A DNA stretch of 64,000 nucleotides, from positions 2,356,001 to 2,420,000 of the forward strand of contig CATNEN010000011.1 of the NCBI GenBank assembly GCA_950097015.1, written 5' to 3'. A program made the translations under genes and the position numbers. Source of the DNA: Macrostomum hystrix. Taxonomy: Eukaryota; Animalia; Platyhelminthes. Shown piece by piece: positions 1 through 64,000 of the stretch; within the stretch, counting starts at the first letter, position 1, and every line of letters begins with the position of its first letter. A model generated the notes under the pieces. The model saw nothing but the letters and a program-made list of their open reading frames with translations. It was not told where the DNA came from and searched no databases.

Positions 1-999
1 ATGTCGCCACGTTTCCTCATTCTTAATTGGCCATTTTTGGGGTGGGTGGGGTATCCACTCTTCCGTACAGAGGGGTGGACGAAGGATTTGCGACGATTTC
101 GGAATAAGGTAGTTACTAGGGCCTAGTTATTCATTCATAATTTATTCATATTCATTCATGAATAATAAATATTCGCCAGCTTTTATTATCATATTTCTGA
201 ACATTTTGTAATGTAGACAATAACGAGCTTCATCGGCAGCAATTTGTTTTTTAAAGTCCGGAAAGACTAAAGATAAATCTGTTAAAAACAGCTGTACATT
301 TTTCATTCAACTTGATTACAAATTAATTTCTGCGCATTTTTAATTATAAAACAAAATAATTATTGCATTATTGTATAACACTTGTTTTATTTTATGACGT
401 TGCCATAACGCAAAGCATGACCACGATTTCCATTTTGGTTAATAAACTGATCATAAACTAACAAATAAACTAACATCGTTACACTCGTCTCCCTTCCGAA
501 GCTTTGGAACTACCGAAAGTAACATGATAGGTAAAGCGCATAAGAAATACTTTGCTTACAATTTTTAGAATTACGGAGATTCGAGTTGTACTTATTTTTA
601 ACTAGGAAAAATTACAAAAATGCAGCATTTTAAAAAACCATCGTAGAGACCTAAACTGGACAATAATTGAAGTTATTACGAAACAGACAGCAGTGGCAAA
701 ATGCAAAAAGCACTTAGCAAAAGACAAAAAATAGTTGGCGTAGAACACAAAAGCTGACAAAAAAAGACTAAAAATATATAGGCAAAACCGTTACCAGCAT
801 TTCAAAAAATAAGTAAAAATCCTTTTAGGCTAATGAGGAAAACTAAAGCAAAAAGCAAAAACTTATTTAGCAAATTTTTGCAAAAAATCGAGTTCTTTTT
901 TAGCATAAAGTTACGATTCCAACGTTCCAAAGAAAACTGACATTGCAACGAGGCAGAACTGGCAACGACGCGGCTCGAAGTCCATGGCGACGTAACAGA

Positions 1000-1182
1000 A
1001 TCCTTGGTGGCGTTGACTGCAGCACCAGCTTGTCGCACATCTTTGGATTAATTAGCGAGGCATTGGGTCCGGGATCTAAGAGGGCGATGATCTGCGTTTC
1101 GCCTACTTCTACTTGGACATAAAATTCCGTCTTATAGCTGTTGGGCAGGTCGGAAGTAACTTCGGCGCACTTTGGGCCTGGT
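1000..1182 (-). pseudogene. Degenerate LTR-retrotransposon-type aspartic protease remnant
   Basis: Manual minus-strand translation gives EFYVQVEVGETQIIALLDPGPNASLINPKMCDKL, resembling the retropepsin motif (hhhhD-T/S-G-A-x-x-S-h-h) with D at 1074-1076 but DTGA decayed to DPGP. In-frame stops lie just upstream. No RT or integrase seen. Confidence 0.5.
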
Positions 1183-3433
1183 GAAACTTATACTTTTACA
1201 TCAATAGCTCAGTCTCTAGATTTTCCGGCGTCAACGACACGCCCGAAGGTCACGCTGGTGCCCACTAGCGGATGGCTCAAAGCCGAATCCATGAGAGGTT
1301 GGGCTAGCTGCATGGGACAGGTGCACAAAAACAGAATCACCTATCTGAGACGATTAGATGTACCCATAGGAATGCTTCCAGAGGGTCACAACACGTACCG
1401 CGCTCCCTTGGCGGGCTACTTTGCCTCCCTCTCTCTATTTCCCTCCCCTATCTCCCTCTCAACTCATTAGTTGTAACCTATGTCACCCAGCGATCTCTCT
1501 ATATCATTGTACTTTTTGTACTGCATGCATGACAGGTTGTATTGATTTAGTGTTCTGATCATGACCTTGTGTATGCAGTATCCAAGGGTCTCTTTGCAGT
1601 TTTTATTTTTAGAAACTGTAATCCATAGCATAAATCTTTTTATACAATGACGTATTTTTAGTATCTAGTCCACGTATAAACACCACAACTGACTTTTTTG
1701 GTGGCAAAAGCTGTTAAGCGAATCGCAACGCCAATTAATTACTGCTCTGTGACTGGCGGCACGATCGAACAGCGATAAATATTTTTAAGGATTGTCAAGG
1801 AGAATAATTTAAAAGGCAAACAGCAAAAAATGCAAATAATGGATTTGTAAAATAAAACTCATTCTCTTCTCCTTTGTCTTGACTCTTTAGGCCCCAATTT
1901 CTATCCTTCTATGACGTGTCTCATGTGCATGTACATTACCTCATAACTTAATATGATCTCGTCTCTGTCTCTCTCCATCCATCTCTCATCTCCCCCAGTC
2001 TATCTTCCCCTCACTCTCCCTCTCACCCTTTGTGACCATATTGCATTCATTCATTTATTTATATATATTGCTTTTTCGCGAATGTATGTTCTGTATAGTC
2101 TCACCAATAGTTTTTGTCGCAGGCCTAACTTCTTCAATGTAAAGTTTTTATCCCAATGATGCCACTAAAGTTGTCGAAGGGCTTATGTAATATATGTATA
2201 CATCTGTATTTGATATATGTTTCTGATATATTAATTCTTAGTAATAATCTTATCACTTAGTTTAGCGTGTCTTATTATGTCTCAGTATATTATTCGAAGT
2301 ATTTTCATACCTCTTGTATAGGAAAAAAATAGATACACTTTAACACGAATCTTTCTCTCTTAATTTGAAAAATTGCTTTTATTTTCCATCTGAATTTCAT
2401 TCTTATTATTTAAACGTGCAGGTGCAAACGACGTTGTTTTTCTACTCAAAACTAATGTGCATTTATACACATTTTAGTCTTGATTTTTTCAAATGTGCGT
2501 TACAATATTGTGCAAAATACGTAATTTAAACACATACGCATTTAACTGTTATTTTTGTTTCATTTCTACCCAGAAGGAATAAGAACTGTATTTTTAGTTG
2601 CTTACTATAGTAAGGCACTGAGAACCTGAGTAATAAAAAATTGTCTTTTTCACTTCACATTTGAAATATAATTACTCAACTGCCGCCTAACCCCGATATT
2701 GATCCCAGCACACCTCCGATCACGTCTTTCCAATCCAAGCTATCCAATAGTAGACCATCAGTTATAACCCCAGACCTCCACCCAAGCTGTGTGTGGCGGT
2801 CTTGGTCCTACACCAGCTTGGTCCTACATAGGGAGGGTGTGTAACACACTAAAAGTGGGGAACGAACCTCGCGCTGGCAGACCGAGACCGGTTTCTGGCT
2901 TGTTTGCCTTCGTCAGTCAGCCATAGCCACACGCAGTCCTCTCCCACCACTCTTAGTGTGCACAGAAGTCTCTTTTAACCTTGCCATTTTTATGGCGATA
3001 CTTTTTAGTGTTATGTGAGAGTTTTGCAGCCAAGTCTTTGCTTTTCTACTGTTGTCAGTAGTCTGAATTGTATCTCTCACAGGGTGAATGACCGACATGC
3101 GCCAAACTGAATGTTGAAAGCGCTAGAGGTTAAAATAAATTAAAAGTTTAATACTTGCGCATTGTAAATGAGCAGATCAGTTGAAGGAAATGTCCTAGTA
3201 GTAGTATATATTACTCTAAAAATAAAAAGAATCTCATTTCGCAGAATATCATCTTCCGTTTAAACTGGTGCACTTTAGTTTTGATTAGCATTTTATATCA
3301 ATATCGATTGAAATTTTTCAATTCATACAATACTATATTTTTTTTACTATATAAAAATAAAAACAAGAACAAAAAACAAAAATATCATACTATATATATT
3401 TTTATTCTGTTGTGCAAATACGACAACAAACCC

Positions 3434-6400
3434 AGGAGTCTCAGACAGAATCACAGCAAGGAGTTGCAGACAGAATCACAGCATGGAGTCGCAGACAGAA
3501 TCACAGCATGGAGTCGCAGACAGAATCCCAGCATGGAGTCGCAGACAGAATCACAGCAAGGAGTCGCAGACAGAATCACAGCAAGGAGTTGCAGACAGAA
3601 TCACAGCCTGGAGTCGCAGACAGAATCACAGCATGGAGTCTCAGACAGAATCACAGCATGGAGTCTCAGACAGAATCACAGCATGGAGTCGCAGACAGAA
3701 TCCCAGCATGGAGTCGCAGACAGAATCACAGCATGGAGTCTCATACAGAATCACAGCAAGGAGTCTCAGACAGAATCACAGCATGGAGTCTCAGACAGAA
3801 TCACAGCAAGGAGTCGCAGACAGAATCACAGCAAGGAGTCGCAGACAGAATCACAGCAAGGAGTCGCAGACAGAATCACAGCAAGGAGTCGCAGACAGAA
3901 TCACAGCAAGGAGTCTCAGACAGAATCACAGCATGGAGTTGCAGACAGAATCACAGCATGGAGTTGCAGACAGAATCACAGCATGGAGTCTCAGACAGAA
4001 TCACAGCATGGAGTCGCAGACAGAATCACAGCATGGAGTCGCAGACAGAATCACAGCATGGAGTCTCAGACAGAATCACAGCATGGAGTCGCAGACAGAA
4101 TCACAGCATGGAGTCGCAGACAGAATCACAGCAAGGAGTCGCAGACAGAATCACAGCAAGGAGTTGCAGACAGAATCCCAGCATGGAGTTGCAGACAGAA
4201 TCCCAGCATGGAGTTGCAGACAGAATCACAGCAAGGAGTTGCAGACAGAATCACAGCATGGAGTCGCAGACAGAATCACAGCATGGAGTCTCAGACAGAA
4301 TCACAGCAAGGAGTCGCAGACAAAATCACAGCATGGAGTCGCAGACAGAATCACAGCATGGAGTCGCAGACAGAATCAAAGCAAGGAGTCTCAGACAGAA
4401 TCACAGCATGGAGTCTCAGACAGAATCACAGCATGGTGTCGCAGACAGAATCACAGCATGGAGTCTCAGACAGAATCACAGCAAGGAGTCGCAGACAGAA
4501 TCACAGCAAGGAGTCGCAGACAGAATCACAGCAAGGAGTCGCAGACAGAATCACAGCAAGGAGTCGCAGACAGAATCACAGCAAGGAGTCTCAGACAGAA
4601 TCACAGCATGGAGTTGCAGACAGAATCACAGCATGGAGTTGCAGACAGAATCACAGCATGGAGTCTCAGACAGAATCACAGCATGGAGTCGCAGACAGAA
4701 TCACAGCATGGAGTCGCAGACAGAATCACAGCATGGAGTCTCAGACAGAATCACAGCATGGAGTCGCAGACAGAATCACAGCAAGGAGTCTCAGACAGAA
4801 TCACAGCAAGGAGTCTCAGACAGAATCACAGCATGGAGTCGCAGACAGAATCACAGCAAGGAGTCTCAGACAGAATCACAGCAAGGAGTCTCAGACAGAA
4901 TCACAGCATGGAGTCGAAGACAGAATCACAGCAAGGAGTCGCAGACAGAATCACAGCAAGGAGTTGCAGACAGAATCCCAGCATGGAGTTGCAGACAGAA
5001 TCCCAGCATGGAGTCGCAGACAGAATCACAGCAAGGAGTCGCAGACAGAATCACAGCATGGAGTTGCAGACAGAATCACAGCAAGGAGTTGCAGACAGAA
5101 TCCCAGCATGGAGTCGCAGACAGAATCCCAGCATGGAGTCGCAGACAGAATCACAGCATGGAGTCGCAGACAGGATCACAGCAAGGAGTTGCAGACAGGA
5201 TCACAGCATGGAGTCTCAGACAGAATCACAGCATGGAGTCGCAGACAGGATCACAGCATGGAGTCTCAGACAGGATCACAGCAAGGAGTCGCAGACAGAA
5301 TCACAGCATGGAGTCTCAGACAGGATCACAGAAAGGAGTCGCAGACAGAATCACAGCAAGGAGTCGCAGACAGAATCACAGCAAGAAGTCGCAGACAGAA
5401 TCACAGCATGGAGTTGCAGACAGAATCACAGCATGGAGTCGCAGACAGAATCACAGCAAGGAGTCGCAGACAGAATCACAGCATGGAGTCGCAGACAGAA
5501 TCACAGCATGGAGTCGCAGACAGAATCACAGCAAGGAGTCGCAGACAGAATCACAGCATGGAGTCGCAGACAGAATCACAGCATGGAGTCGCAGACAGGA
5601 TCACAGCATGGAGTTGCAGACAGAATCACAGCATGGAGTCGCAGACAGAATCACAGCATGGAGTCTCAGACAGAATCACAGCAAGGAGTCGCAGACAAAA
5701 TCACAGCATGGAGTCGCAGACAGAATCACAGCATGGAGTCTCAGACAGAATCACAGCATGGAGTCGCAGACAGAATCACAGCATGGAGTCGCAGACAGGA
5801 TCACAGCATGGAGTCGCAGACAAAATCACAGCATGGAGTCGCAGACAGAATCCCAGCATGGAGTCGCAGACAGAATCACAGCAAGGAGTCGCAGACAGAA
5901 TCACAGCAAGGAGTCGCAGACAGAATCACAGCAAGGAGTTGCAGACAGAATTACAGCATGGAGTCGCAGAAAGAATCACAGCAAGGAGTCGCAGACAGAA
6001 TCACAGCAAGGAGTCTCAGACAGAATCACAGCATGGAGTCGCAGACAGAATCACAGCATGGAGTTGCAGACAGAATCACAGCATGGAGTTGCAGACAGAA
6101 TCACAGCATGGAGTCGCAGACAGAATCACAGCAAGGAGTCGCATACAGAATCAAAGCAAGGAGTCTCAGACAGAATCACAGCATGGAGTCGCAGACAGAA
6201 TCACAGCATGGAGTCGCAGACAGAATCACAGCAAGGAGTCGCAGACAGAATTACAGCAAGGAGTCGCAGACAGAATCACAGCATGGAGTCGCAGACAGAA
6301 TCACAGCATGGAGTCGCAGACAGAATCACAGCATGGAGTCTCAGACAGAATCACAGCAAGGAGTCGCAGACAAAATCACAGCATGGAGTCGCAGACAGAA

Positions 6401-9400
6401 TCACAGCATGGAGTCGCAGACAGAATCAAAGCAAGGAGTCTCAGACAGAATCACAGCATGGAGTCTCAGACAGAATCACAGCATGGTGTCGCAGACAGAA
6501 TCACAGCATGGAGTCTCAGACAGAATCACAGCAAGGAGTCGCAGACAGAATCACAGCAAGGAGTCGCAGACAGAATCACAGCAAGGAGTCGCAGACAGAA
6601 TCACAGCAAGGAGTCGCAGACAGAATCACAGCAAGGAGTCTCAGACAGAATCACAGCATGGAGTTGCAGACAGAATCACAGCATGGAGTTGCAGACAGAA
6701 TCACAGCATGGAGTCTCAGACAGAATCACAGCATGGAGTCGCAGACAGAATCACAGCATGGAGTCGCAGACAGAATCACAGCATGGAGTCTCAGACAGAA
6801 TCACAGCATGGAGTCGCAGACAGAATCACAGCAAGGAGTCTCAGACAGAATCACAGCAAGGAGTCTCAGACAGAATCACAGCATGGAGTCGCAGACAGAA
6901 TCACAGCAAGGAGTCTCAGACAGAATCACAGCAAGGAGTCTCAGACAGAATCACAGCATGGAGTCGAAGACAGAATCACAGCAAGGAGTCGCAGACAGAA
7001 TCACAGCAAGGAGTTGCAGACAGAATCCCAGCATGGAGTTGCAGACAGAATCCCAGCATGGAGTCGCAGACAGAATCACAGCAAGGAGTCGCAGACAGAA
7101 TCACAGCATGGAGTTGCAGACAGAATCACAGCAAGGAGTTGCAGACAGAATCCCAGCATGGAGTCGCAGACAGAATCCCAGCATGGAGTCGCAGACAGAA
7201 TCACAGCATGGAGTCGCAGACAGGATCACAGCAAGGAGTTGCAGACAGGATCACAGCATGGAGTCTCAGACAGAATCACAGCATGGAGTCGCAGACAGGA
7301 TCACAGCATGGAGTCTCAGACAGGATCACAGCAAGGAGTCGCAGACAGAATCACAGCATGGAGTCTCAGACAGGATCACAGAAAGGAGTCGCAGACAGAA
7401 TCACAGCAAGGAGTCGCAGACAGAATCACAGCAAGAAGTCGCAGACAGAATCACAGCATGGAGTTGCAGACAGAATCACAGCATGGAGTCGCAGACAGAA
7501 TCACAGCAAGGAGTCGCAGACAGAATCACAGCATGGAGTCGCAGACAGAATCACAGCATGGAGTCGCAGACAGAATCACAGCAAGGAGTCGCAGACAGAA
7601 TCACAGCATGGAGTCGCAGACAGAATCACAGCATGGAGTCGCAGACAGGATCACAGCATGGAGTTGCAGACAGAATCACAGCATGGAGTCGCAGACAGAA
7701 TCACAGCATGGAGTCTCAGACAGAATCACAGCAAGGAGTCGCAGACAAAATCACAGCATGGAGTCGCAGACAGAATCACAGCATGGAGTCTCAGACAGAA
7801 TCACAGCATGGAGTCGCAGACAGAATCACAGCATGGAGTCGCAGACAGGATCACAGCATGGAGTCGCAGACAAAATCACAGCATGGAGTCGCAGACAGAA
7901 TCCCAGCATGGAGTCGCAGACAGAATCACAGCAAGGAGTCGCAGACAGAATCACAGCAAGGAGTCGCAGACAGAATCACAGCAAGGAGTTGCAGACAGAA
8001 TTACAGCATGGAGTCGCAGAAAGAATCACAGCAAGGAGTCGCAGACAGAATCACAGCAAGGAGTCTCAGACAGAATCACAGCATGGAGTCGCAGACAGAA
8101 TCACAGCATGGAGTTGCAGACAGAATCACAGCATGGAGTTGCAGACAGAATCACAGCATGGAGTCGCAGACAGAATCACAGCAAGGAGTCGCATACAGAA
8201 TCAAAGCAAGGAGTCTCAGACAGAATCACAGCATGGAGTCGCAGACAGAATCACAGCATGGAGTCGCAGACAGAATCACAGCAAGGAGTCGCAGACAGAA
8301 TTACAGCAAGGAGTCGCAGACAGAATCACAGCATGGAGTCGCAGACAGAATCACAGCATGGAGTCGCAGACAGAATCACAGCATGGAGTTGCAGACAGAA
8401 TCACAGCATGGAGTCGCAGACAGAATCACAGCAAGGAGTCTCAGACAGAATCACAGCATGGAGTCGCAGACAGAATCACAGCATGGAGTTGCAGACAGAA
8501 TCACAGCATGGAGTTGCAGACAGAATCACAGCATGGAGTCGCAGACAGAATCACAGCAAGGAGTCGCATACAGAATCAAAGCAAGGAGTCTCAGACAGAA
8601 TCACAGCATGGAGTCGCAGACAGAATCACAGCATGGAGTCGCAGACAGAATCACAGCAAGGAGTCGCAGACAGAATTACAGCAAGGAGTCGCAGACAGAA
8701 TCACAGCATGGAGTCGCAGACAGAATCACAGCAAGGAGTCGCAGACAGAATCACAGCATGGAGTTGCAGACAGAATCACAGCATGGAGTCGCAGACAGAA
8801 TCACAGCAAGGAGTCTCAGACAGAATCACAGCAAGGAGTCTCAGACAGAATCACAGCAAGGAGTCGCAGACAGAATCACAGCATGGAGTCGCAGACAGAA
8901 TCACAGCATGGAGTCTCATACAGAATCACAGCAAGGAGTCTCAGACAGAATCACAGCAAGGAGTCGCAGACAGAATCACAGCAAGGAGTCGCAGACAGAA
9001 TCACAGCATGGAGTCGCAGACAGAATCACAGCAAGGAGTCGCAGACAGAACCACAGCAAGGAGTCGCAGACAGAATCACAGCATGGAGTCTCAGACAGAA
9101 TCACAGCAAGGAGTCGCAGACAAAATCACAGCATGGAGTCGCAGACAGAATCACAGCATGGAGTCGCAGACAGAATCACAGCATGGAGTTGCAGACAGAA
9201 TCACAGCAAGGAGTCGCAGACAGAATCCCAGCATGGAGTCGCAGACAGAATCACAGCAAGGAGTCGCAGACAGAATCACAGCAAGAAGTCGCAGACAGAA
9301 TCACAGCATGGAGTTGCAGACAGAATCACAGCAAGGAGTCGCAGACAGAATCACAGCATGGAGTTGCAGACAGAATCACAGCATGGAGTCGCAGACAGAA

Positions 9401-12400
9401 TCACAGCATGGAGTCTCAGACAGGATCACAGCATGGAGTTGCAGACAGAATCACAGCAAGGAGTCGCAGACAGAATCACAGCATGGAGTCTCAGACAGAA
9501 TCACAGCAAGGAGTCGCATACAGAATCAAAGCATGGAGTTGCAGACAGAATCACAGCATGGAGTCTCAGACAGAATCACAGCATGGAGTCGCAGACAGAA
9601 TCAAAGCATGGAGTTGCAGACAGAATCCCAGCATGGAGTCGCAGACAGAATCACAGCATGGAGTCGCAGACAGGATCACAGCATGGAGTCGCAGACAAAA
9701 TCACAGCATGGAGTCGCAGACAGAATCACAGCATGGAGTCGCAGACTCGATCACAGCATGGAGTCGCAGACAAAATCACAGCATGGAGTCGCAGACAGAA
9801 TCCCAGCATGGAGTCGCAGACAGAATCACAGCAAGGAGTCGCAGACAGGATCACAGCATGGAGTCGCAGACAAAATCACAGCATGGAGTCGCAGACAGAA
9901 TCCCAGCATGGAGTCGCAGACAGAATCACAGCATGGAGTCGCAGACAGAATCACAGCAAGGAGTCGCAGACAGAATCACAGCAAGGAGTTGCAGACAGAA
10001 TTACAGCATGGAGTCGCAGACAGAATCACAGCAAGGAGTCGCAGACAGAATCACAGCAAGGAGTCTCAGACAGAATCACAGCATGGAGTCGCAGACAGAA
10101 TCACAGCATGGAGTCGCAGACAGAATCACAGCAAGGAGTCGCAGACAGAATCACAGCATGGAGTCGCAGACAGAATCACAGCATGGAGTCGCAGACAGAA
10201 TCACAGCATGGAGTCGCAGACAGAATCACAGCATGGAGTCGCAGACAGAATCACAGCAAGGAGTCGCAGACAGAATCACAGCAAGGAGTCGCAGACAGAA
10301 TCACAGCAAGGAGTCGCAGACAGAATCACAGCAAGGAGTCGCAGACAGAATCACAGCAAGGAGTCTCAGACAGAATCACAGCATGGAGTCGCAGACAGAA
10401 TCACAGCAAGGAGTCGCAGACAGAATCACAGCATGGAGTCGCAGACAGAATCACAGCATGGAGTCGCAGACAGAATCACAGCATGGAGTCGCAGACAGAA
10501 TCACAGCATGGAGTCGCAGACAGAATCACAGCAAGGAGTCGCAGACAGAATCACAGCAAGGAGTCGCAGACAGAATCACAGCATGGAGTCGCAGACAGAA
10601 TCACAGCAAGGAGTCGCAGACAGAATCACAGCAAGGAGTCGCAGACAGAATCACAGCAAGGAGTCGCAGACAGAATCACAGCAAGGAGTCGCAGACAGAA
10701 TCACAGCAAGGAGTCTCAGACAGAATCACAGCATGGAGTCGCAGACAGAATCACAGCAAGGAGTCGCAGACAGAATCACAGCATGGAGTCGCAGACAGAA
10801 TCACAGCATGGAGTCTCATACAGAATCACAGCAAGGAGTCTCAGACAGAATCACAGCAAGGAGTCGCAGACAGAATCACAGCAAGGAGTCGCAGACAGAA
10901 TCACAGCATGGAGTCGCAGACAGAATCACAGCAAGGAGTCGCAGACAGAACCACAGCAAGGAGTCGCAGACAGAATCACAGCATGGAGTCTCAGACAGAA
11001 TCACAGCAAGGAGTCGCAGACAAAATCACAGCATGGAGTCGCAGACAGAATCACAGCATGGAGTCGCAGACAGAATCACAGCATGGAGTTGCAGACAGAA
11101 TCACAGCAAGGAGTCGCAGACAGAATCCCAGCATGGAGTCGCAGACAGAATCACAGCAAGGAGTCGCAGACAGAATCACAGCAAGAAGTCGCAGACAGAA
11201 TCACAGCATGGAGTTGCAGACAGAATCACAGCAAGGAGTCGCAGACAGAATCACAGCATGGAGTTGCAGACAGAATCACAGCATGGAGTCGCAGACAGAA
11301 TCACAGCATGGAGTCTCAGACAGGATCACAGCATGGAGTTGCAGACAGAATCACAGCAAGGAGTCGCAGACAGAATCACAGCATGGAGTCTCAGACAGAA
11401 TCACAGCAAGGAGTCGCATACAGAATCAAAGCATGGAGTTGCAGACAGAATCACAGCATGGAGTCTCAGACAGAATCACAGCATGGAGTCGCAGACAGAA
11501 TCAAAGCATGGAGTTGCAGACAGAATCCCAGCATGGAGTCGCAGACAGAATCACAGCATGGAGTCGCAGACAGGATCACAGCATGGAGTCGCAGACAAAA
11601 TCACAGCATGGAGTCGCAGACAGAATCACAGCATGGAGTCGCAGACTCGATCACAGCATGGAGTCGCAGACAAAATCACAGCATGGAGTCGCAGACAGAA
11701 TCCCAGCATGGAGTCGCAGACAGAATCACAGCAAGGAGTCGCAGACAGGATCACAGCATGGAGTCGCAGACAAAATCACAGCATGGAGTCGCAGACAGAA
11801 TCCCAGCATGGAGTCGCAGACAGAATCACAGCATGGAGTCGCAGACAGAATCACAGCAAGGAGTCGCAGACAGAATCACAGCAAGGAGTTGCAGACAGAA
11901 TTACAGCATGGAGTCGCAGACAGAATCACAGCAAGGAGTCGCAGACAGAATCACAGCAAGGAGTCTCAGACAGAATCACAGCATGGAGTCGCAGACAGAA
12001 TCACAGCATGGAGTCGCAGACAGAATCACAGCAAGGAGTCGCAGACAGAATCACAGCATGGAGTCGCAGACAGAATCACAGCATGGAGTCGCAGACAGAA
12101 TCACAGCATGGAGTCGCAGACAGAATCACAGCATGGAGTCGCAGACAGAATCACAGCAAGGAGTCGCAGACAGAATCACAGCAAGGAGTCGCAGACAGAA
12201 TCACAGCAAGGAGTCGCAGACAGAATCACAGCAAGGAGTCGCAGACAGAATCACAGCAAGGAGTCTCAGACAGAATCACAGCATGGAGTCGCAGACAGAA
12301 TCACAGCAAGGAGTCGCAGACAGAATCACAGCATGGAGTCGCAGACAGAATCACAGCATGGAGTCGCAGACAGAATCACAGCATGGAGTCGCAGACAGAA

Positions 12401-12958
12401 TCACAGCATGGAGTCGCAGACAGAATCACAGCAAGGAGTCGCAGACAGAATCACAGCAAGGAGTCGCAGACAGAATCACAGCATGGAGTCGCAGACAGAA
12501 TCACAGCAAGGAGTCGCAGACAGAATCACAGCAAGGAGTCGCAGACAGAATCACAGCAAGGAGTCGCAGACAGAATCACAGCAAGGAGTCGCAGACAGAA
12601 TCACAGCAAGGAGTCTCAGACAGAATCACAGCATGGAGTCGCAGACAGAATCACAGCAAGGAGTCGCAGACAGAATCACAGCATGGAGTCGCAGACAGAA
12701 TCACAGCAAGGAGTCGCAGACAGAATCACAGCAAGGAGTCGCAGACAGAATCACAGCATGGAGTCGCAGACAGAATCACAGCATGGAGTCGCAGACAGAA
12801 TCACAGCATGGAGTCGCAGACAGAATCACAGCATGGAGTCGCAGACAGAATCACAGCAAGGAGTCGCAGACAGAATCACAGCAAGGAGTCGCAGACAGAA
12901 TCACAGCAAGGAGTCGCAGACAGAATCACAGCAAGGAGTCGCAGACAGGATCACAGCT
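3434..12958 (+). repeat. 25-bp tandem satellite, ~380 copies (consensus GCAGACAGAATCACAGCA[T/A]GGAGTC)
   Basis: Direct periodicity of 25 bp. The unit is a dimer of 12/13-bp subrepeats (GAGTCGCAGACA / GAATCACAGCATG), each with a GANTC. Diagnostic variants recur at offsets of 2050 bp (4431/6481, 4911/6961) and 1900 bp (9051/10951, 9741/11641). Confidence 0.97.
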
Positions 12959-13050
12959 AAGGACTACTAAAGTAGACTATAAACGACACTTCAGTCGTCC
13001 TTGCTTTCCACATGTCTAGGACTAGTACACAGATTGCACTTTGTTTAAAG

Positions 13051-13165
13051 ACAGGGAGTTGTAGCCTAGTTGTTTGAGCGTCGGACGCATGACTTAAATG
13101 TCGGGGTTTCGATTCCAGACTCCACTAGAACAATATGTGTCCTTTAGCAAGATACTATAGCAAGT
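13051..13165 (+). mobile_element. tRNA-derived SINE, 5' portion
   Basis: A-box-like GTAGCCTAGTTGTT, B-box-like GGTTTCGATTCC, then TGTGTCCTTTAGCAAG; matches the fuller copies at 54196 and 61527. Confidence 0.7.
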
Positions 13166-13506
13166 TTTGCCCTACTGGTCAGACAAAAATTATTGTGTAA
13201 TGCAGAAGGACAAAACACACCTGAAAGCAAACAAGAACGGAAACTTATTTCGTCAGTATTAATTTCCCTGATTGTGAATATACGTGATTGCGATTCAACG
13301 AGAATTTGAATTCTCACTAAATACAAAAATAGTCAGTCTGAGCTTGAATACATTCTGAGATATCCGGTCTGTACACCAAGAGCCCCATTGGGGCAAAATT
13401 ACACAAGTAACTTACATTTGTTACAACTCAGCTTAATGCTACTGAAGTACATGTGAATACTATCCCCTCAGCAGTAAAATCCATGATGTCCACCCGGTAG
13501 TAAATA

Positions 13507-14877
13507 ACCAATGTCCCCCAGCAGCAGAGAACTAATTTCCCCCAGTAGCAGAGAACTAATTCCCCCCAGCAGCAGAGAACTAATTCTCCCCAGCAGCAGA
13601 GAACCAATTCCCCCCCAGCAGCAGAGAACTAATTCCCCCATCAGCAGCAGAGAACTAATTCCGCCCCAGCAGCAAAGAACTATATTCCCCCCAGCAGCAG
13701 AGAACTAATTCCCCCCCAGCAGCAGAGAACTAATTCCGCCCCAGCAGCAAAGAACTAATTCCCCCCAGCAGCAGAGAACTAATTCCCCCCAGCAGCAGAG
13801 AACTAATTCCCCCCCAGCAGCAGAGAACTAATTCTCCCCAGCAGCAGAGAACCAATTCCCCCCAGCAGCAAAGAACTAATTCCCCCCAGCAGCAGAGAAC
13901 TAATTCCCCCCAGCAGCAGAGAACCAATTCCCCCCCAGCAGCAGAGAACTAATTCTCCCCAGCAGCAGAGAACCAATTCCCCCCCAGCAGCAGAGAACTA
14001 ATTCCCCCATCAGCAGCAGAGAACTAATTCCGCCCCAGCAGCAAAGAACTAATTCCCCCCCAGCAGCAGAGAACTAATTCCCCCCCAGCAGCAGAGAACT
14101 AATTCCCCCCCCCAGCAGCAGAGAACTAATTCCGCCCCAGCAGCAAAGAACTAATTCCCCCCTAGCAGCAGAGAACTAATTCCCCCCAGCAGCAGAGAAC
14201 TAATTCCCCCCCCCCAGCAGCAGAGAACTAATTCCGCCCCAGCAGCAAAGAACTAATTCCCCCCAGCAGCAGAGAACTAATTCCCCCCCCAGCAGCAGAG
14301 AACTAATTCCGCCCCAGCAGCAGAGAACTAATTCCGCCCCAGCAGCAAAGAACTAATTCCCCCCAGCAGCAGAGAACTAATTCCCCCCCCCAGCAGCAGA
14401 GAACTAATTCCGCCCCAGCAGCAAAGAACTAATTCCCCCCCAGCAGCAGAGAACTAATTCCCCCCCAGCAGCAAAGAACTAATTCCCCCCAGCAGCAGAG
14501 AACTAATTCCCCCCCCCAGCAGCAGAGAACTAATTCCGCCCCAGCAGCAAAGAACTAATTCCCCCCTAGCAGCAGAGAACTAATCCCCCCCAGCAGCAGA
14601 GAACTAATTCCGCCCCAGCAGCAAAGAACTAATTCCCCCCAAGCAGCAGAGAACTAATTCCCCCCCAGCAGCAGAGAACTAATTCCCCCCCAGCAGCAGA
14701 GAACTAATTCCCCCCCAGCAGCAGAGAACTAATTCCCCCCCAGCAGCAGAGAACTAATTCCCCCCCAGCAGCAGAGAACTAATTCCCCCCCAGCAGCAGA
14801 GAACTTATTCCCCCCCAGCAGCAGAGAACTAATTCCCCCCAGCAGCAGAGAACTAATTCCGCCCCAGCAGCAGAGAA
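13507..14877 (+). repeat. ~25-bp minisatellite (C)nCAGCAGCAGAGAACTAATT
   Basis: Tandem units with a variable C-run. The first unit (ACCAATGTCCCCCAGCAGCAGAGAAC) is identical to the unit of the 62.4-kb array. Confidence 0.95.
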
Positions 14878-14879
14878 GT

Positions 14880-15285
14880 ATATTAGATGAAGCATTTTTT
14901 AAACAGTTCTTTGTTTGTTTACAACGTCGGCAATGATTAAAGCAGCGGTGCATTTATGCAATTCTATGCATTAGTGACACATCACTGATTTTAACATTTT
15001 TCATGATATCGTATTACTTGGCAGAGCTACTCTATTTTTACACCGTGTTTACCTGCCTTCCTGTGCATATCAAACATTTTTAGTATATAAGATGAAGCAT
15101 TTTTTAAACAGTTCTCTGTTTGTTTACAACGTCGGCAATGATTAAAGCAGCGGTGCATTTATGCAATGCTATGCATTAGTGACACATCACTGATTTTAAA
15201 ATTTTTCATGATATCGTATAATTACTTGGCAGAGCTATTCTATTTTTACACCATGTTTACCTGCCTTCCTGTGCATATCAAACAA
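14880..15285 (+). repeat. Two-copy tandem duplication of ~207 bp
   Basis: AGATGAAGCATTTTTTAAACAGTTCT...CCTGTGCATATCAAACA occurs twice (from ~14885 and ~15091) with few differences. Confidence 0.85.
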
Positions 15286-15829
15286 AAGTCCTGGTGAAAT
15301 TCTGCCGCAATTTTCCCTTGTTTTCCTCTAAGATTTTCGCTTCCGATTACACTTTATCGCCCATTTTGCGAGGCAAGTTTGTCGCTTGTGACTTGTATCT
15401 AGCCCCGATGTTTAGGGAAGAGGGGAAGAGAAGATGCAGAAGGGAAGTCGGGACTAGGTGATGTGGGGAGGAAGGGGACATAAGGAAGTTTGGCAGCGGG
15501 GAATATGGGAAAGATGAGATGTGGGGAAGTTTGAATTTGGGGAAATATTAGTTTGGAAGAATGATATGTGGAAAAGATAGGGGTTTAGTGAGAATGATAT
15601 GGGGAAGAGGGATGTGAAGAAGAGGGATTTAGGGCAGAGGGATTTGAGGAAGAGGGTTCTTCCCTCTTCTAATTCCCCCCAGCAGCAGAGAACTAATTCT
15701 CCCCAGCAGAAAATAACTATTATTAACCGTTCAACATATTTAAAAACTTTAAAACGCATTAAGAAAAGTGGTAATTATTGGACACTTTTAGAAAACTTTT
15801 GGACACATTTGAAAAACTGTTAAAAAATT

Positions 15830-16355
15830 AGAAAACAGGTAAACCCAATTGAAAAACTGATAAAAACTTTTAGAATACTGGTAAACACATTTAGAAACCG
15901 TAAAACACCCTTAGAAAACTTTTAGATACATTTATAAAACTGGTAAACACATTTAGAAAACTGTGAAACACATTTAGAAAACTGTGAAACACATTTAGAA
16001 AACTGCTAAACACATTTATAAAACTGTTAAACACTTTTAGAAAACTGTGAAACACATTTAGAAAACTGGTAAACACATTTAGAAAACTAGTAAACACATT
16101 TAGAAAACTGGTAAACCCAATTGAAAAACTGATAAAAACTTTTAGAATACTGGTAAACACATTTAGAAAACCGTAAAACACCCATAGAAAACTTTTAGAT
16201 ACATTTAGAAAACTGGTAAACACATTTAGAAAACTGTGAAACACATTTAGAAAACTGTTAAACACATTTAGAAAACTGTTAAACACATTTATAAAACTGT
16301 TAAACACATTTAGAAAACTGTTAAACACCTTTAGAAAACTGTTAAACACAAATTA
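15830..16355 (+). repeat. 21-bp AT-rich minisatellite (AAACACATTTAGAAAACTGNN)
   Basis: Direct periodicity; explains the 7-aa FLNVFNS repeat in the spurious minus-strand ORF. Confidence 0.9.
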
Positions 16356-16904
16356 AAAAACTGCTGGACACTTTTCTCGATTGAAATTGAGATGAGGTTG
16401 ATGATTTATATATTTTGTAGTAAGAATTAGGAGTAGATGTCTCGCTACTAGTATTGAGCAATATATCGTTGAATTGAAGTCTGCTATGCACATTTTTACC
16501 TATTTAAATCAACCACACACACGGGTGAGAAAAGCTGTGATGTAATCTATTTATAAATTCGCACTGACTGTTTCGCTAGTGGGGTTGACGCAGCTATGTA
16601 CATTTGACTCAGTGAAATTCTTATCAGTGTTTTCACTTTTAACAAAACTGGCCCTGATGCAATCATTAAAATTGGCAGTGGTATGCACGTTGACAAAATT
16701 GGCTCTGATTGAATGCATTAAAATTCCTATCTAAAACTGTTTTTAGAATATTTAATCCCCTTAGCAATAAAGTTAAGCTTAATAAAAATACGTGTATAAT
16801 TGTCCCCATATTTTTCATCTTTTGGTGGAGAAATGGTGAAAATCGGTTGAGCCGTTTTCGAAAAAATCGATCGCGCATAGAGATAGTTGTGAATTTTAGT
16901 ATAG

Positions 16905-17100
16905 GGGAGGACTTAACTCTGCTTCAGCTCACCCAGCTGTTAAATCGGTACCAGCATCAGCTGGGGTCCATTGTGGGTGGGTGTGGCAGTCCATGGACTG
17001 AATAAACGTAAGCAGCCTTCAGATATGGCTGTGGCTGTGCTGTCGGCAGCACATCTGACTCATTCGGGGCAGGTGTAATGAGTTATTTTAGTTTATTATT
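16905..17100 (+). mobile_element. tRNA-derived SINE, 3' portion (5'-truncated)
   Basis: TTAACTCTGCTTCAGCTCACCCAGCTGTTAAATCGGTACCAGCATCAGCTGGG...CAGCCTTCAGAT...GGGGCAGGTGTAAT aligns by eye with 61630-61830. Confidence 0.75.
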
Positions 17101-17867
17101 TGTCTTTATTAAAGAATTATTTAATTACTTTGTCTCATGGCGGTTAGTCCCGTATCTATAAAAACTCGAACATATGTTAAAACAGCCTATGAAAACCACA
17201 GAAACTAAGTTGTAAACAAAAAAGTAAACAAACGAGCAAATATTGTAGTGGAAAATGACCAACGTACAGGTAACTGGTTGCAGTGAATGTGCAGAATTAA
17301 CTCGAGTGTTAAGACTTCCTTCTCCTTATTTTATCATCAATCGTTTTTAAATAGTTTTCAGGACGTTTTTTCAGCGATATATTTATTGAATTGTGTAATT
17401 CGTCTGCTGCAGTGTTTGTCGCAGTTCTCGTCCTTGAAATAACAAAATAACAAAATAATATACAGAATAGAAATACAGGCAACAAACTCCACTTGTCAAT
17501 GTCAAACAGCTGCATGCAATGAGAGCAGGGTTTCATTACAGATTGCCAATGGACTGCTTAAGAGTCATGAAGTTGTCAGCTGATCGACATATAGTCCAGG
17601 TAATTAGTATACTCCTTTTTAGAGACATGTTATCGAAAATGATTCACCCTTTAACAGCTATAGTATTGAGAAAAAATTGTAAAAATAAAAGCAGAAAATA
17701 TAAAACCGTATACATTCAGAAAGTCTGGTTAAAGAAAAAAAGGATAATGCAGACAAAAAGAAATGAACACAAAAGCTACAATACCGTCGTCAAAATGTTC
17801 TTGTTACATTCTTACCTGTCTGTTTTCAAGTCATTTTAACTGCACAGTATTTTATGTTGCTGTGCGG

Positions 17868-19827
17868 CTAAGTGCACAGAGAGTCGTCTACGATCGAAAT
17901 GACCACCTTACCAAATGAACCGCTGTTGTCACCCTTTTGTCCTTGCGGCTTCTTGCCGAGTGATGGATGAGAATAACTTCCACCGCCGCCGCCTCCTAAA
18001 CCTCCTCCATCTTTGCCAGCACCGCCGCAGCCTCCCGAGTAGCCGCCTCCGCCACCGCCGCCACCATGATTGGAGCCATTTGTATCGCCGCCACCACCAC
18101 CGCCACCATATCCGCCGAACCCTGATGTTGAAGCAGAACCGAGACCCCCTGCCCAATGCTGAGCCCTACTCTTTCCAGAAAAACCACTTTTTGAGCTTTC
18201 GGATCCATCATTCAACCACCCGGCGCCGCCAGCGCCAGAGTTATGGTTGGTCGGAACGCCACCACCGTTCCCATTGGACGCACCGCATGTTCCAGACAGG
18301 CCTGGCACGCCATCGATTCCCAGTTTTCCTGGATCATCTCCACCACCGCCTCCTCCACCTGCTGCCAGAAGCAGGGTCGGAGGCGAGCCGTCTATATAGA
18401 CAAAACTGCCGCCACCGCCTCCGCCTCCGCCATCGTTCGCACTTTGACCTGGGTTTCCAACAACGATAGTTAAAGTCTGCGCGGTGGTCAGGACGAAATT
18501 GGCCCTTAATAGCGCACCTTTCCCACCTGCTGCTCGGCTGGAATGGCCGCCGTTAGCGCCCCAGGCCGATATTTCATAGCAGGCGTTGTCCTTTGATGGC
18601 GTGTAGGTCTGGGTGTTTCCGGTTCTGCTAGTCGTGCCCGATGAGGGGCCTGAAGTGATAGTTTTAGTTTATTTATGTCGGTAATTGACACACCGCATAG
18701 TACAACTACATTATAATCGTAATATGTTCGTAGAGCAATATATACTAAATGAAAATATTTTCGTTACCTGTCAAAGCTTGTGGGCCACGGGTTGTTGTTG
18801 TGGTAGACTCCGAGGTCGTAAAAGTAGCAATAGTAGTGATTGTCGTGGTTTTTGTAGTCGTTGGCGTCGTGGTTGCGGTCGTTGTTGGCGTCGTGGTTGC
18901 GGTCGTTGTTGGTGTCGTGGTTGCGGTCGTTGTTGGTGTCGTGGTTGCGGTCGTTGTTGACGTCGTGATTGTTGTCGTTGTTGGCGTCGTGGTTGCGGTC
19001 GTTGTTGGCGTCGTGGTTGTTGTCGTTGTTGGCGCCGTGGTTGTTGTCGTTGTTGGCGTCGTGGTTGTTGTCGTTGTTGGCGTCGTGGTTGTTGTCGTTG
19101 TTGGTATCGTGGTGGTTATTGTTGGTGGCGTCGTTGTTGTTGTTGGCGTCGTGGTTGTTGTTGGCATCGGGGTTGTTGGCATCGTGGTTGTTGTCTCCGC
19201 GGTTGTTGTTAGTAGAGTTGGGGTTGTTGCAATATTTGTGCTGATTGTTTCAGGCTGTGACGTACTTAATATGGCCGGGGTATGAATCGCTGTTGACCCT
19301 GTAGTTTCCGTCGTCGGCTTTGTTGTCGTCTCAGTAGTCGCTGGTGTAGAAACATAGTTCGCTGCCGTAGCAGAAATAGCGGCTGTTGAAACAGCATCTG
19401 TAGCTGAAAAAAAGGACTGAATGCTGCTAGGAGAGGCGGCCGTCACGGTCACAGCAGATGTCGAACTCACACCGACAACACTGACCGAGCTGCAACCTGC
19501 TCTGCCCCTGAGAACCTGTGTGTCGCACGTTGGTCCAATAGTCGGCTGCCAGTACAGCTGGAGGTCGCAACTGTTGCCAAGAAGGCAGCTGCGGTTGCTG
19601 GGCAAGTACTGGTAGACAGCGCACAGTGTCGTGTTGCTGGCGCATTCGACCGCGCAAACGCGAGAGTCATCGACGCCGTCGATCCTTCGCTGACTGCCAG
19701 CGATCGCGACTGCCGTGTTGCAGAGACCGGGTGTCTTGTCGAAGACGAAGGTCAAGGCCGTCGCTGACGATATCAGGACTGCCAGGACGGTGATGGCTAC
19801 CCACGATGACGAACTTTCGAATAGCAT
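17868..19827 (-). CDS. Secreted PAN/Apple + Thr-rich mucin + ALK/LTK-like glycine-rich domain protein, paralog A (613 aa)
   Basis: Exon1 19827-18768 (signal peptide, PAN-type CxxxC/C/C pattern, PTTT repeats), phase-1 intron 18767-18650 (GTAAC...TTCAG), exon2 18649-17868. Exon2 reads CYEISAWGANGG...GGKGA...TIVVGNPG...GGGGGSFV...LLLAAGGGGG...GGGGGYSGG...GKVVISI*. Joined length 1842 nt, in frame. No TM segment. Confidence 0.85.
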
Positions 19828-20362
19828 TTGCTAGACAGCCGAGCAAGCAGGATGATAAGAGTTTTACAGAACTAGTTGTTACGAGTAGGTTTCCAGAATT
19901 TATAGATCTAATGCAAAATTGGATCCTCAAGTCCCGGCGCGCCGCTTTCTCATTGGCTGAGCTAAATGAGGGTGTGGTTCTAGCTTGGCGATTTCTCTCT
20001 GATTCTTTAGTTCGGAAAGAGAGTTGGAAATAGAAACGGTGTCAGGCAAAATTTGTTTGGGCTTAGAGACTTGCTAGTGTATAAGTTTTAATTGGAACGT
20101 TCCTGCAGTTTGCCTTAGGCAAGACTCTTTTGTTTCACAGTTTGATGAGAAACTAGAGACTGCACTTGTCTTTCACACTTAATTTTCTCAGTAGACTTGG
20201 GCCATTGCTGATAGCTATTTTTAACAGCATTTTTTGCGCAATGAGTGCCGGACTGCTTCTTCGTTGGTTGGCAACAATACTACCTTCAACTGTGATCATT
20301 TCCCTTCAGTGAGGACCAGTTTAAGAATTCCTTGGGTCCTGGGTAATTAATCCGACAGTGCT

Positions 20363-20500
20363 CTTGTTATAGGTTACTTGTTATAGGTTACTTGTTATAG
20401 GTTACTTGTTATAGGTTACTTGTTATAGGTTACTTGTTATAGGTTACTTGTTATAGGTTACTTGTTATAGGTTACTTGTTATAGGTTACTTGTTATAGGT
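20363..20500 (+). repeat. 14-bp tandem repeat (CTTGTTATAGGTTA) x ~10
   Basis: Perfect periodicity, in the spacer between the two divergent paralogs. Confidence 0.95.
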
Positions 20501-21699
20501 TCGTGCTCTGAAAGGCAATTTATGCTCGTACGATGGGTCATAGACGTCAGTAGGAGAGTAAGCACTTATATGATTGCTCGAAAGGCTCGAAACTTGACCC
20601 GACTTACGATCGATCGAAATTTTGCGAGCTCGTAACTTTGCGCAAAAGACTGTTTCTCGAAGCTCAAGAACGAACTTACAATAGAAGTTTCGAGAAAGAC
20701 TTCACTCTCTGACATTTGATTTTAACCTTAGATTCTTAAACACTTGACAAAAATAGATAGCAAGTTTAGTACATAGCAGACATACATATCGGTATGGCGT
20801 CTTAGGTACAGCTGGTTAAGAGACCATTTTCATGCTCGCTAATAAGAGTTTTAGAGAGTCAGGAAAACAGTTTTGAGTCCGTGAGAAATGAAGCAGCTAG
20901 ATGTTGCCTAGCAGCGGTAAGGCAGACAGGCAGCCCTTGGCAAAATTCATTGCCTTGTTTTTTAGTCAAAAGCTATTTAAAAACCTGCAAGCAACATTAA
21001 GGCATAATAGGCTGTTGGAATAGCTAGTTCGTCAAATTGAGTGAGTCGTTATGGTCTTCAGTTTTCCTTAGTTACAAAACCAAGCTGAAACATCTTGTTA
21101 GCGGGACTGCCTTCGTCTTTATAATGAGCCGGAATCTGAAATACGGAGAGAGCTGGAGGGGAATGGGGGGGCTATGAGGGCCATCAGTTTGCTGGAAGGG
21201 GAGTTAAGCCAGAGTGAGTGGCAAGGCAGCATTTTTTTGGCTAGATGTCGTTAATAATTCAATCGGCAAATTCACGGCTACTGCCTACTCAGACTGTGTG
21301 CTTTTCAAATGCACGGTTTTAGCAGAGACCCGTGCAGGAAAGTAGCGAGAAGCAATCACTGCCCAAATACCACACAGGATGTTTCTGGCGCAATGCTATT
21401 AAAGCTGTATTCCAGCTGCATCGATTGAGCTTTATTGCTAACCACTTCAAGTACACACGAGCCGTAGTTATCAGTAAACTATGAACTTTGATAAGGCTTG
21501 AGGAGAGAAAGGTACTATTATCCGCGTCTACGGCTTTTAGTGCTTGAAATTTTTATAAGGTCAACTGAAAGGCAGAGGATTGATTTGCTTTCTAAGTACT
21601 TTTCTTCGTGCACCTTCATTGGCTATTCAAAATATTGGTTCGCTTCAGGCGAACCATTGTCCACTGGCTAACCAACACAAATATGCTTTTAGTTGCATC

Positions 21700-21990
21700 A
21701 ACCGCACTGTTCCCAATTGCAGTCGTACCACAATGGTCCCAATTGCAGTTGTACCACAATGGTCCCAATTGCAGTTGTAACACAATGGTCCCAATTGCAG
21801 TTGTACCACAATGGTCCCTGACTCCTAATTGCAGATGCATCACACTGGTCCTAATTGCAGTTGCACCACAATGGTCCCTGACTCCTAATTGCAGTTGCAC
21901 CACACTGTCCCAATTGCAGTTATACCGCTTTGATCCGAATTGCATTTGTACCGCAAAACTGGTCCCAATTGCAGTTGCCCCAAAACTTGG
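21700..21990 (+). repeat. ~26-bp minisatellite (CACAATGGTCCCAATTGCAGTTGTAC)
   Basis: About 8-10 degenerate tandem units, ~300 bp upstream of the paralog B start. Confidence 0.85.
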
Positions 21991-22286
21991 GTGTTTAAAC
22001 CAGTTCAGGACAATTGCAACGCTAGTTCTAGTCAGTTTGATTGGAAATTAAACCCCTCTCATATGACCAGTTAATGACAAAAAGTTGAATATATGAGAAA
22101 CTTTGCGACAAAATACCTCCTCATTCCCAGCCAACCGGAAAGCTTCTAAGGAAACCTGTGATGTAGGGGCTCAAGACGCATTCTTAATAAAGAGAGAATT
22201 TGCTCAATAAAGGTCTACCTCTGTAAATAAAAGTTTCCACTGTAGTAGAACTTTGTTCACAACTTTACGATTTGCGAAAAAACATA

Positions 22287-24273
22287 ATGGACCATAAACT
22301 AGTCAGCGCCATCGTCCTGGCAGTCCTGATGTCGTCAGCGACGGCCTTGACCTTCGTCTTCGACAAGACACCCGGTCTGTGCAACACGGCAGTCGCGATC
22401 GCTGGCAGTCAGCGAAGGATCGACGGCGTCGACGACTCTCGCGTTTGCGCGGTCGAATGCACCAGCAACACGACACTGTGCGCTGTCTACCAGTACTTGC
22501 CAAGCAACCGCAGCTGCCTTCTTGGCAACAGTTGCGACCTCCAGCTGTACTGGCAGCCGACTATTGGACCAACGTGCGACACACAGGTTCTCAGGGGCAG
22601 AGGAGATTGCGGGTCTGCCAGTGCTGCCATAGTTACAACGTCATCAAGCCAAACAGCAACTTCTGAAATCAATCCTAACCTTTCTAGCAACCTCCCGTCT
22701 TCAGCAGCTACAACTGCCTACTCAATGACAATAACCACGACCGCAGCAATGACGACTCTTTCCCCTACAACACCAACCACGATCCCTACTATGACAACAC
22801 CAACCACGATCCCTACTACGACAACACCAACCATGAACCCTACTACGACAACACCAACCATGAACCCTACTACGACAACACCAACCATGAACCCTACTAC
22901 GACAACACCAACCATGAACCCTACTACGACAACACCAACCATGAACCCTACTACGACAACACCAACCATGAACCCTACTACGACAACACCAACCATGAAC
23001 CCTACTACAACAACTACGACCACGACTCCTACGACCACGACTCCTACGACCACGACTCCTACGACCACGACTCCTACGACCACGACTCCTACGACCACGA
23101 CTCCTACGACCACGACTCCTACGACCACGACTCCTACGACCACGACTCCTACAACCACGACTCCTACTACGTCAACAACGACAACAACTACGACCACGAC
23201 TCCTACGTCAACAACGACAACGACCCCTACAACGACAAGTACAACAACGACCACCAGCACAACAACTACCCCAACAACAACAAGCCGATTAGCCACTTCA
23301 ACCAGCATTCCTCAAGTTTTAACAGGTCAGTAAAGCTTTTTAGATAGTTCTTAAGCTAAGTAATATATTACAAAAGTTGCTGAAAGACAGATACATAACT
23401 TAGTTGACAGAATGCATTTTTATGTTAAGCTAAGAATTGAACAACTATTTGCTTTAATTTTCAGCGTCCAGCGGTGGAACTAGTCAATCAGGATCCGTGT
23501 TAACGTACACACCGCCGACAAACAATGCCTGTTACCAAATTACAGCGTGGGGTGCCAAAGGCAGTCAATCTGAAATCGGCGCAGCCGGTGGCTTTGGAGC
23601 CAGAAAAGCAGCCAACTTCCGATTGGCTACGTCGAATACGCTGTACATCATAATTGGCAAACAGGGCAATGGCGCAATGTGCGGCGGCGGCGGTGGTGGC
23701 GGTGGCGGGAGCTTTGTGTACTACCTGGACGGATCTGGAAACTCAAAGCTGCTTTTGGCTGCCGGAGGCGGCGGTGGCGGCGGTGACTTTAATGCCGCAA
23801 GTGTCGGCAGGAACGGCACCAACGGGGCTACCACTGCTTGCAGCACAACCAATTACGGACAGGGTGGCTCCGGGCCTTCGTCCGACGGCTCGGGGGCTGG
23901 CGGTGCTGGCTGGCTCGCGGATGGAAGCGCCGGTGCGGCCACCAACAGTGCCAAGGGTGGCTACGCGGGTCGGAGCTCTTCCGGAAGCTGGGATGGAGGC
24001 AACGGAGGCAATGGAGGAAACTGTTTCGGGGGCTACGGTGGCGGCGGCGGCGGCGGCAGATCCAATGGTGGTACCGAAGCAGGCGGCGGCGGCGGCGGCG
24101 GCTACTCTGGAGGCTGCGGAGGACAGGGTGCAATCAGCAACGGCATGGGCGTCGGTGGCAGCAGCTACGCTGAACCGTCGCTTGGTAAACTGCCGTCGGG
24201 TACTGACGGTGGCAACCCAGATGCTAACGGACGGGTGACCATTACAATCGTGGAAACTTCACTGTGCGATTAA
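22287..24273 (+). CDS. Secreted PAN/Apple + Thr-rich mucin + ALK/LTK-like glycine-rich domain protein, paralog B (615 aa)
   Basis: ATG 22287 (MDHKLVSAIVLAVLMSSATA signal peptide), exon1 22287-23325, phase-1 intron 23326-23464 (GTCAGT...TTTCAG), exon2 23465-24273 in frame with the listed 258-aa ORF (CYQITAWGAKG...GGFGA...IIIGKQG...GGGGSFV...LLLAAGGGGG...GRVTITI). Same intron position as paralog A. Confidence 0.87.
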
Positions 24274-24579
24274 GTCTTTATGTCTGAAAAAACAACAAAA
24301 TTATTTTTTTGTGGCGAACAATTTATTTTTTACCAAGTTTCTATTTTTAAATCGGTGTCAAATCTAAAAACAAAAATTTAATTTGCAGATACGATAAAAC
24401 GCATCTTTATCTACTCGTGTTCAAATTCTGCCATGATCAATTTATTACTTACGCAAATACAATAACATTAGTTGCGCACCTTCAGCCGTTTTTATTTTTC
24501 TTTTATACGTTGACGAATTACGTATTTACGTATTATTATTATTTATTTAATCAGTGTCGAATTTATCGTAAGATTTAAC

Positions 24580-24868
24580 GAATTCCGGTCGTTTCGGCCA
24601 TAGCCGCTTCGGCCAAAAGCCGTTTTGGCCAAAAGCCGAATGAGCATAATAATGCTACATTATGCTACCGAATACTTCGAGCATGTATTCAAATTCTTTG
24701 TCATTGTAAAAGTCAAGTTTGTGCCTTCCATCGTCGCTATCAAATAAAATTAACAACTCTTAAATAAAGTAGAAATTATATAGCCGCAAGAATGTTGTGA
24801 GTTAAAATAAGTATGGGGTCGAACTGGTTTGTGGCCGAAACGGCCTTTGGCCGAAATGACCGGTTACC
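24580..24868. mobile_element. MITE (~289 bp) with imperfect TIRs and an 8-bp TSD (hAT-like)
   Basis: Left CCGGTCGTTTCGGCCA vs right TGGCCGAAATGACCGG, with internal TTTCGGCC subrepeats. Flanked by GATTTAAC (24572-24579) and GATTTAAT (24869-24876). Confidence 0.7.
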
Positions 24869-26556
24869 GATTTAATGATGAAGCAATTGTCTGTCAGTCT
24901 AATTGTCTAATTGTGTAGAAAGGGGCGGAAAGAATCAAGACCAACGATCACTTTGATTGGAGTGCAGCGGCCGGTATGCACTCAAAGGACCACTAGAAGT
25001 AGTATACTTTACTCTTAGGTGGTCCTTGTATGCACTACGGAATAACATCTTGTGAGCGTTGCCTACCTGGCGGCCTTATTTAGTTAATATACATTAATAT
25101 CAATTTACACTGAGTAGTTTATGCGATTTAGGATCTAATCAGGTTGAAATCAGCTCAGGTGTATTGTTTTTACTAAATATTATATGCATAGGTTTCATGC
25201 CCTTTTATATTCCTGGTAAGAGACGGGCGGCGGTAAGGCTCAGCTCAAAAAATCTTAATTATAATAACAAATCAGTTCAACAGTGTGTACGCGTACAGAA
25301 CTAAACCAATCAAAATACATCGTCAATGTGAGAGCCAAGTTCTTACGCAAGTTCTACTAGGCCTATGTAATCATAGAGTAGAATATAATTGTGCAGAAAT
25401 ACTTGTAAATACATATGCAAATTAAAAGTACGAATAGGCCTAGGAACTAAGAATAATGTATAGTGACTAATATTTCGCATGCAGTATTGTTAGTTATAAC
25501 GAATAAGAGTACAAAATAAGATAGGATTACAAGAAACAAAACTTTGTATATACGATTACGATTAATACAAACTGTGAATAATGAACCTACCGAATACGTT
25601 GGATATGCAGCGTATTTAGGCTAGGCAAGGCCAGGGCAGTAATACTGCTAGTTTAAATCTTCAAAACCTACTACTTAGGCTCGCGCTTTTGCAGCTGTTC
25701 CTAAGATTATCTGCGTGATGTGTGTTAGCATAAAAGTCATTGGAATTCGTATAGGCTACCCAGAGGGCAGACAGACGACCTTGCTTTTTGCTTATCAAAT
25801 TATTTAATATTAGGCTTAGCCTTTAGCACAACACACACGATGAATATTTCGATAGCTTGAAATAAAAAATCAAAATGTTTACCTAAAGAGAAGGCCCCTA
25901 CTAAACCATTTCAATCCTAATATTCACTAATATTCTAATATCCTAATATTCACTCATGACATATATGTCATAAACTTTTAACTAGCTAGGCTCCTAATTG
26001 AATAGCAGCAATTTTTACTAGGCCTAGGCCCTAAAATAATAAATAAATTTAGGAATTGGACCCAACAAACGCACTAACATTAACAAGAACGTCTATACTT
26101 CCAGTACCAGAACCAGTACCAGAACCAGTACCAGAAAAAAATTATGTTATAGCCAACAAAAAATCGACAAGCAACTAATAAAAAGACTTCTAACAGATGA
26201 AATACTTATATATCGGTCCGAAAATATCATTATTGAGAATAAAATTAATAAATATCGACGGACTTGCGCACAACACACAAAAAATGGTTTACTTTCACAA
26301 AACGTTTTCTAATATATTTTTTCATAGAATAAAACAAATTTGCTCAACCAACTGAGTAAACGAATACAAAAAGCGGTTTACTAAATATCGCAACTACTAA
26401 AATCACAACTCAAAACTCACCTCATTAAATGTGTTTGTATAATTTATTTTTTTATAATCATCGTAAACTTCATCAAAAAAACTAAAAATATAACCTCACT
26501 TTTGCGCTTCGCAGGATTATTACTCGTACATCATATACAGCTGAGAGCAATGATAA

Positions 26557-29500
26557 GGAAGGAAACATTATCTGTGAACACGGCTGTAAAATTTCAGAGC
26601 CCTGACTAGTCGCGTCTCGGAGTTGTAGACCCTCGAGTCCCCCCCCACTCTGATATCTCCCATTTTAAAAGTACTTTTCGTCACCTCACTGAATCTGGTG
26701 GTCAGACGAGGCTAAAAACTCAGATCTGGAAGGAAACATTATCTGTGAACACGGCTGTAAAATTTCAGAGCCCTGACTATTCGCGTCTCGGAGTTGTAGA
26801 CCCTCGAGTCCCCCCCCACTCTGATATCTCCCATTTTAAAAGTACTTTTCGTCACCTCACTGAATCTGGTGGTCAGACGAGGCTAAAAACTCAGATCTGG
26901 AAGGAAACATTATCTGTGAACACGGCTGTAAAATTTCAGAGCCCTGACTATTCGCGTCTCGGAGTTGTAGACCCTCGAGTCCCCCCCACTCTGATATCTC
27001 CCATTTTAAAAGTACTTTTCGTCACCTCACTGAATCTGGTGGTCAGACGAGGCTAAAAACTCAGATCTGGAAGGAAACATTATCTGTAAACACGGCTGTA
27101 AAATTTCAGAGCCCTGACTAGTCGCGTCTCGGAGTTGTAGACCCTCGAGTCCCCCCCACTCTGATATCTCCCATTTTAAAAGTACTTTTCGTCACCTCAC
27201 TGAATCTGGTGGTCAAAAGAAGCTGAAAACTCAGATCTGGAAGGAAACATTATCTGTGAACACGGCTGTAAAATTTCAGAGCCCTGACTAGTCGCGTCTC
27301 GGAGTTGTAGACCCTCGAGTCCCCCCCACTCTGATATCTCCCATTTTAAAAGTACTTTTCGTCACCTCACTGAATCTGGTGGTCAGACGAGGCTAAAAAC
27401 TCAGATCTGGAAGGAAACATTATCTGTGAACACGGCTGTAAAATTTCAGAGCCCTGACTAGTCGCGTCTCGGAGTTGTAGACCCTCGAGTCCCCCCCACT
27501 CTGATATCTCCCATTTTAAAAGTACTTTTCGTCACCTCACTGAATCTGGTGGTCAGACGAGGCTAAAAACTCAGATCTGGAAGGAAACATTATCTGTGAA
27601 CACGGCTGTAAAATTTCAGAGCCCTGACTAGTCGCGTCTCGGAGTTGTAGACCCTCGAGTCCCCCCCACTCTGATATCTCCCATTTTAAAAGTACTTTTC
27701 GTCACCTCACTGAATCTGGTGGTCAGACGAGGCTAAAAACTCAGATCTGGAAGGAAACATTATCTGTGAACACGGCTGTAAAATTTCAGAGCCCTGACTA
27801 GTCGCGTCTCGGAGTTGTAGACCCTCGAGTCCCCCCCACTCTGATATCTCCCATTTTAAAAGTACTTTTCGTCACCTCACTGAATCTGGTGGTCAAAAGA
27901 AGCTGAAAACTCAGATCTGGAAGGAAACATTATCTGTGAACACGGCTGTAAAATTTCAGAGCCCTGACTAGTCGCGTCTCGGAGTTGTAGACCCTCGAGT
28001 CCCCCCCACTCTGATATCTCCCATTTTAAAAGTACTTTTCGTCACCTCACTGAATCTGGTGGTCAGACGATGCTGAAAACTCAGATCTAGAAGGAAACAT
28101 TATCTGTGAACACGGCTGTAAAATTTCAGAGCCCTGACTAGTCGCATCTCGGAGTTGTAGACCCTCGAGTCCCCCCCACTCTGATATCTCCCATTTTAAA
28201 AGTACTTTTCGTCACCTCACTTAATCTGGTGGTCAGACGAGGCTGAAAACTCAGATCTAGAAGGAAACATTATCTGTGAACACGGCTGTAAAATTTCAGA
28301 GCCCTGACTAGTCGCGTCTCGGAGTTGTAGACCCTCGAGTCCCCCCCACTCTGATATCTCCCATTTTAAAAGTACTTTTCGTCACCTCACTGAATCTGGT
28401 GGTCAAAAGAAGCTGAAAACTCAGATCTGGAAGGAAACATTATCTGTGAACACGGCTGTAAAATTTCAGAGCCCTGACTAGTCGCGTCTCGAAGTTGTAG
28501 ACCCTCGAGTCCCCCCCACTCTGATATCTCCCATTTTAAAAGTACTTTTCGTCACCTCACTGAATCTGGTGGTCAAAAGAAGCTGAAAACTCAGATCTGG
28601 AAGGAAACATTATCTGTGAACACGGCTGTAAAATTTCAGAGCCGTGACTAGTCGCGTCTCGGAGTTGTAGACCCTCGAGTCCCCCCCACTCTGATATCTC
28701 CCATTTTAAAAGTACTTTTCGTCACCTCACTGAATCTGGTGGTCAGACGAGGCTGAAAACTCAGATCTGGAAGGAAACATTATCTGTGAACACGGCTGTA
28801 AAATTTCAGAGCCCTGACTAGTCGCGTCTCGGAGTTGTAGACCCTCGAGTCCCCCCCACTCTGATATCTCCCATTTTAAAAGTACTTTTCGTCACCTCAC
28901 TGAATCTGGTGGTCAGACGAGGCTGAAAACTCAGATCTGGAAGGAAACATTATCTGTGAACACGGCTGTAAAATTTCAGAGCCCTGACTAGTCGCGTCTC
29001 GGAGTTGTAGACCCTCGAGTCCCCCCCACTCTGATATCTCCCATTTTAAAAGTACTTTTCGTCACCTCACTGAATCTGGTGGTCAAAAGAAGCTGAAAAC
29101 TCAGATCTGGAAGGAAACATTATCTGTGAACACGGCTGTAAAATTTCAGAGCCCTGACTAGTCGCGTCTCGAAGTTGTAGACCCTCGAGTCCCCCCCACT
29201 CTGATATCTCCCATTTTAAAAGTACTTTTCGTCACCTCACTGAATCTGGTGGTCAAAAGAAGCTGAAAACTCAGATCTGGAAGGAAACATTATCTGTGAA
29301 CATGGCTGTAAAATTTCAGAGCCCTGACTAGTCGCGTCTCGGAGTTGTAGACCCTCGAGTCCCCCCCACTCTGATATCTCCCATTTTAAAAGTACTTTTC
29401 GTCACCTCACTGAATCTGGTGGTCAAAAGAAGCTGAAAACTCAGATCTGGAAGGAAACATTATCTGTGAACACGGCTGTAAAATTTCAGAGCCCTGACTA

Positions 29501-31820
29501 GTCGCGTCTCGGAGTTGTAGACCCTCGAGTCCCCCCCACTCTGATATCTCCCATTTTAAAAGTACTTTTCGTCACCTCACTGAATCTGGTGGTCAGACGA
29601 GGCTAAAAACTCAGATCTGGAAGGAAACATTATCTGTGAACACGGCTGTAAAATTTCAGAGCCCTGACTAGTCGCGTCTCGGAGTTGTAGACCCTCGAGT
29701 CCCCCCCACTCTGATATCTCCCATTTTAAAAGTACTTTTCGTCACCTCACTGAATCTGGTGGTCAAAAGAAGCTGAAAACTCAGATCTGGAAGGAAACAT
29801 TATCTGTGAACACGGCTGTAAAATTTCAGAGCCCTGACTAGTCGCGTCTCGGAGTTGTAGACCCTCGAGTCCCCCCCACTCTGATATCTCCCATTTTAAA
29901 AGTACTTTTCGTCACCTCACTGAATCTGGTGGTCAGACGATGCTGAAAACTCAGATCTAGAAGGAAACATTATCTGTGAACACGGCTGTAAAATTTCAGA
30001 GCCCTGACTAGTCGCATCTCGGAGTTGTAGACCCTCGAGTCCCCCCCACTCTGATATCTCCCATTTTAAAAGTACTTTTCGTCACCTCACTTAATCTGGT
30101 GGTCAGACGAGGCTGAAAACTCAGATCTAGAAGGAAACATTATCTGTGAACACGGCTGTAAAATTTCAGAGCCCTGACTAGTCGCGTCTCGGAGTTGTAG
30201 ACCCTCGAGTCCCCCCCACTCTGATATCTCCCATTTTAAAAGTACTTTTCGTCACCTCACTGAATCTGGTGGTCAAAAGAAGCTGAAAACTCAGATCTGG
30301 AAGGAAACATTATCTGTGAACACGGCTGTAAAATTTCAGAGCCCTGACTAGTCGCGTCTCGAAGTTGTAGACCCTCGAGTCCCCCCCACTCTGATATCTC
30401 CCATTTTAAAAGTACTTTTCGTCACCTCACTGAATCTGGTGGTCAAAAGAAGCTGAAAACTCAGATCTGGAAGGAAACATTATCTGTGAACACGGCTGTA
30501 AAATTTCAGAGCCGTGACTAGTCGCGTCTCGGAGTTGTAGACCCTCGAGTCCCCCCCACTCTGATATCTCCCATTTTAAAAGTACTTTTCGTCACCTCAC
30601 TGAATCTGGTGGTCAGACGAGGCTGAAAACTCAGATCTGGAAGGAAACATTATCTGTGAACACGGCTGTAAAATTTCAGAGCCCTGACTAGTCGCGTCTC
30701 GGAGTTGTAGACCCTCGAGTCCCCCCCACTCTGATATCTCCCATTTTAAAAGTACTTTTCGTCACCTCACTGAATCTGGTGGTCAGACGAGGCTGAAAAC
30801 TCAGATCTGGAAGGAAACATTATCTGTGAACACGGCTGTAAAATTTCAGAGCCCTGACTAGTCGCGTCTCGGAGTTGTAGACCCTCGAGTCCCCCCCACT
30901 CTGATATCTCCCATTTTAAAAGTACTTTTCGTCACCTCACTGAATCTGGTGGTCAAAAGAAGCTGAAAACTCAGATCTGGAAGGAAACATTATCTGTGAA
31001 CACGGCTGTAAAATTTCAGAGCCCTGACTAGTCGCGTCTCGGAGTTGTAGACCCTCGAGTCCCCCCCCACTCTGATATCTCCCATTTTAAAAGTACTTTT
31101 CGTCACCTCACTGAATCTGGTGGTCAAAAGAAGCTGAAAACTCAGATCTGGAAGGAAACATTATCTGTGAACACGGCTGTAAAATTTCAGAGCCCTGACT
31201 AGTCGCATCTCGGAGTTGTAGACCCTCGAGTCCCCCCCACTCTGATATCTCCCATTTTAAAAGTACTTTTCGTCACCTCACTTAATCTGGTGGTCAGACG
31301 AGGCTGAAAACTCAGATCTAGAAGGAAACATTATCTGTGAACACGGCTGTAAAATTTCAGAGCCCTGACTAGTCGCGTCTCGGAGTTGTAGACCCTCGAG
31401 TCCCCCCCACTCTGATATCTCCCATTTTAAAAGTACTTTTCGTCACCTCACTGAATCTGGTGGTCAAAAGAAGCTGAAAACTCAGATCTGGAAGGAAACA
31501 TTATCTGTGAACACGGCTGTAAAATTTCAGAGCCCTGACTAGTCGCGTCTCGAAGTTGTAGACCCTCGAGTCCCCCCCACTCTGATATCTCCCATTTTAA
31601 AAGTACTTTTCGTCACCTCACTGAATCTGGTGGTCAAAAGAAGCTGAAAACTCAGATCTGGAAGGAAACATTATCTGTGAACACGGCTGTAAAATTTCAG
31701 AGCCCTGACTAGTCGCGTCTCGGAGTTGTAGACCCTCGAGTCCCCCCCACTCTGATATCTCCCATTTTAAAAGTACTTTTCGTCACCTCACTGAATCTGG
31801 TGGTCAAAAGAAGCTGAAAA
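26557..31820 (+). repeat. 170-bp tandem array, ~31 copies (left arm of the transposon)
   Basis: Period 170 (e.g. AAGGAAACAT at 27071 and 27241). The unit contains palindromes AAAAGTACTTTT, GACTAGTC, CTCGAG, CAGATCTG and GATATC. Confidence 0.97.
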
Positions 31821-32280
31821 ATGAGGTTTCGAAGGAGCAATTGTTTTTGTAGTCTGTATTTTTTGTAATTTTTTCGTTTCATTTTACTGAATATAATTTA
31901 AGATTTGCTTTTGGCATATTTTTCGTGAGCCCTCCTCTTTTTGAAACCAGGCTTGGGACTGGCTAAGGCAGAGTTTTTCACAAAGTCTTTAATATATTTT
32001 TAGTTCGGATTTTAGAAGATTTTTGTTTATTTTTTAAGGTTTTTGTTCGTATTAGTGTTTCTGTGTCACACAAAGGCCACTATTTTACATATGTCTTACA
32101 ATATTTTGCAGCTTAGATTATTCACAGTTTTACATTGCAAAGCGGTGCTATAATTGTTTACAGAATTGACTTGTTGTTATAACAAAAGCTACAGAATTGA
32201 CATTTTATTTTTAAGCAAGTAGCTTTTAGTTATTAGTGTGAGTACATTTTTTCGCTGCACTTCTTGGTGCATCCATCCAG

Positions 32281-35200
32281 CTATCGCTTTGCTGCGTACT
32301 CGGCACAGCAGCAGACGTAGCCTTTGGACGCGTGGCGCTGGTGCATATCTTTCGATGCACACTCATGGTGCAGCCATGAATCACAAAGATCACATTGCAG
32401 CCAAGTTCCAGTCGCACTGGGTTCAGCTTCATGACAGCGAACGCACGAGTTGGTGGATTCTTCATTTTCTCTTTCCAAGTCTTTCCAGATGCAGATTCGA
32501 GCTCTGTTAAGAAATCCCTCCGTTGTTGGAAAGCACAAAGCTCGGAACTCGGTATCAACGGATGTTACTAGAACTTTCGCGTACAGACAGACAAATACAC
32601 CACAGCTATGACCATCAGACTGCAATGATCTCAACATTGATTTATTTTTATACGTACCTAAAATTTCTGGCATGTCTTCGCGAATACTGGTGGTGCTTTT
32701 GATTAGGTTTTGCCATAGTTTTATAAAATGTTTTGGTATCGACTTATCTGCGATAGGTTTTGTGTCTAGGACAGCTAGTTCTTTGTGTGTTGTGTCAATA
32801 TAGACTAAGTAGAAGTGGTCGTTCTGAAGAATCGGACAGATTAAACGGGTGCATTTGTTTGAAACTGTCGCTCTTAGCATGTCAATCGCAGCGCTCGAAT
32901 CTCCTTTGCGAATGCAGCTAAAGAAGCTGGATGGTAGGTGGCCCGCTTTGCTGCTTGGGTTGCATACGCAAAGTAGATGTATGAATGAATTTACTATTCC
33001 GACAGAAAGCCACTTTCCGGGTTCCAATGATTCTCTATCAAACTCAGTTAGGAAGTCTCCAGCGCGGGTGCACCACACCTGTTCCCGTTCTGCTGTGCCT
33101 TGCTGCTTTCTATTCTTTGTCGCTGATTCTGTTCTCTGTCGCTTGTACTTTGAACGACTAACCCGCTCGGCCCTTCGCCACTCCTCGCGAGAAAAGGAAA
33201 TATCTTCGTGCTTTCTCTTCCTTCCAGATAACGTTGCTTTCCCTACTTTGTTGATTATGTCGAAAGCTGTTAATCTTGTTTTTAAATATTTTAACCGTCC
33301 GCAAATAAAACTCGACACGTTCACCCTGGAAGCCTTGCCGAACCTTGTTTTTCGAGATTTAACGTCTGAAAAGTACGATTCTACGTAAGAGTTTGAAAAC
33401 CAACTTTTATTCTTTCTGAAGCTCTTGATACTCCCGATGAAATGGCAGAACAATGGAGCTAAACTACACCAGTGCTTCAGCAAGTAAACCAGCAGTTTTG
33501 GTGAGTAATAGCTTTTAAATGGCCCGGCTGGCTCGTCGGTTGCATCAATACTTGCCTGTCGGGACTTGAAAAGAAAAATGTACGGAGAGCTTTCGCGCAG
33601 AGAAGCAAATCGAGAACTTTCGGCCTGCTCTTCCTTATCGTTATTTATTTCATCGTCGTTGTAGAGCGAATATTCTTCGTCCACGGGCTCAGTTTCCCAA
33701 TTGTTAATCGCTGATCTTAATTCTTTCGGATCTCGCTGCCCTAAAAATGTATCTACAGTGAGACTCAAGGTAGTTTCAAACGCTTCAAAAGTCTCCTGAT
33801 GTAATAAAAAGACAAATGCGCTAATAAATAATTCCCGCATAGCTTTACCTTCCGCAGTTTTTGACTTTAGTTGTATGCCATTAATGAACGCACGGATTAC
33901 GTGATTTGTGCAAATGAATGGAATCGTGTACTTGATTTGTTTCCCCATGCGTAACGCACAATGCGTATCAATAAGGTATTGTTCTAAGCTGGTGCCAAAT
34001 GACTGGCATACCGAATGTAACATAGCCCAAGAGAAGTCCGTGACAATGACAGCGGGTAAATAGTCATGCGACATAATAGTACTGCTTGCTAGTGTGCCCA
34101 AATCTGCGCGGACAGAAAACAAAAAGTGTTGGATTGATTTGGTCCTATGCTCACTTGTTATCATTTCGGCCACAGGCACACCACGCGTCTGACCGTTATC
34201 GGAGGGCATTGTCAGCGAGTAAAGAAATATTTGGCTACCTGCGAAATTCATTCTCTTGAAAATGCTTCCAGTGGCATCTAGATGTAAAACACACTGCGGC
34301 CTACTTGTAACAAGTCTAAGCTGTCTTTCGAGGTACAGATGTACATGAAATGGATGGCGAGACACAGCTTGAATGTATCCGCGTATACTCTTACTCTCTG
34401 TGTCTGTTTCGCTCAGTATTCGTTGCAAAGCAGCAATTTCGACTTCAACATTTTTATGCAGCCGTTCTTCTGCGGCAACCAACCGCTTCGCGTTTACCCG
34501 CCGAATGGCATCCAAATTTTTTGATCGAGAAAAATCATTTTCCTTTATCTCTTTATCTGTCATTTCCGAGAGTAGTCTATCATGTACATCAGTTGGTGCT
34601 TCAGTTTCAAGTAGTTTTGCTATCCTTTCTGATTCTAATGGCGTCATTCTAGACATCGTTGGATGATTATGATTCTTCTCACCTTTAGAATTAACAACTA
34701 CCTCCACAGGCTCATTTTCAGTTGGAAAATCTATAATTCTAAAATCGTGTACTATTTTGCATGCGGGATGCTGGCATAATGCGACCTGTTTTACGAAATA
34801 TTTTGGCTTTTGTGCTCTGAGATTTGGAAAGTTCAGATATCGATTCTTAAATTTAAGAACACAGTTACTTGCTTCCACATTCGAAGAGCAATATTGTCGA
34901 TAATTTTCACGAATGCAGTTTAGCCACCAAAAAGCGGTTCTCTGACATAGCGAATGCATTTTTTCTCCCCGCCTGATAAAAAAGTTATTTTTCCACTGGC
35001 TCCAAGCTATTCGAAAATGAAAAACTAAATTAATTATTGATCCGCTTGCACCACTCTCGAAATCAACAGCAACTTCAGCATTAGTACAGTCCCTTACTTC
35101 TGAATCGTCACTCCCAGCATCATCTCTGGCAGCATTATTACTCCCAGAAACACTCATATCATCACTCCCAACATCATCACTCCCAACATCATCACTCCCA

Positions 35201-37029
35201 ACATCATCACTCCCAGCATCATCACTCCCAGCATCATCACTCCCAGCATCATCACTCCCAGCATCATCACTCCCAGCATCATCACTCCAACCATCATCAC
35301 TCCCAGCATCCTCACTCCCAGCATCATCACTCCCAGCATCACCACTCCTAAAATCACTCATATCATCATCACAAGCGTCATCACTTCCATGAGCAGGCCC
35401 CACATAAGCAGCAACAGCACGACGGGCAGGCACAACAGAAGCAGCAACAGCACGACGGGCAGGCACAACAGAAGCAGCAACAGCACGACGAGCAGGCAAA
35501 ACAGAAGCAGCAACAGCACGACGGGCAGGCACAACAGAAGCAGCAACAGCACCACGGGCAGGCACAACAGAAACAGCAACAGAACGACGAGCAGGCAAAA
35601 CAGAAGCAGCAACAGCACGACGGGCAGGCAAAACAGAAACAGCAACAGAACGACGAGCAGGCACAACAGAAGCAGCAACAGCACGACGAGCAGGCACAAC
35701 AGAAGCAGCAACAGCACCCCGGGCAGGCACAACAGAAGCAGCAACAGCACGACGAGCAGGCAAAACAGAAGCAGCAACAGCACGACGGGCAGGCACAACA
35801 GAAGCAGCAACAGCACCACGGGCAGGCACAACAGAAACAGCAACAGAACGACGAGCAGGCAAAACAGAAGCAGCAACAGCACGACGGGCAGGCACAACAG
35901 AAGCAGCAACAGCACCACGGGCAGGCACAACAGAAACAGCAACAGAACGACGAGCAGGCAAAACAGAAGCAGCAACAGCACGACGGGCAGGCACAACAGA
36001 AGCAGCAACAGCACCCCGGGCAGGCACAACAGAAGCAGCAACAGCACGACGAGCAGGCACAACAGAAGCAGCAACAGCACGACGAGCAGGCACAACAGAA
36101 GCAGCAACAGCACCCCGGGCAGGCACAACAGAAGCAGCAACAGCACGACGAGCAGGCAAAACAGAAGCAGCAACAGCACGACGAGCAGGCACAACAGAAG
36201 CAGCAACAGCACCCCGGGCAGGCACAACAGAAGCAGCAACAGCACGAAGAGCAGGCAAAACAGAAGCAGCAACAGCACGACGAGCAGGCACAACAGAAGC
36301 AGCAACAGCACGACGAGCAGGCACAACAGAAGCAGCAACAGCACCCCGGGCAGGCACAACAGAAGCAGCAACAGCACGACGAGCAGGCACAACAGAAGCA
36401 GCAACAGCACCCCGGGCAGGCACAACAGAAGCAGCAACAGCACGAAGAGCAGGCAAAACAGAAGCAGCAACAGCACCCCGGGCAGGCACAACAGAAGCAG
36501 CAACAGCACCACGGCCAGGAACAACAGAAGCAGCAACAGCACCACGGCCAGGCACAACAGAAGCAGCAACAGCACGACGAGCAGGCACAACAGAAGCAGC
36601 AACAGCACCCCGGGCAGGCACAACAGAAGCAGCAACAGCACCACGGCCAGGAACAACAGAAGCAGCAACAGCACCACGGCCAGGCACAACAGAAGCAGCA
36701 ACAGCAACTCGAGTGGATCTTACCACAGCAGATTTATGATTAGCAGTTTTCTTTCTTTTCGAATAAGAAGATTTTGACTTACCGACAATTTTACGCTGAT
36801 AATAAAGCCAGACAACTCGACGGTTTTCAATAGTGTTCTTTGCTGAAAGCTTGCTCAGAATTTGCCCGCAAGCACCATAGGGACAGCGAAATGATTTGCC
36901 AAGGCACTCATCACTATAGTCTTTAAAATATTCAGGCGACAGTTCAAAAAAAGAAATGCGTCGATTGTGGGTTGCTTTGGAAATAAAGAAAATTGAAAGT
37001 AAAGCAATGATGCGAAGACTGAAAATCAT
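32281..37029 (-). CDS. MULE (FB-NOF-like) transposase fused to a Ulp1/C48-type cysteine protease and a C-terminal PHD finger (1582-aa ORF)
   Basis: Stop-free ORF. DDE-type motifs LHLDATGS, PVAEMIT, VIVTDFSWAM, CTNH and SNSYVESYF. Protease motifs WLSVGIVN, QNDHFYLV, VLDT and QSDGHSCGVFVC. PHD-like CVRC...WLQCDLCDSWLHHEC...YVC. True start and possible N-terminal splicing are unverified. Confidence 0.85.
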   Translation of the reverse strand: MIFSLRIIALLSIFFISKATHNRRISFFELSPEYFKDYSDECLGKSFRCPYGACGQILSKLSAKNTIENRRVVWLYYQRKIVGKSKSSYSKRKKTANHKSAVVRSTRVAVAASVVPGRGAVAASVVPGRGAVAASVVPARGAVAASVVPARRAVAASVVPGRGAVAASVVPGRGAVAASVVPARGAVAASVLPALRAVAASVVPARGAVAASVVPARRAVAASVVPARGAVAASVVPARRAVAASVVPARRAVAASVLPALRAVAASVVPARGAVAASVVPARRAVAASVLPARRAVAASVVPARGAVAASVVPARRAVAASVVPARRAVAASVVPARGAVAASVVPARRAVAASVLPARRSVAVSVVPARGAVAASVVPARRAVAASVLPARRSVAVSVVPARGAVAASVVPARRAVAASVLPARRAVAASVVPARGAVAASVVPARRAVAASVVPARRSVAVSVLPARRAVAASVLPARRSVAVSVVPARGAVAASVVPARRAVAASVLPARRAVAASVVPARRAVAASVVPARRAVAAYVGPAHGSDDACDDDMSDFRSGDAGSDDAGSEDAGSDDGWSDDAGSDDAGSDDAGSDDAGSDDAGSDDVGSDDVGSDDVGSDDMSVSGSNNAARDDAGSDDSEVRDCTNAEVAVDFESGASGSIINLVFHFRIAWSQWKNNFFIRRGEKMHSLCQRTAFWWLNCIRENYRQYCSSNVEASNCVLKFKNRYLNFPNLRAQKPKYFVKQVALCQHPACKIVHDFRIIDFPTENEPVEVVVNSKGEKNHNHPTMSRMTPLESERIAKLLETEAPTDVHDRLLSEMTDKEIKENDFSRSKNLDAIRRVNAKRLVAAEERLHKNVEVEIAALQRILSETDTESKSIRGYIQAVSRHPFHVHLYLERQLRLVTSRPQCVLHLDATGSIFKRMNFAGSQIFLYSLTMPSDNGQTRGVPVAEMITSEHRTKSIQHFLFSVRADLGTLASSTIMSHDYLPAVIVTDFSWAMLHSVCQSFGTSLEQYLIDTHCALRMGKQIKYTIPFICTNHVIRAFINGIQLKSKTAEGKAMRELFISAFVFLLHQETFEAFETTLSLTVDTFLGQRDPKELRSAINNWETEPVDEEYSLYNDDEINNDKEEQAESSRFASLRESSPYIFLFKSRQASIDATDEPAGPFKSYYSPKLLVYLLKHWCSLAPLFCHFIGSIKSFRKNKSWFSNSYVESYFSDVKSRKTRFGKASRVNVSSFICGRLKYLKTRLTAFDIINKVGKATLSGRKRKHEDISFSREEWRRAERVSRSKYKRQRTESATKNRKQQGTAEREQVWCTRAGDFLTEFDRESLEPGKWLSVGIVNSFIHLLCVCNPSSKAGHLPSSFFSCIRKGDSSAAIDMLRATVSNKCTRLICPILQNDHFYLVYIDTTHKELAVLDTKPIADKSIPKHFIKLWQNLIKSTTSIREDMPEILGTYKNKSMLRSLQSDGHSCGVFVCLYAKVLVTSVDTEFRALCFPTTEGFLNRARICIWKDLERENEESTNSCVRCHEAEPSATGTWLQCDLCDSWLHHECASKDMHQRHASKGYVCCCAEYAAKR
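35155..35350 (-). repeat. 15-bp coding repeat (DDAGS)n within the transposase ORF
   Basis: ATCATCACTCCCAGC tandem on the + strand, ~13 copies, in frame with the 1582-aa ORF. Confidence 0.9.
35395..36710 (-). repeat. 33-bp coding repeat (AVAASVVPARR)n, ~40 copies, within the transposase ORF
   Basis: Period 33 bp; 11-aa repeat visible in the ORF translation. Confidence 0.92.
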
Positions 37030-37597
37030 GGTTAAAAATATATGAATATACTAGCAGACGATTGAAATCTGCTTTCCTCAAGGCTTTATACTCGAAAATT
37101 TATGCATGGGTTGTTCGGATAGGGATATGAGATAGCAAGCAAGAAGCAGATAAAGCAGCTGATTGGATATTCCAGCTACTAGTGTAAAACAGAGCACGGT
37201 ACACACCCCAGAACACTTATTTTGTCAGGCATTAGCGATAAAACGTAAGGACAAAGCACTAAGAACTAAATGCAATAGAGGATACGCAATCGTCACTATA
37301 AAATGCGAAGGCTTTTAATAATGCGAAGACTATAAAACACGAGGCTTGAAATCTCAACACTCAACTTCAAACGCTAAAGCCTCAAAAGCCGACAAACATA
37401 AGAGGGCATTAGTACTTCAAATAATAAAAAAACAAATAGCAAAAATCAGATCCAACATGCAAAAATTGAGAACCATGTGCACGACAAGGCAAAAATATTA
37501 CCCTGCATTACCAATTGCGCATTACATCCCTACATGTTGCGCAACTCAACGCTAAAAATACGCAGGCATCTCAGAGTGAGGGTGTTGTGTTGTGCCC

Positions 37598-40500
37598 ACT
37601 TTTAAAATGGGAGATATCAGAGTGGGGGGGGACTCGAGGGTCTACAACTCCGAGACGCGACTAGTCAGGGCTCTGAAATTTTACAGCCGTGTTCACAGAT
37701 AATGTTTCCTTCCAGATCTGAGTTTTCAGCTTCTTTTGACCACCAGATTCAGTGAGGTGACGAAAAGTACTTTTAAAATGGGAGATATCAGAGTGGGGGG
37801 GACTCGAGGGTCTACAACTCCGAGACGCGACTAGTCAGGGCTCTGAAATTTTACAGCCGTGTTCACAGATAATGTTTCCTTCCAGATCTGTTTTTTCAGC
37901 TTCTTTTGACCACCAGATTCAGTGAGGTGACGAAAAGTACTTTTAAAATGGGAGATATCAGAGTGGGGGGGACTCGAGGGTCTACAACTCCGAGACGCGA
38001 CTAGTCAGGGCTCTGAAATTTTACAGCCGTGTTCACAGATAATGTTTCCTTCCAGATCTGAGTTTTCAGCCTCGTCTGACCACCAGATTCAGTAAGGTGA
38101 CGAAAAGTACTTTTAAAATGGGAGATATCAGAGTGGGGGGGACTCGAGGGTCTACAACTCCGAGACGCGACTAGTCAGGGCTCTGAAATTTTACAGCCGT
38201 GTTCACAGATAATGTTTCCTTCCAGATCTGAGTTTTCAGCTTCTTTTGACCACCAGATTCAGTGAGGTGACGAAAAGTACTTTTAAAATGGGAGATATCA
38301 GAGTGGGGGGGACTCGAGGGTCTACAACTCCGAGACGCGACTAGTCAGGGCTCTGAAATTTTACAGCCGTGTTCACAGATAATGATTCCTTCCAGATCTG
38401 AGTTTTCAGCTTCTTTTGACCACCAGATTCAGTGAGGTGACGAAAAGTACTTTTAAAATGGGAGATATCAGAGTGGGGGGGACTCGAGGGTCTACAACTT
38501 CGAGACGCGACTAGTCAGGGCTCTGAAATTTTACAGCCGTGTTCACAGATAATGTTTCCTTCCAAAACTGAGTTTTCAGCTTCTTTTGACCACCAGATTC
38601 AGTGAGGTGACGAAAAGTACTTTTAAAATGGGAGATATCAGAGTGGGGGGGACTCGAGGGTCTACAACTCCGAGACGCGACTAGTCAGGGCTCTGAAATT
38701 TTACAGCCGTGTTCACAGATAATGTTTCCTTCCAGATCTGAGTTTTCAGCTTCTTTTGACCACCAGATTCAGTGAGGTGACGAAAAGTACTTTTAAAATG
38801 GGAGATATCAGAGTGGGGGGGACTCGAGGGTCTACAACTCCGAGACGCGACTAGTCAGGGCTCTGAAATTTTACAGCCGTGTTCACAGATAATGTTTCCT
38901 TCTAGATCTGAGTTTTCAGCCTCGTCTGACCACCAGATTAAGTGAGGTGACGAAAAGTACTTTTAAAATGGGAGATATCAGAGTGGGGGGGACTCGAGGG
39001 TCTACAACTCCGAGATGCGACTAGTCAGGGCTCTGAAATTTTACAGCCGTGTTCACAGATAATGTTTCCTTCTAGATCTGAGTTTTCAGCATCGTCTGAC
39101 CACCAGATTCAGTGAGGTGACGAAAAGTACTTTTAAAATGGGAGATATCAGAGTGGGGGGGACTCGAGGGTCTACAACTCCGAGACGCGACTAGTCAGGG
39201 CTCTGAAATTTTACAGCCGTGTTCACAGATAATGTTTCCTTCCAGATCTGTTTTTTCAGCTTCTTTTGACCACCAGATTCAGTGAGGTGACGAAAAGTAC
39301 TTTTAAAATGGGAGATATCAGAGTGGGGGGGACTCGAGGGTCTACAACTCCGAGACGCGACTAGTCAGGGCTCTGAAATTTTACAGCCGTGTTCACAGAT
39401 AATGTTTCCTTCCAGATCTGTTTTTTCAGCTTCTTTTGACCACCAGATTCAGTGAGGTGACGAAAAGTACTTTTAAAATGGGAGATATCAGAGTGGGGGG
39501 GACTCGAGGGTCTACAACTCCGAGACGCGACTAGTCAGGGCTCTGAAATTTTACAGCCGTGTTCACAGATAATGTTTCCTTCCAGATCTGAGTTTTCAGC
39601 CTCGTCTGACCACCAGATTCAGTAAGGTGACGAAAAGTACTTTTAAAATGGGAGATATCAGAGTGGGGGGGACTCGAGGGTCTACAACTCCGAGACGCGA
39701 CTAGTCAGGGCTCTGAAATTTTACAGCCGTGTTCACAGATAATGTTTCCTTCCAGATCTGAGTTTTCAGCTTCTTTTGACCACCAGATTCAGTGAGGTGA
39801 CGAAAAGTACTTTTAAAATGGGAGATATCAGAGTGGGGGGGACTCGAGGGTCTACAACTCCGAGACGCGACTAGTCAGGGCTCTGAAATTTTACAGCCGT
39901 GTTCACAGATAATGTTTCCTTCTAGATCTGAGTTTTCAGCCTCGTCTGACCACCAGATTAAGTGAGGTGACGAAAAGTACTTTTAAAATGGGAGATATCA
40001 GATTGGGGGGGACTCGAGGGTCTACAACTCCGAGATGCGACTAGTCAGGGCTCTGAAATTTTACAGCCGTGTTCACAGATAATGTTTCCTTCTAGATCTG
40101 AGTTTTCAGCATCGTCTGACCACCAGATTCAGTGAGGTGACGAAAAGTACTTTTAAAATGGGAGATATCAGAGTGGGGGGGACTCGAGGGTCTACAACTC
40201 CGAGACGCGACTAGTCAGGGCTCTGAAATTTTACAGCCGTGTTCACAGATAATGATTCCTTCCAGATCTGAGTTTTCAGCTTCTTTTGACCACCAGATTC
40301 AGTGAGGTGACGAAAAGTACTTTTAAAATGGGAGATATCAGAGTGGGGGGGACTCGAGGGTCTACAACTTCGAGACGCGACTAGTCAGGGCTCTGAAATT
40401 TTACAGCCGTGTTCACAGATAATGTTTCCTTCCAAAACTGAGTTTTCAGCTTCTTTTGACCACCAGATTCAGTGAGGTGACGAAAAGTACTTTTAAAATG

Positions 40501-42303
40501 GGAGATATCAGAGTGGGGGGGACTCGAGGGTCTACAACTCCGAGACGCGACTAGTCAGGGCTCTGAAATTTTACAGCCGTGTTCACAGATAATGTTTCCT
40601 TCCAGATCTGAGTTTTCAGCTTCTTTTGACCACCAGATTCAGTGAGGTGACGAAAAGTACTTTTAAAATGGGAGATATCAGAGTGGGGGGGACTCGAGGG
40701 TCTACAACTCCGAGACGCGACTAGTCAGGGCTCTGAAATTTTACAGCCGTGTTCACAGATAATGTTTCCTTCTAGATCTGAGTTTTCAGCCTCGTCTGAC
40801 CACCAGATTAAGTGAGGTGACGAAAAGTACTTTTAAAATGGGAGATATCAGAGTGGGGGGGACTCGAGGGTCTACAACTCCGAGATGCGACTAGTCAGGG
40901 CTCTGAAATTTTACAGCCGTGTTCACAGATAATGTTTCCTTCTAGATCTGAGTTTTCAGCATCGTCTGACCACCAGATTCAGTGAGGTGACGAAAAGTAC
41001 TTTTAAAATGGGAGATATCAGAGTGGGGGGGACTCGAGGGTCTACAACTCCGAGACGCGACTAGTCAGGGCTCTGAAATTTTACAGCCGTGTTCACAGAT
41101 AATGTTTCCTTCCAGATCTGTTTTTTCAGCTTCTTTTGACCACCAGATTCAGTGAGGTGACGAAAAGTACTTTTAAAATGGGAGATATCAGAGTGGGGGG
41201 GACTCGAGGGTCTACAACTCCGAGACGCGACTAGTCAGGGCTCTGAAATTTTACAGCCGTGTTCACAGATAATGTTTCCTTCCAGATCTGTTTTTTCAGC
41301 TTCTTTTGACCACCAGATTCAGTGAGGTGACGAAAAGTACTTTTAAAATGGGAGATATCAGAGTGGGGGGGACTCGAGGGTCTACAACTCCGAGACGCGA
41401 CTAGTCAGGGCTCTGAAATTTTACAGCCGTGTTCACAGATAATGTTTCCTTCCAGATCTGAGTTTTCAGCCTCGTCTGACCACCAGATTCAGTAAGGTGA
41501 CGAAAAGTACTTTTAAAATGGGAGATATCAGAGTGGGGGGGACTCGAGGGTCTACAACTCCGAGATGCGACTAGTCAGGGCTCTGAAATTTTACAGCCGT
41601 GTTCACAGATAATGTTTCCTTCCAGATCTGAGTTTTCAGCTTCTTTTGACCACCAGATTCAGTGAGGTGACGAAAAGTACTTTTAAAATGGGAGATATCA
41701 GAGTGGGGGGGACTCGAGGGTCTACAACTCCGAGACGCGACTAGTCAGGGCTCTGAAATTTTACAGCCGTGTTCACAGATAATGTTTCCTTCTAGATCTG
41801 AGTTTTCAGCCTCGTCTGACCACCAGATTAAGTGAGGTGACGAAAAGTACTTTTAAAATGGGAGATATCAGATTGGGGGGGACTCGAGGGTCTACAACTC
41901 CGAGATGCGACTAGTCAGGGCTCTGAAATTTTACAGCCGTGTTCACAGATAATGTTTCCTTCTAGATCTGAGTTTTCAGCATCGTCTGACCACCAGATTC
42001 AGTGAGGTGACGAAAAGTACTTTTAAAATGGGAGATATCAGAGTGGGGGGGACTCGAGGGTCTACAACTCCGAGACGCGACTAGTCAGGGCTCTGAAATT
42101 TTACAGCCGTGTTCACAGATAATGTTTCCTTCCAGATCTGAGTTTTCAGCCTCGTCTGACCACCAGATTCAGTAAGGTGACGAAAAGTACTTTTAAAATG
42201 GGAGATATCAGAGTGGGGGGGACTCGAGGGTCTACAACTCCGAGACGCGACTAGTCAGGGCTCTGAAATTTTACAGCCGTGTTCACAGATAATGTTTCCT
42301 TCC
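37598..42303 (-). repeat. 170-bp tandem array, ~28 copies (right arm, inverted relative to the left)
   Basis: Reverse complement of the left-arm unit. Variants recur at a 1870-bp offset (38381/40251, 38561/40431, 39251/41121, 40001/41871). Confidence 0.97.
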
Positions 42304-44052
42304 TTATCTTTGCTCTCAGCTGTATATGATGTACGAGTAATAATCCTGCGAAGTGCAAAAGTGAGGTTATATTTTTAGTTTTTTTGATGAAGTTTACGAT
42401 GATTATAAAAATAATAAATTATACAAACACATTCAATGAGGTGAGTTTTGAGTTGTGATTTTAGTAGTTGCGATATTTAGTTAACCGCTTTTTGTATTCG
42501 TTTACTCAGTTGGTTGAGCAAATTTGTTTTATTCTATGAAAAAAATATATTAGAAAACGTTTTGTGAAAGTAAACGATTTTTTTGTGTGTTGTGCGCAAG
42601 TTCGTCGATATTTATTAATTTTATTCTCAATAATGATATTTTCGGACTGATTTATAAGTATTTCATCTGTTAGAAGTCTTTTTATTAGTTGCTTGTCGAT
42701 TTTTTGTTGGCTATAACATAATTTTTTTCTGGTACTGGTTCTGGTACTGGTTCTGGTACTGGAAGTATAGACGTCTACAAATATTTTTTTCCAGAAATTG
42801 TTATATATTTTAAGTGCCAAGAGCCTTGTAAAATCATAATTTAAATAAGTTTTGAAGTATAACCCCTGAAGTTGAAATTTCATTTTGCTGTGATCTTATA
42901 ACAATAACTTTTAATATCTTAAATATGTTTCACAAGCAAATGAACTAAACTTCAATTCTTCTAGCTTATCACATTCACTCAAAGGAGACTCTGTCCCAAT
43001 CCATAGGCCTATCAAAGATTATGTTAATTGATGAAATTGGAAGTTCAAAACTGTGCATTTGTATAGCTACATGCTATGTGATGAATGAAAAGTTAATTTG
43101 TAGGCCTATTACCCCTTTCACCTTTGTTTTATGATTCTTTTATGTTACTGACAACATTTTTTTTATGTTACTGTCATAATTATGGTGATCATTAAAAAAG
43201 TCTGGGGGTAGGAAGCAGTGTGTAATTAATTAATTAGCTATGTCCTTTATTAGTGTAACAGGGCATATTACTCTAATTTTCTCTCTCTTGGTAGCGTATC
43301 TCTTGGCACAAGCGGTTTATCCTTCTAAGGCACTGGTCTCTTATTCTCCAGTCTTTGCTGGGCGTTTTCTGTGGATCAGAGGGTCACAGCCTTAAATGAC
43401 CAACTCAACACTTGAACACCTTCTTACTCAGTTATAGCTTATTTGCTTTTCACCACACTGGCACCTTGCTTTGTCTCATAGAAATTGCACTCATTTATAT
43501 ACACAAAAAAGGTTTGTTAAAATGAATGAATTTGATAGAATATTTATAATATTTTACATATAAAATTTTTTAGTGCATTTAAACAAAGAGCATAGGTATG
43601 AATTTGACTTAAAAAATAATAAAAGTATCCCTACTACATTAGCAAATAAATTAAAAAACAAGCACTAATTTATTATAATCTTGGCATATACAAATTGTCA
43701 ATCTGATAAAATTTATTACTTTTAATAAATTTTGTGATAGTTTTGACTAATAAGTTGTTTACATTTTATATAGACTTTTAATCTACATAACAATGTATGG
43801 TCATATTTGTTATGCTATATGATCTTGCCTGCTTCACCTAGTGTCACCAAATTATGTGCTAAAGTATTTATTTTTTAGATTCATCAGTGATGATCTCCTA
43901 TGTAAAATTTTTGTGAATGCATTTTTTTTATTTGAACTTGGCCTATTTCATTTTCAGCCCAGTCTGCATCAATAAGCTTCACTACTTTTGGAAACTGGCT
44001 TTTTAAATAACTGAGTTAAATTATTTTATCTTCAAGAGAATCTGTGCCACAC

Positions 44053-47000
44053 ATGCCACTAAGTATTGGTCGAATTGCATTGTCCAGCGCTGCCAATTAT
44101 TGTCAACTACCAAGGCTTCTGCAGGCACAGCGTCTAATCAATCTGAGAACAATGTCTTCCGCGCCTGGCTATTTGATTAATGAGCCTAAATATGCTTGGC
44201 TGAAGGATCTGGGATTGCAGGTAAATTGTTTTCAAACTCCAATGCTTATTGAATAGCCATTTTTAGGCAGCACAAGCTGATAATTTAAATACTTATTTAG
44301 TTTTTAGCTAGGGCAACCCACGATGGAAATTTCAAAATGGTAGGCTTGCGGTGAGGATTATTTGAGTTAATCCTCTATTAATCCTGTTGAGTTTAATAGA
44401 ACAAAAAAGCGTAGTGGTTTAAGCGTCGGACTAACGACTCGAAAACGGGGGCTTCGATTCCCGACTCTACTAGAGCCATTTGTGTCCTCTACTTTTTTAT
44501 TATACCCGGCCATAATTAGGCCAGTTGCGCTGCTGACAGCACAGCCGCAGCTATTGCGCGGCGCATCGTAAAGCTGCGTACTGCTGTTCAGTCCATGGAC
44601 TGTTGGGATTCGAACCTCAGTTGCCACAGATAATTCTGGTACCCATTTAACATCTAGGCCTAGGGTGAACTGAAACAATGCAGAGTTAAGTTTCTTATTA
44701 TAAGACTCAAAATGTTCTAGTGGAGTAGAAAATCAAACCCTCGACCTCAAAGTCGTGGGTTCGATTGCTCTAACAACTGAGCTACAACCTCCCTAAGCTT
44801 CGACCCCCTAAGCTACAACACCCCTAAGCTACAACCCCTAAGCTACAACCCCCTAAGCTACAACCCCCTAAGCTACAACCCCCTAAACTACAACCCCCTA
44901 AGCTACAACCCTCTCAGCTACAACCCTCTAAGCTACAACCCCCTAAGCTACAACCCCCTAAGCTACAACCCCCTTAAGCTACAACCCCCTAAGCTACAAC
45001 CCCCTAAGCTACAACCCCCTAGGAATATATAATTTAGACCCCCTAAGCTACAAACCCCTAAGCTACAACCCCCTAAGCTACAACCCTCTAAGCTACAACC
45101 CTCTAAGCTACAACCCCCTAAGCTACAACCCCCTAAGCTACAACCCTCTAAGCTACAACCCTCTAAGCTACAACCCTCTAAGCTACAACCCTCTAAGCTA
45201 CAACCATCTAAGCTACAACCCTCTAAGCTACAACCCCCTAAGCTACAACCCCCTAAGCTACAACCCTCTAATCTACAACCCTCTAAGCTACAACCCTCTA
45301 AGCTACAACCCTCTAAGCTACAACCCTCTAAGCTACAACCCCCTAAGCTACAACCCCCTAAGCTACAACCCCCTAAGCTACAACCTCCTTAAGCTACAAC
45401 CCGCTTAAGCTACAACCCCCTAAGCTACGACCCCCTAAGAATATATAATTTAGACCCCCTAAGCTACAACCCCCTAAGCTACAACCCCCTAAGAATATAT
45501 AATTTAGACCCCCTAAGCTACAACCCCCTAAGCTACAACCCCCTAAGCTACACCCCCCTAAGCTACAACCCCCTAAGCTACAAACCCCTAAGCTACAACC
45601 CCTAAGCTACAACCCCTAAGCTACTACCCCTAAGCTACACCCCCCTAAGCTACAACCCCCTAAGCTACAACCCCCTAAGCCGTATTGAGAATTTAGAGAA
45701 TTAACCAGAATTTGCTCTCCCCAAACAATGCCTAATGGCAGGAGGTTAACAAGGGAGTGTACAGCTCAGGCAGTTGGATTGGCAGCGGCAGTAAAATCGA
45801 CTCCGTCTGCCCGGCCAACGGTCGGCCAATCGCGGCGGTGATCGAAGGCACAACAGCTGAGTACAACCAGCTGGTGGAGGCTGCCAGAGAGGCTTGGCCA
45901 ATCTGGGCTGAGACTCCGGCTCCTGCTCGCGGCGAGATAGTTCGCCAGATTGGTGACAATCTGCGCAAGAACCTGCAACCGCTGGGCCGGTTGGTCTCAC
46001 TGGAGATGGGCAAGATTCTGCCTGAAGGCGTCGGCGAAGTTCAAGAATTTGTTGACATCTGCGATTACGCTGTTGGACTGTCGAGAACGATGAGCGGCCT
46101 GGTGAGTAACAAGTCTTTATCTGAGTTGAAACTGAACTGCAACTAAGGTTCGAACTCTTCTCTCAATCAGAATTTCAAAGCTCTAAAACATTCGAGATTG
46201 GTTTTAAAGTGGTTTTAAAGATTTTAAATAGTAGCATTTCTTTAAATGCAGTCGCGCCAGTTACGTTAACAATGTAAAAAAGAAATTATTTTGTCAACCG
46301 CATATTCAGTAGCTATTCATAGCTAATCATGTTAGTGTCTAATCTTACTTGGTCTGAGATTATTAAAGCAAAAGTCATAAGGTTTTCTGTCCCTTCTGTA
46401 AGGTTAGGAAATTCTGCATAGTTCTGCATGGATAGATAATATATTCTTGTATGTAGCCTAAATTAAGACGCCACTTAGTGTCTTAGTGTGCTGAAACTAG
46501 TGATCAGTGGTTTTTATATACTTTAACACTCAATCTCGTCATGCTTAAGATTATTGCGTTAATGTCATAAGGTACAACCACTAGACTCGATGTTTTATCA
46601 AATGATATCAAAGTAGAGAGAATTAGGGATGAATTCGATAATCCACCGGTGGATATCAAAGTAGGAAGAATTATGGATAAATTCGATAATCCACCGGTGG
46701 ATATCAAAGTAGGAAGAATTATGGATAAATTCGATAATCCACCGGAGGAATCAAAGTAGAAAGAATTAGGGATAAATTTGATAATCTTCTGGGGATATCA
46801 AAGTAGAGAGAATTAGGGATAAATTCGATTATCCACCGGAGGATATCAAAGTAGGGAGAATTAGGGATACATTTTATACTCCACTGGAGGATATCAAAGT
46901 AGGGAGAATTAGGGATACATTTTATACTCCACCGGAGGATATCAAAGTAGGGAGAATTAGGGATACATTTTATACTCCACTGGAGGATATCAAAGTAGGG

Positions 47001-50000
47001 AGAATTAGGGATAAATTCGATAATCCTCCGTAGAATATCAAATTAGGGACAGAATGGAGGACAAAATTGATAATCCTATTAAGGATACCAAGCAGGGAGT
47101 AGTGGGTAGATAATTAAAGCAGCTTTTGCTTTTGTGAATCATCCTCGGTAAAGCATGAGAGAATAAGGATTTCACCTCGGCCATTTACTGAGGGATCCTA
47201 TTTATAATTAAACAATCCCAATCGCCACGTCCCAAATATCCCAAAGGTGCTACCGTCGGAACGTCCGCATCACACCCTGCTGGAGAAGTGGAATCCCCTT
47301 GGCGTTGTGGGCGTCATCACGGCCTTCAACTTTCCCTGCGCCGTGTTTGGATGGAATTTCAGCCTATCGGCTGTGTGCGGCAACTGCACATTGTGGAAGG
47401 GCGCGCCAAGCACTCCATTGACAACGCTGGCCGTTACTAAAGTTGTCGCCGAAGTACTGGAGCGCAACAATGTACCCGCTGGCGTCCTGTCAGCGATCTG
47501 CGCCGGCGCTGATGTCGGAGCCGCCATCGCCAACGACGAGCGAATCCCACTGGTGTCATTCACTGGCAGTTGCGGCGTGGGACGACAGGTTCGTGCAATT
47601 CGTGATGCTGCTGAGTTTTATAACACCTGAACCCCATCTAATAGATATCCTAAAATTGCATTCCGTATCTAATACTCGTAGAAATCCTCAAGTCCCATTC
47701 CGTATCTAATAGAAATCCCAAAATCCCATTCCGTAACTGATAGAAATCCTCAAATCCCATTCCGTATCTAATAGAAATCCTAAAGTCCCATTCCGTATCT
47801 AATAGAAATCCTCAAATCCCATTTTGTATCTGAAAAAATCCCTAAATCCCTTTCAGTATCTAATAGAAATCCTCAAGTCCCATTCCGTATCTAATAGAAA
47901 TCCTCAAATCCCATTCCGTATCTAATAGAAATCCTCAAAACCCATTCCGTATCTAATAGAAATCCTCAAATCCCGTTCCGTATCTAATATAAATCCTGTT
48001 ATCCCATTCCGTATCTAATATAAATCCTGTTATCCCATTCCGTATCTAATAGAAATCCTCAAATTCCATTTTGTATCTGAAAAAATTCCTAAATCCCATT
48101 CAGTATCTATTAGAAATCCTCAAGTTCCATTTTGTATCTGAAAAAATCCCTAAATCCCATTCAGTATCTAATAGAAATCCTAAAATCCTATTCCGTATCT
48201 AATGGAAATCCTAAAATCCTATTCCGTATCTAATGGAAATCCTGATATCCCATATCTACTTCTCATTCTCATTCCCATACAATCCCAAGTTTTTGCTCTG
48301 TTTCCTAATAATGCTGCAATAATCTGCAGGTAGCCGTTACCGTAGCGGGCAGATTCGGTCGCAGTCTTCTAGAACTGGGTGGCAACAATGCCATCCTGGT
48401 GAATGCCGATGCCGATCTGGACATGGTGGTCCAATCGGCCGTGTTCGCCTGCGCTGGCACAGCCGGCCAAAGGTGCACCACAACACGCCGGCTGGTGCTG
48501 CACAGCTCCGTGTACGATCAGGTTGTTGCCAGGCTGGCCAAAGCTTTTGAATCTCTCATGACTAAGGCTGGCGATCCTATTGAGTCCGGCGTTCTGTACG
48601 GCCCCCTGCACTCTCTGGCGTCTGTTGAAAGGTGAGCTGATTGAGATTGTTTTAAATCTCCTAGAGATTTTTTTTAATCTCCTAGAGATTTTTTTAAATC
48701 TCCTAGAGATTTTTTTAAATCTCCTAGAGATTTTAAATCTCCTAGAGATTTTTTTAAATCTCCTAGAGATTTTTTTAAATCTCCTAGAGATTTTTTTAAA
48801 TCTCCTAGAGATTTTTTTAAATCTCCTAGAGATTTTTTTAAATCTCCATCCTAGAGATTCTAGATTCTAGAGATTTTTTAAATCCTTTTAGGATTTTCTA
48901 AAATCTAATTGGGTTTAAAGTCTCAATGATAATTTCTCCCGCCCCATCCCGCCTTCCCGTAGGTACGAGTCGGCCATTGCCCGAGCCAAAGCTGACGGCG
49001 GGCACGTGGCCTACGGCGGCAAGCGCTTGGCTAAGCTTGCTAACAGCGGCGGCTACTTTGTCGAGCCCACCATTATCACTGGCCTGAAGCCGGACTCGCC
49101 GCTGGTGCAAGAGGAAACTTTCGCCCCCATTGTTTACGCTCTGAAGTGCGACTCGTTGGACGAGGCTATCAAGATTAACAACTCAGTGCGGGTTTTTTTC
49201 ATTTTTATTGGTTGCTTTATTCATGGTTACACAGATTAAAAATTCTGGGATTTTAAAAGATTGTGGGTTTTTCGGATTCAAAATTATTTGGGATTCTAAG
49301 CTTCTGGCAGGCTTAAAATCCCGGAATTTAAACGGTTCTGAGATTCTGGGATTTGTACTGATCGGGATTCTATGGGTACAACATGTTGGGATTCTGGGAT
49401 TTTATTTAATCTCAGATTATACGAGTAGGATTCATGCAGATTTTAGATTTCGAGATTTAAAACAGATAAAGATTCTGGGATTCAAACCGATTGGGATTCT
49501 AGGATTCAAACTGATTTAGGATTCTGGGATTCGAAAACCGATTGGGATTCTAGGATTCAAACTGATTTAGGATTCTGGGATTCAAACTGATTGGGATTCT
49601 GAGATTCAAACTGATCAAGATTCTCGGATTCAAACTGATCAGGATTCTGGGATTCAAACTGATTGGGATTTTCAAACTGATTAGGATTCTGGGATTTAAA
49701 CTGATCAGGATTCTGGGATTCAAACTGATTGGGATTCTGGGATTCAAACTGATTAGGATTCTAGGATTTAAACTGATCAGGATTCTGGGATTCAAACTGA
49801 TCAAGATTCTGGGATTCAAACTGATTGGGATTCTGAGATTCAAACTGATCAAGATTCTCGGATTCAAACTGATCAGGATTCTGGGATTCAAACTGATTGG
49901 GATTTTCAAACTGATTAGGATTCTGGGATTTTCAAACTGATTAGGATTCTGGGATTTAAACTGATCAAGATTCTCGGATTCAAACTGATCAGGATTCTGG

Positions 50001-51203
50001 GATTCAAACTGATTGGGATTTTCAAACTGATTAGGATTCTGGGATTTAAACTGATCAGGATTCTGGGATTCAAACTGATTGGGATTCTGGGATTCAAACT
50101 GATTAGGATTCTGGGATTTAAACTGATCAGGATTCTGGGATTCAAACTGATCAAGATTCTGGGATTCAAACTGATCAGGATTCTAGGATTTAAACAGATT
50201 TAGGATTCTGGGATTTAAACTGATTTAGGATTCTAGGATTTAAACAGATTTAGGATTCTGGGATTTAAACTGATTTAGGATTCTAGGATTTAAACAGATT
50301 TAGGATTCTGGGATTTAAACTGATTTAGGATTCTTGGATTTAAACTGATAGGGATTTTGGAATTTAAACAGATTTAGAATTCTTAGATTTTTAACAGATT
50401 TAGGATTCTGGGATTTAAACAGATTTGGTATTCTGGGATTTAAACTCATTTAGGATTCTGGGATTTAACTGATCAGTATTCTTGGATTCAAACTGATCAA
50501 GATTCTGGGATTCAAACTGATCAGGATTCTGGGATTCAAACTGATCAGGATTCTGGGATTCAAACTGATTGGGATTCAGTAATTTAAACAGATTTAGGAT
50601 TCTGGGATTCTAACTGATTGGGATTCTGGAATTTAAACAGATTTAGGATTCTTGGATTTAAACTGATTTGGTATTCTAGGATTTAAACTGATTTAGGATT
50701 CTAGGATTTAAACAGATTTGGTATTCTGAAATTTAAACAGATTTGGGATTCTGGGATTCAAACTGATGAGGATTCTGGGATTTAAACAGATTTAGGATTC
50801 TGGGATTAAAACTGATTGGAATTTTAAAATGTGAATAGCTTGTGATTTGAGTATTTCGATGATGATTTTTTAATTTTCTAAGAATTTCAATAAAGTTAGT
50901 TATGCAGTCAAACGAGCCCCATCAACCACCCAGGTAAAGCAGGGCCTCTCATCCAGCCTGTTCACCCGCGACCTGAGCAACCTGTTCCACTGGATTGGTC
51001 CCAGCGGTTCCGACTGCGGCCTAGTCAATATCAACATACCGACGTCTGGCGCCGAAATTGGCGGAGCCTTCGGCGGCGAGAAGCACACCGGGGGAGGCCG
51101 CGAGTCGGGCAGCGACTCCTGGAAGCAGTACATGCGACGCAGCACCTGCACTATCAATTATGGGCACGATCTGCCACTGGCTCAGGGCATCAAGTTTGAA
51201 TAG
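44053..51203 (+). CDS. ALDH7A1: Alpha-aminoadipic semialdehyde dehydrogenase (antiquitin), 6 exons, 554 aa from the first ATG
   Basis: Exons 44053-44220, 45742-46101, 47247-47588, 48330-48631, 48963-49185 and 50934-51203; all GT-AG and in frame (1665 nt). Family motifs [62 protein letters not shown] and [30 protein letters not shown]. Confidence 0.96.
44405..44490 (+). mobile_element. tRNA-derived SINE, 5' fragment (ALDH7A1 intron 1)
   Basis: GCGTAGTGGTTTAAGCGTCGGACT...GCTTCGATTCCCGACTCTACTAG...TTTGTGTCCT matches the SINE head. Confidence 0.65.
44505..44792 (-). mobile_element. tRNA-derived SINE, near full length, minus strand
   Basis: Reverse complement matches the 61527 copy (GGTACCCATTTAACA, GGTGAACTGAAACAATGCAGAGTTAAG, ACAGCACAGCCGCAGCTATTGCGCGGCGCATC), ending in GAGCTACAACCTC (SINE head). 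Confidence 0.75.
44793..45680 (-). repeat. 15-bp minisatellite (CTAAGCTACAACCCC), ~55 copies, contiguous with the SINE head
   Basis: Period 15, with three AATATATAATTTAGACCCC interruptions. Its reverse complement GGGGTTGTAGCTTAG matches the SINE 5' end GAGGTTGTAGCCTAG. Confidence 0.93.
46600..47090 (+). repeat. 48-bp minisatellite in ALDH7A1 intron 2
   Basis: GGATATCAAAGTAGGGAGAATTAGGGATA...CCACCGGA, period 48 (46861/46909), ~10 copies. Confidence 0.9.
47630..48250 (+). repeat. 31-bp minisatellite in ALDH7A1 intron 3
   Basis: AATAGAAATCCTCAAATCCCATTCCGTATCT, period 31 (47881/47912). Confidence 0.9.
48650..48890 (+). repeat. 21-bp minisatellite in ALDH7A1 intron 4
   Basis: CTCCTAGAGATTTTTTTAAAT tandem, ~11 copies. 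Confidence 0.92.
49480..50825 (+). repeat. 24-bp minisatellite in ALDH7A1 intron 5
   Basis: GGATTCTGGGATTCAAACTGATCA tandem, period 24, ~55 copies. Confidence 0.92.
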
Positions 51204-51337
51204 ACTTTTTGCTGAAGATTTATTTGAATTCGCGCGCTTTTTAAAGACTGACTGAACTGAAGAAACTCGCAGCTTAAAGGTTGGGATTTCGATTTTACAG
51301 GGAAAAGGCTTGAGTGTTGAAATGTTTGGTTGTTCAG

Positions 51338-51392
51338 CATCATTCATAATCAGGACTTACGACTTGAAGGTCGGGGGTTCGAACTCCTCAAA
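51338..51392 (+). mobile_element. Short SINE fragment (B-box region)
   Basis: GGACTTACGACTTGAAGGTCGGGGGTTCGAACTCC matches the head of the other copies. Confidence 0.5.
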
Positions 51393-52174
51393 AACTGTCC
51401 TCCCTAATTTATGTTTGAAAGACACTAAAAGTTTGTTTGGCGCGAATTTAAAATGATAAAATCCAGCCCTAATGAATGCTATGATTTTGGTTTTTGCCAA
51501 TATATCTGCTTGTTGATTTTCCTAGGCAATTTTCAATCCGAATTGTCTCATTGTGCTTGTCAAATTCATCCCTTCTTTTCCCAACTCCCAATAGTAACAA
51601 TAGCATGTTGCTAATCAGCTCATTAAACAGCTATTGTTTTCATCCAACACATCCGCTTCACCATTTAGCTTTGGTGATCTGCTTAGCTTGTCATCAGTTT
51701 TGATTTATTTTTATTTCAGCTTAAAACTGTTCAATACTTTTCATGCAATAGTCTTCGTGAACTTCAATTATTGGCCTACATCTCACTTTTTCACTCTTCA
51801 TCCTATATCGGGTCCGTCAGTTTTCTATTGCCTATTTTTTAACCCAAAAGTCGTTACAGTCGCTCATTTTAAAACAAACTTTATTGAGGTATTTTTTTAT
51901 GAAATAAGATCCGCTCTCTTGTTGGAGTAAAGACCATTTTGACTAATAAAACTTCATTATATATTCACACCGGTAGATTTTTTGTCATTTAACATGTGTC
52001 TTCGACTTTTTAAATCATTTTTTATTAAAAAACTAAATTCGATCGTTTTCTTAGATAGACTAACATTTTATAATGCCGAAAAATTACAAATACTGAATGA
52101 TTGCTTGTCCTTATATAATGAATTTTAACACAGCTGCAAAATATTCACTCATTTTAGTATTCGCCTAGAATCTT

Positions 52175-53455
52175 ACCTCCTTTGATGTTGCCGCCAACTA
52201 TCTACTTTCCAGTTTAAGAATAATCCCGGATCCTTAACTCTAGTCCTTTGATGTTGCCGCCAACTATCTACTTTCCAGTTTAAAAATAATCCCTGACCCT
52301 TATCTTTAGTCACTTGATGTTGCCGCCTACCATCTACTTTCAAATTTTAGAATAATCCCTGATCCTTAACTCTAGTCCTTTGAAGTTGCCGCCGACTATC
52401 AACTTTCCAGTTTAAGAATAATCCCTGATCCTTAACTCTAGTCCTTTGATGTTGCCGCTAACTGTCTACTTTTCAGTTTAAAAATAATCCCTGATCCTTA
52501 ACTCTACTCCTTTGATGTTGCCGCCAGCTATTAACATTCCAGTTTTAGAATAATCCCTGATCCTAACTCTAGTCCTTTGATGTTGCCGCCAACTATCTAC
52601 TTTCCAGTTTAAAAATAATCCCTGACCCTTAACTCTACTCCTTTGATGTTGCCGCCAGCTATTAACATTCCAGTTTAAGAATAATCCCTGACCCTTAACT
52701 CTACTCCTTTGATGTTGCCGCCAGCTATTAACATTCCAGTTTAAGAATAATCCCTGATCCTTAACTCTAGTCCTTTGATGTTGCCGCCAGCTATTAACAT
52801 TCCAGTTTAAGAATAATCCCTGATCCTTAACTCTAGTCCTTTGATGTTGCCGCCAGCTATTAACATTCCAGTTTAAGAATAATCCCTGATCCTTAACTCT
52901 AGTCCTTTGATGTTGCCGCTAACTATCTACTTTCCAGTTTAAAAATAATCTCTGACCCTTACTCTACTCCTTTGATGTTGCCGCCAGCTATTAACATTCC
53001 AGTTTAAGAATAATCCCTGACCCTTAACTCTACTCCTTTGATGTTGCCGCCAGCTATTAACATTCCAGTTTAAGAATAATCCCTGATCCTTAACTCTAGT
53101 CCTTTGATGTTGCCGCCAGCTATTAACATTCCAGTTTAAGAATAATCCCTGATCCTTAACTCTAGTCCTTTGATGTTGCCGCCAGCTATTAACATTCCAG
53201 TTTAAGAATAATCCCTGATCCTTAACTCTAGTCCTTTGATGTTGCCGCCAGCTATTAACATTCCAGTTTAAGAATAATCCCTGATCCTTAACTCTAGTCC
53301 TTTGATGTTGCCGCTAACTATCTACTTTCCAGTTTAAAAATAATCTCTGACCCTTACTCTACTCCTTTAATGTTGCCGCCAGCTATTAACATTCCAGTTT
53401 AAGAATAATCCCTGACCCTTATCTCTAGTCCTTGAGAGATGTTGCCGCCAATTAT
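52175..53455 (+). repeat. 66-bp tandem array, ~20 copies, between ALDH7A1 and Aurora
   Basis: TCCTTTGATGTTGCCGCCAGCTATTAACATTCCAGTTTAAGAATAATCCCTGATCCTTAACTCTAG, period 66 (52771/52837). Confidence 0.96.
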
Positions 53456-53500
53456 GAAAACTGAGCTTTAACACACGTTTGTCCTCGTTCCTTTGATGTT
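52179..53500 (+). promoter_or_regulatory. Candidate multimerised TCF/LEF response element (HMG site + adjacent Helper site)
   Basis: 14 units read CCTTTGA[T/A]GTT immediately followed by GCCGCC[A/G]. A last HMG-only site at 53490-53500 lies 15 bp before the Aurora ATG. Motif match only; no functional evidence. Confidence 0.4.
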
Positions 53501-53515
53501 ATTTTAAGATTAAAA

Positions 53516-55808
53516 ATGGCGACGGCTTTGACATCGATTGAAAACCAGCTCAACAATCAGCCGCAGCAGCAGCAGCAGCAGCAGCAGCCTCTATCGCCGC
53601 AGTCGTCCGGTGTCCAGACTCGCATGTCAAAAATCTCAGACTTTGACATTGGCTGCCCTCTGGGCAAGGGCAAATTCGGCAATGTCTACTTAGCCAAAGA
53701 GCGAAAGCACGACTTTCTTGTGGCCCTGAAGATACTGTTCAAAAGCCAGCTAGTCAAGGGTCGCATGGAGCATCAGCTGCATAGAGAGATTGAAATCATG
53801 AGCCATCTGAGGCATCCGCACATTCTGCAGCTCTATACAATGTTCTTCGATGAGAAACGTATCTACCTGGTCCTGGAGTACGCCTTCCGCGGCCAGATGT
53901 ACTCACTGCTCACCCGGATGGGGCGTTTCAGCGAGCGGCGCTCCGCTACCTACATGTACCAGCTGGCTGACGCCCTGGCCTTCTGTCACAGCAAGCAGGT
54001 CATTCACAGGGGTGAGTACCTGCTACCTGTTATTTATAAAAGTTCAAAGTTCAATTCGTGTCCTAGTTCTAGACACAAATTGCTAAAGCCTTGCTAAAGG
54101 ACACATATTGCTTCCCTCCAATTGGCTAAGAATCGAACTCCTGACCTCACGTCTATAATTTTCGGCAATTTGCGTTGTTTCTAGTTTTGTCGGGAACAGA
54201 GGTTGTAGTCTAGAGGTTAGAGCGTCTAAGTCACGACTTAAAAGTCGGGGGTTCGATTCCTGACTCCAATGGAACAATTTGTGTCCTTTAGCAAGACACT
54301 TAAATCTGCATTGCTTCAGTTCGCCCAGCTGTTAAGTTGGCATCATTATTAGCTGGGGTAATTGAGGCTGGCCGTGGCGTCCCCCCAGTCCATGGACTGA
54401 CCAGACTGAAAAGCTGTACGCAGCCTTCAGATGCGCTAGGGCAGATGTAATCAATTATTAACTACTATTAATAGTTGTGTCAAATCCACAGAGTCTTACT
54501 CGCCAATAGGGCCTAGTATTCTAAGCTAGATTATCCAATCATTCGTGCCGCAGACATCAAGCCTGAGAACCTGCTGCTGGGCTTCTACTACGAGTTGAAG
54601 CTGGCGGACTTTGGCTGGTCTGTGCACGCGCCTTCGCAGCGCAGGCGCACCCTGTGCGGCACCCTCGACTACCTGCCGCCAGAGATGGTCACCGGGGTCA
54701 CTCACGACGAAGGCGTCGACGTCTGGACAATGGGCGTTCTCTGCTACGAGATGCTGCACGGTTCGCCTCCATTCGAAGACGAAGATGAGCACAGTACTCA
54801 GAAGCGGATTGCCAGGGTTGAGTTCAGCTTTCCGGAGCATTTCACACCTTTAGCTAGGTGAGAAAACTTGTTTGCCCGGCAAATGGTACTTTCCCATTTC
54901 AATTTCCCGCTAAAAAATAGGCATGTTTCTTTGGGTGATTCCAGTTGGAATCTGCGGTGTTTCCAGAAAAAGAAACAGCCGAACGCTGGAAACATACCAA
55001 TCGGATGATTCCATGCTTAGAATCTACCCAACTGGGCGTTTTCTCGGTGCTTCTTGGTGGCGAAATAGAATCACCCAAGTGGGAGGTCCTTAAATTGCTA
55101 TGCTTATTTGTATTAACAATTATTTCCTAACAATTATGCATAACATCTTTCAAAACCTTCCCAGTCAGCATCGTCGGGATATTCAGTGATTTTTGTTGAA
55201 GACCCCGGTGACAGGGACAACTGACATCGCTCTGTATAAAACTCGATGGCGAATCCATATTACTATAAGTAGTTAAATGCTGTAATAATCAACAGTCAAA
55301 CCGATATGGTCTACAATAACAGCCGACATGGTTTTTGTGATTCTGAAATTTGTTTTATTGCTTAGAGTAGAAAATTTTAGCCGTTGTTCTGGCGTTTCTT
55401 GGCGTTTCTATATGAATATTTTAGTAGATACCGAAGGAAAGAAAAAACTGGGTACTTGAAATGCACCCCGTGATCTTTCTATTGTATAAAAACATCCCAT
55501 TACTCCCATTATTAATCCTTGGAAAAGTACTTGAAAATCCTAGTCACACATCTTGGGAACATGAAAGATATTGTCTATGAATGAATCCTCAAACCAGGGA
55601 TCTGATCTCGCGCATTCTGCGCAAGCGGTCCAAGGATCGAATCCGGCTGCCGGGGATCAAATGTCATCCGTGGATTGAGCAGCACGCCACTAAGACTGTG
55701 GACACGGATCCTAGTCACCTGGAGTCCTACCTGTTGGAGGATTTCAATCGCACAATGAACGAAGAGTCCAAGGCTCTACTCACGGACTGCACAGCTGAGT
55801 CGCAGTGA
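53516..55808 (+). CDS. AURK: Aurora kinase (tentatively Aurora B-like), 3 exons, 336 aa
   Basis: Exons 53516-54011, 54554-54857 and 55598-55808 (1011 nt, GT-AG, in frame). Motifs [65 protein letters not shown]. Thr rather than Gly at the Aurora-A G198-equivalent position (LYTMFFD). Confidence 0.95.
54088..54152 (-). mobile_element. SINE fragment, minus strand (Aurora intron 1)
   Basis: Reverse complement reads GAGGTCAGGAGTTCGATTCTTAGCC...ATATGTGTCCTTTAGCAAGGC. Confidence 0.6.
54196..54470 (+). mobile_element. tRNA-derived SINE, near full length (Aurora intron 1)
   Basis: A-box GTAGTCTAGAGGTT, B-box GGTTCGATTCC, body TGTGTCCTTTAGCAAGACACTTAA...CAGTTCGCCCAGCTGTTAAG, AT-rich tail. Confidence 0.8.
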
Positions 55809-58164
55809 TTTTTTTGCTATGTATTTTTTTCAACTGATTCAAACCCAACTTCTACTTTATTTAGTACTATTTTGCAATTCATTTATCTATTTTATATTTT
55901 CTTTACCTACGATATGATAGTAAAAATGAATTAATACCTATTTACCTTTGAATCTTTAGGCCAAATGTTTATCTCGTTTTTTAGTGACCTAACCAACAAA
56001 CTATTAAAAGCTGAATCTAAAGAAGCATTTGTTAGGAAATCACAGCTCATCACAATTCCTATGCAATTATATTGTGCTATATTATATCTTTTTAAACCTA
56101 TTTTCAGTCTTAGCATTTTTATTTAGTAAATGAAGCAAAACAATTTTGCTGCAATTTTCACTTCGCTTCTACTACTGTCAGTAGCTCCCTATCTTCACCA
56201 GTGTTTATATCCAACTGTACTTAGCAATTGTGTGTTTTGACGCTTGTATTTAAAATAAATGCGATTTCAACTGCAGCAATGGACGAATCAAATCAATCAA
56301 ACGAAATCAACAGTACTGAAATAATTTTATCTTTTTATAACTAAACTTGTTGTATTGTGAAGCATTTTTTTCTGCTGTCGAGCATTGTTTCGCAATTATA
56401 CGTAAAACGGCCCTAATAAGGGCAAACCAGTGTAGACTGGTCCGGGATATAGAAAGCATATAGAAAATTCGGATGCACTACTTGGAGAAAAACACTTATA
56501 ACCGTGACCAGAGTCTAACCTTCTCTACGGTTCTATGGCCAAAATTGTCGTATATAACTGTCCTTTCCTCTCCGTGCTCCACTGCATGTAAGATCGGTGT
56601 CGAATTGCACGGGAGACATTAAAGATACATATGTACCCATAAAAGTTTGCGTATCAACCAATCACTCGAAGCATCTAACCAACTGTGTATCTCAAATTTA
56701 TATTCCGAAATTGAGCAATGTAGTTAATTAGTGCTCCAATGCTTTTGTTTTAATTTTATTCTATTCAACCAACTGACTGCATGCGAATTGATTTAATTTA
56801 ACCCTTTAATAACAATATATTTCACATTATGTCTTTTATAAACGAAACATAGTTACAGAATATAATACTCCATACGCCTACAAAAAGTAACATCGCAAAA
56901 TAGTTCAGCTATGTTAGTTTGGTGGCTAGAAACTAGTACAAGGTAACTTTCTTTATTACGGTTGTATGTCCTATTTAGAAGAATATGGGGGAATTGTAAA
57001 TAGCAAGGTACTGAGACAGAGGGTCTGTACGTCACTACAGACAAAGCGGCTGCGTGCCATTGGATCCACAAAGCACAGAGAATCAGTTCGGGACAGAAAT
57101 GCTGCTGAGAACAGCTGAAAAGTCTTCTACTTTACATGCATATCATGGGAATATGTCTGTGGCGCCCAGCAACCATTCAGTGAATCATTTGACAACGCAG
57201 CCCTACAAGACTGTTGGAAGGCTGAGCTAATGCCGGCTAATACTGAGCTCACTCTCTAATACCGACAATGTTGATTGTAGGAGCGCGGAGAGGTGCGGAC
57301 TCGGTGCAATCAAAACTCCAAGGGCTAGGGAAATTAGGTTATTCTCAAATTCTACCCTTTCTCTCATTCTCTCTAGTCAACACATAGGCAGGAAAATTAC
57401 GCAAGCAAATAAAATCGACTCAAGAAATCAATAGTTTCAAAGAAAAGAAGCTAGAAAAACAGTACTAGGGCGCGCTAGCGAAACACTGAGTATCAGGCAA
57501 ACAGGACTGAGGATATGACTTCATCGAAGAGTGTCTTTTTAAAATTCTGAGTTACAGTTTTCCCAACAAGGAACCAAGCAATCTTCTAGTCGTAAATTTT
57601 GAATGAGTTTTGATTTTTAAACAGTTCTGTCCAGCCCTCATTTTGTATTTTTATAATTAGAATCTTGTATGTAGAATTTGCTGTTGTGATCTTTGTTTAA
57701 TAGACTAGCTTTGCTACCCCCTTAACAATGCAAATAGGCGAGGTCATAGTGGGAAACAAAATACAAGTCAGTCTCTATCGTTTTTAGTTGGTGTAGCATA
57801 AGCCATGCCCAAGATACTTGAAACATTTCATTACTTTGGGGTCATTTTTTGCTAGTCCTTTATACTAAATTTTTCTGTTCATTTTTTTCCGTTTCTGACA
57901 CCTGTTAATCACAGACAGTTAAGAAAAGCAATCACAGTGCAAGGCAAAGTAAATCAATCATTATGAATTTGCAAATGAGAATATGTCCTACGAATTACAT
58001 AAGCACACTCTTGTTACTAGCCAACATAATTCCTTATGAAAAGCAAGTGATTTGTATAAAATATGGAAGATGATGAGAGCAAGCAAGCGCATAAAATTCG
58101 ATCCAAAGAAGCATTTTCTTTTCAAAAACAAGAACACCCTAAATAGATTGATTCCAGCAATAGA

Positions 58165-60273
58165 TCACAGCAGGTTGAGCTGGGTCATGTACACCCTGCG
58201 TAAGATTGTCTGACAATCGGCAAATACTCGCCTGATGTTCTCCGTATCAACGGCGGTTGTGTAATGCGGATAGCACCTGCGCTGCCCATCACCCTGGGCG
58301 ATGGCCTGAAACTTGTCGCGGACGAAGCACTTGGCGCGAGTGAGCTCCGGCTCCTCGTTAGGATGCTCCGAGTCAGGGGGCGGCTGCGGGTAGACTTTGT
58401 ACTCCTCGAAGAAGTCTTCCAGTTTGGTCTTGCCTTTCAAGATCTTCTCCTAGAAGTCGGGTGGAAAGCTTTTGTCAAGATTGTAAGGATTCTTGAACGC
58501 CAAGAGTTAGCGTTCATGAATCGCATTCATAATTGATTCTCCCCTCCTACATTCTGCCCAAAAAAGAGGGTGCTAGCCCCCGATGGGGAGGTGGGTGCGA
58601 AGCCCCCACTATCTAACCATAGACAAAATGTCATAAAGAAAGCTTTCTCCACAGCTAAGAAGAGAAAAACAAAATTACCATAGACAATATTGATCTATTG
58701 ACAATAGATCTATTTGTCCATTGACAATATTGAGTTATTCTGGAAAATAGGAGGAATTTGAAGATTAACCAACGTCATTGAGTTTGTACTGCTCGTATTT
58801 GAGTAGCGACTGATGGCAAGCGAAAAACCAGTAATAATATTAACTAGACTTTCACCCGTTGTTTTGTTTATTGTCTAAAAAGAAACTTCGATCCTGCACC
58901 AATGGTGCACTGGACCTAAAGGAGACTTTGCGATAGACAAAATAAATTCTGCACGCTTGAGCGTGCAAGATCAGCAATTCTGCACGCAGAATCAACTAAG
59001 AATGCACGATTTGCACACTTTGCACGACACAAAACACATCTGTAGCAAATGAAAGAAAAGAACTCCGGAAAATACGACCACATACCTTACTGCAGCGCTA
59101 CAAAATCTTTTCTTTCAAGTAATTAATTTGTTTCCTAGTTATTTTCGTTGGCTGTTAAATACGAGCTAACTGTTAAACTGGCTCTTACGCAAGAAAAGTT
59201 CGGACCCAACTTTCATACGAGTACCTTGAGAAAAAACATTCAATTACCTGAAAAGTGTCCTGCTTATTTAGAAAAAGAATGATTGAGTTCTGCTTTAGAT
59301 AGCGGTTATTCCAGATGTTCTGAAACAGCTCGATTGACTCTTTCAGCCGATTTTGTGTGGGATCTTCGCGCAATCTAGAATCGTAGCCAGAGCAGGCGCA
59401 CACAAAGATGACAGCGGTGACGTCGCTAAACACCTGCAAGTGAGTTGGTTGATGACTCTTAAGTTTAGATTTGCCCTGACACTGACCGAATAAGCTTGGA
59501 CTCCAGTCGAATCTCTGGAAATTTCTCACCTGAATCCATTTTCTTCGCTCCTCTCTTTGCCCACCGACGTCGAACATGTGAAACATAACTTTCTCAACCG
59601 TGAACTTCGTCTCAAAGATGCCGGATGTGAGCACACGACAGCGCAGGATGTCCTGCTCGTCTGGCAGGTACTCCGGCTTGGCCACTTCCGCGCACTTGTC
59701 CAAGAACCACTTGGCAGAGTCGATCAGCTGATACTCGTTTGCCCGACTGAAGGCCTCTTGGACGCCCTTGTCCTTCCACAGTTTGCAACAATAGTCAAAG
59801 AAAATATCCGGATAGCTGAAGTCCTTGGCGACTGACTCGTTCTGAACGTAGTCGATGTACTCCTGATACTCCGGGTGCTCCAGCGGCACTGCCGGATTCA
59901 AGTTGGGCATGGCTCCCGTGATTGACAGCATGCCGTCGCGAATGTTCCTCCGGATGTCTGGCACCTTCTCGCGCCTGGCGGCATCGTCAAAGCCTGTCAG
60001 GTAGAGAATCTGCATCTGCTTGATCAGGGTGGACTTGCCAGACTCTCCCGCGCCGACTACGGGAATCTTGTGCGTCATGGCGAGCTGCTTCTTCTCCGCT
60101 TTCAGCTTCTTCTCGAAGTCTTCCTTCTTGGTGTCCTTCGTCTTCTCCTGTTTAGGCGGCTTGGAATTCGTCTTGGCCGAGCTGCTGCTCGCTGACGCGC
60201 CGGCTGATGACGAGACCTTCCCGTTGCCAACTTCGCCATCGTTGTCTTTGGTTTTTGGCCGAAAGCAGCTCAT
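58165..60273 (-). CDS. GNAS: G protein alpha subunit, Gs class, divergent; 3 exons, 404 aa
   Basis: Exons 60273-59530, 59433-59248 and 58449-58165 (1215 nt, all phase 0, GT-AG). Motifs [38 protein letters not shown] and [17 protein letters not shown]. Symbol indicates class; one-to-one orthology unverified. Confidence 0.9.
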
Positions 60274-61526
60274 TGTTCATAGGCTGCCGGCTTATCTGAC
60301 TTGAAGGCTGATGCGCAGCGAAATAAGCGAGTGTTACCTTATTAGTATATTCTGCAGTTAGATTTTTAAATATAGCTTTAGTAAATTTCCTCGATTTCCA
60401 ATCTTGCTAGGTCAGTATTTGGCGAATCTGTTTTATACCTTATTTGTCGAACAGCGACTTCCGATCCGCCCATGCAGTTCGCAAATGAGTGTGTTTTTCT
60501 CTTCTGTTAGCTTTGTTTGGGTAGCTGGTTTCTGGAATGCTTCTGCTACTATGTCTCTCTTTAATTTTGTTCTAGTTCTTTCTCTGCTGCTCTCTCGCTC
60601 AGTCCTTCTCGCACAGAGGCGCAAAAGTCTTCTCAGCATCATCCACCCAACCTCCCTCCTCTCTCTCTCATTTCTCTCCCTCCACCTTTTGAACCGTTTT
60701 TGAGTTGGGAAGACAGAAACTTAGTTTCAACTTCGCGCACACCGGTTTGTTTCTGGCTGTTTCGATTATTTTGTCTGCAAATTGGCTAGAAAAATATTGT
60801 GAGCGAGCGAGCGAGTGAGAGAGACTCTGAGAATCTCACAGAGTAAAGCCTTGTTTGTTCTGCACTCCATCATTCTTCTTCCACAGCTGCTGTGCTAAAC
60901 AATGCGCAACCCATTGCCCCCCTACCTCCTGCCCACTTCGACCAACGAGCTTGCAGCTTGATGCACGGCTGCTGAGAGAAATGAGTGGCAAACTGCTTCA
61001 ATCATTTTTTGGTCCTTAATTTAACTAAGAACGGGTCCATAAGGCAGATTGTTTCAATCTTAAGTTATAAATTTATATATATTTATATCTATTTTGTGCG
61101 AGTGTTGCTGTCTTTACTAGGTGCAAAGGTGATGAGAGAGTTAGAGAAAGCGAGAGAAAGACAGAGGCCCCTTCCTGACCAAGTCTACCCGACTCTGACC
61201 CTGAAAATGTCGCTCTTTAACGGAGTCAAAGCAAAGCAATCCAGCAATTTATGGAAAGTAAAGGAAATTACTTTTGCATTAGAAATATTTTCCAGCTTCT
61301 TTCAGGCCAGAGTAAAAACGTGAAGAAAGTAATAAGATTGAGAAAAAGCAACAATTTGGCTGCAAAACGGCCCATGCACAGCCTAGCAGAACTTTAATTA
61401 ATGCGAAAAAATATCATAGCTGGATAGCCGCCTCCGTCTATGTGATACTCGCCGAAAAACTACTATTATCAGACTGACCATTTATTGCATTATCGAATGT
61501 AATAACCTGTTGGTCGTAGAACCTAG

Positions 61527-61840
61527 GCAGAGGTTGTAGCCTAGTGGTTTGGGCGTCGGACTCACCACTTGAAGGTCGGGGTTCGATTCTTGACTCCACT
61601 GGATCAATTTGTGTCCTTTAGCGAGGCACTTAACTCTGCATTGCTTCAGTTCACCCTGCTGTTAAGTGGGTACCAGCATTAGCTGGGATAATTGAAGGTG
61701 GGTGTGGCGTCCCCCCAGTCCGTGGACTGAACAGCTGTACGCAGCCTTCAGATGCGCCGCGCAATAGCTGCGGCTGTGCTGTCGGCTGCACATCTGACCC
61801 AATTGGGGCAGGTGTAATCAATTATAAATTATTATTAATA
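61527..61840 (+). mobile_element. tRNA-derived SINE, full-length reference copy (~310 bp)
   Basis: Pol III A-box TAGCCTAGTGGTT and B-box GGTTCGATTC, central TGTGTCCTTTAGCGAGGCACTTAAC...CACCCTGCTGTTAAGTGGGTACC body, TAT/ATT-rich tail. Confidence 0.82.
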
Positions 61841-61947
61841 TCCTATAATCCTTCGATTTTTATAGCAGTAGAGCAATGTGAATACAGGCTCCTGTTAATT
61901 TTGTCGAATAATTAATTTATGGTACCGAGTCAAATGCTTATGTTATG

Positions 61948-62153
61948 AGCCGGGCTCACAGGGAATGAGATGGCGGACCAGCTTGCAAAGGCTGGCGCAG
62001 CCAGCTCCCTGATGGACCCGATCCCCGATCCCCGTTTCTGTGGTCAACTCCAACATCAACCGCTGGATGGAGACCCAGCACCGGAGGAGGTGGTCTAGCA
62101 CCCTGAACTGTCGCCTCCTCGCTGCGTCCGTCATGGAGGCTCCCTGCCGCTAA
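61948..62153 (+). pseudogene. Non-LTR retrotransposon RNase H C-terminal fragment (frameshifted)
   Basis: Manual translation AGLTGNEMADQLAKAGAASSLMDP (GNExADxLAKxGA motif), then after a frameshift IPVSVVNSNINRWMETQHRRRW. Confidence 0.7.
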
Positions 62154-62404
62154 GTAAGTAAGTCAGGTCAACAATTCACCATCAGAGTCAGTATTAAAGA
62201 AAAAATGATGATGCATGACAGACATGACTGAGATTTTTTTCAATTAGGGAACGATTGTTTTTTGCTTCGAGTTAATAACTCACACTTTTAGCCCCTCACC
62301 TGAGGATCTAAGAATTTCACTGATTTACAAAATCACGCCCACATTATGCTAATGATCCCATCAATAATTTTACTTTAATCTCGCTGAGCAAAGCATTCCA
62401 CAAA

Positions 62405-63455
62405 GCAGAAGAGAACCAATGTCCCCCAGCAGCAGAGAACCAATGTCCCCCAGCAGCAGAGAACCAATGTCCCCCAGCAGCAGAGAACCAATGTCCCCCA
62501 GCAGCAGAGAACCAATGTCCCCCAGCAGCAGAGAACCAATGTCCCCCAGCAGCAGAGAACCAATGTCCTCCCAGCAGCAGAGAACCAATGTCCCCCAGCA
62601 GCAGAGAACCAATGTCCTCCCAGCAGCAGAGAACCAATGTCTCCCAGCACCAGAGAACAATGTCCCCCAGCAGCAGAGAACCAATGTCCTTTCACTCTCC
62701 CAGCAGCAGAGAACCAATGTCCTTCCACTCTCCCAGCAGCAGAGAACCAATGTCCCCCCAGCAGCAGAGAACCAATGTCCCCCAGCAGCAGAGAACCAAT
62801 GTTCCCCAGCAGCAGAGAACCAATGTCCCCCAGCAGCAGAGAACCAATGTCCCCCAGCAGCAGAGAACCAATGTCCCCCAGCACCAGAGAACAATGTCCC
62901 CCAGCAGCAGAGAACCAATGTCCCCCAGCAGCAGAGAACCAATGTCCTTCCACTCTCCCAGCAGCAGAGAACCAATGTCCCCCCAGCAGCAGAGAACCAA
63001 TGTCCCCCAGAAGCAGAGAACCAATGTCCCCCAGCAGCAGAGAACAATGTCCCCCAGCAGCAGAGAACCAATGTCCTTTCACTCTCCCAGCAGCAGAGAA
63101 CCAATGTCCTTCCACTCTCCCAGCAGCAGAGAACCAATGTCCCCCCAGCAGCAGAGAACCAATGTCCCCCCAGCAGCAGAGAACCAATGTCCCCCAGAAG
63201 CAGAGAACCAATGTCCCCCAGCAGCAGAGAACCAATGTCCCCCAGCAGCAGAGAACCAATGTTCCCCAGAAGCAGAGAACCAATGTCCCCCAGCAGCAGA
63301 GAACCAATGTCCCCCAGCAGCAGAGAACCAATGTCCCCCAGCACCAGAGAACCAATGTCCCCCAGCAGCAGAGAACCAATGTCCCCCAGCAGCAGAGAAC
63401 CAATGTCCCCCAGCAGCAGAGAACCAATGTTCCCCAGAAGCAGAGAACCAATGTC
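62405..63455 (+). repeat. 23-bp minisatellite (CCCCAGCAGCAGAGAACCAATGT) with longer variant units
   Basis: Direct periodicity; same family as the 13.5-kb array. Overlapping ORFs on both strands are artefacts. Confidence 0.95.
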
Positions 63456-63471
63456 ATTACACTGTCCCTTT

Positions 63472-63900
63472 TCAGATGGACTGAAGGTGGCTGTTGAGAT
63501 GGACTGAAGGTGGCTGTTAAGATGGACTGAAGGTGGCTGTTCAGTTGGACTGAATGTGGCTGTTGAGATGGACTGAAGGTGGCTGTTAAGATGGACTGAA
63601 GGTGGCTGTTGAGATGGACTGAAGGTGGCTGTTCAGATGGACTGAAGGTGGCTGTTCAGATGGACTGAAGGTGGCTGTTGAGATGACTGAAGGTGGCTGT
63701 TCAGATGGACTGAAGGTGGCTGTTCAGATGGACTGAAGGTGGCTGTTTAGATGGACTGAAGGTGGCTGTTTAGATGGACTGAAGGTGGCTGTTCAGATGG
63801 ATTGAAGGTGGCTGTTTAGATGGACTGAAGGTGGCTGTTTAGATGGACTGAAGGTGTCTGTTCAGATGGACTGAAGGTGGCTGTTCAGATGGATTGAATG
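63472..63900 (+). repeat. 23-bp minisatellite (GATGGACTGAAGGTGGCTGTTNA), ~18 copies
   Basis: Direct periodicity; begins ~20 bp after the preceding array. Confidence 0.94.
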
Positions 63901-64000
63901 TTGCATTCGTTTTCTGATCGTATAGGTCATATTTGCAGTTCTGATTTTATTTCATATGTTTTACTACTTGAATAAAAGTTAGCTAATTGTGATACTGATT

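What the first reader, a model, noticed from the sequence alone, without database searches (positions are those of the whole stretch)
52175..53516. Natural TOPflash-like array: ~20 x 66-bp units pairing a TCF HMG site with a C-clamp Helper site, directly upstream of Aurora kinase
Seen: by my count 14 of ~20 units carry CCTTTGA[T/A]GTT immediately followed by GCCGCC[A/G]. Three more keep the HMG site with GCCGCTA, and a lone HMG site sits 15 bp before the Aurora ATG. Established: the invertebrate TCF/Pangolin HMG consensus is SCTTTGWWSWW, C-clamp TCFs bind a Helper site GCCGCCR, and bipartite HMG+Helper pairs define Wnt response elements. From memory the zero-spacer same-orientation pair is a high-affinity arrangement; this should be verified. 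Inference: tandem amplification may have built a copy-number-tunable Wnt/beta-catenin enhancer on a mitotic kinase, linking Wnt to proliferation. An ~18-bp composite match is unlikely by chance, but it was found by eye among many repeats. A TTTTAAG acceptor just before the ATG means the array could be intronic or in an outron.
Basis: partly seen in the sequence, partly recalled or inferred. Interest (0 to 1): 0.82.

Follow-up and report, generated by a model that had tools for sequence, protein, structure and literature searches.

The report
TCF-site minisatellite upstream of Aurora kinase
A young 66-base tandem repeat fills the gap in front of a cell-division kinase gene, and each copy carries a textbook binding site for the Wnt-pathway factor TCF; this is most likely one chance site copied about 17 times, not a proven Wnt switch.

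Summary
A 66-bp x 19.3 array lies at 52177-53450. Fourteen units carry CCTTTGA[T/A]GTTGCCGCC[A/G], three carry GCCGCTA, and a lone HMG site ends 15 bp before the Aurora ATG at 53516. The core is 17/18 identical to the synthetic FF0 probe of Archbold 2014, one of the two configurations Drosophila TCF binds best.

Function is not shown. All copies descend from one founder: a 395-bp higher-order repeat is present, with 262 bp duplicated without change. The lone site is the truncated last unit of the array. The motif columns are not significantly better kept than the rest of the unit. An exact founder match is expected 0.26 to 2.4 times per 0.11-1 Gb genome by chance. Tandem arrays make up 48.6% of this window, and every intron of the neighbouring aldehyde dehydrogenase gene holds one.

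RNA contigs place the array between that gene's poly(A) site and the Aurora start codon. DNA depth shows no genome-wide spread of the unit. Three trematode Aurora homologues have no such sites upstream. Whether this species' TCF has a C-clamp could not be tested.

The scan noted another 'TOPFlash-like' block in this genome (s1-313517). Most likely this is a neutral, locus-specific minisatellite; I put a real Wnt enhancer at about 0.12.

The parts
52177..53430 (+). 19 full 65-66-bp units of the minisatellite. There are two unit subtypes and a 395-bp (6-unit) higher-order repeat. Fourteen units carry an exact HMG+Helper FF0 composite and three carry GCCGCTA.
53431..53476 (+). Degenerate unit 20. 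The HMG site is destroyed by a 3-bp insertion and a substitution (CCTTGAGAGATGTT). The Helper GCCGCCA is kept, and the rest of the unit is heavily diverged.
53488..53500 (+). Truncated unit 21. It is the first 12-13 bases of a unit (TCCTTTGATGTT), that is the 'lone' HMG site at 53490-53500, followed by ATTTTAAG and the ATG.
53516..54011 (+). Aurora kinase exon 1. The ATG is at 53516, and a (CAG)10 poly-Q tract lies at 53558-53588.
54554..54857 (+). Aurora kinase exon 2.
   Evidence: spliced contigs X3 record 18, X2 record 10, X9 record 24
55598..55808 (+). Aurora kinase exon 3, ending with the TGA stop codon.
50934..51985 (+). Last exon of the upstream aldehyde dehydrogenase gene. Coding runs to the TAG at 51201-51203, and AATAAA lies at 51945. 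RNA contigs end at 51976-51992, about 190 bp before the array.

Best explanation
This is a young, locus-specific minisatellite. An 18-base sequence that matches the optimal bipartite TCF site (HMG site immediately followed by a Helper site, 'FF0') sat in the founder 66-bp unit. Replication slippage and unequal exchange then copied it along with the rest of the unit. The most recent event duplicated a block of at least four units.

The array fills the roughly 1.5-kb spacer between the poly(A) site of an aldehyde dehydrogenase gene and the Aurora start codon. In this genome nearly every non-coding spacer holds such an array. Its most likely effect on Aurora is passive: promoter-proximal spacer DNA. 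Any TCF binding would be a by-product, not a selected Wnt switch.

Shown: the array, the motif, its identity to FF0, the single origin of all copies, and the intergenic position. Inferred: neutrality and a chance origin for the founder site.
For: - Single origin. The best self-match is at shift 395 (93%) against 83% at shift 66, and 52705-52966 is identical to 53100-53361. The 'lone' site is the truncated last unit of the same register.
- No excess conservation of the motif. Variable columns are 6/18 in the motif against 25/51 elsewhere (Fisher p=0.28). Other 18-column windows are about as quiet. By my count from that alignment, five of about seven independent changes inside the motif break the consensus.
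- Chance. The exact FF0 consensus has probability about 1e-9 per position per strand at this base composition. That gives 0.26 expected per 110 Mb and 2.4 per Gb, and about ten times more if the other favoured configurations count. A 1-mismatch hit sits in the G-alpha coding exon at 59976-59993.
- Context. Tandem arrays make up 48.6% of the window. Each of the five aldehyde dehydrogenase introns holds a different minisatellite, and two other arrays carry 9 copies each of the TCF core CTTTGAT.
- No deep conservation. Three trematode Aurora homologues have no 11-bp HMG site, no Helper site and no tandem array within up to 6 kb upstream.
- Little RNA. The only RNA contig listed on the array is a 96-mer that occurs 5 times there. 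Its depth per copy is 1.6, against 4.2 for an intron contig and 21.6 for exons.
- Biology (inference). An essential mitotic kinase is needed in every dividing cell. Planarian TCFs are mainly expressed in the CNS (PMC5643146).
Against: - The match is very strong: about 30 bits, 17/18 identical to the published high-affinity FF0 probe, and the one difference is allowed by the consensus.
- Fourteen optimal sites within 1.3 kb of a start codon exceed synthetic Wnt reporters in number. They would be expected to bind a C-clamp TCF if the chromatin is open.
- The motif window ranks 2nd of 69 for low variation.
- The unit is not a genome-wide repeat: DNA contig depth is 0-288 on the array, about 70-90 on unique flanks, and 474,000 on a SINE nearby.
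- Human AURKA is reported to be a direct beta-catenin/TCF4 target (review PMC5410356).
Confidence: 0.65

Rival explanations
1. This is a functional Wnt/beta-catenin response element. A C-clamp TCF of this animal occupies the 14-17 FF0 sites. It represses Aurora with Groucho when Wnt is off and activates it with beta-catenin when Wnt is on, and copy number sets the gain.
For: - The match to the optimal FF0 bipartite site is exact.
- The array lies immediately 5' of the ATG in an intergenic spacer.
- The unit is not dispersed across the genome.
- Human AURKA is reported as a beta-catenin/TCF4 target.
- Flatworms have TCF paralogues and a signalling beta-catenin.
Against: - All sites are copies of one founder.
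- The motif shows no significant extra conservation.
- A chance founder is expected about 0.3-2 times per genome.
- There is no counterpart upstream of trematode Aurora homologues.
- The C-clamp, TCF occupancy and Wnt response are all untested.
- Fourteen strong TCF/Groucho sites on an essential mitotic gene would be costly in Wnt-off dividing cells (inference).
Confidence: 0.12
2. The array is a multiplied piece of the Aurora proximal promoter or 5' leader. The founder unit was the native sequence just upstream of the ATG, so each unit offers a spare start site or a spare 3' splice / trans-splice acceptor (TTCCAG, TTTAAG). Alternatively each unit offers cell-cycle elements: GTTGCCGC is 7/8 of the E2F consensus TTTSSCGC as I recall it.
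For: - The array's register runs to 15 bp before the ATG, and the last unit is truncated there.
- Every unit carries TTCCAG and TTTAAG, like the TTTTAAG before the ATG.
- The spacer leaves little other room for a promoter.
- Low-level RNA signal is present on the array.
Against: - RNA depth per copy on the array is below intron background.
- The 5' end of the mRNA is unresolved because contigs break at the CAG repeat.
- The E2F resemblance is recalled from memory and imperfect.
- Similarity of the last 15 bp before the ATG to the unit is not above chance.
Confidence: 0.1
3. The array is cargo of a transposable element (Helitron, foldback or similar) that happened to insert upstream of Aurora.
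For: Earlier unchecked notes report Helitrons and a foldback element carrying minisatellites in this genome (s1-321993; s1-337247). SINE copies lie close by.
Against: - The window holds no second copy of the unit.
- DNA contig depth on the array is at or below that expected for this one locus.
- No terminal repeats flank the array.
- An exact-match scan of metagenome contigs found nothing.
Confidence: 0.05

Closest known systems
Drosophila Wnt-dependent cis-regulatory modules with HMG-Helper pairs (nkd, fd96C; Archbold et al. 2014, PMC4154663) and their synthetic FF0 reporters
   Same: Both have an 11-bp HMG site SCTTTGWWSWW directly followed by GCCGCCR in the same orientation (FF0). The array core is 17/18 identical to the SynFF0 oligo.
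   Different: Natural modules hold a few dispersed, independently evolved pairs, and they have been tested for TCF binding and Wnt response. Here there are 14-17 identical copies from one founder, spaced 66 bp apart, in a flatworm, and nothing has been tested.
TOPflash / Super-TOPflash reporters
   Same: Both are multimerised TCF sites placed in front of a promoter.
   Different: This array is natural. It has Helper sites and a 66-bp spacing with 48 bp of unrelated sequence per unit. Its response to beta-catenin is unknown.
Promoter-proximal minisatellites (VNTRs) that carry transcription-factor motifs, such as the human INS and HRAS1 VNTRs (named from my own knowledge, not checked here)
   Same: Both are head-to-tail units of tens of bases next to a gene, with unit variants and higher-order structure, and with a factor motif repeated because the unit is repeated.
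   Different: Copy-number polymorphism and any effect on expression are not shown here.
Human AURKA as a beta-catenin/TCF4 target (Dutta-Simmons 2009 and Dere 2015, as cited in PMC5410356)
   Same: An Aurora kinase gene is linked to TCF sites in its 5' region.
   Different: The human case rests on ChIP and expression data in cancer cells. This one rests on sequence alone, and three trematode Aurora homologues show no such sites.

Membership tests
Bipartite TCF Wnt response element (W-CRM) | HMG site matching SCTTTGWWSWW | tested here: met
   18 matches, all on the + strand and all in the array or its truncated last unit.
Bipartite TCF Wnt response element (W-CRM) | Helper site GCCGCCR close to the HMG site in a favourable orientation and spacing | tested here: met
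   14 units are exact FF0. FF0 and AK6 are the best-bound and most active configurations in PMC4154663.
Bipartite TCF Wnt response element (W-CRM) | The organism's TCF carries a C-clamp | not testable with these tools
   Only this window of the genome can be read. No note on a TCF gene exists in the scan. Papers on planarian TCF-1 to -3 do not mention a C-clamp.
Bipartite TCF Wnt response element (W-CRM) | TCF occupancy and beta-catenin-dependent transcription | not testable with these tools
   This needs EMSA, CUT&Tag, a reporter assay or RNAi.
Bipartite TCF Wnt response element (W-CRM) | Sites kept by selection, either within the array or across species | tested here: inconclusive
   Within the array the motif columns are not significantly less variable (p=0.28). 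Distant trematode homologues have no sites. No DNA of a close sister species was available: organism C is RNA only.
Minisatellite / VNTR | Head-to-tail units of 10-100 bp with unit variants | tested here: met
   66 bp x 19.3 copies at 91% identity, with two subtypes.
Minisatellite / VNTR | Growth by slippage or unequal exchange, seen as higher-order blocks and older, degenerate edge units | tested here: met
   A 395-bp higher-order repeat, a 262-bp identical block, and degenerate unit 20 and truncated unit 21 at the 3' edge.
Minisatellite / VNTR | Single locus rather than a dispersed satellite or TE | tested here: met
   DNA contig depth is 0-288 on the array, 70-90 on unique DNA and 474,000 on a SINE. 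Contig depth is only a rough guide to copy number.
Minisatellite / VNTR | Copy-number polymorphism among individuals | tested here: inconclusive
   No contig bridges the array in any run.

The most novel reading that the evidence does not exclude
Tandem amplification of a single optimal HMG+Helper site has produced a natural, copy-number-variable 'TOPflash' that puts a mitotic kinase under Wnt/beta-catenin/TCF control in a flatworm.
Probability: 0.12. Interest if true: 0.7.

Novelty: new member of a known kind. Interest (0 to 1): 0.35.

Why it matters
If the array did bind TCF, it would show a strong signalling enhancer arising in one step from minisatellite expansion, with a gain that individuals could vary by copy number. 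It would also be a ready-made natural Wnt reporter for flatworm biology. As it stands, the case illustrates a different point: in a genome that is half tandem repeat, one chance match to a long composite motif can look like 14 independent sites. Counts inside arrays must be collapsed to one event before they are compared with chance.

Tried and rejected
- **Close relatives of the Aurora protein, for comparing upstream DNA.** The word search found nothing above 68% identity. The three trematode loci I fetched are distant, may be paralogues, and have gene models that may lack 5' exons.
- **5' end of the Aurora mRNA.** All runs are Logan contigs. They break at the CAG repeat at 53550-53597, so the start site or any trans-splice site could not be read.
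- **Copy-number polymorphism.** No contig bridges the array.
- **Organism B as an independent sample.** Its contigs are identical to the window, so it adds nothing. Organism C shows 4 substitutions and 2 gaps over 323 bases of the 3' UTR, but it has only RNA-like contigs and none on the array.
- **Other copies of the unit.** There are none in the window, none in metagenome contigs and none in the scan's index by sequence. The operators state that a blank in that index means nothing.
- **A known RNA family or a structured strand.** Rfam gave no match and the fold z-score is 0.25.
- **Coding potential.** No ORF longer than 56 aa crosses the array. One minus-strand frame of the consensus unit has no stop, but it also has no start codon, and the 65-bp units break the frame.
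- **C-clamp in flatworm TCFs.** No paper in the library states it, and no TCF sequence could be obtained by reference.
Full report
**1. Observation**

The region 52177-53450 is a tandem array of 66-bp units. Tandem Repeats Finder reports 19.3 copies at 91% matches, with extra periods of 329 and 395. I cut the array into 19 units plus a degenerate 20th.
- CCTTTGA[T/A]GTTGCCGCC[A/G] occurs 14 times, only in the array and only on the + strand.
- Three more units have GCCGCTA.
- One unit (u19) has CCTTTAAT, one (u03) has CACTTG with GCCGCCT, and unit 20 has lost the HMG site to a 3-bp insertion.
- A lone CCTTTGATGTT lies at 53490-53500 and ends 15 bp before the ATG at 53516.
- Shuffles of the window give 0.01 matches at up to one mismatch, against 19 observed.

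**2. The genes on either side**

The ORF starting at 53516 is a protein kinase (Pfam Pkinase). Its best solved relatives are Aurora B and Aurora A (E = 4.5e-52 and about 1e-50). Reading the splice sites gives exons 53516-54011, 54554-54857 and 55598-55808, 336 codons in all. Spliced contigs in three public runs join exactly these pieces (X3 record 18, X2 record 10, X9 record 24).

Upstream on the same strand lies an aldehyde dehydrogenase gene (Pfam Aldedh on four exons). By eye its C-terminus looks like ALDH7A1. Its last exon starts at 50934, and the contigs' loose end there matches 49156-49185. The stop codon is at 51201-51203, AATAAA is at 51945, and RNA contigs end at 51976-51992.

The array is therefore intergenic. 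It begins about 190 bp after the neighbour's poly(A) site, and its last, truncated unit ends 15 bp before the Aurora ATG. It is not an intron of the upstream gene.

**3.

Yes. Archbold et al. 2014 (PMC4154663) define HMG sites by the 11-bp TCF/Pangolin consensus and Helper sites by GCCGCCR. They find that two configurations are bound best: AK6 (IC50 5.1 nM) and FF0, where the Helper lies immediately downstream in the same orientation (IC50 9.4 nM). These two are also the most active in cells and imaginal discs, and the most enriched in TCF-bound chromatin. Their SynFF0 oligo reads CCTTTGATCTTGCCGCCA. The array core reads CCTTTGATGTTGCCGCCA, which is 17 of 18 identical, and the single difference falls on an S position.

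**4. How many independent events?**

One.
- The array matches itself better at a shift of 395 bp (93%) than at 66 bp (83%).
- 52705-52966 is identical to 53100-53361, so a block of at least four units was copied very recently.
- The 3' edge holds an old, decayed unit (53431-53476). After it come the first 12-13 bases of another unit, in the same register. This fragment is the 'lone' HMG site.

All 18 HMG sites and 16 Helper sites therefore descend from one founder 18-mer.

**5. Selection on the motif?**

Nothing significant appears.
- In the 19-unit alignment, 6 of 18 motif columns vary against 25 of 51 others (Fisher p=0.28).
- The motif window ranks 2nd of 69 for low variation, but windows in the middle of the unit are almost as quiet. 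Most variation elsewhere comes from a few subtype-defining changes.
- By my count from that alignment, about five of the seven independent changes inside the motif break the consensus and two keep it. This does not differ detectably from the 13% of possible changes expected to keep it, given so few events.

**6. Chance**

At this window's base composition, the exact FF0 consensus has probability about 1e-9 per position per strand (about 30 bits). That gives 0.00015 expected per window, 0.26 per 110 Mb and 2.4 per Gb. Counting the other favoured configurations raises these figures tenfold.
- A founder match somewhere in the genome is thus unremarkable. A scan of many genomes would meet dozens.
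- The window itself holds a one-mismatch hit inside the G-alpha coding exon at 59976-59993.
- Tandem arrays cover 48.6% of this window. Each of the five aldehyde dehydrogenase introns carries a different minisatellite (15, 48, 31, 21 and 24-bp units). Two other arrays carry nine copies each of the bare TCF core CTTTGAT.
- An earlier, unchecked note reports another 'TOPFlash-like' block upstream of a Sox gene in this genome.
- A minisatellite in a 1.5-kb spacer is the rule in this window, and a motif inside a unit is multiplied automatically.

**7. Dispersed or local?**

In the DNA run X1, contig depth on the array is 0-288. Unique flanks sit at 70-90, and a SINE in Aurora intron 1 reaches 474,000. 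Contig depth is a poor copy-number measure, but nothing suggests a genome-wide family. No second copy exists in the window, and an exact-pattern scan of metagenome contigs found nothing.

**8. Transcription**

The only RNA contig listed on the array (X3 record 17, 96 nt, depth 8.2) is a sequence that occurs five times in the array. That is about 1.6 per copy, below an intron contig (4.2) and far below the exons (21.6). The array is not part of the mature mRNA. Whether it is an outron or pure promoter cannot be told, because every contig breaks at the CAG repeat at 53550-53597. Rfam finds nothing, and the strand does not fold better than shuffles.

**9. Relatives**

Earlier notes call this genome a flatworm; I did not verify that independently. 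The protein search found no Aurora above 68% identity.
- Organism B's contigs are identical to the window.
- Organism C shows 4 substitutions and 2 gaps over 323 bases of the neighbour's 3' UTR, but it offers only RNA-like contigs.
- I fetched three trematode homologues (Trichobilharzia, Schistosoma, Paragonimus). Within up to 6 kb upstream they have no 11-bp HMG site, no Helper site and no tandem array.

This is weak evidence against an old Wnt-to-Aurora link in flatworms. The loci are distant and possibly paralogous.

**10. The C-clamp**

Non-vertebrate TCFs generally have a C-clamp (abstract of PMC4267635). Planarians have three TCF paralogues, mostly expressed in the CNS, and only TCF-2 keeps all the domains examined. 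That paper does not mention the C-clamp. I could not obtain a TCF sequence of this species, so this key test is open.

**11. Reading**

The most likely explanation (0.65) is a neutral, young, locus-specific minisatellite that happened to contain an optimal TCF composite. The Wnt-enhancer reading (0.12) is not excluded. The site is as good as any synthetic one, it is next to a promoter, and human AURKA is reported as a beta-catenin/TCF4 target. Lesser rivals are a multiplied promoter or leader segment with repeated acceptor-like TTCCAG/TTTAAG motifs (0.10), and TE cargo (0.05).

Noticed in passing
window 44044-51203 (+): This is an aldehyde dehydrogenase gene (ALDH7A1-like by eye). Each of its five introns holds a different minisatellite: 15-bp at 44780-45680, 48-bp at 46604-47049, 31-bp at 47636-48253, 21-bp at 48643-48906, and 24-bp at 49460-50817.
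   Followed up: partly
window 54197-54404, 61528-61734, inverted copy at 44506-44740; also 51242-51412: This is a tRNA-like SINE family. One copy lies in Aurora intron 1 and a fragment lies in the neighbour's 3' UTR. Contig depth in the DNA run is about 474,000 against about 75 for unique DNA, which implies thousands of copies.
   Followed up: partly
window 54833-55345: A second high-copy repeat lies in Aurora intron 2. DNA contig depth reaches 77,760.
   Followed up: no
window 59185-60273 (-): A G-protein alpha subunit exon (Pfam G-alpha, 2.6e-80). It contains a one-mismatch match to the HMG+Helper composite at 59976-59993, which is a clear chance hit in coding sequence.
   Followed up: partly
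window 53558-53588: A (CAG)10 tract codes for poly-Q near the N-terminus of Aurora. All public contigs break here.
   Followed up: no
window 13515-14877 and 62404-63455: Two arrays of 25-bp and 24-bp units share the core CAGCAGCAGAGAAC, so the same minisatellite family occurs at two places 48 kb apart.
   Followed up: no
window 3281-13019 (+): A 25-bp x 381 array is open in all three + frames. It produces mechanical ORFs of about 3,200 codons that are unlikely to be genes.
   Followed up: no
window 52507-53430, within B-type units: The more common unit subtype also carries AACATTCCAG, which matches the TEAD/Scalloped core CATTCC as I recall it. A 66-bp unit can match several factor motifs by eye.
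   Followed up: no
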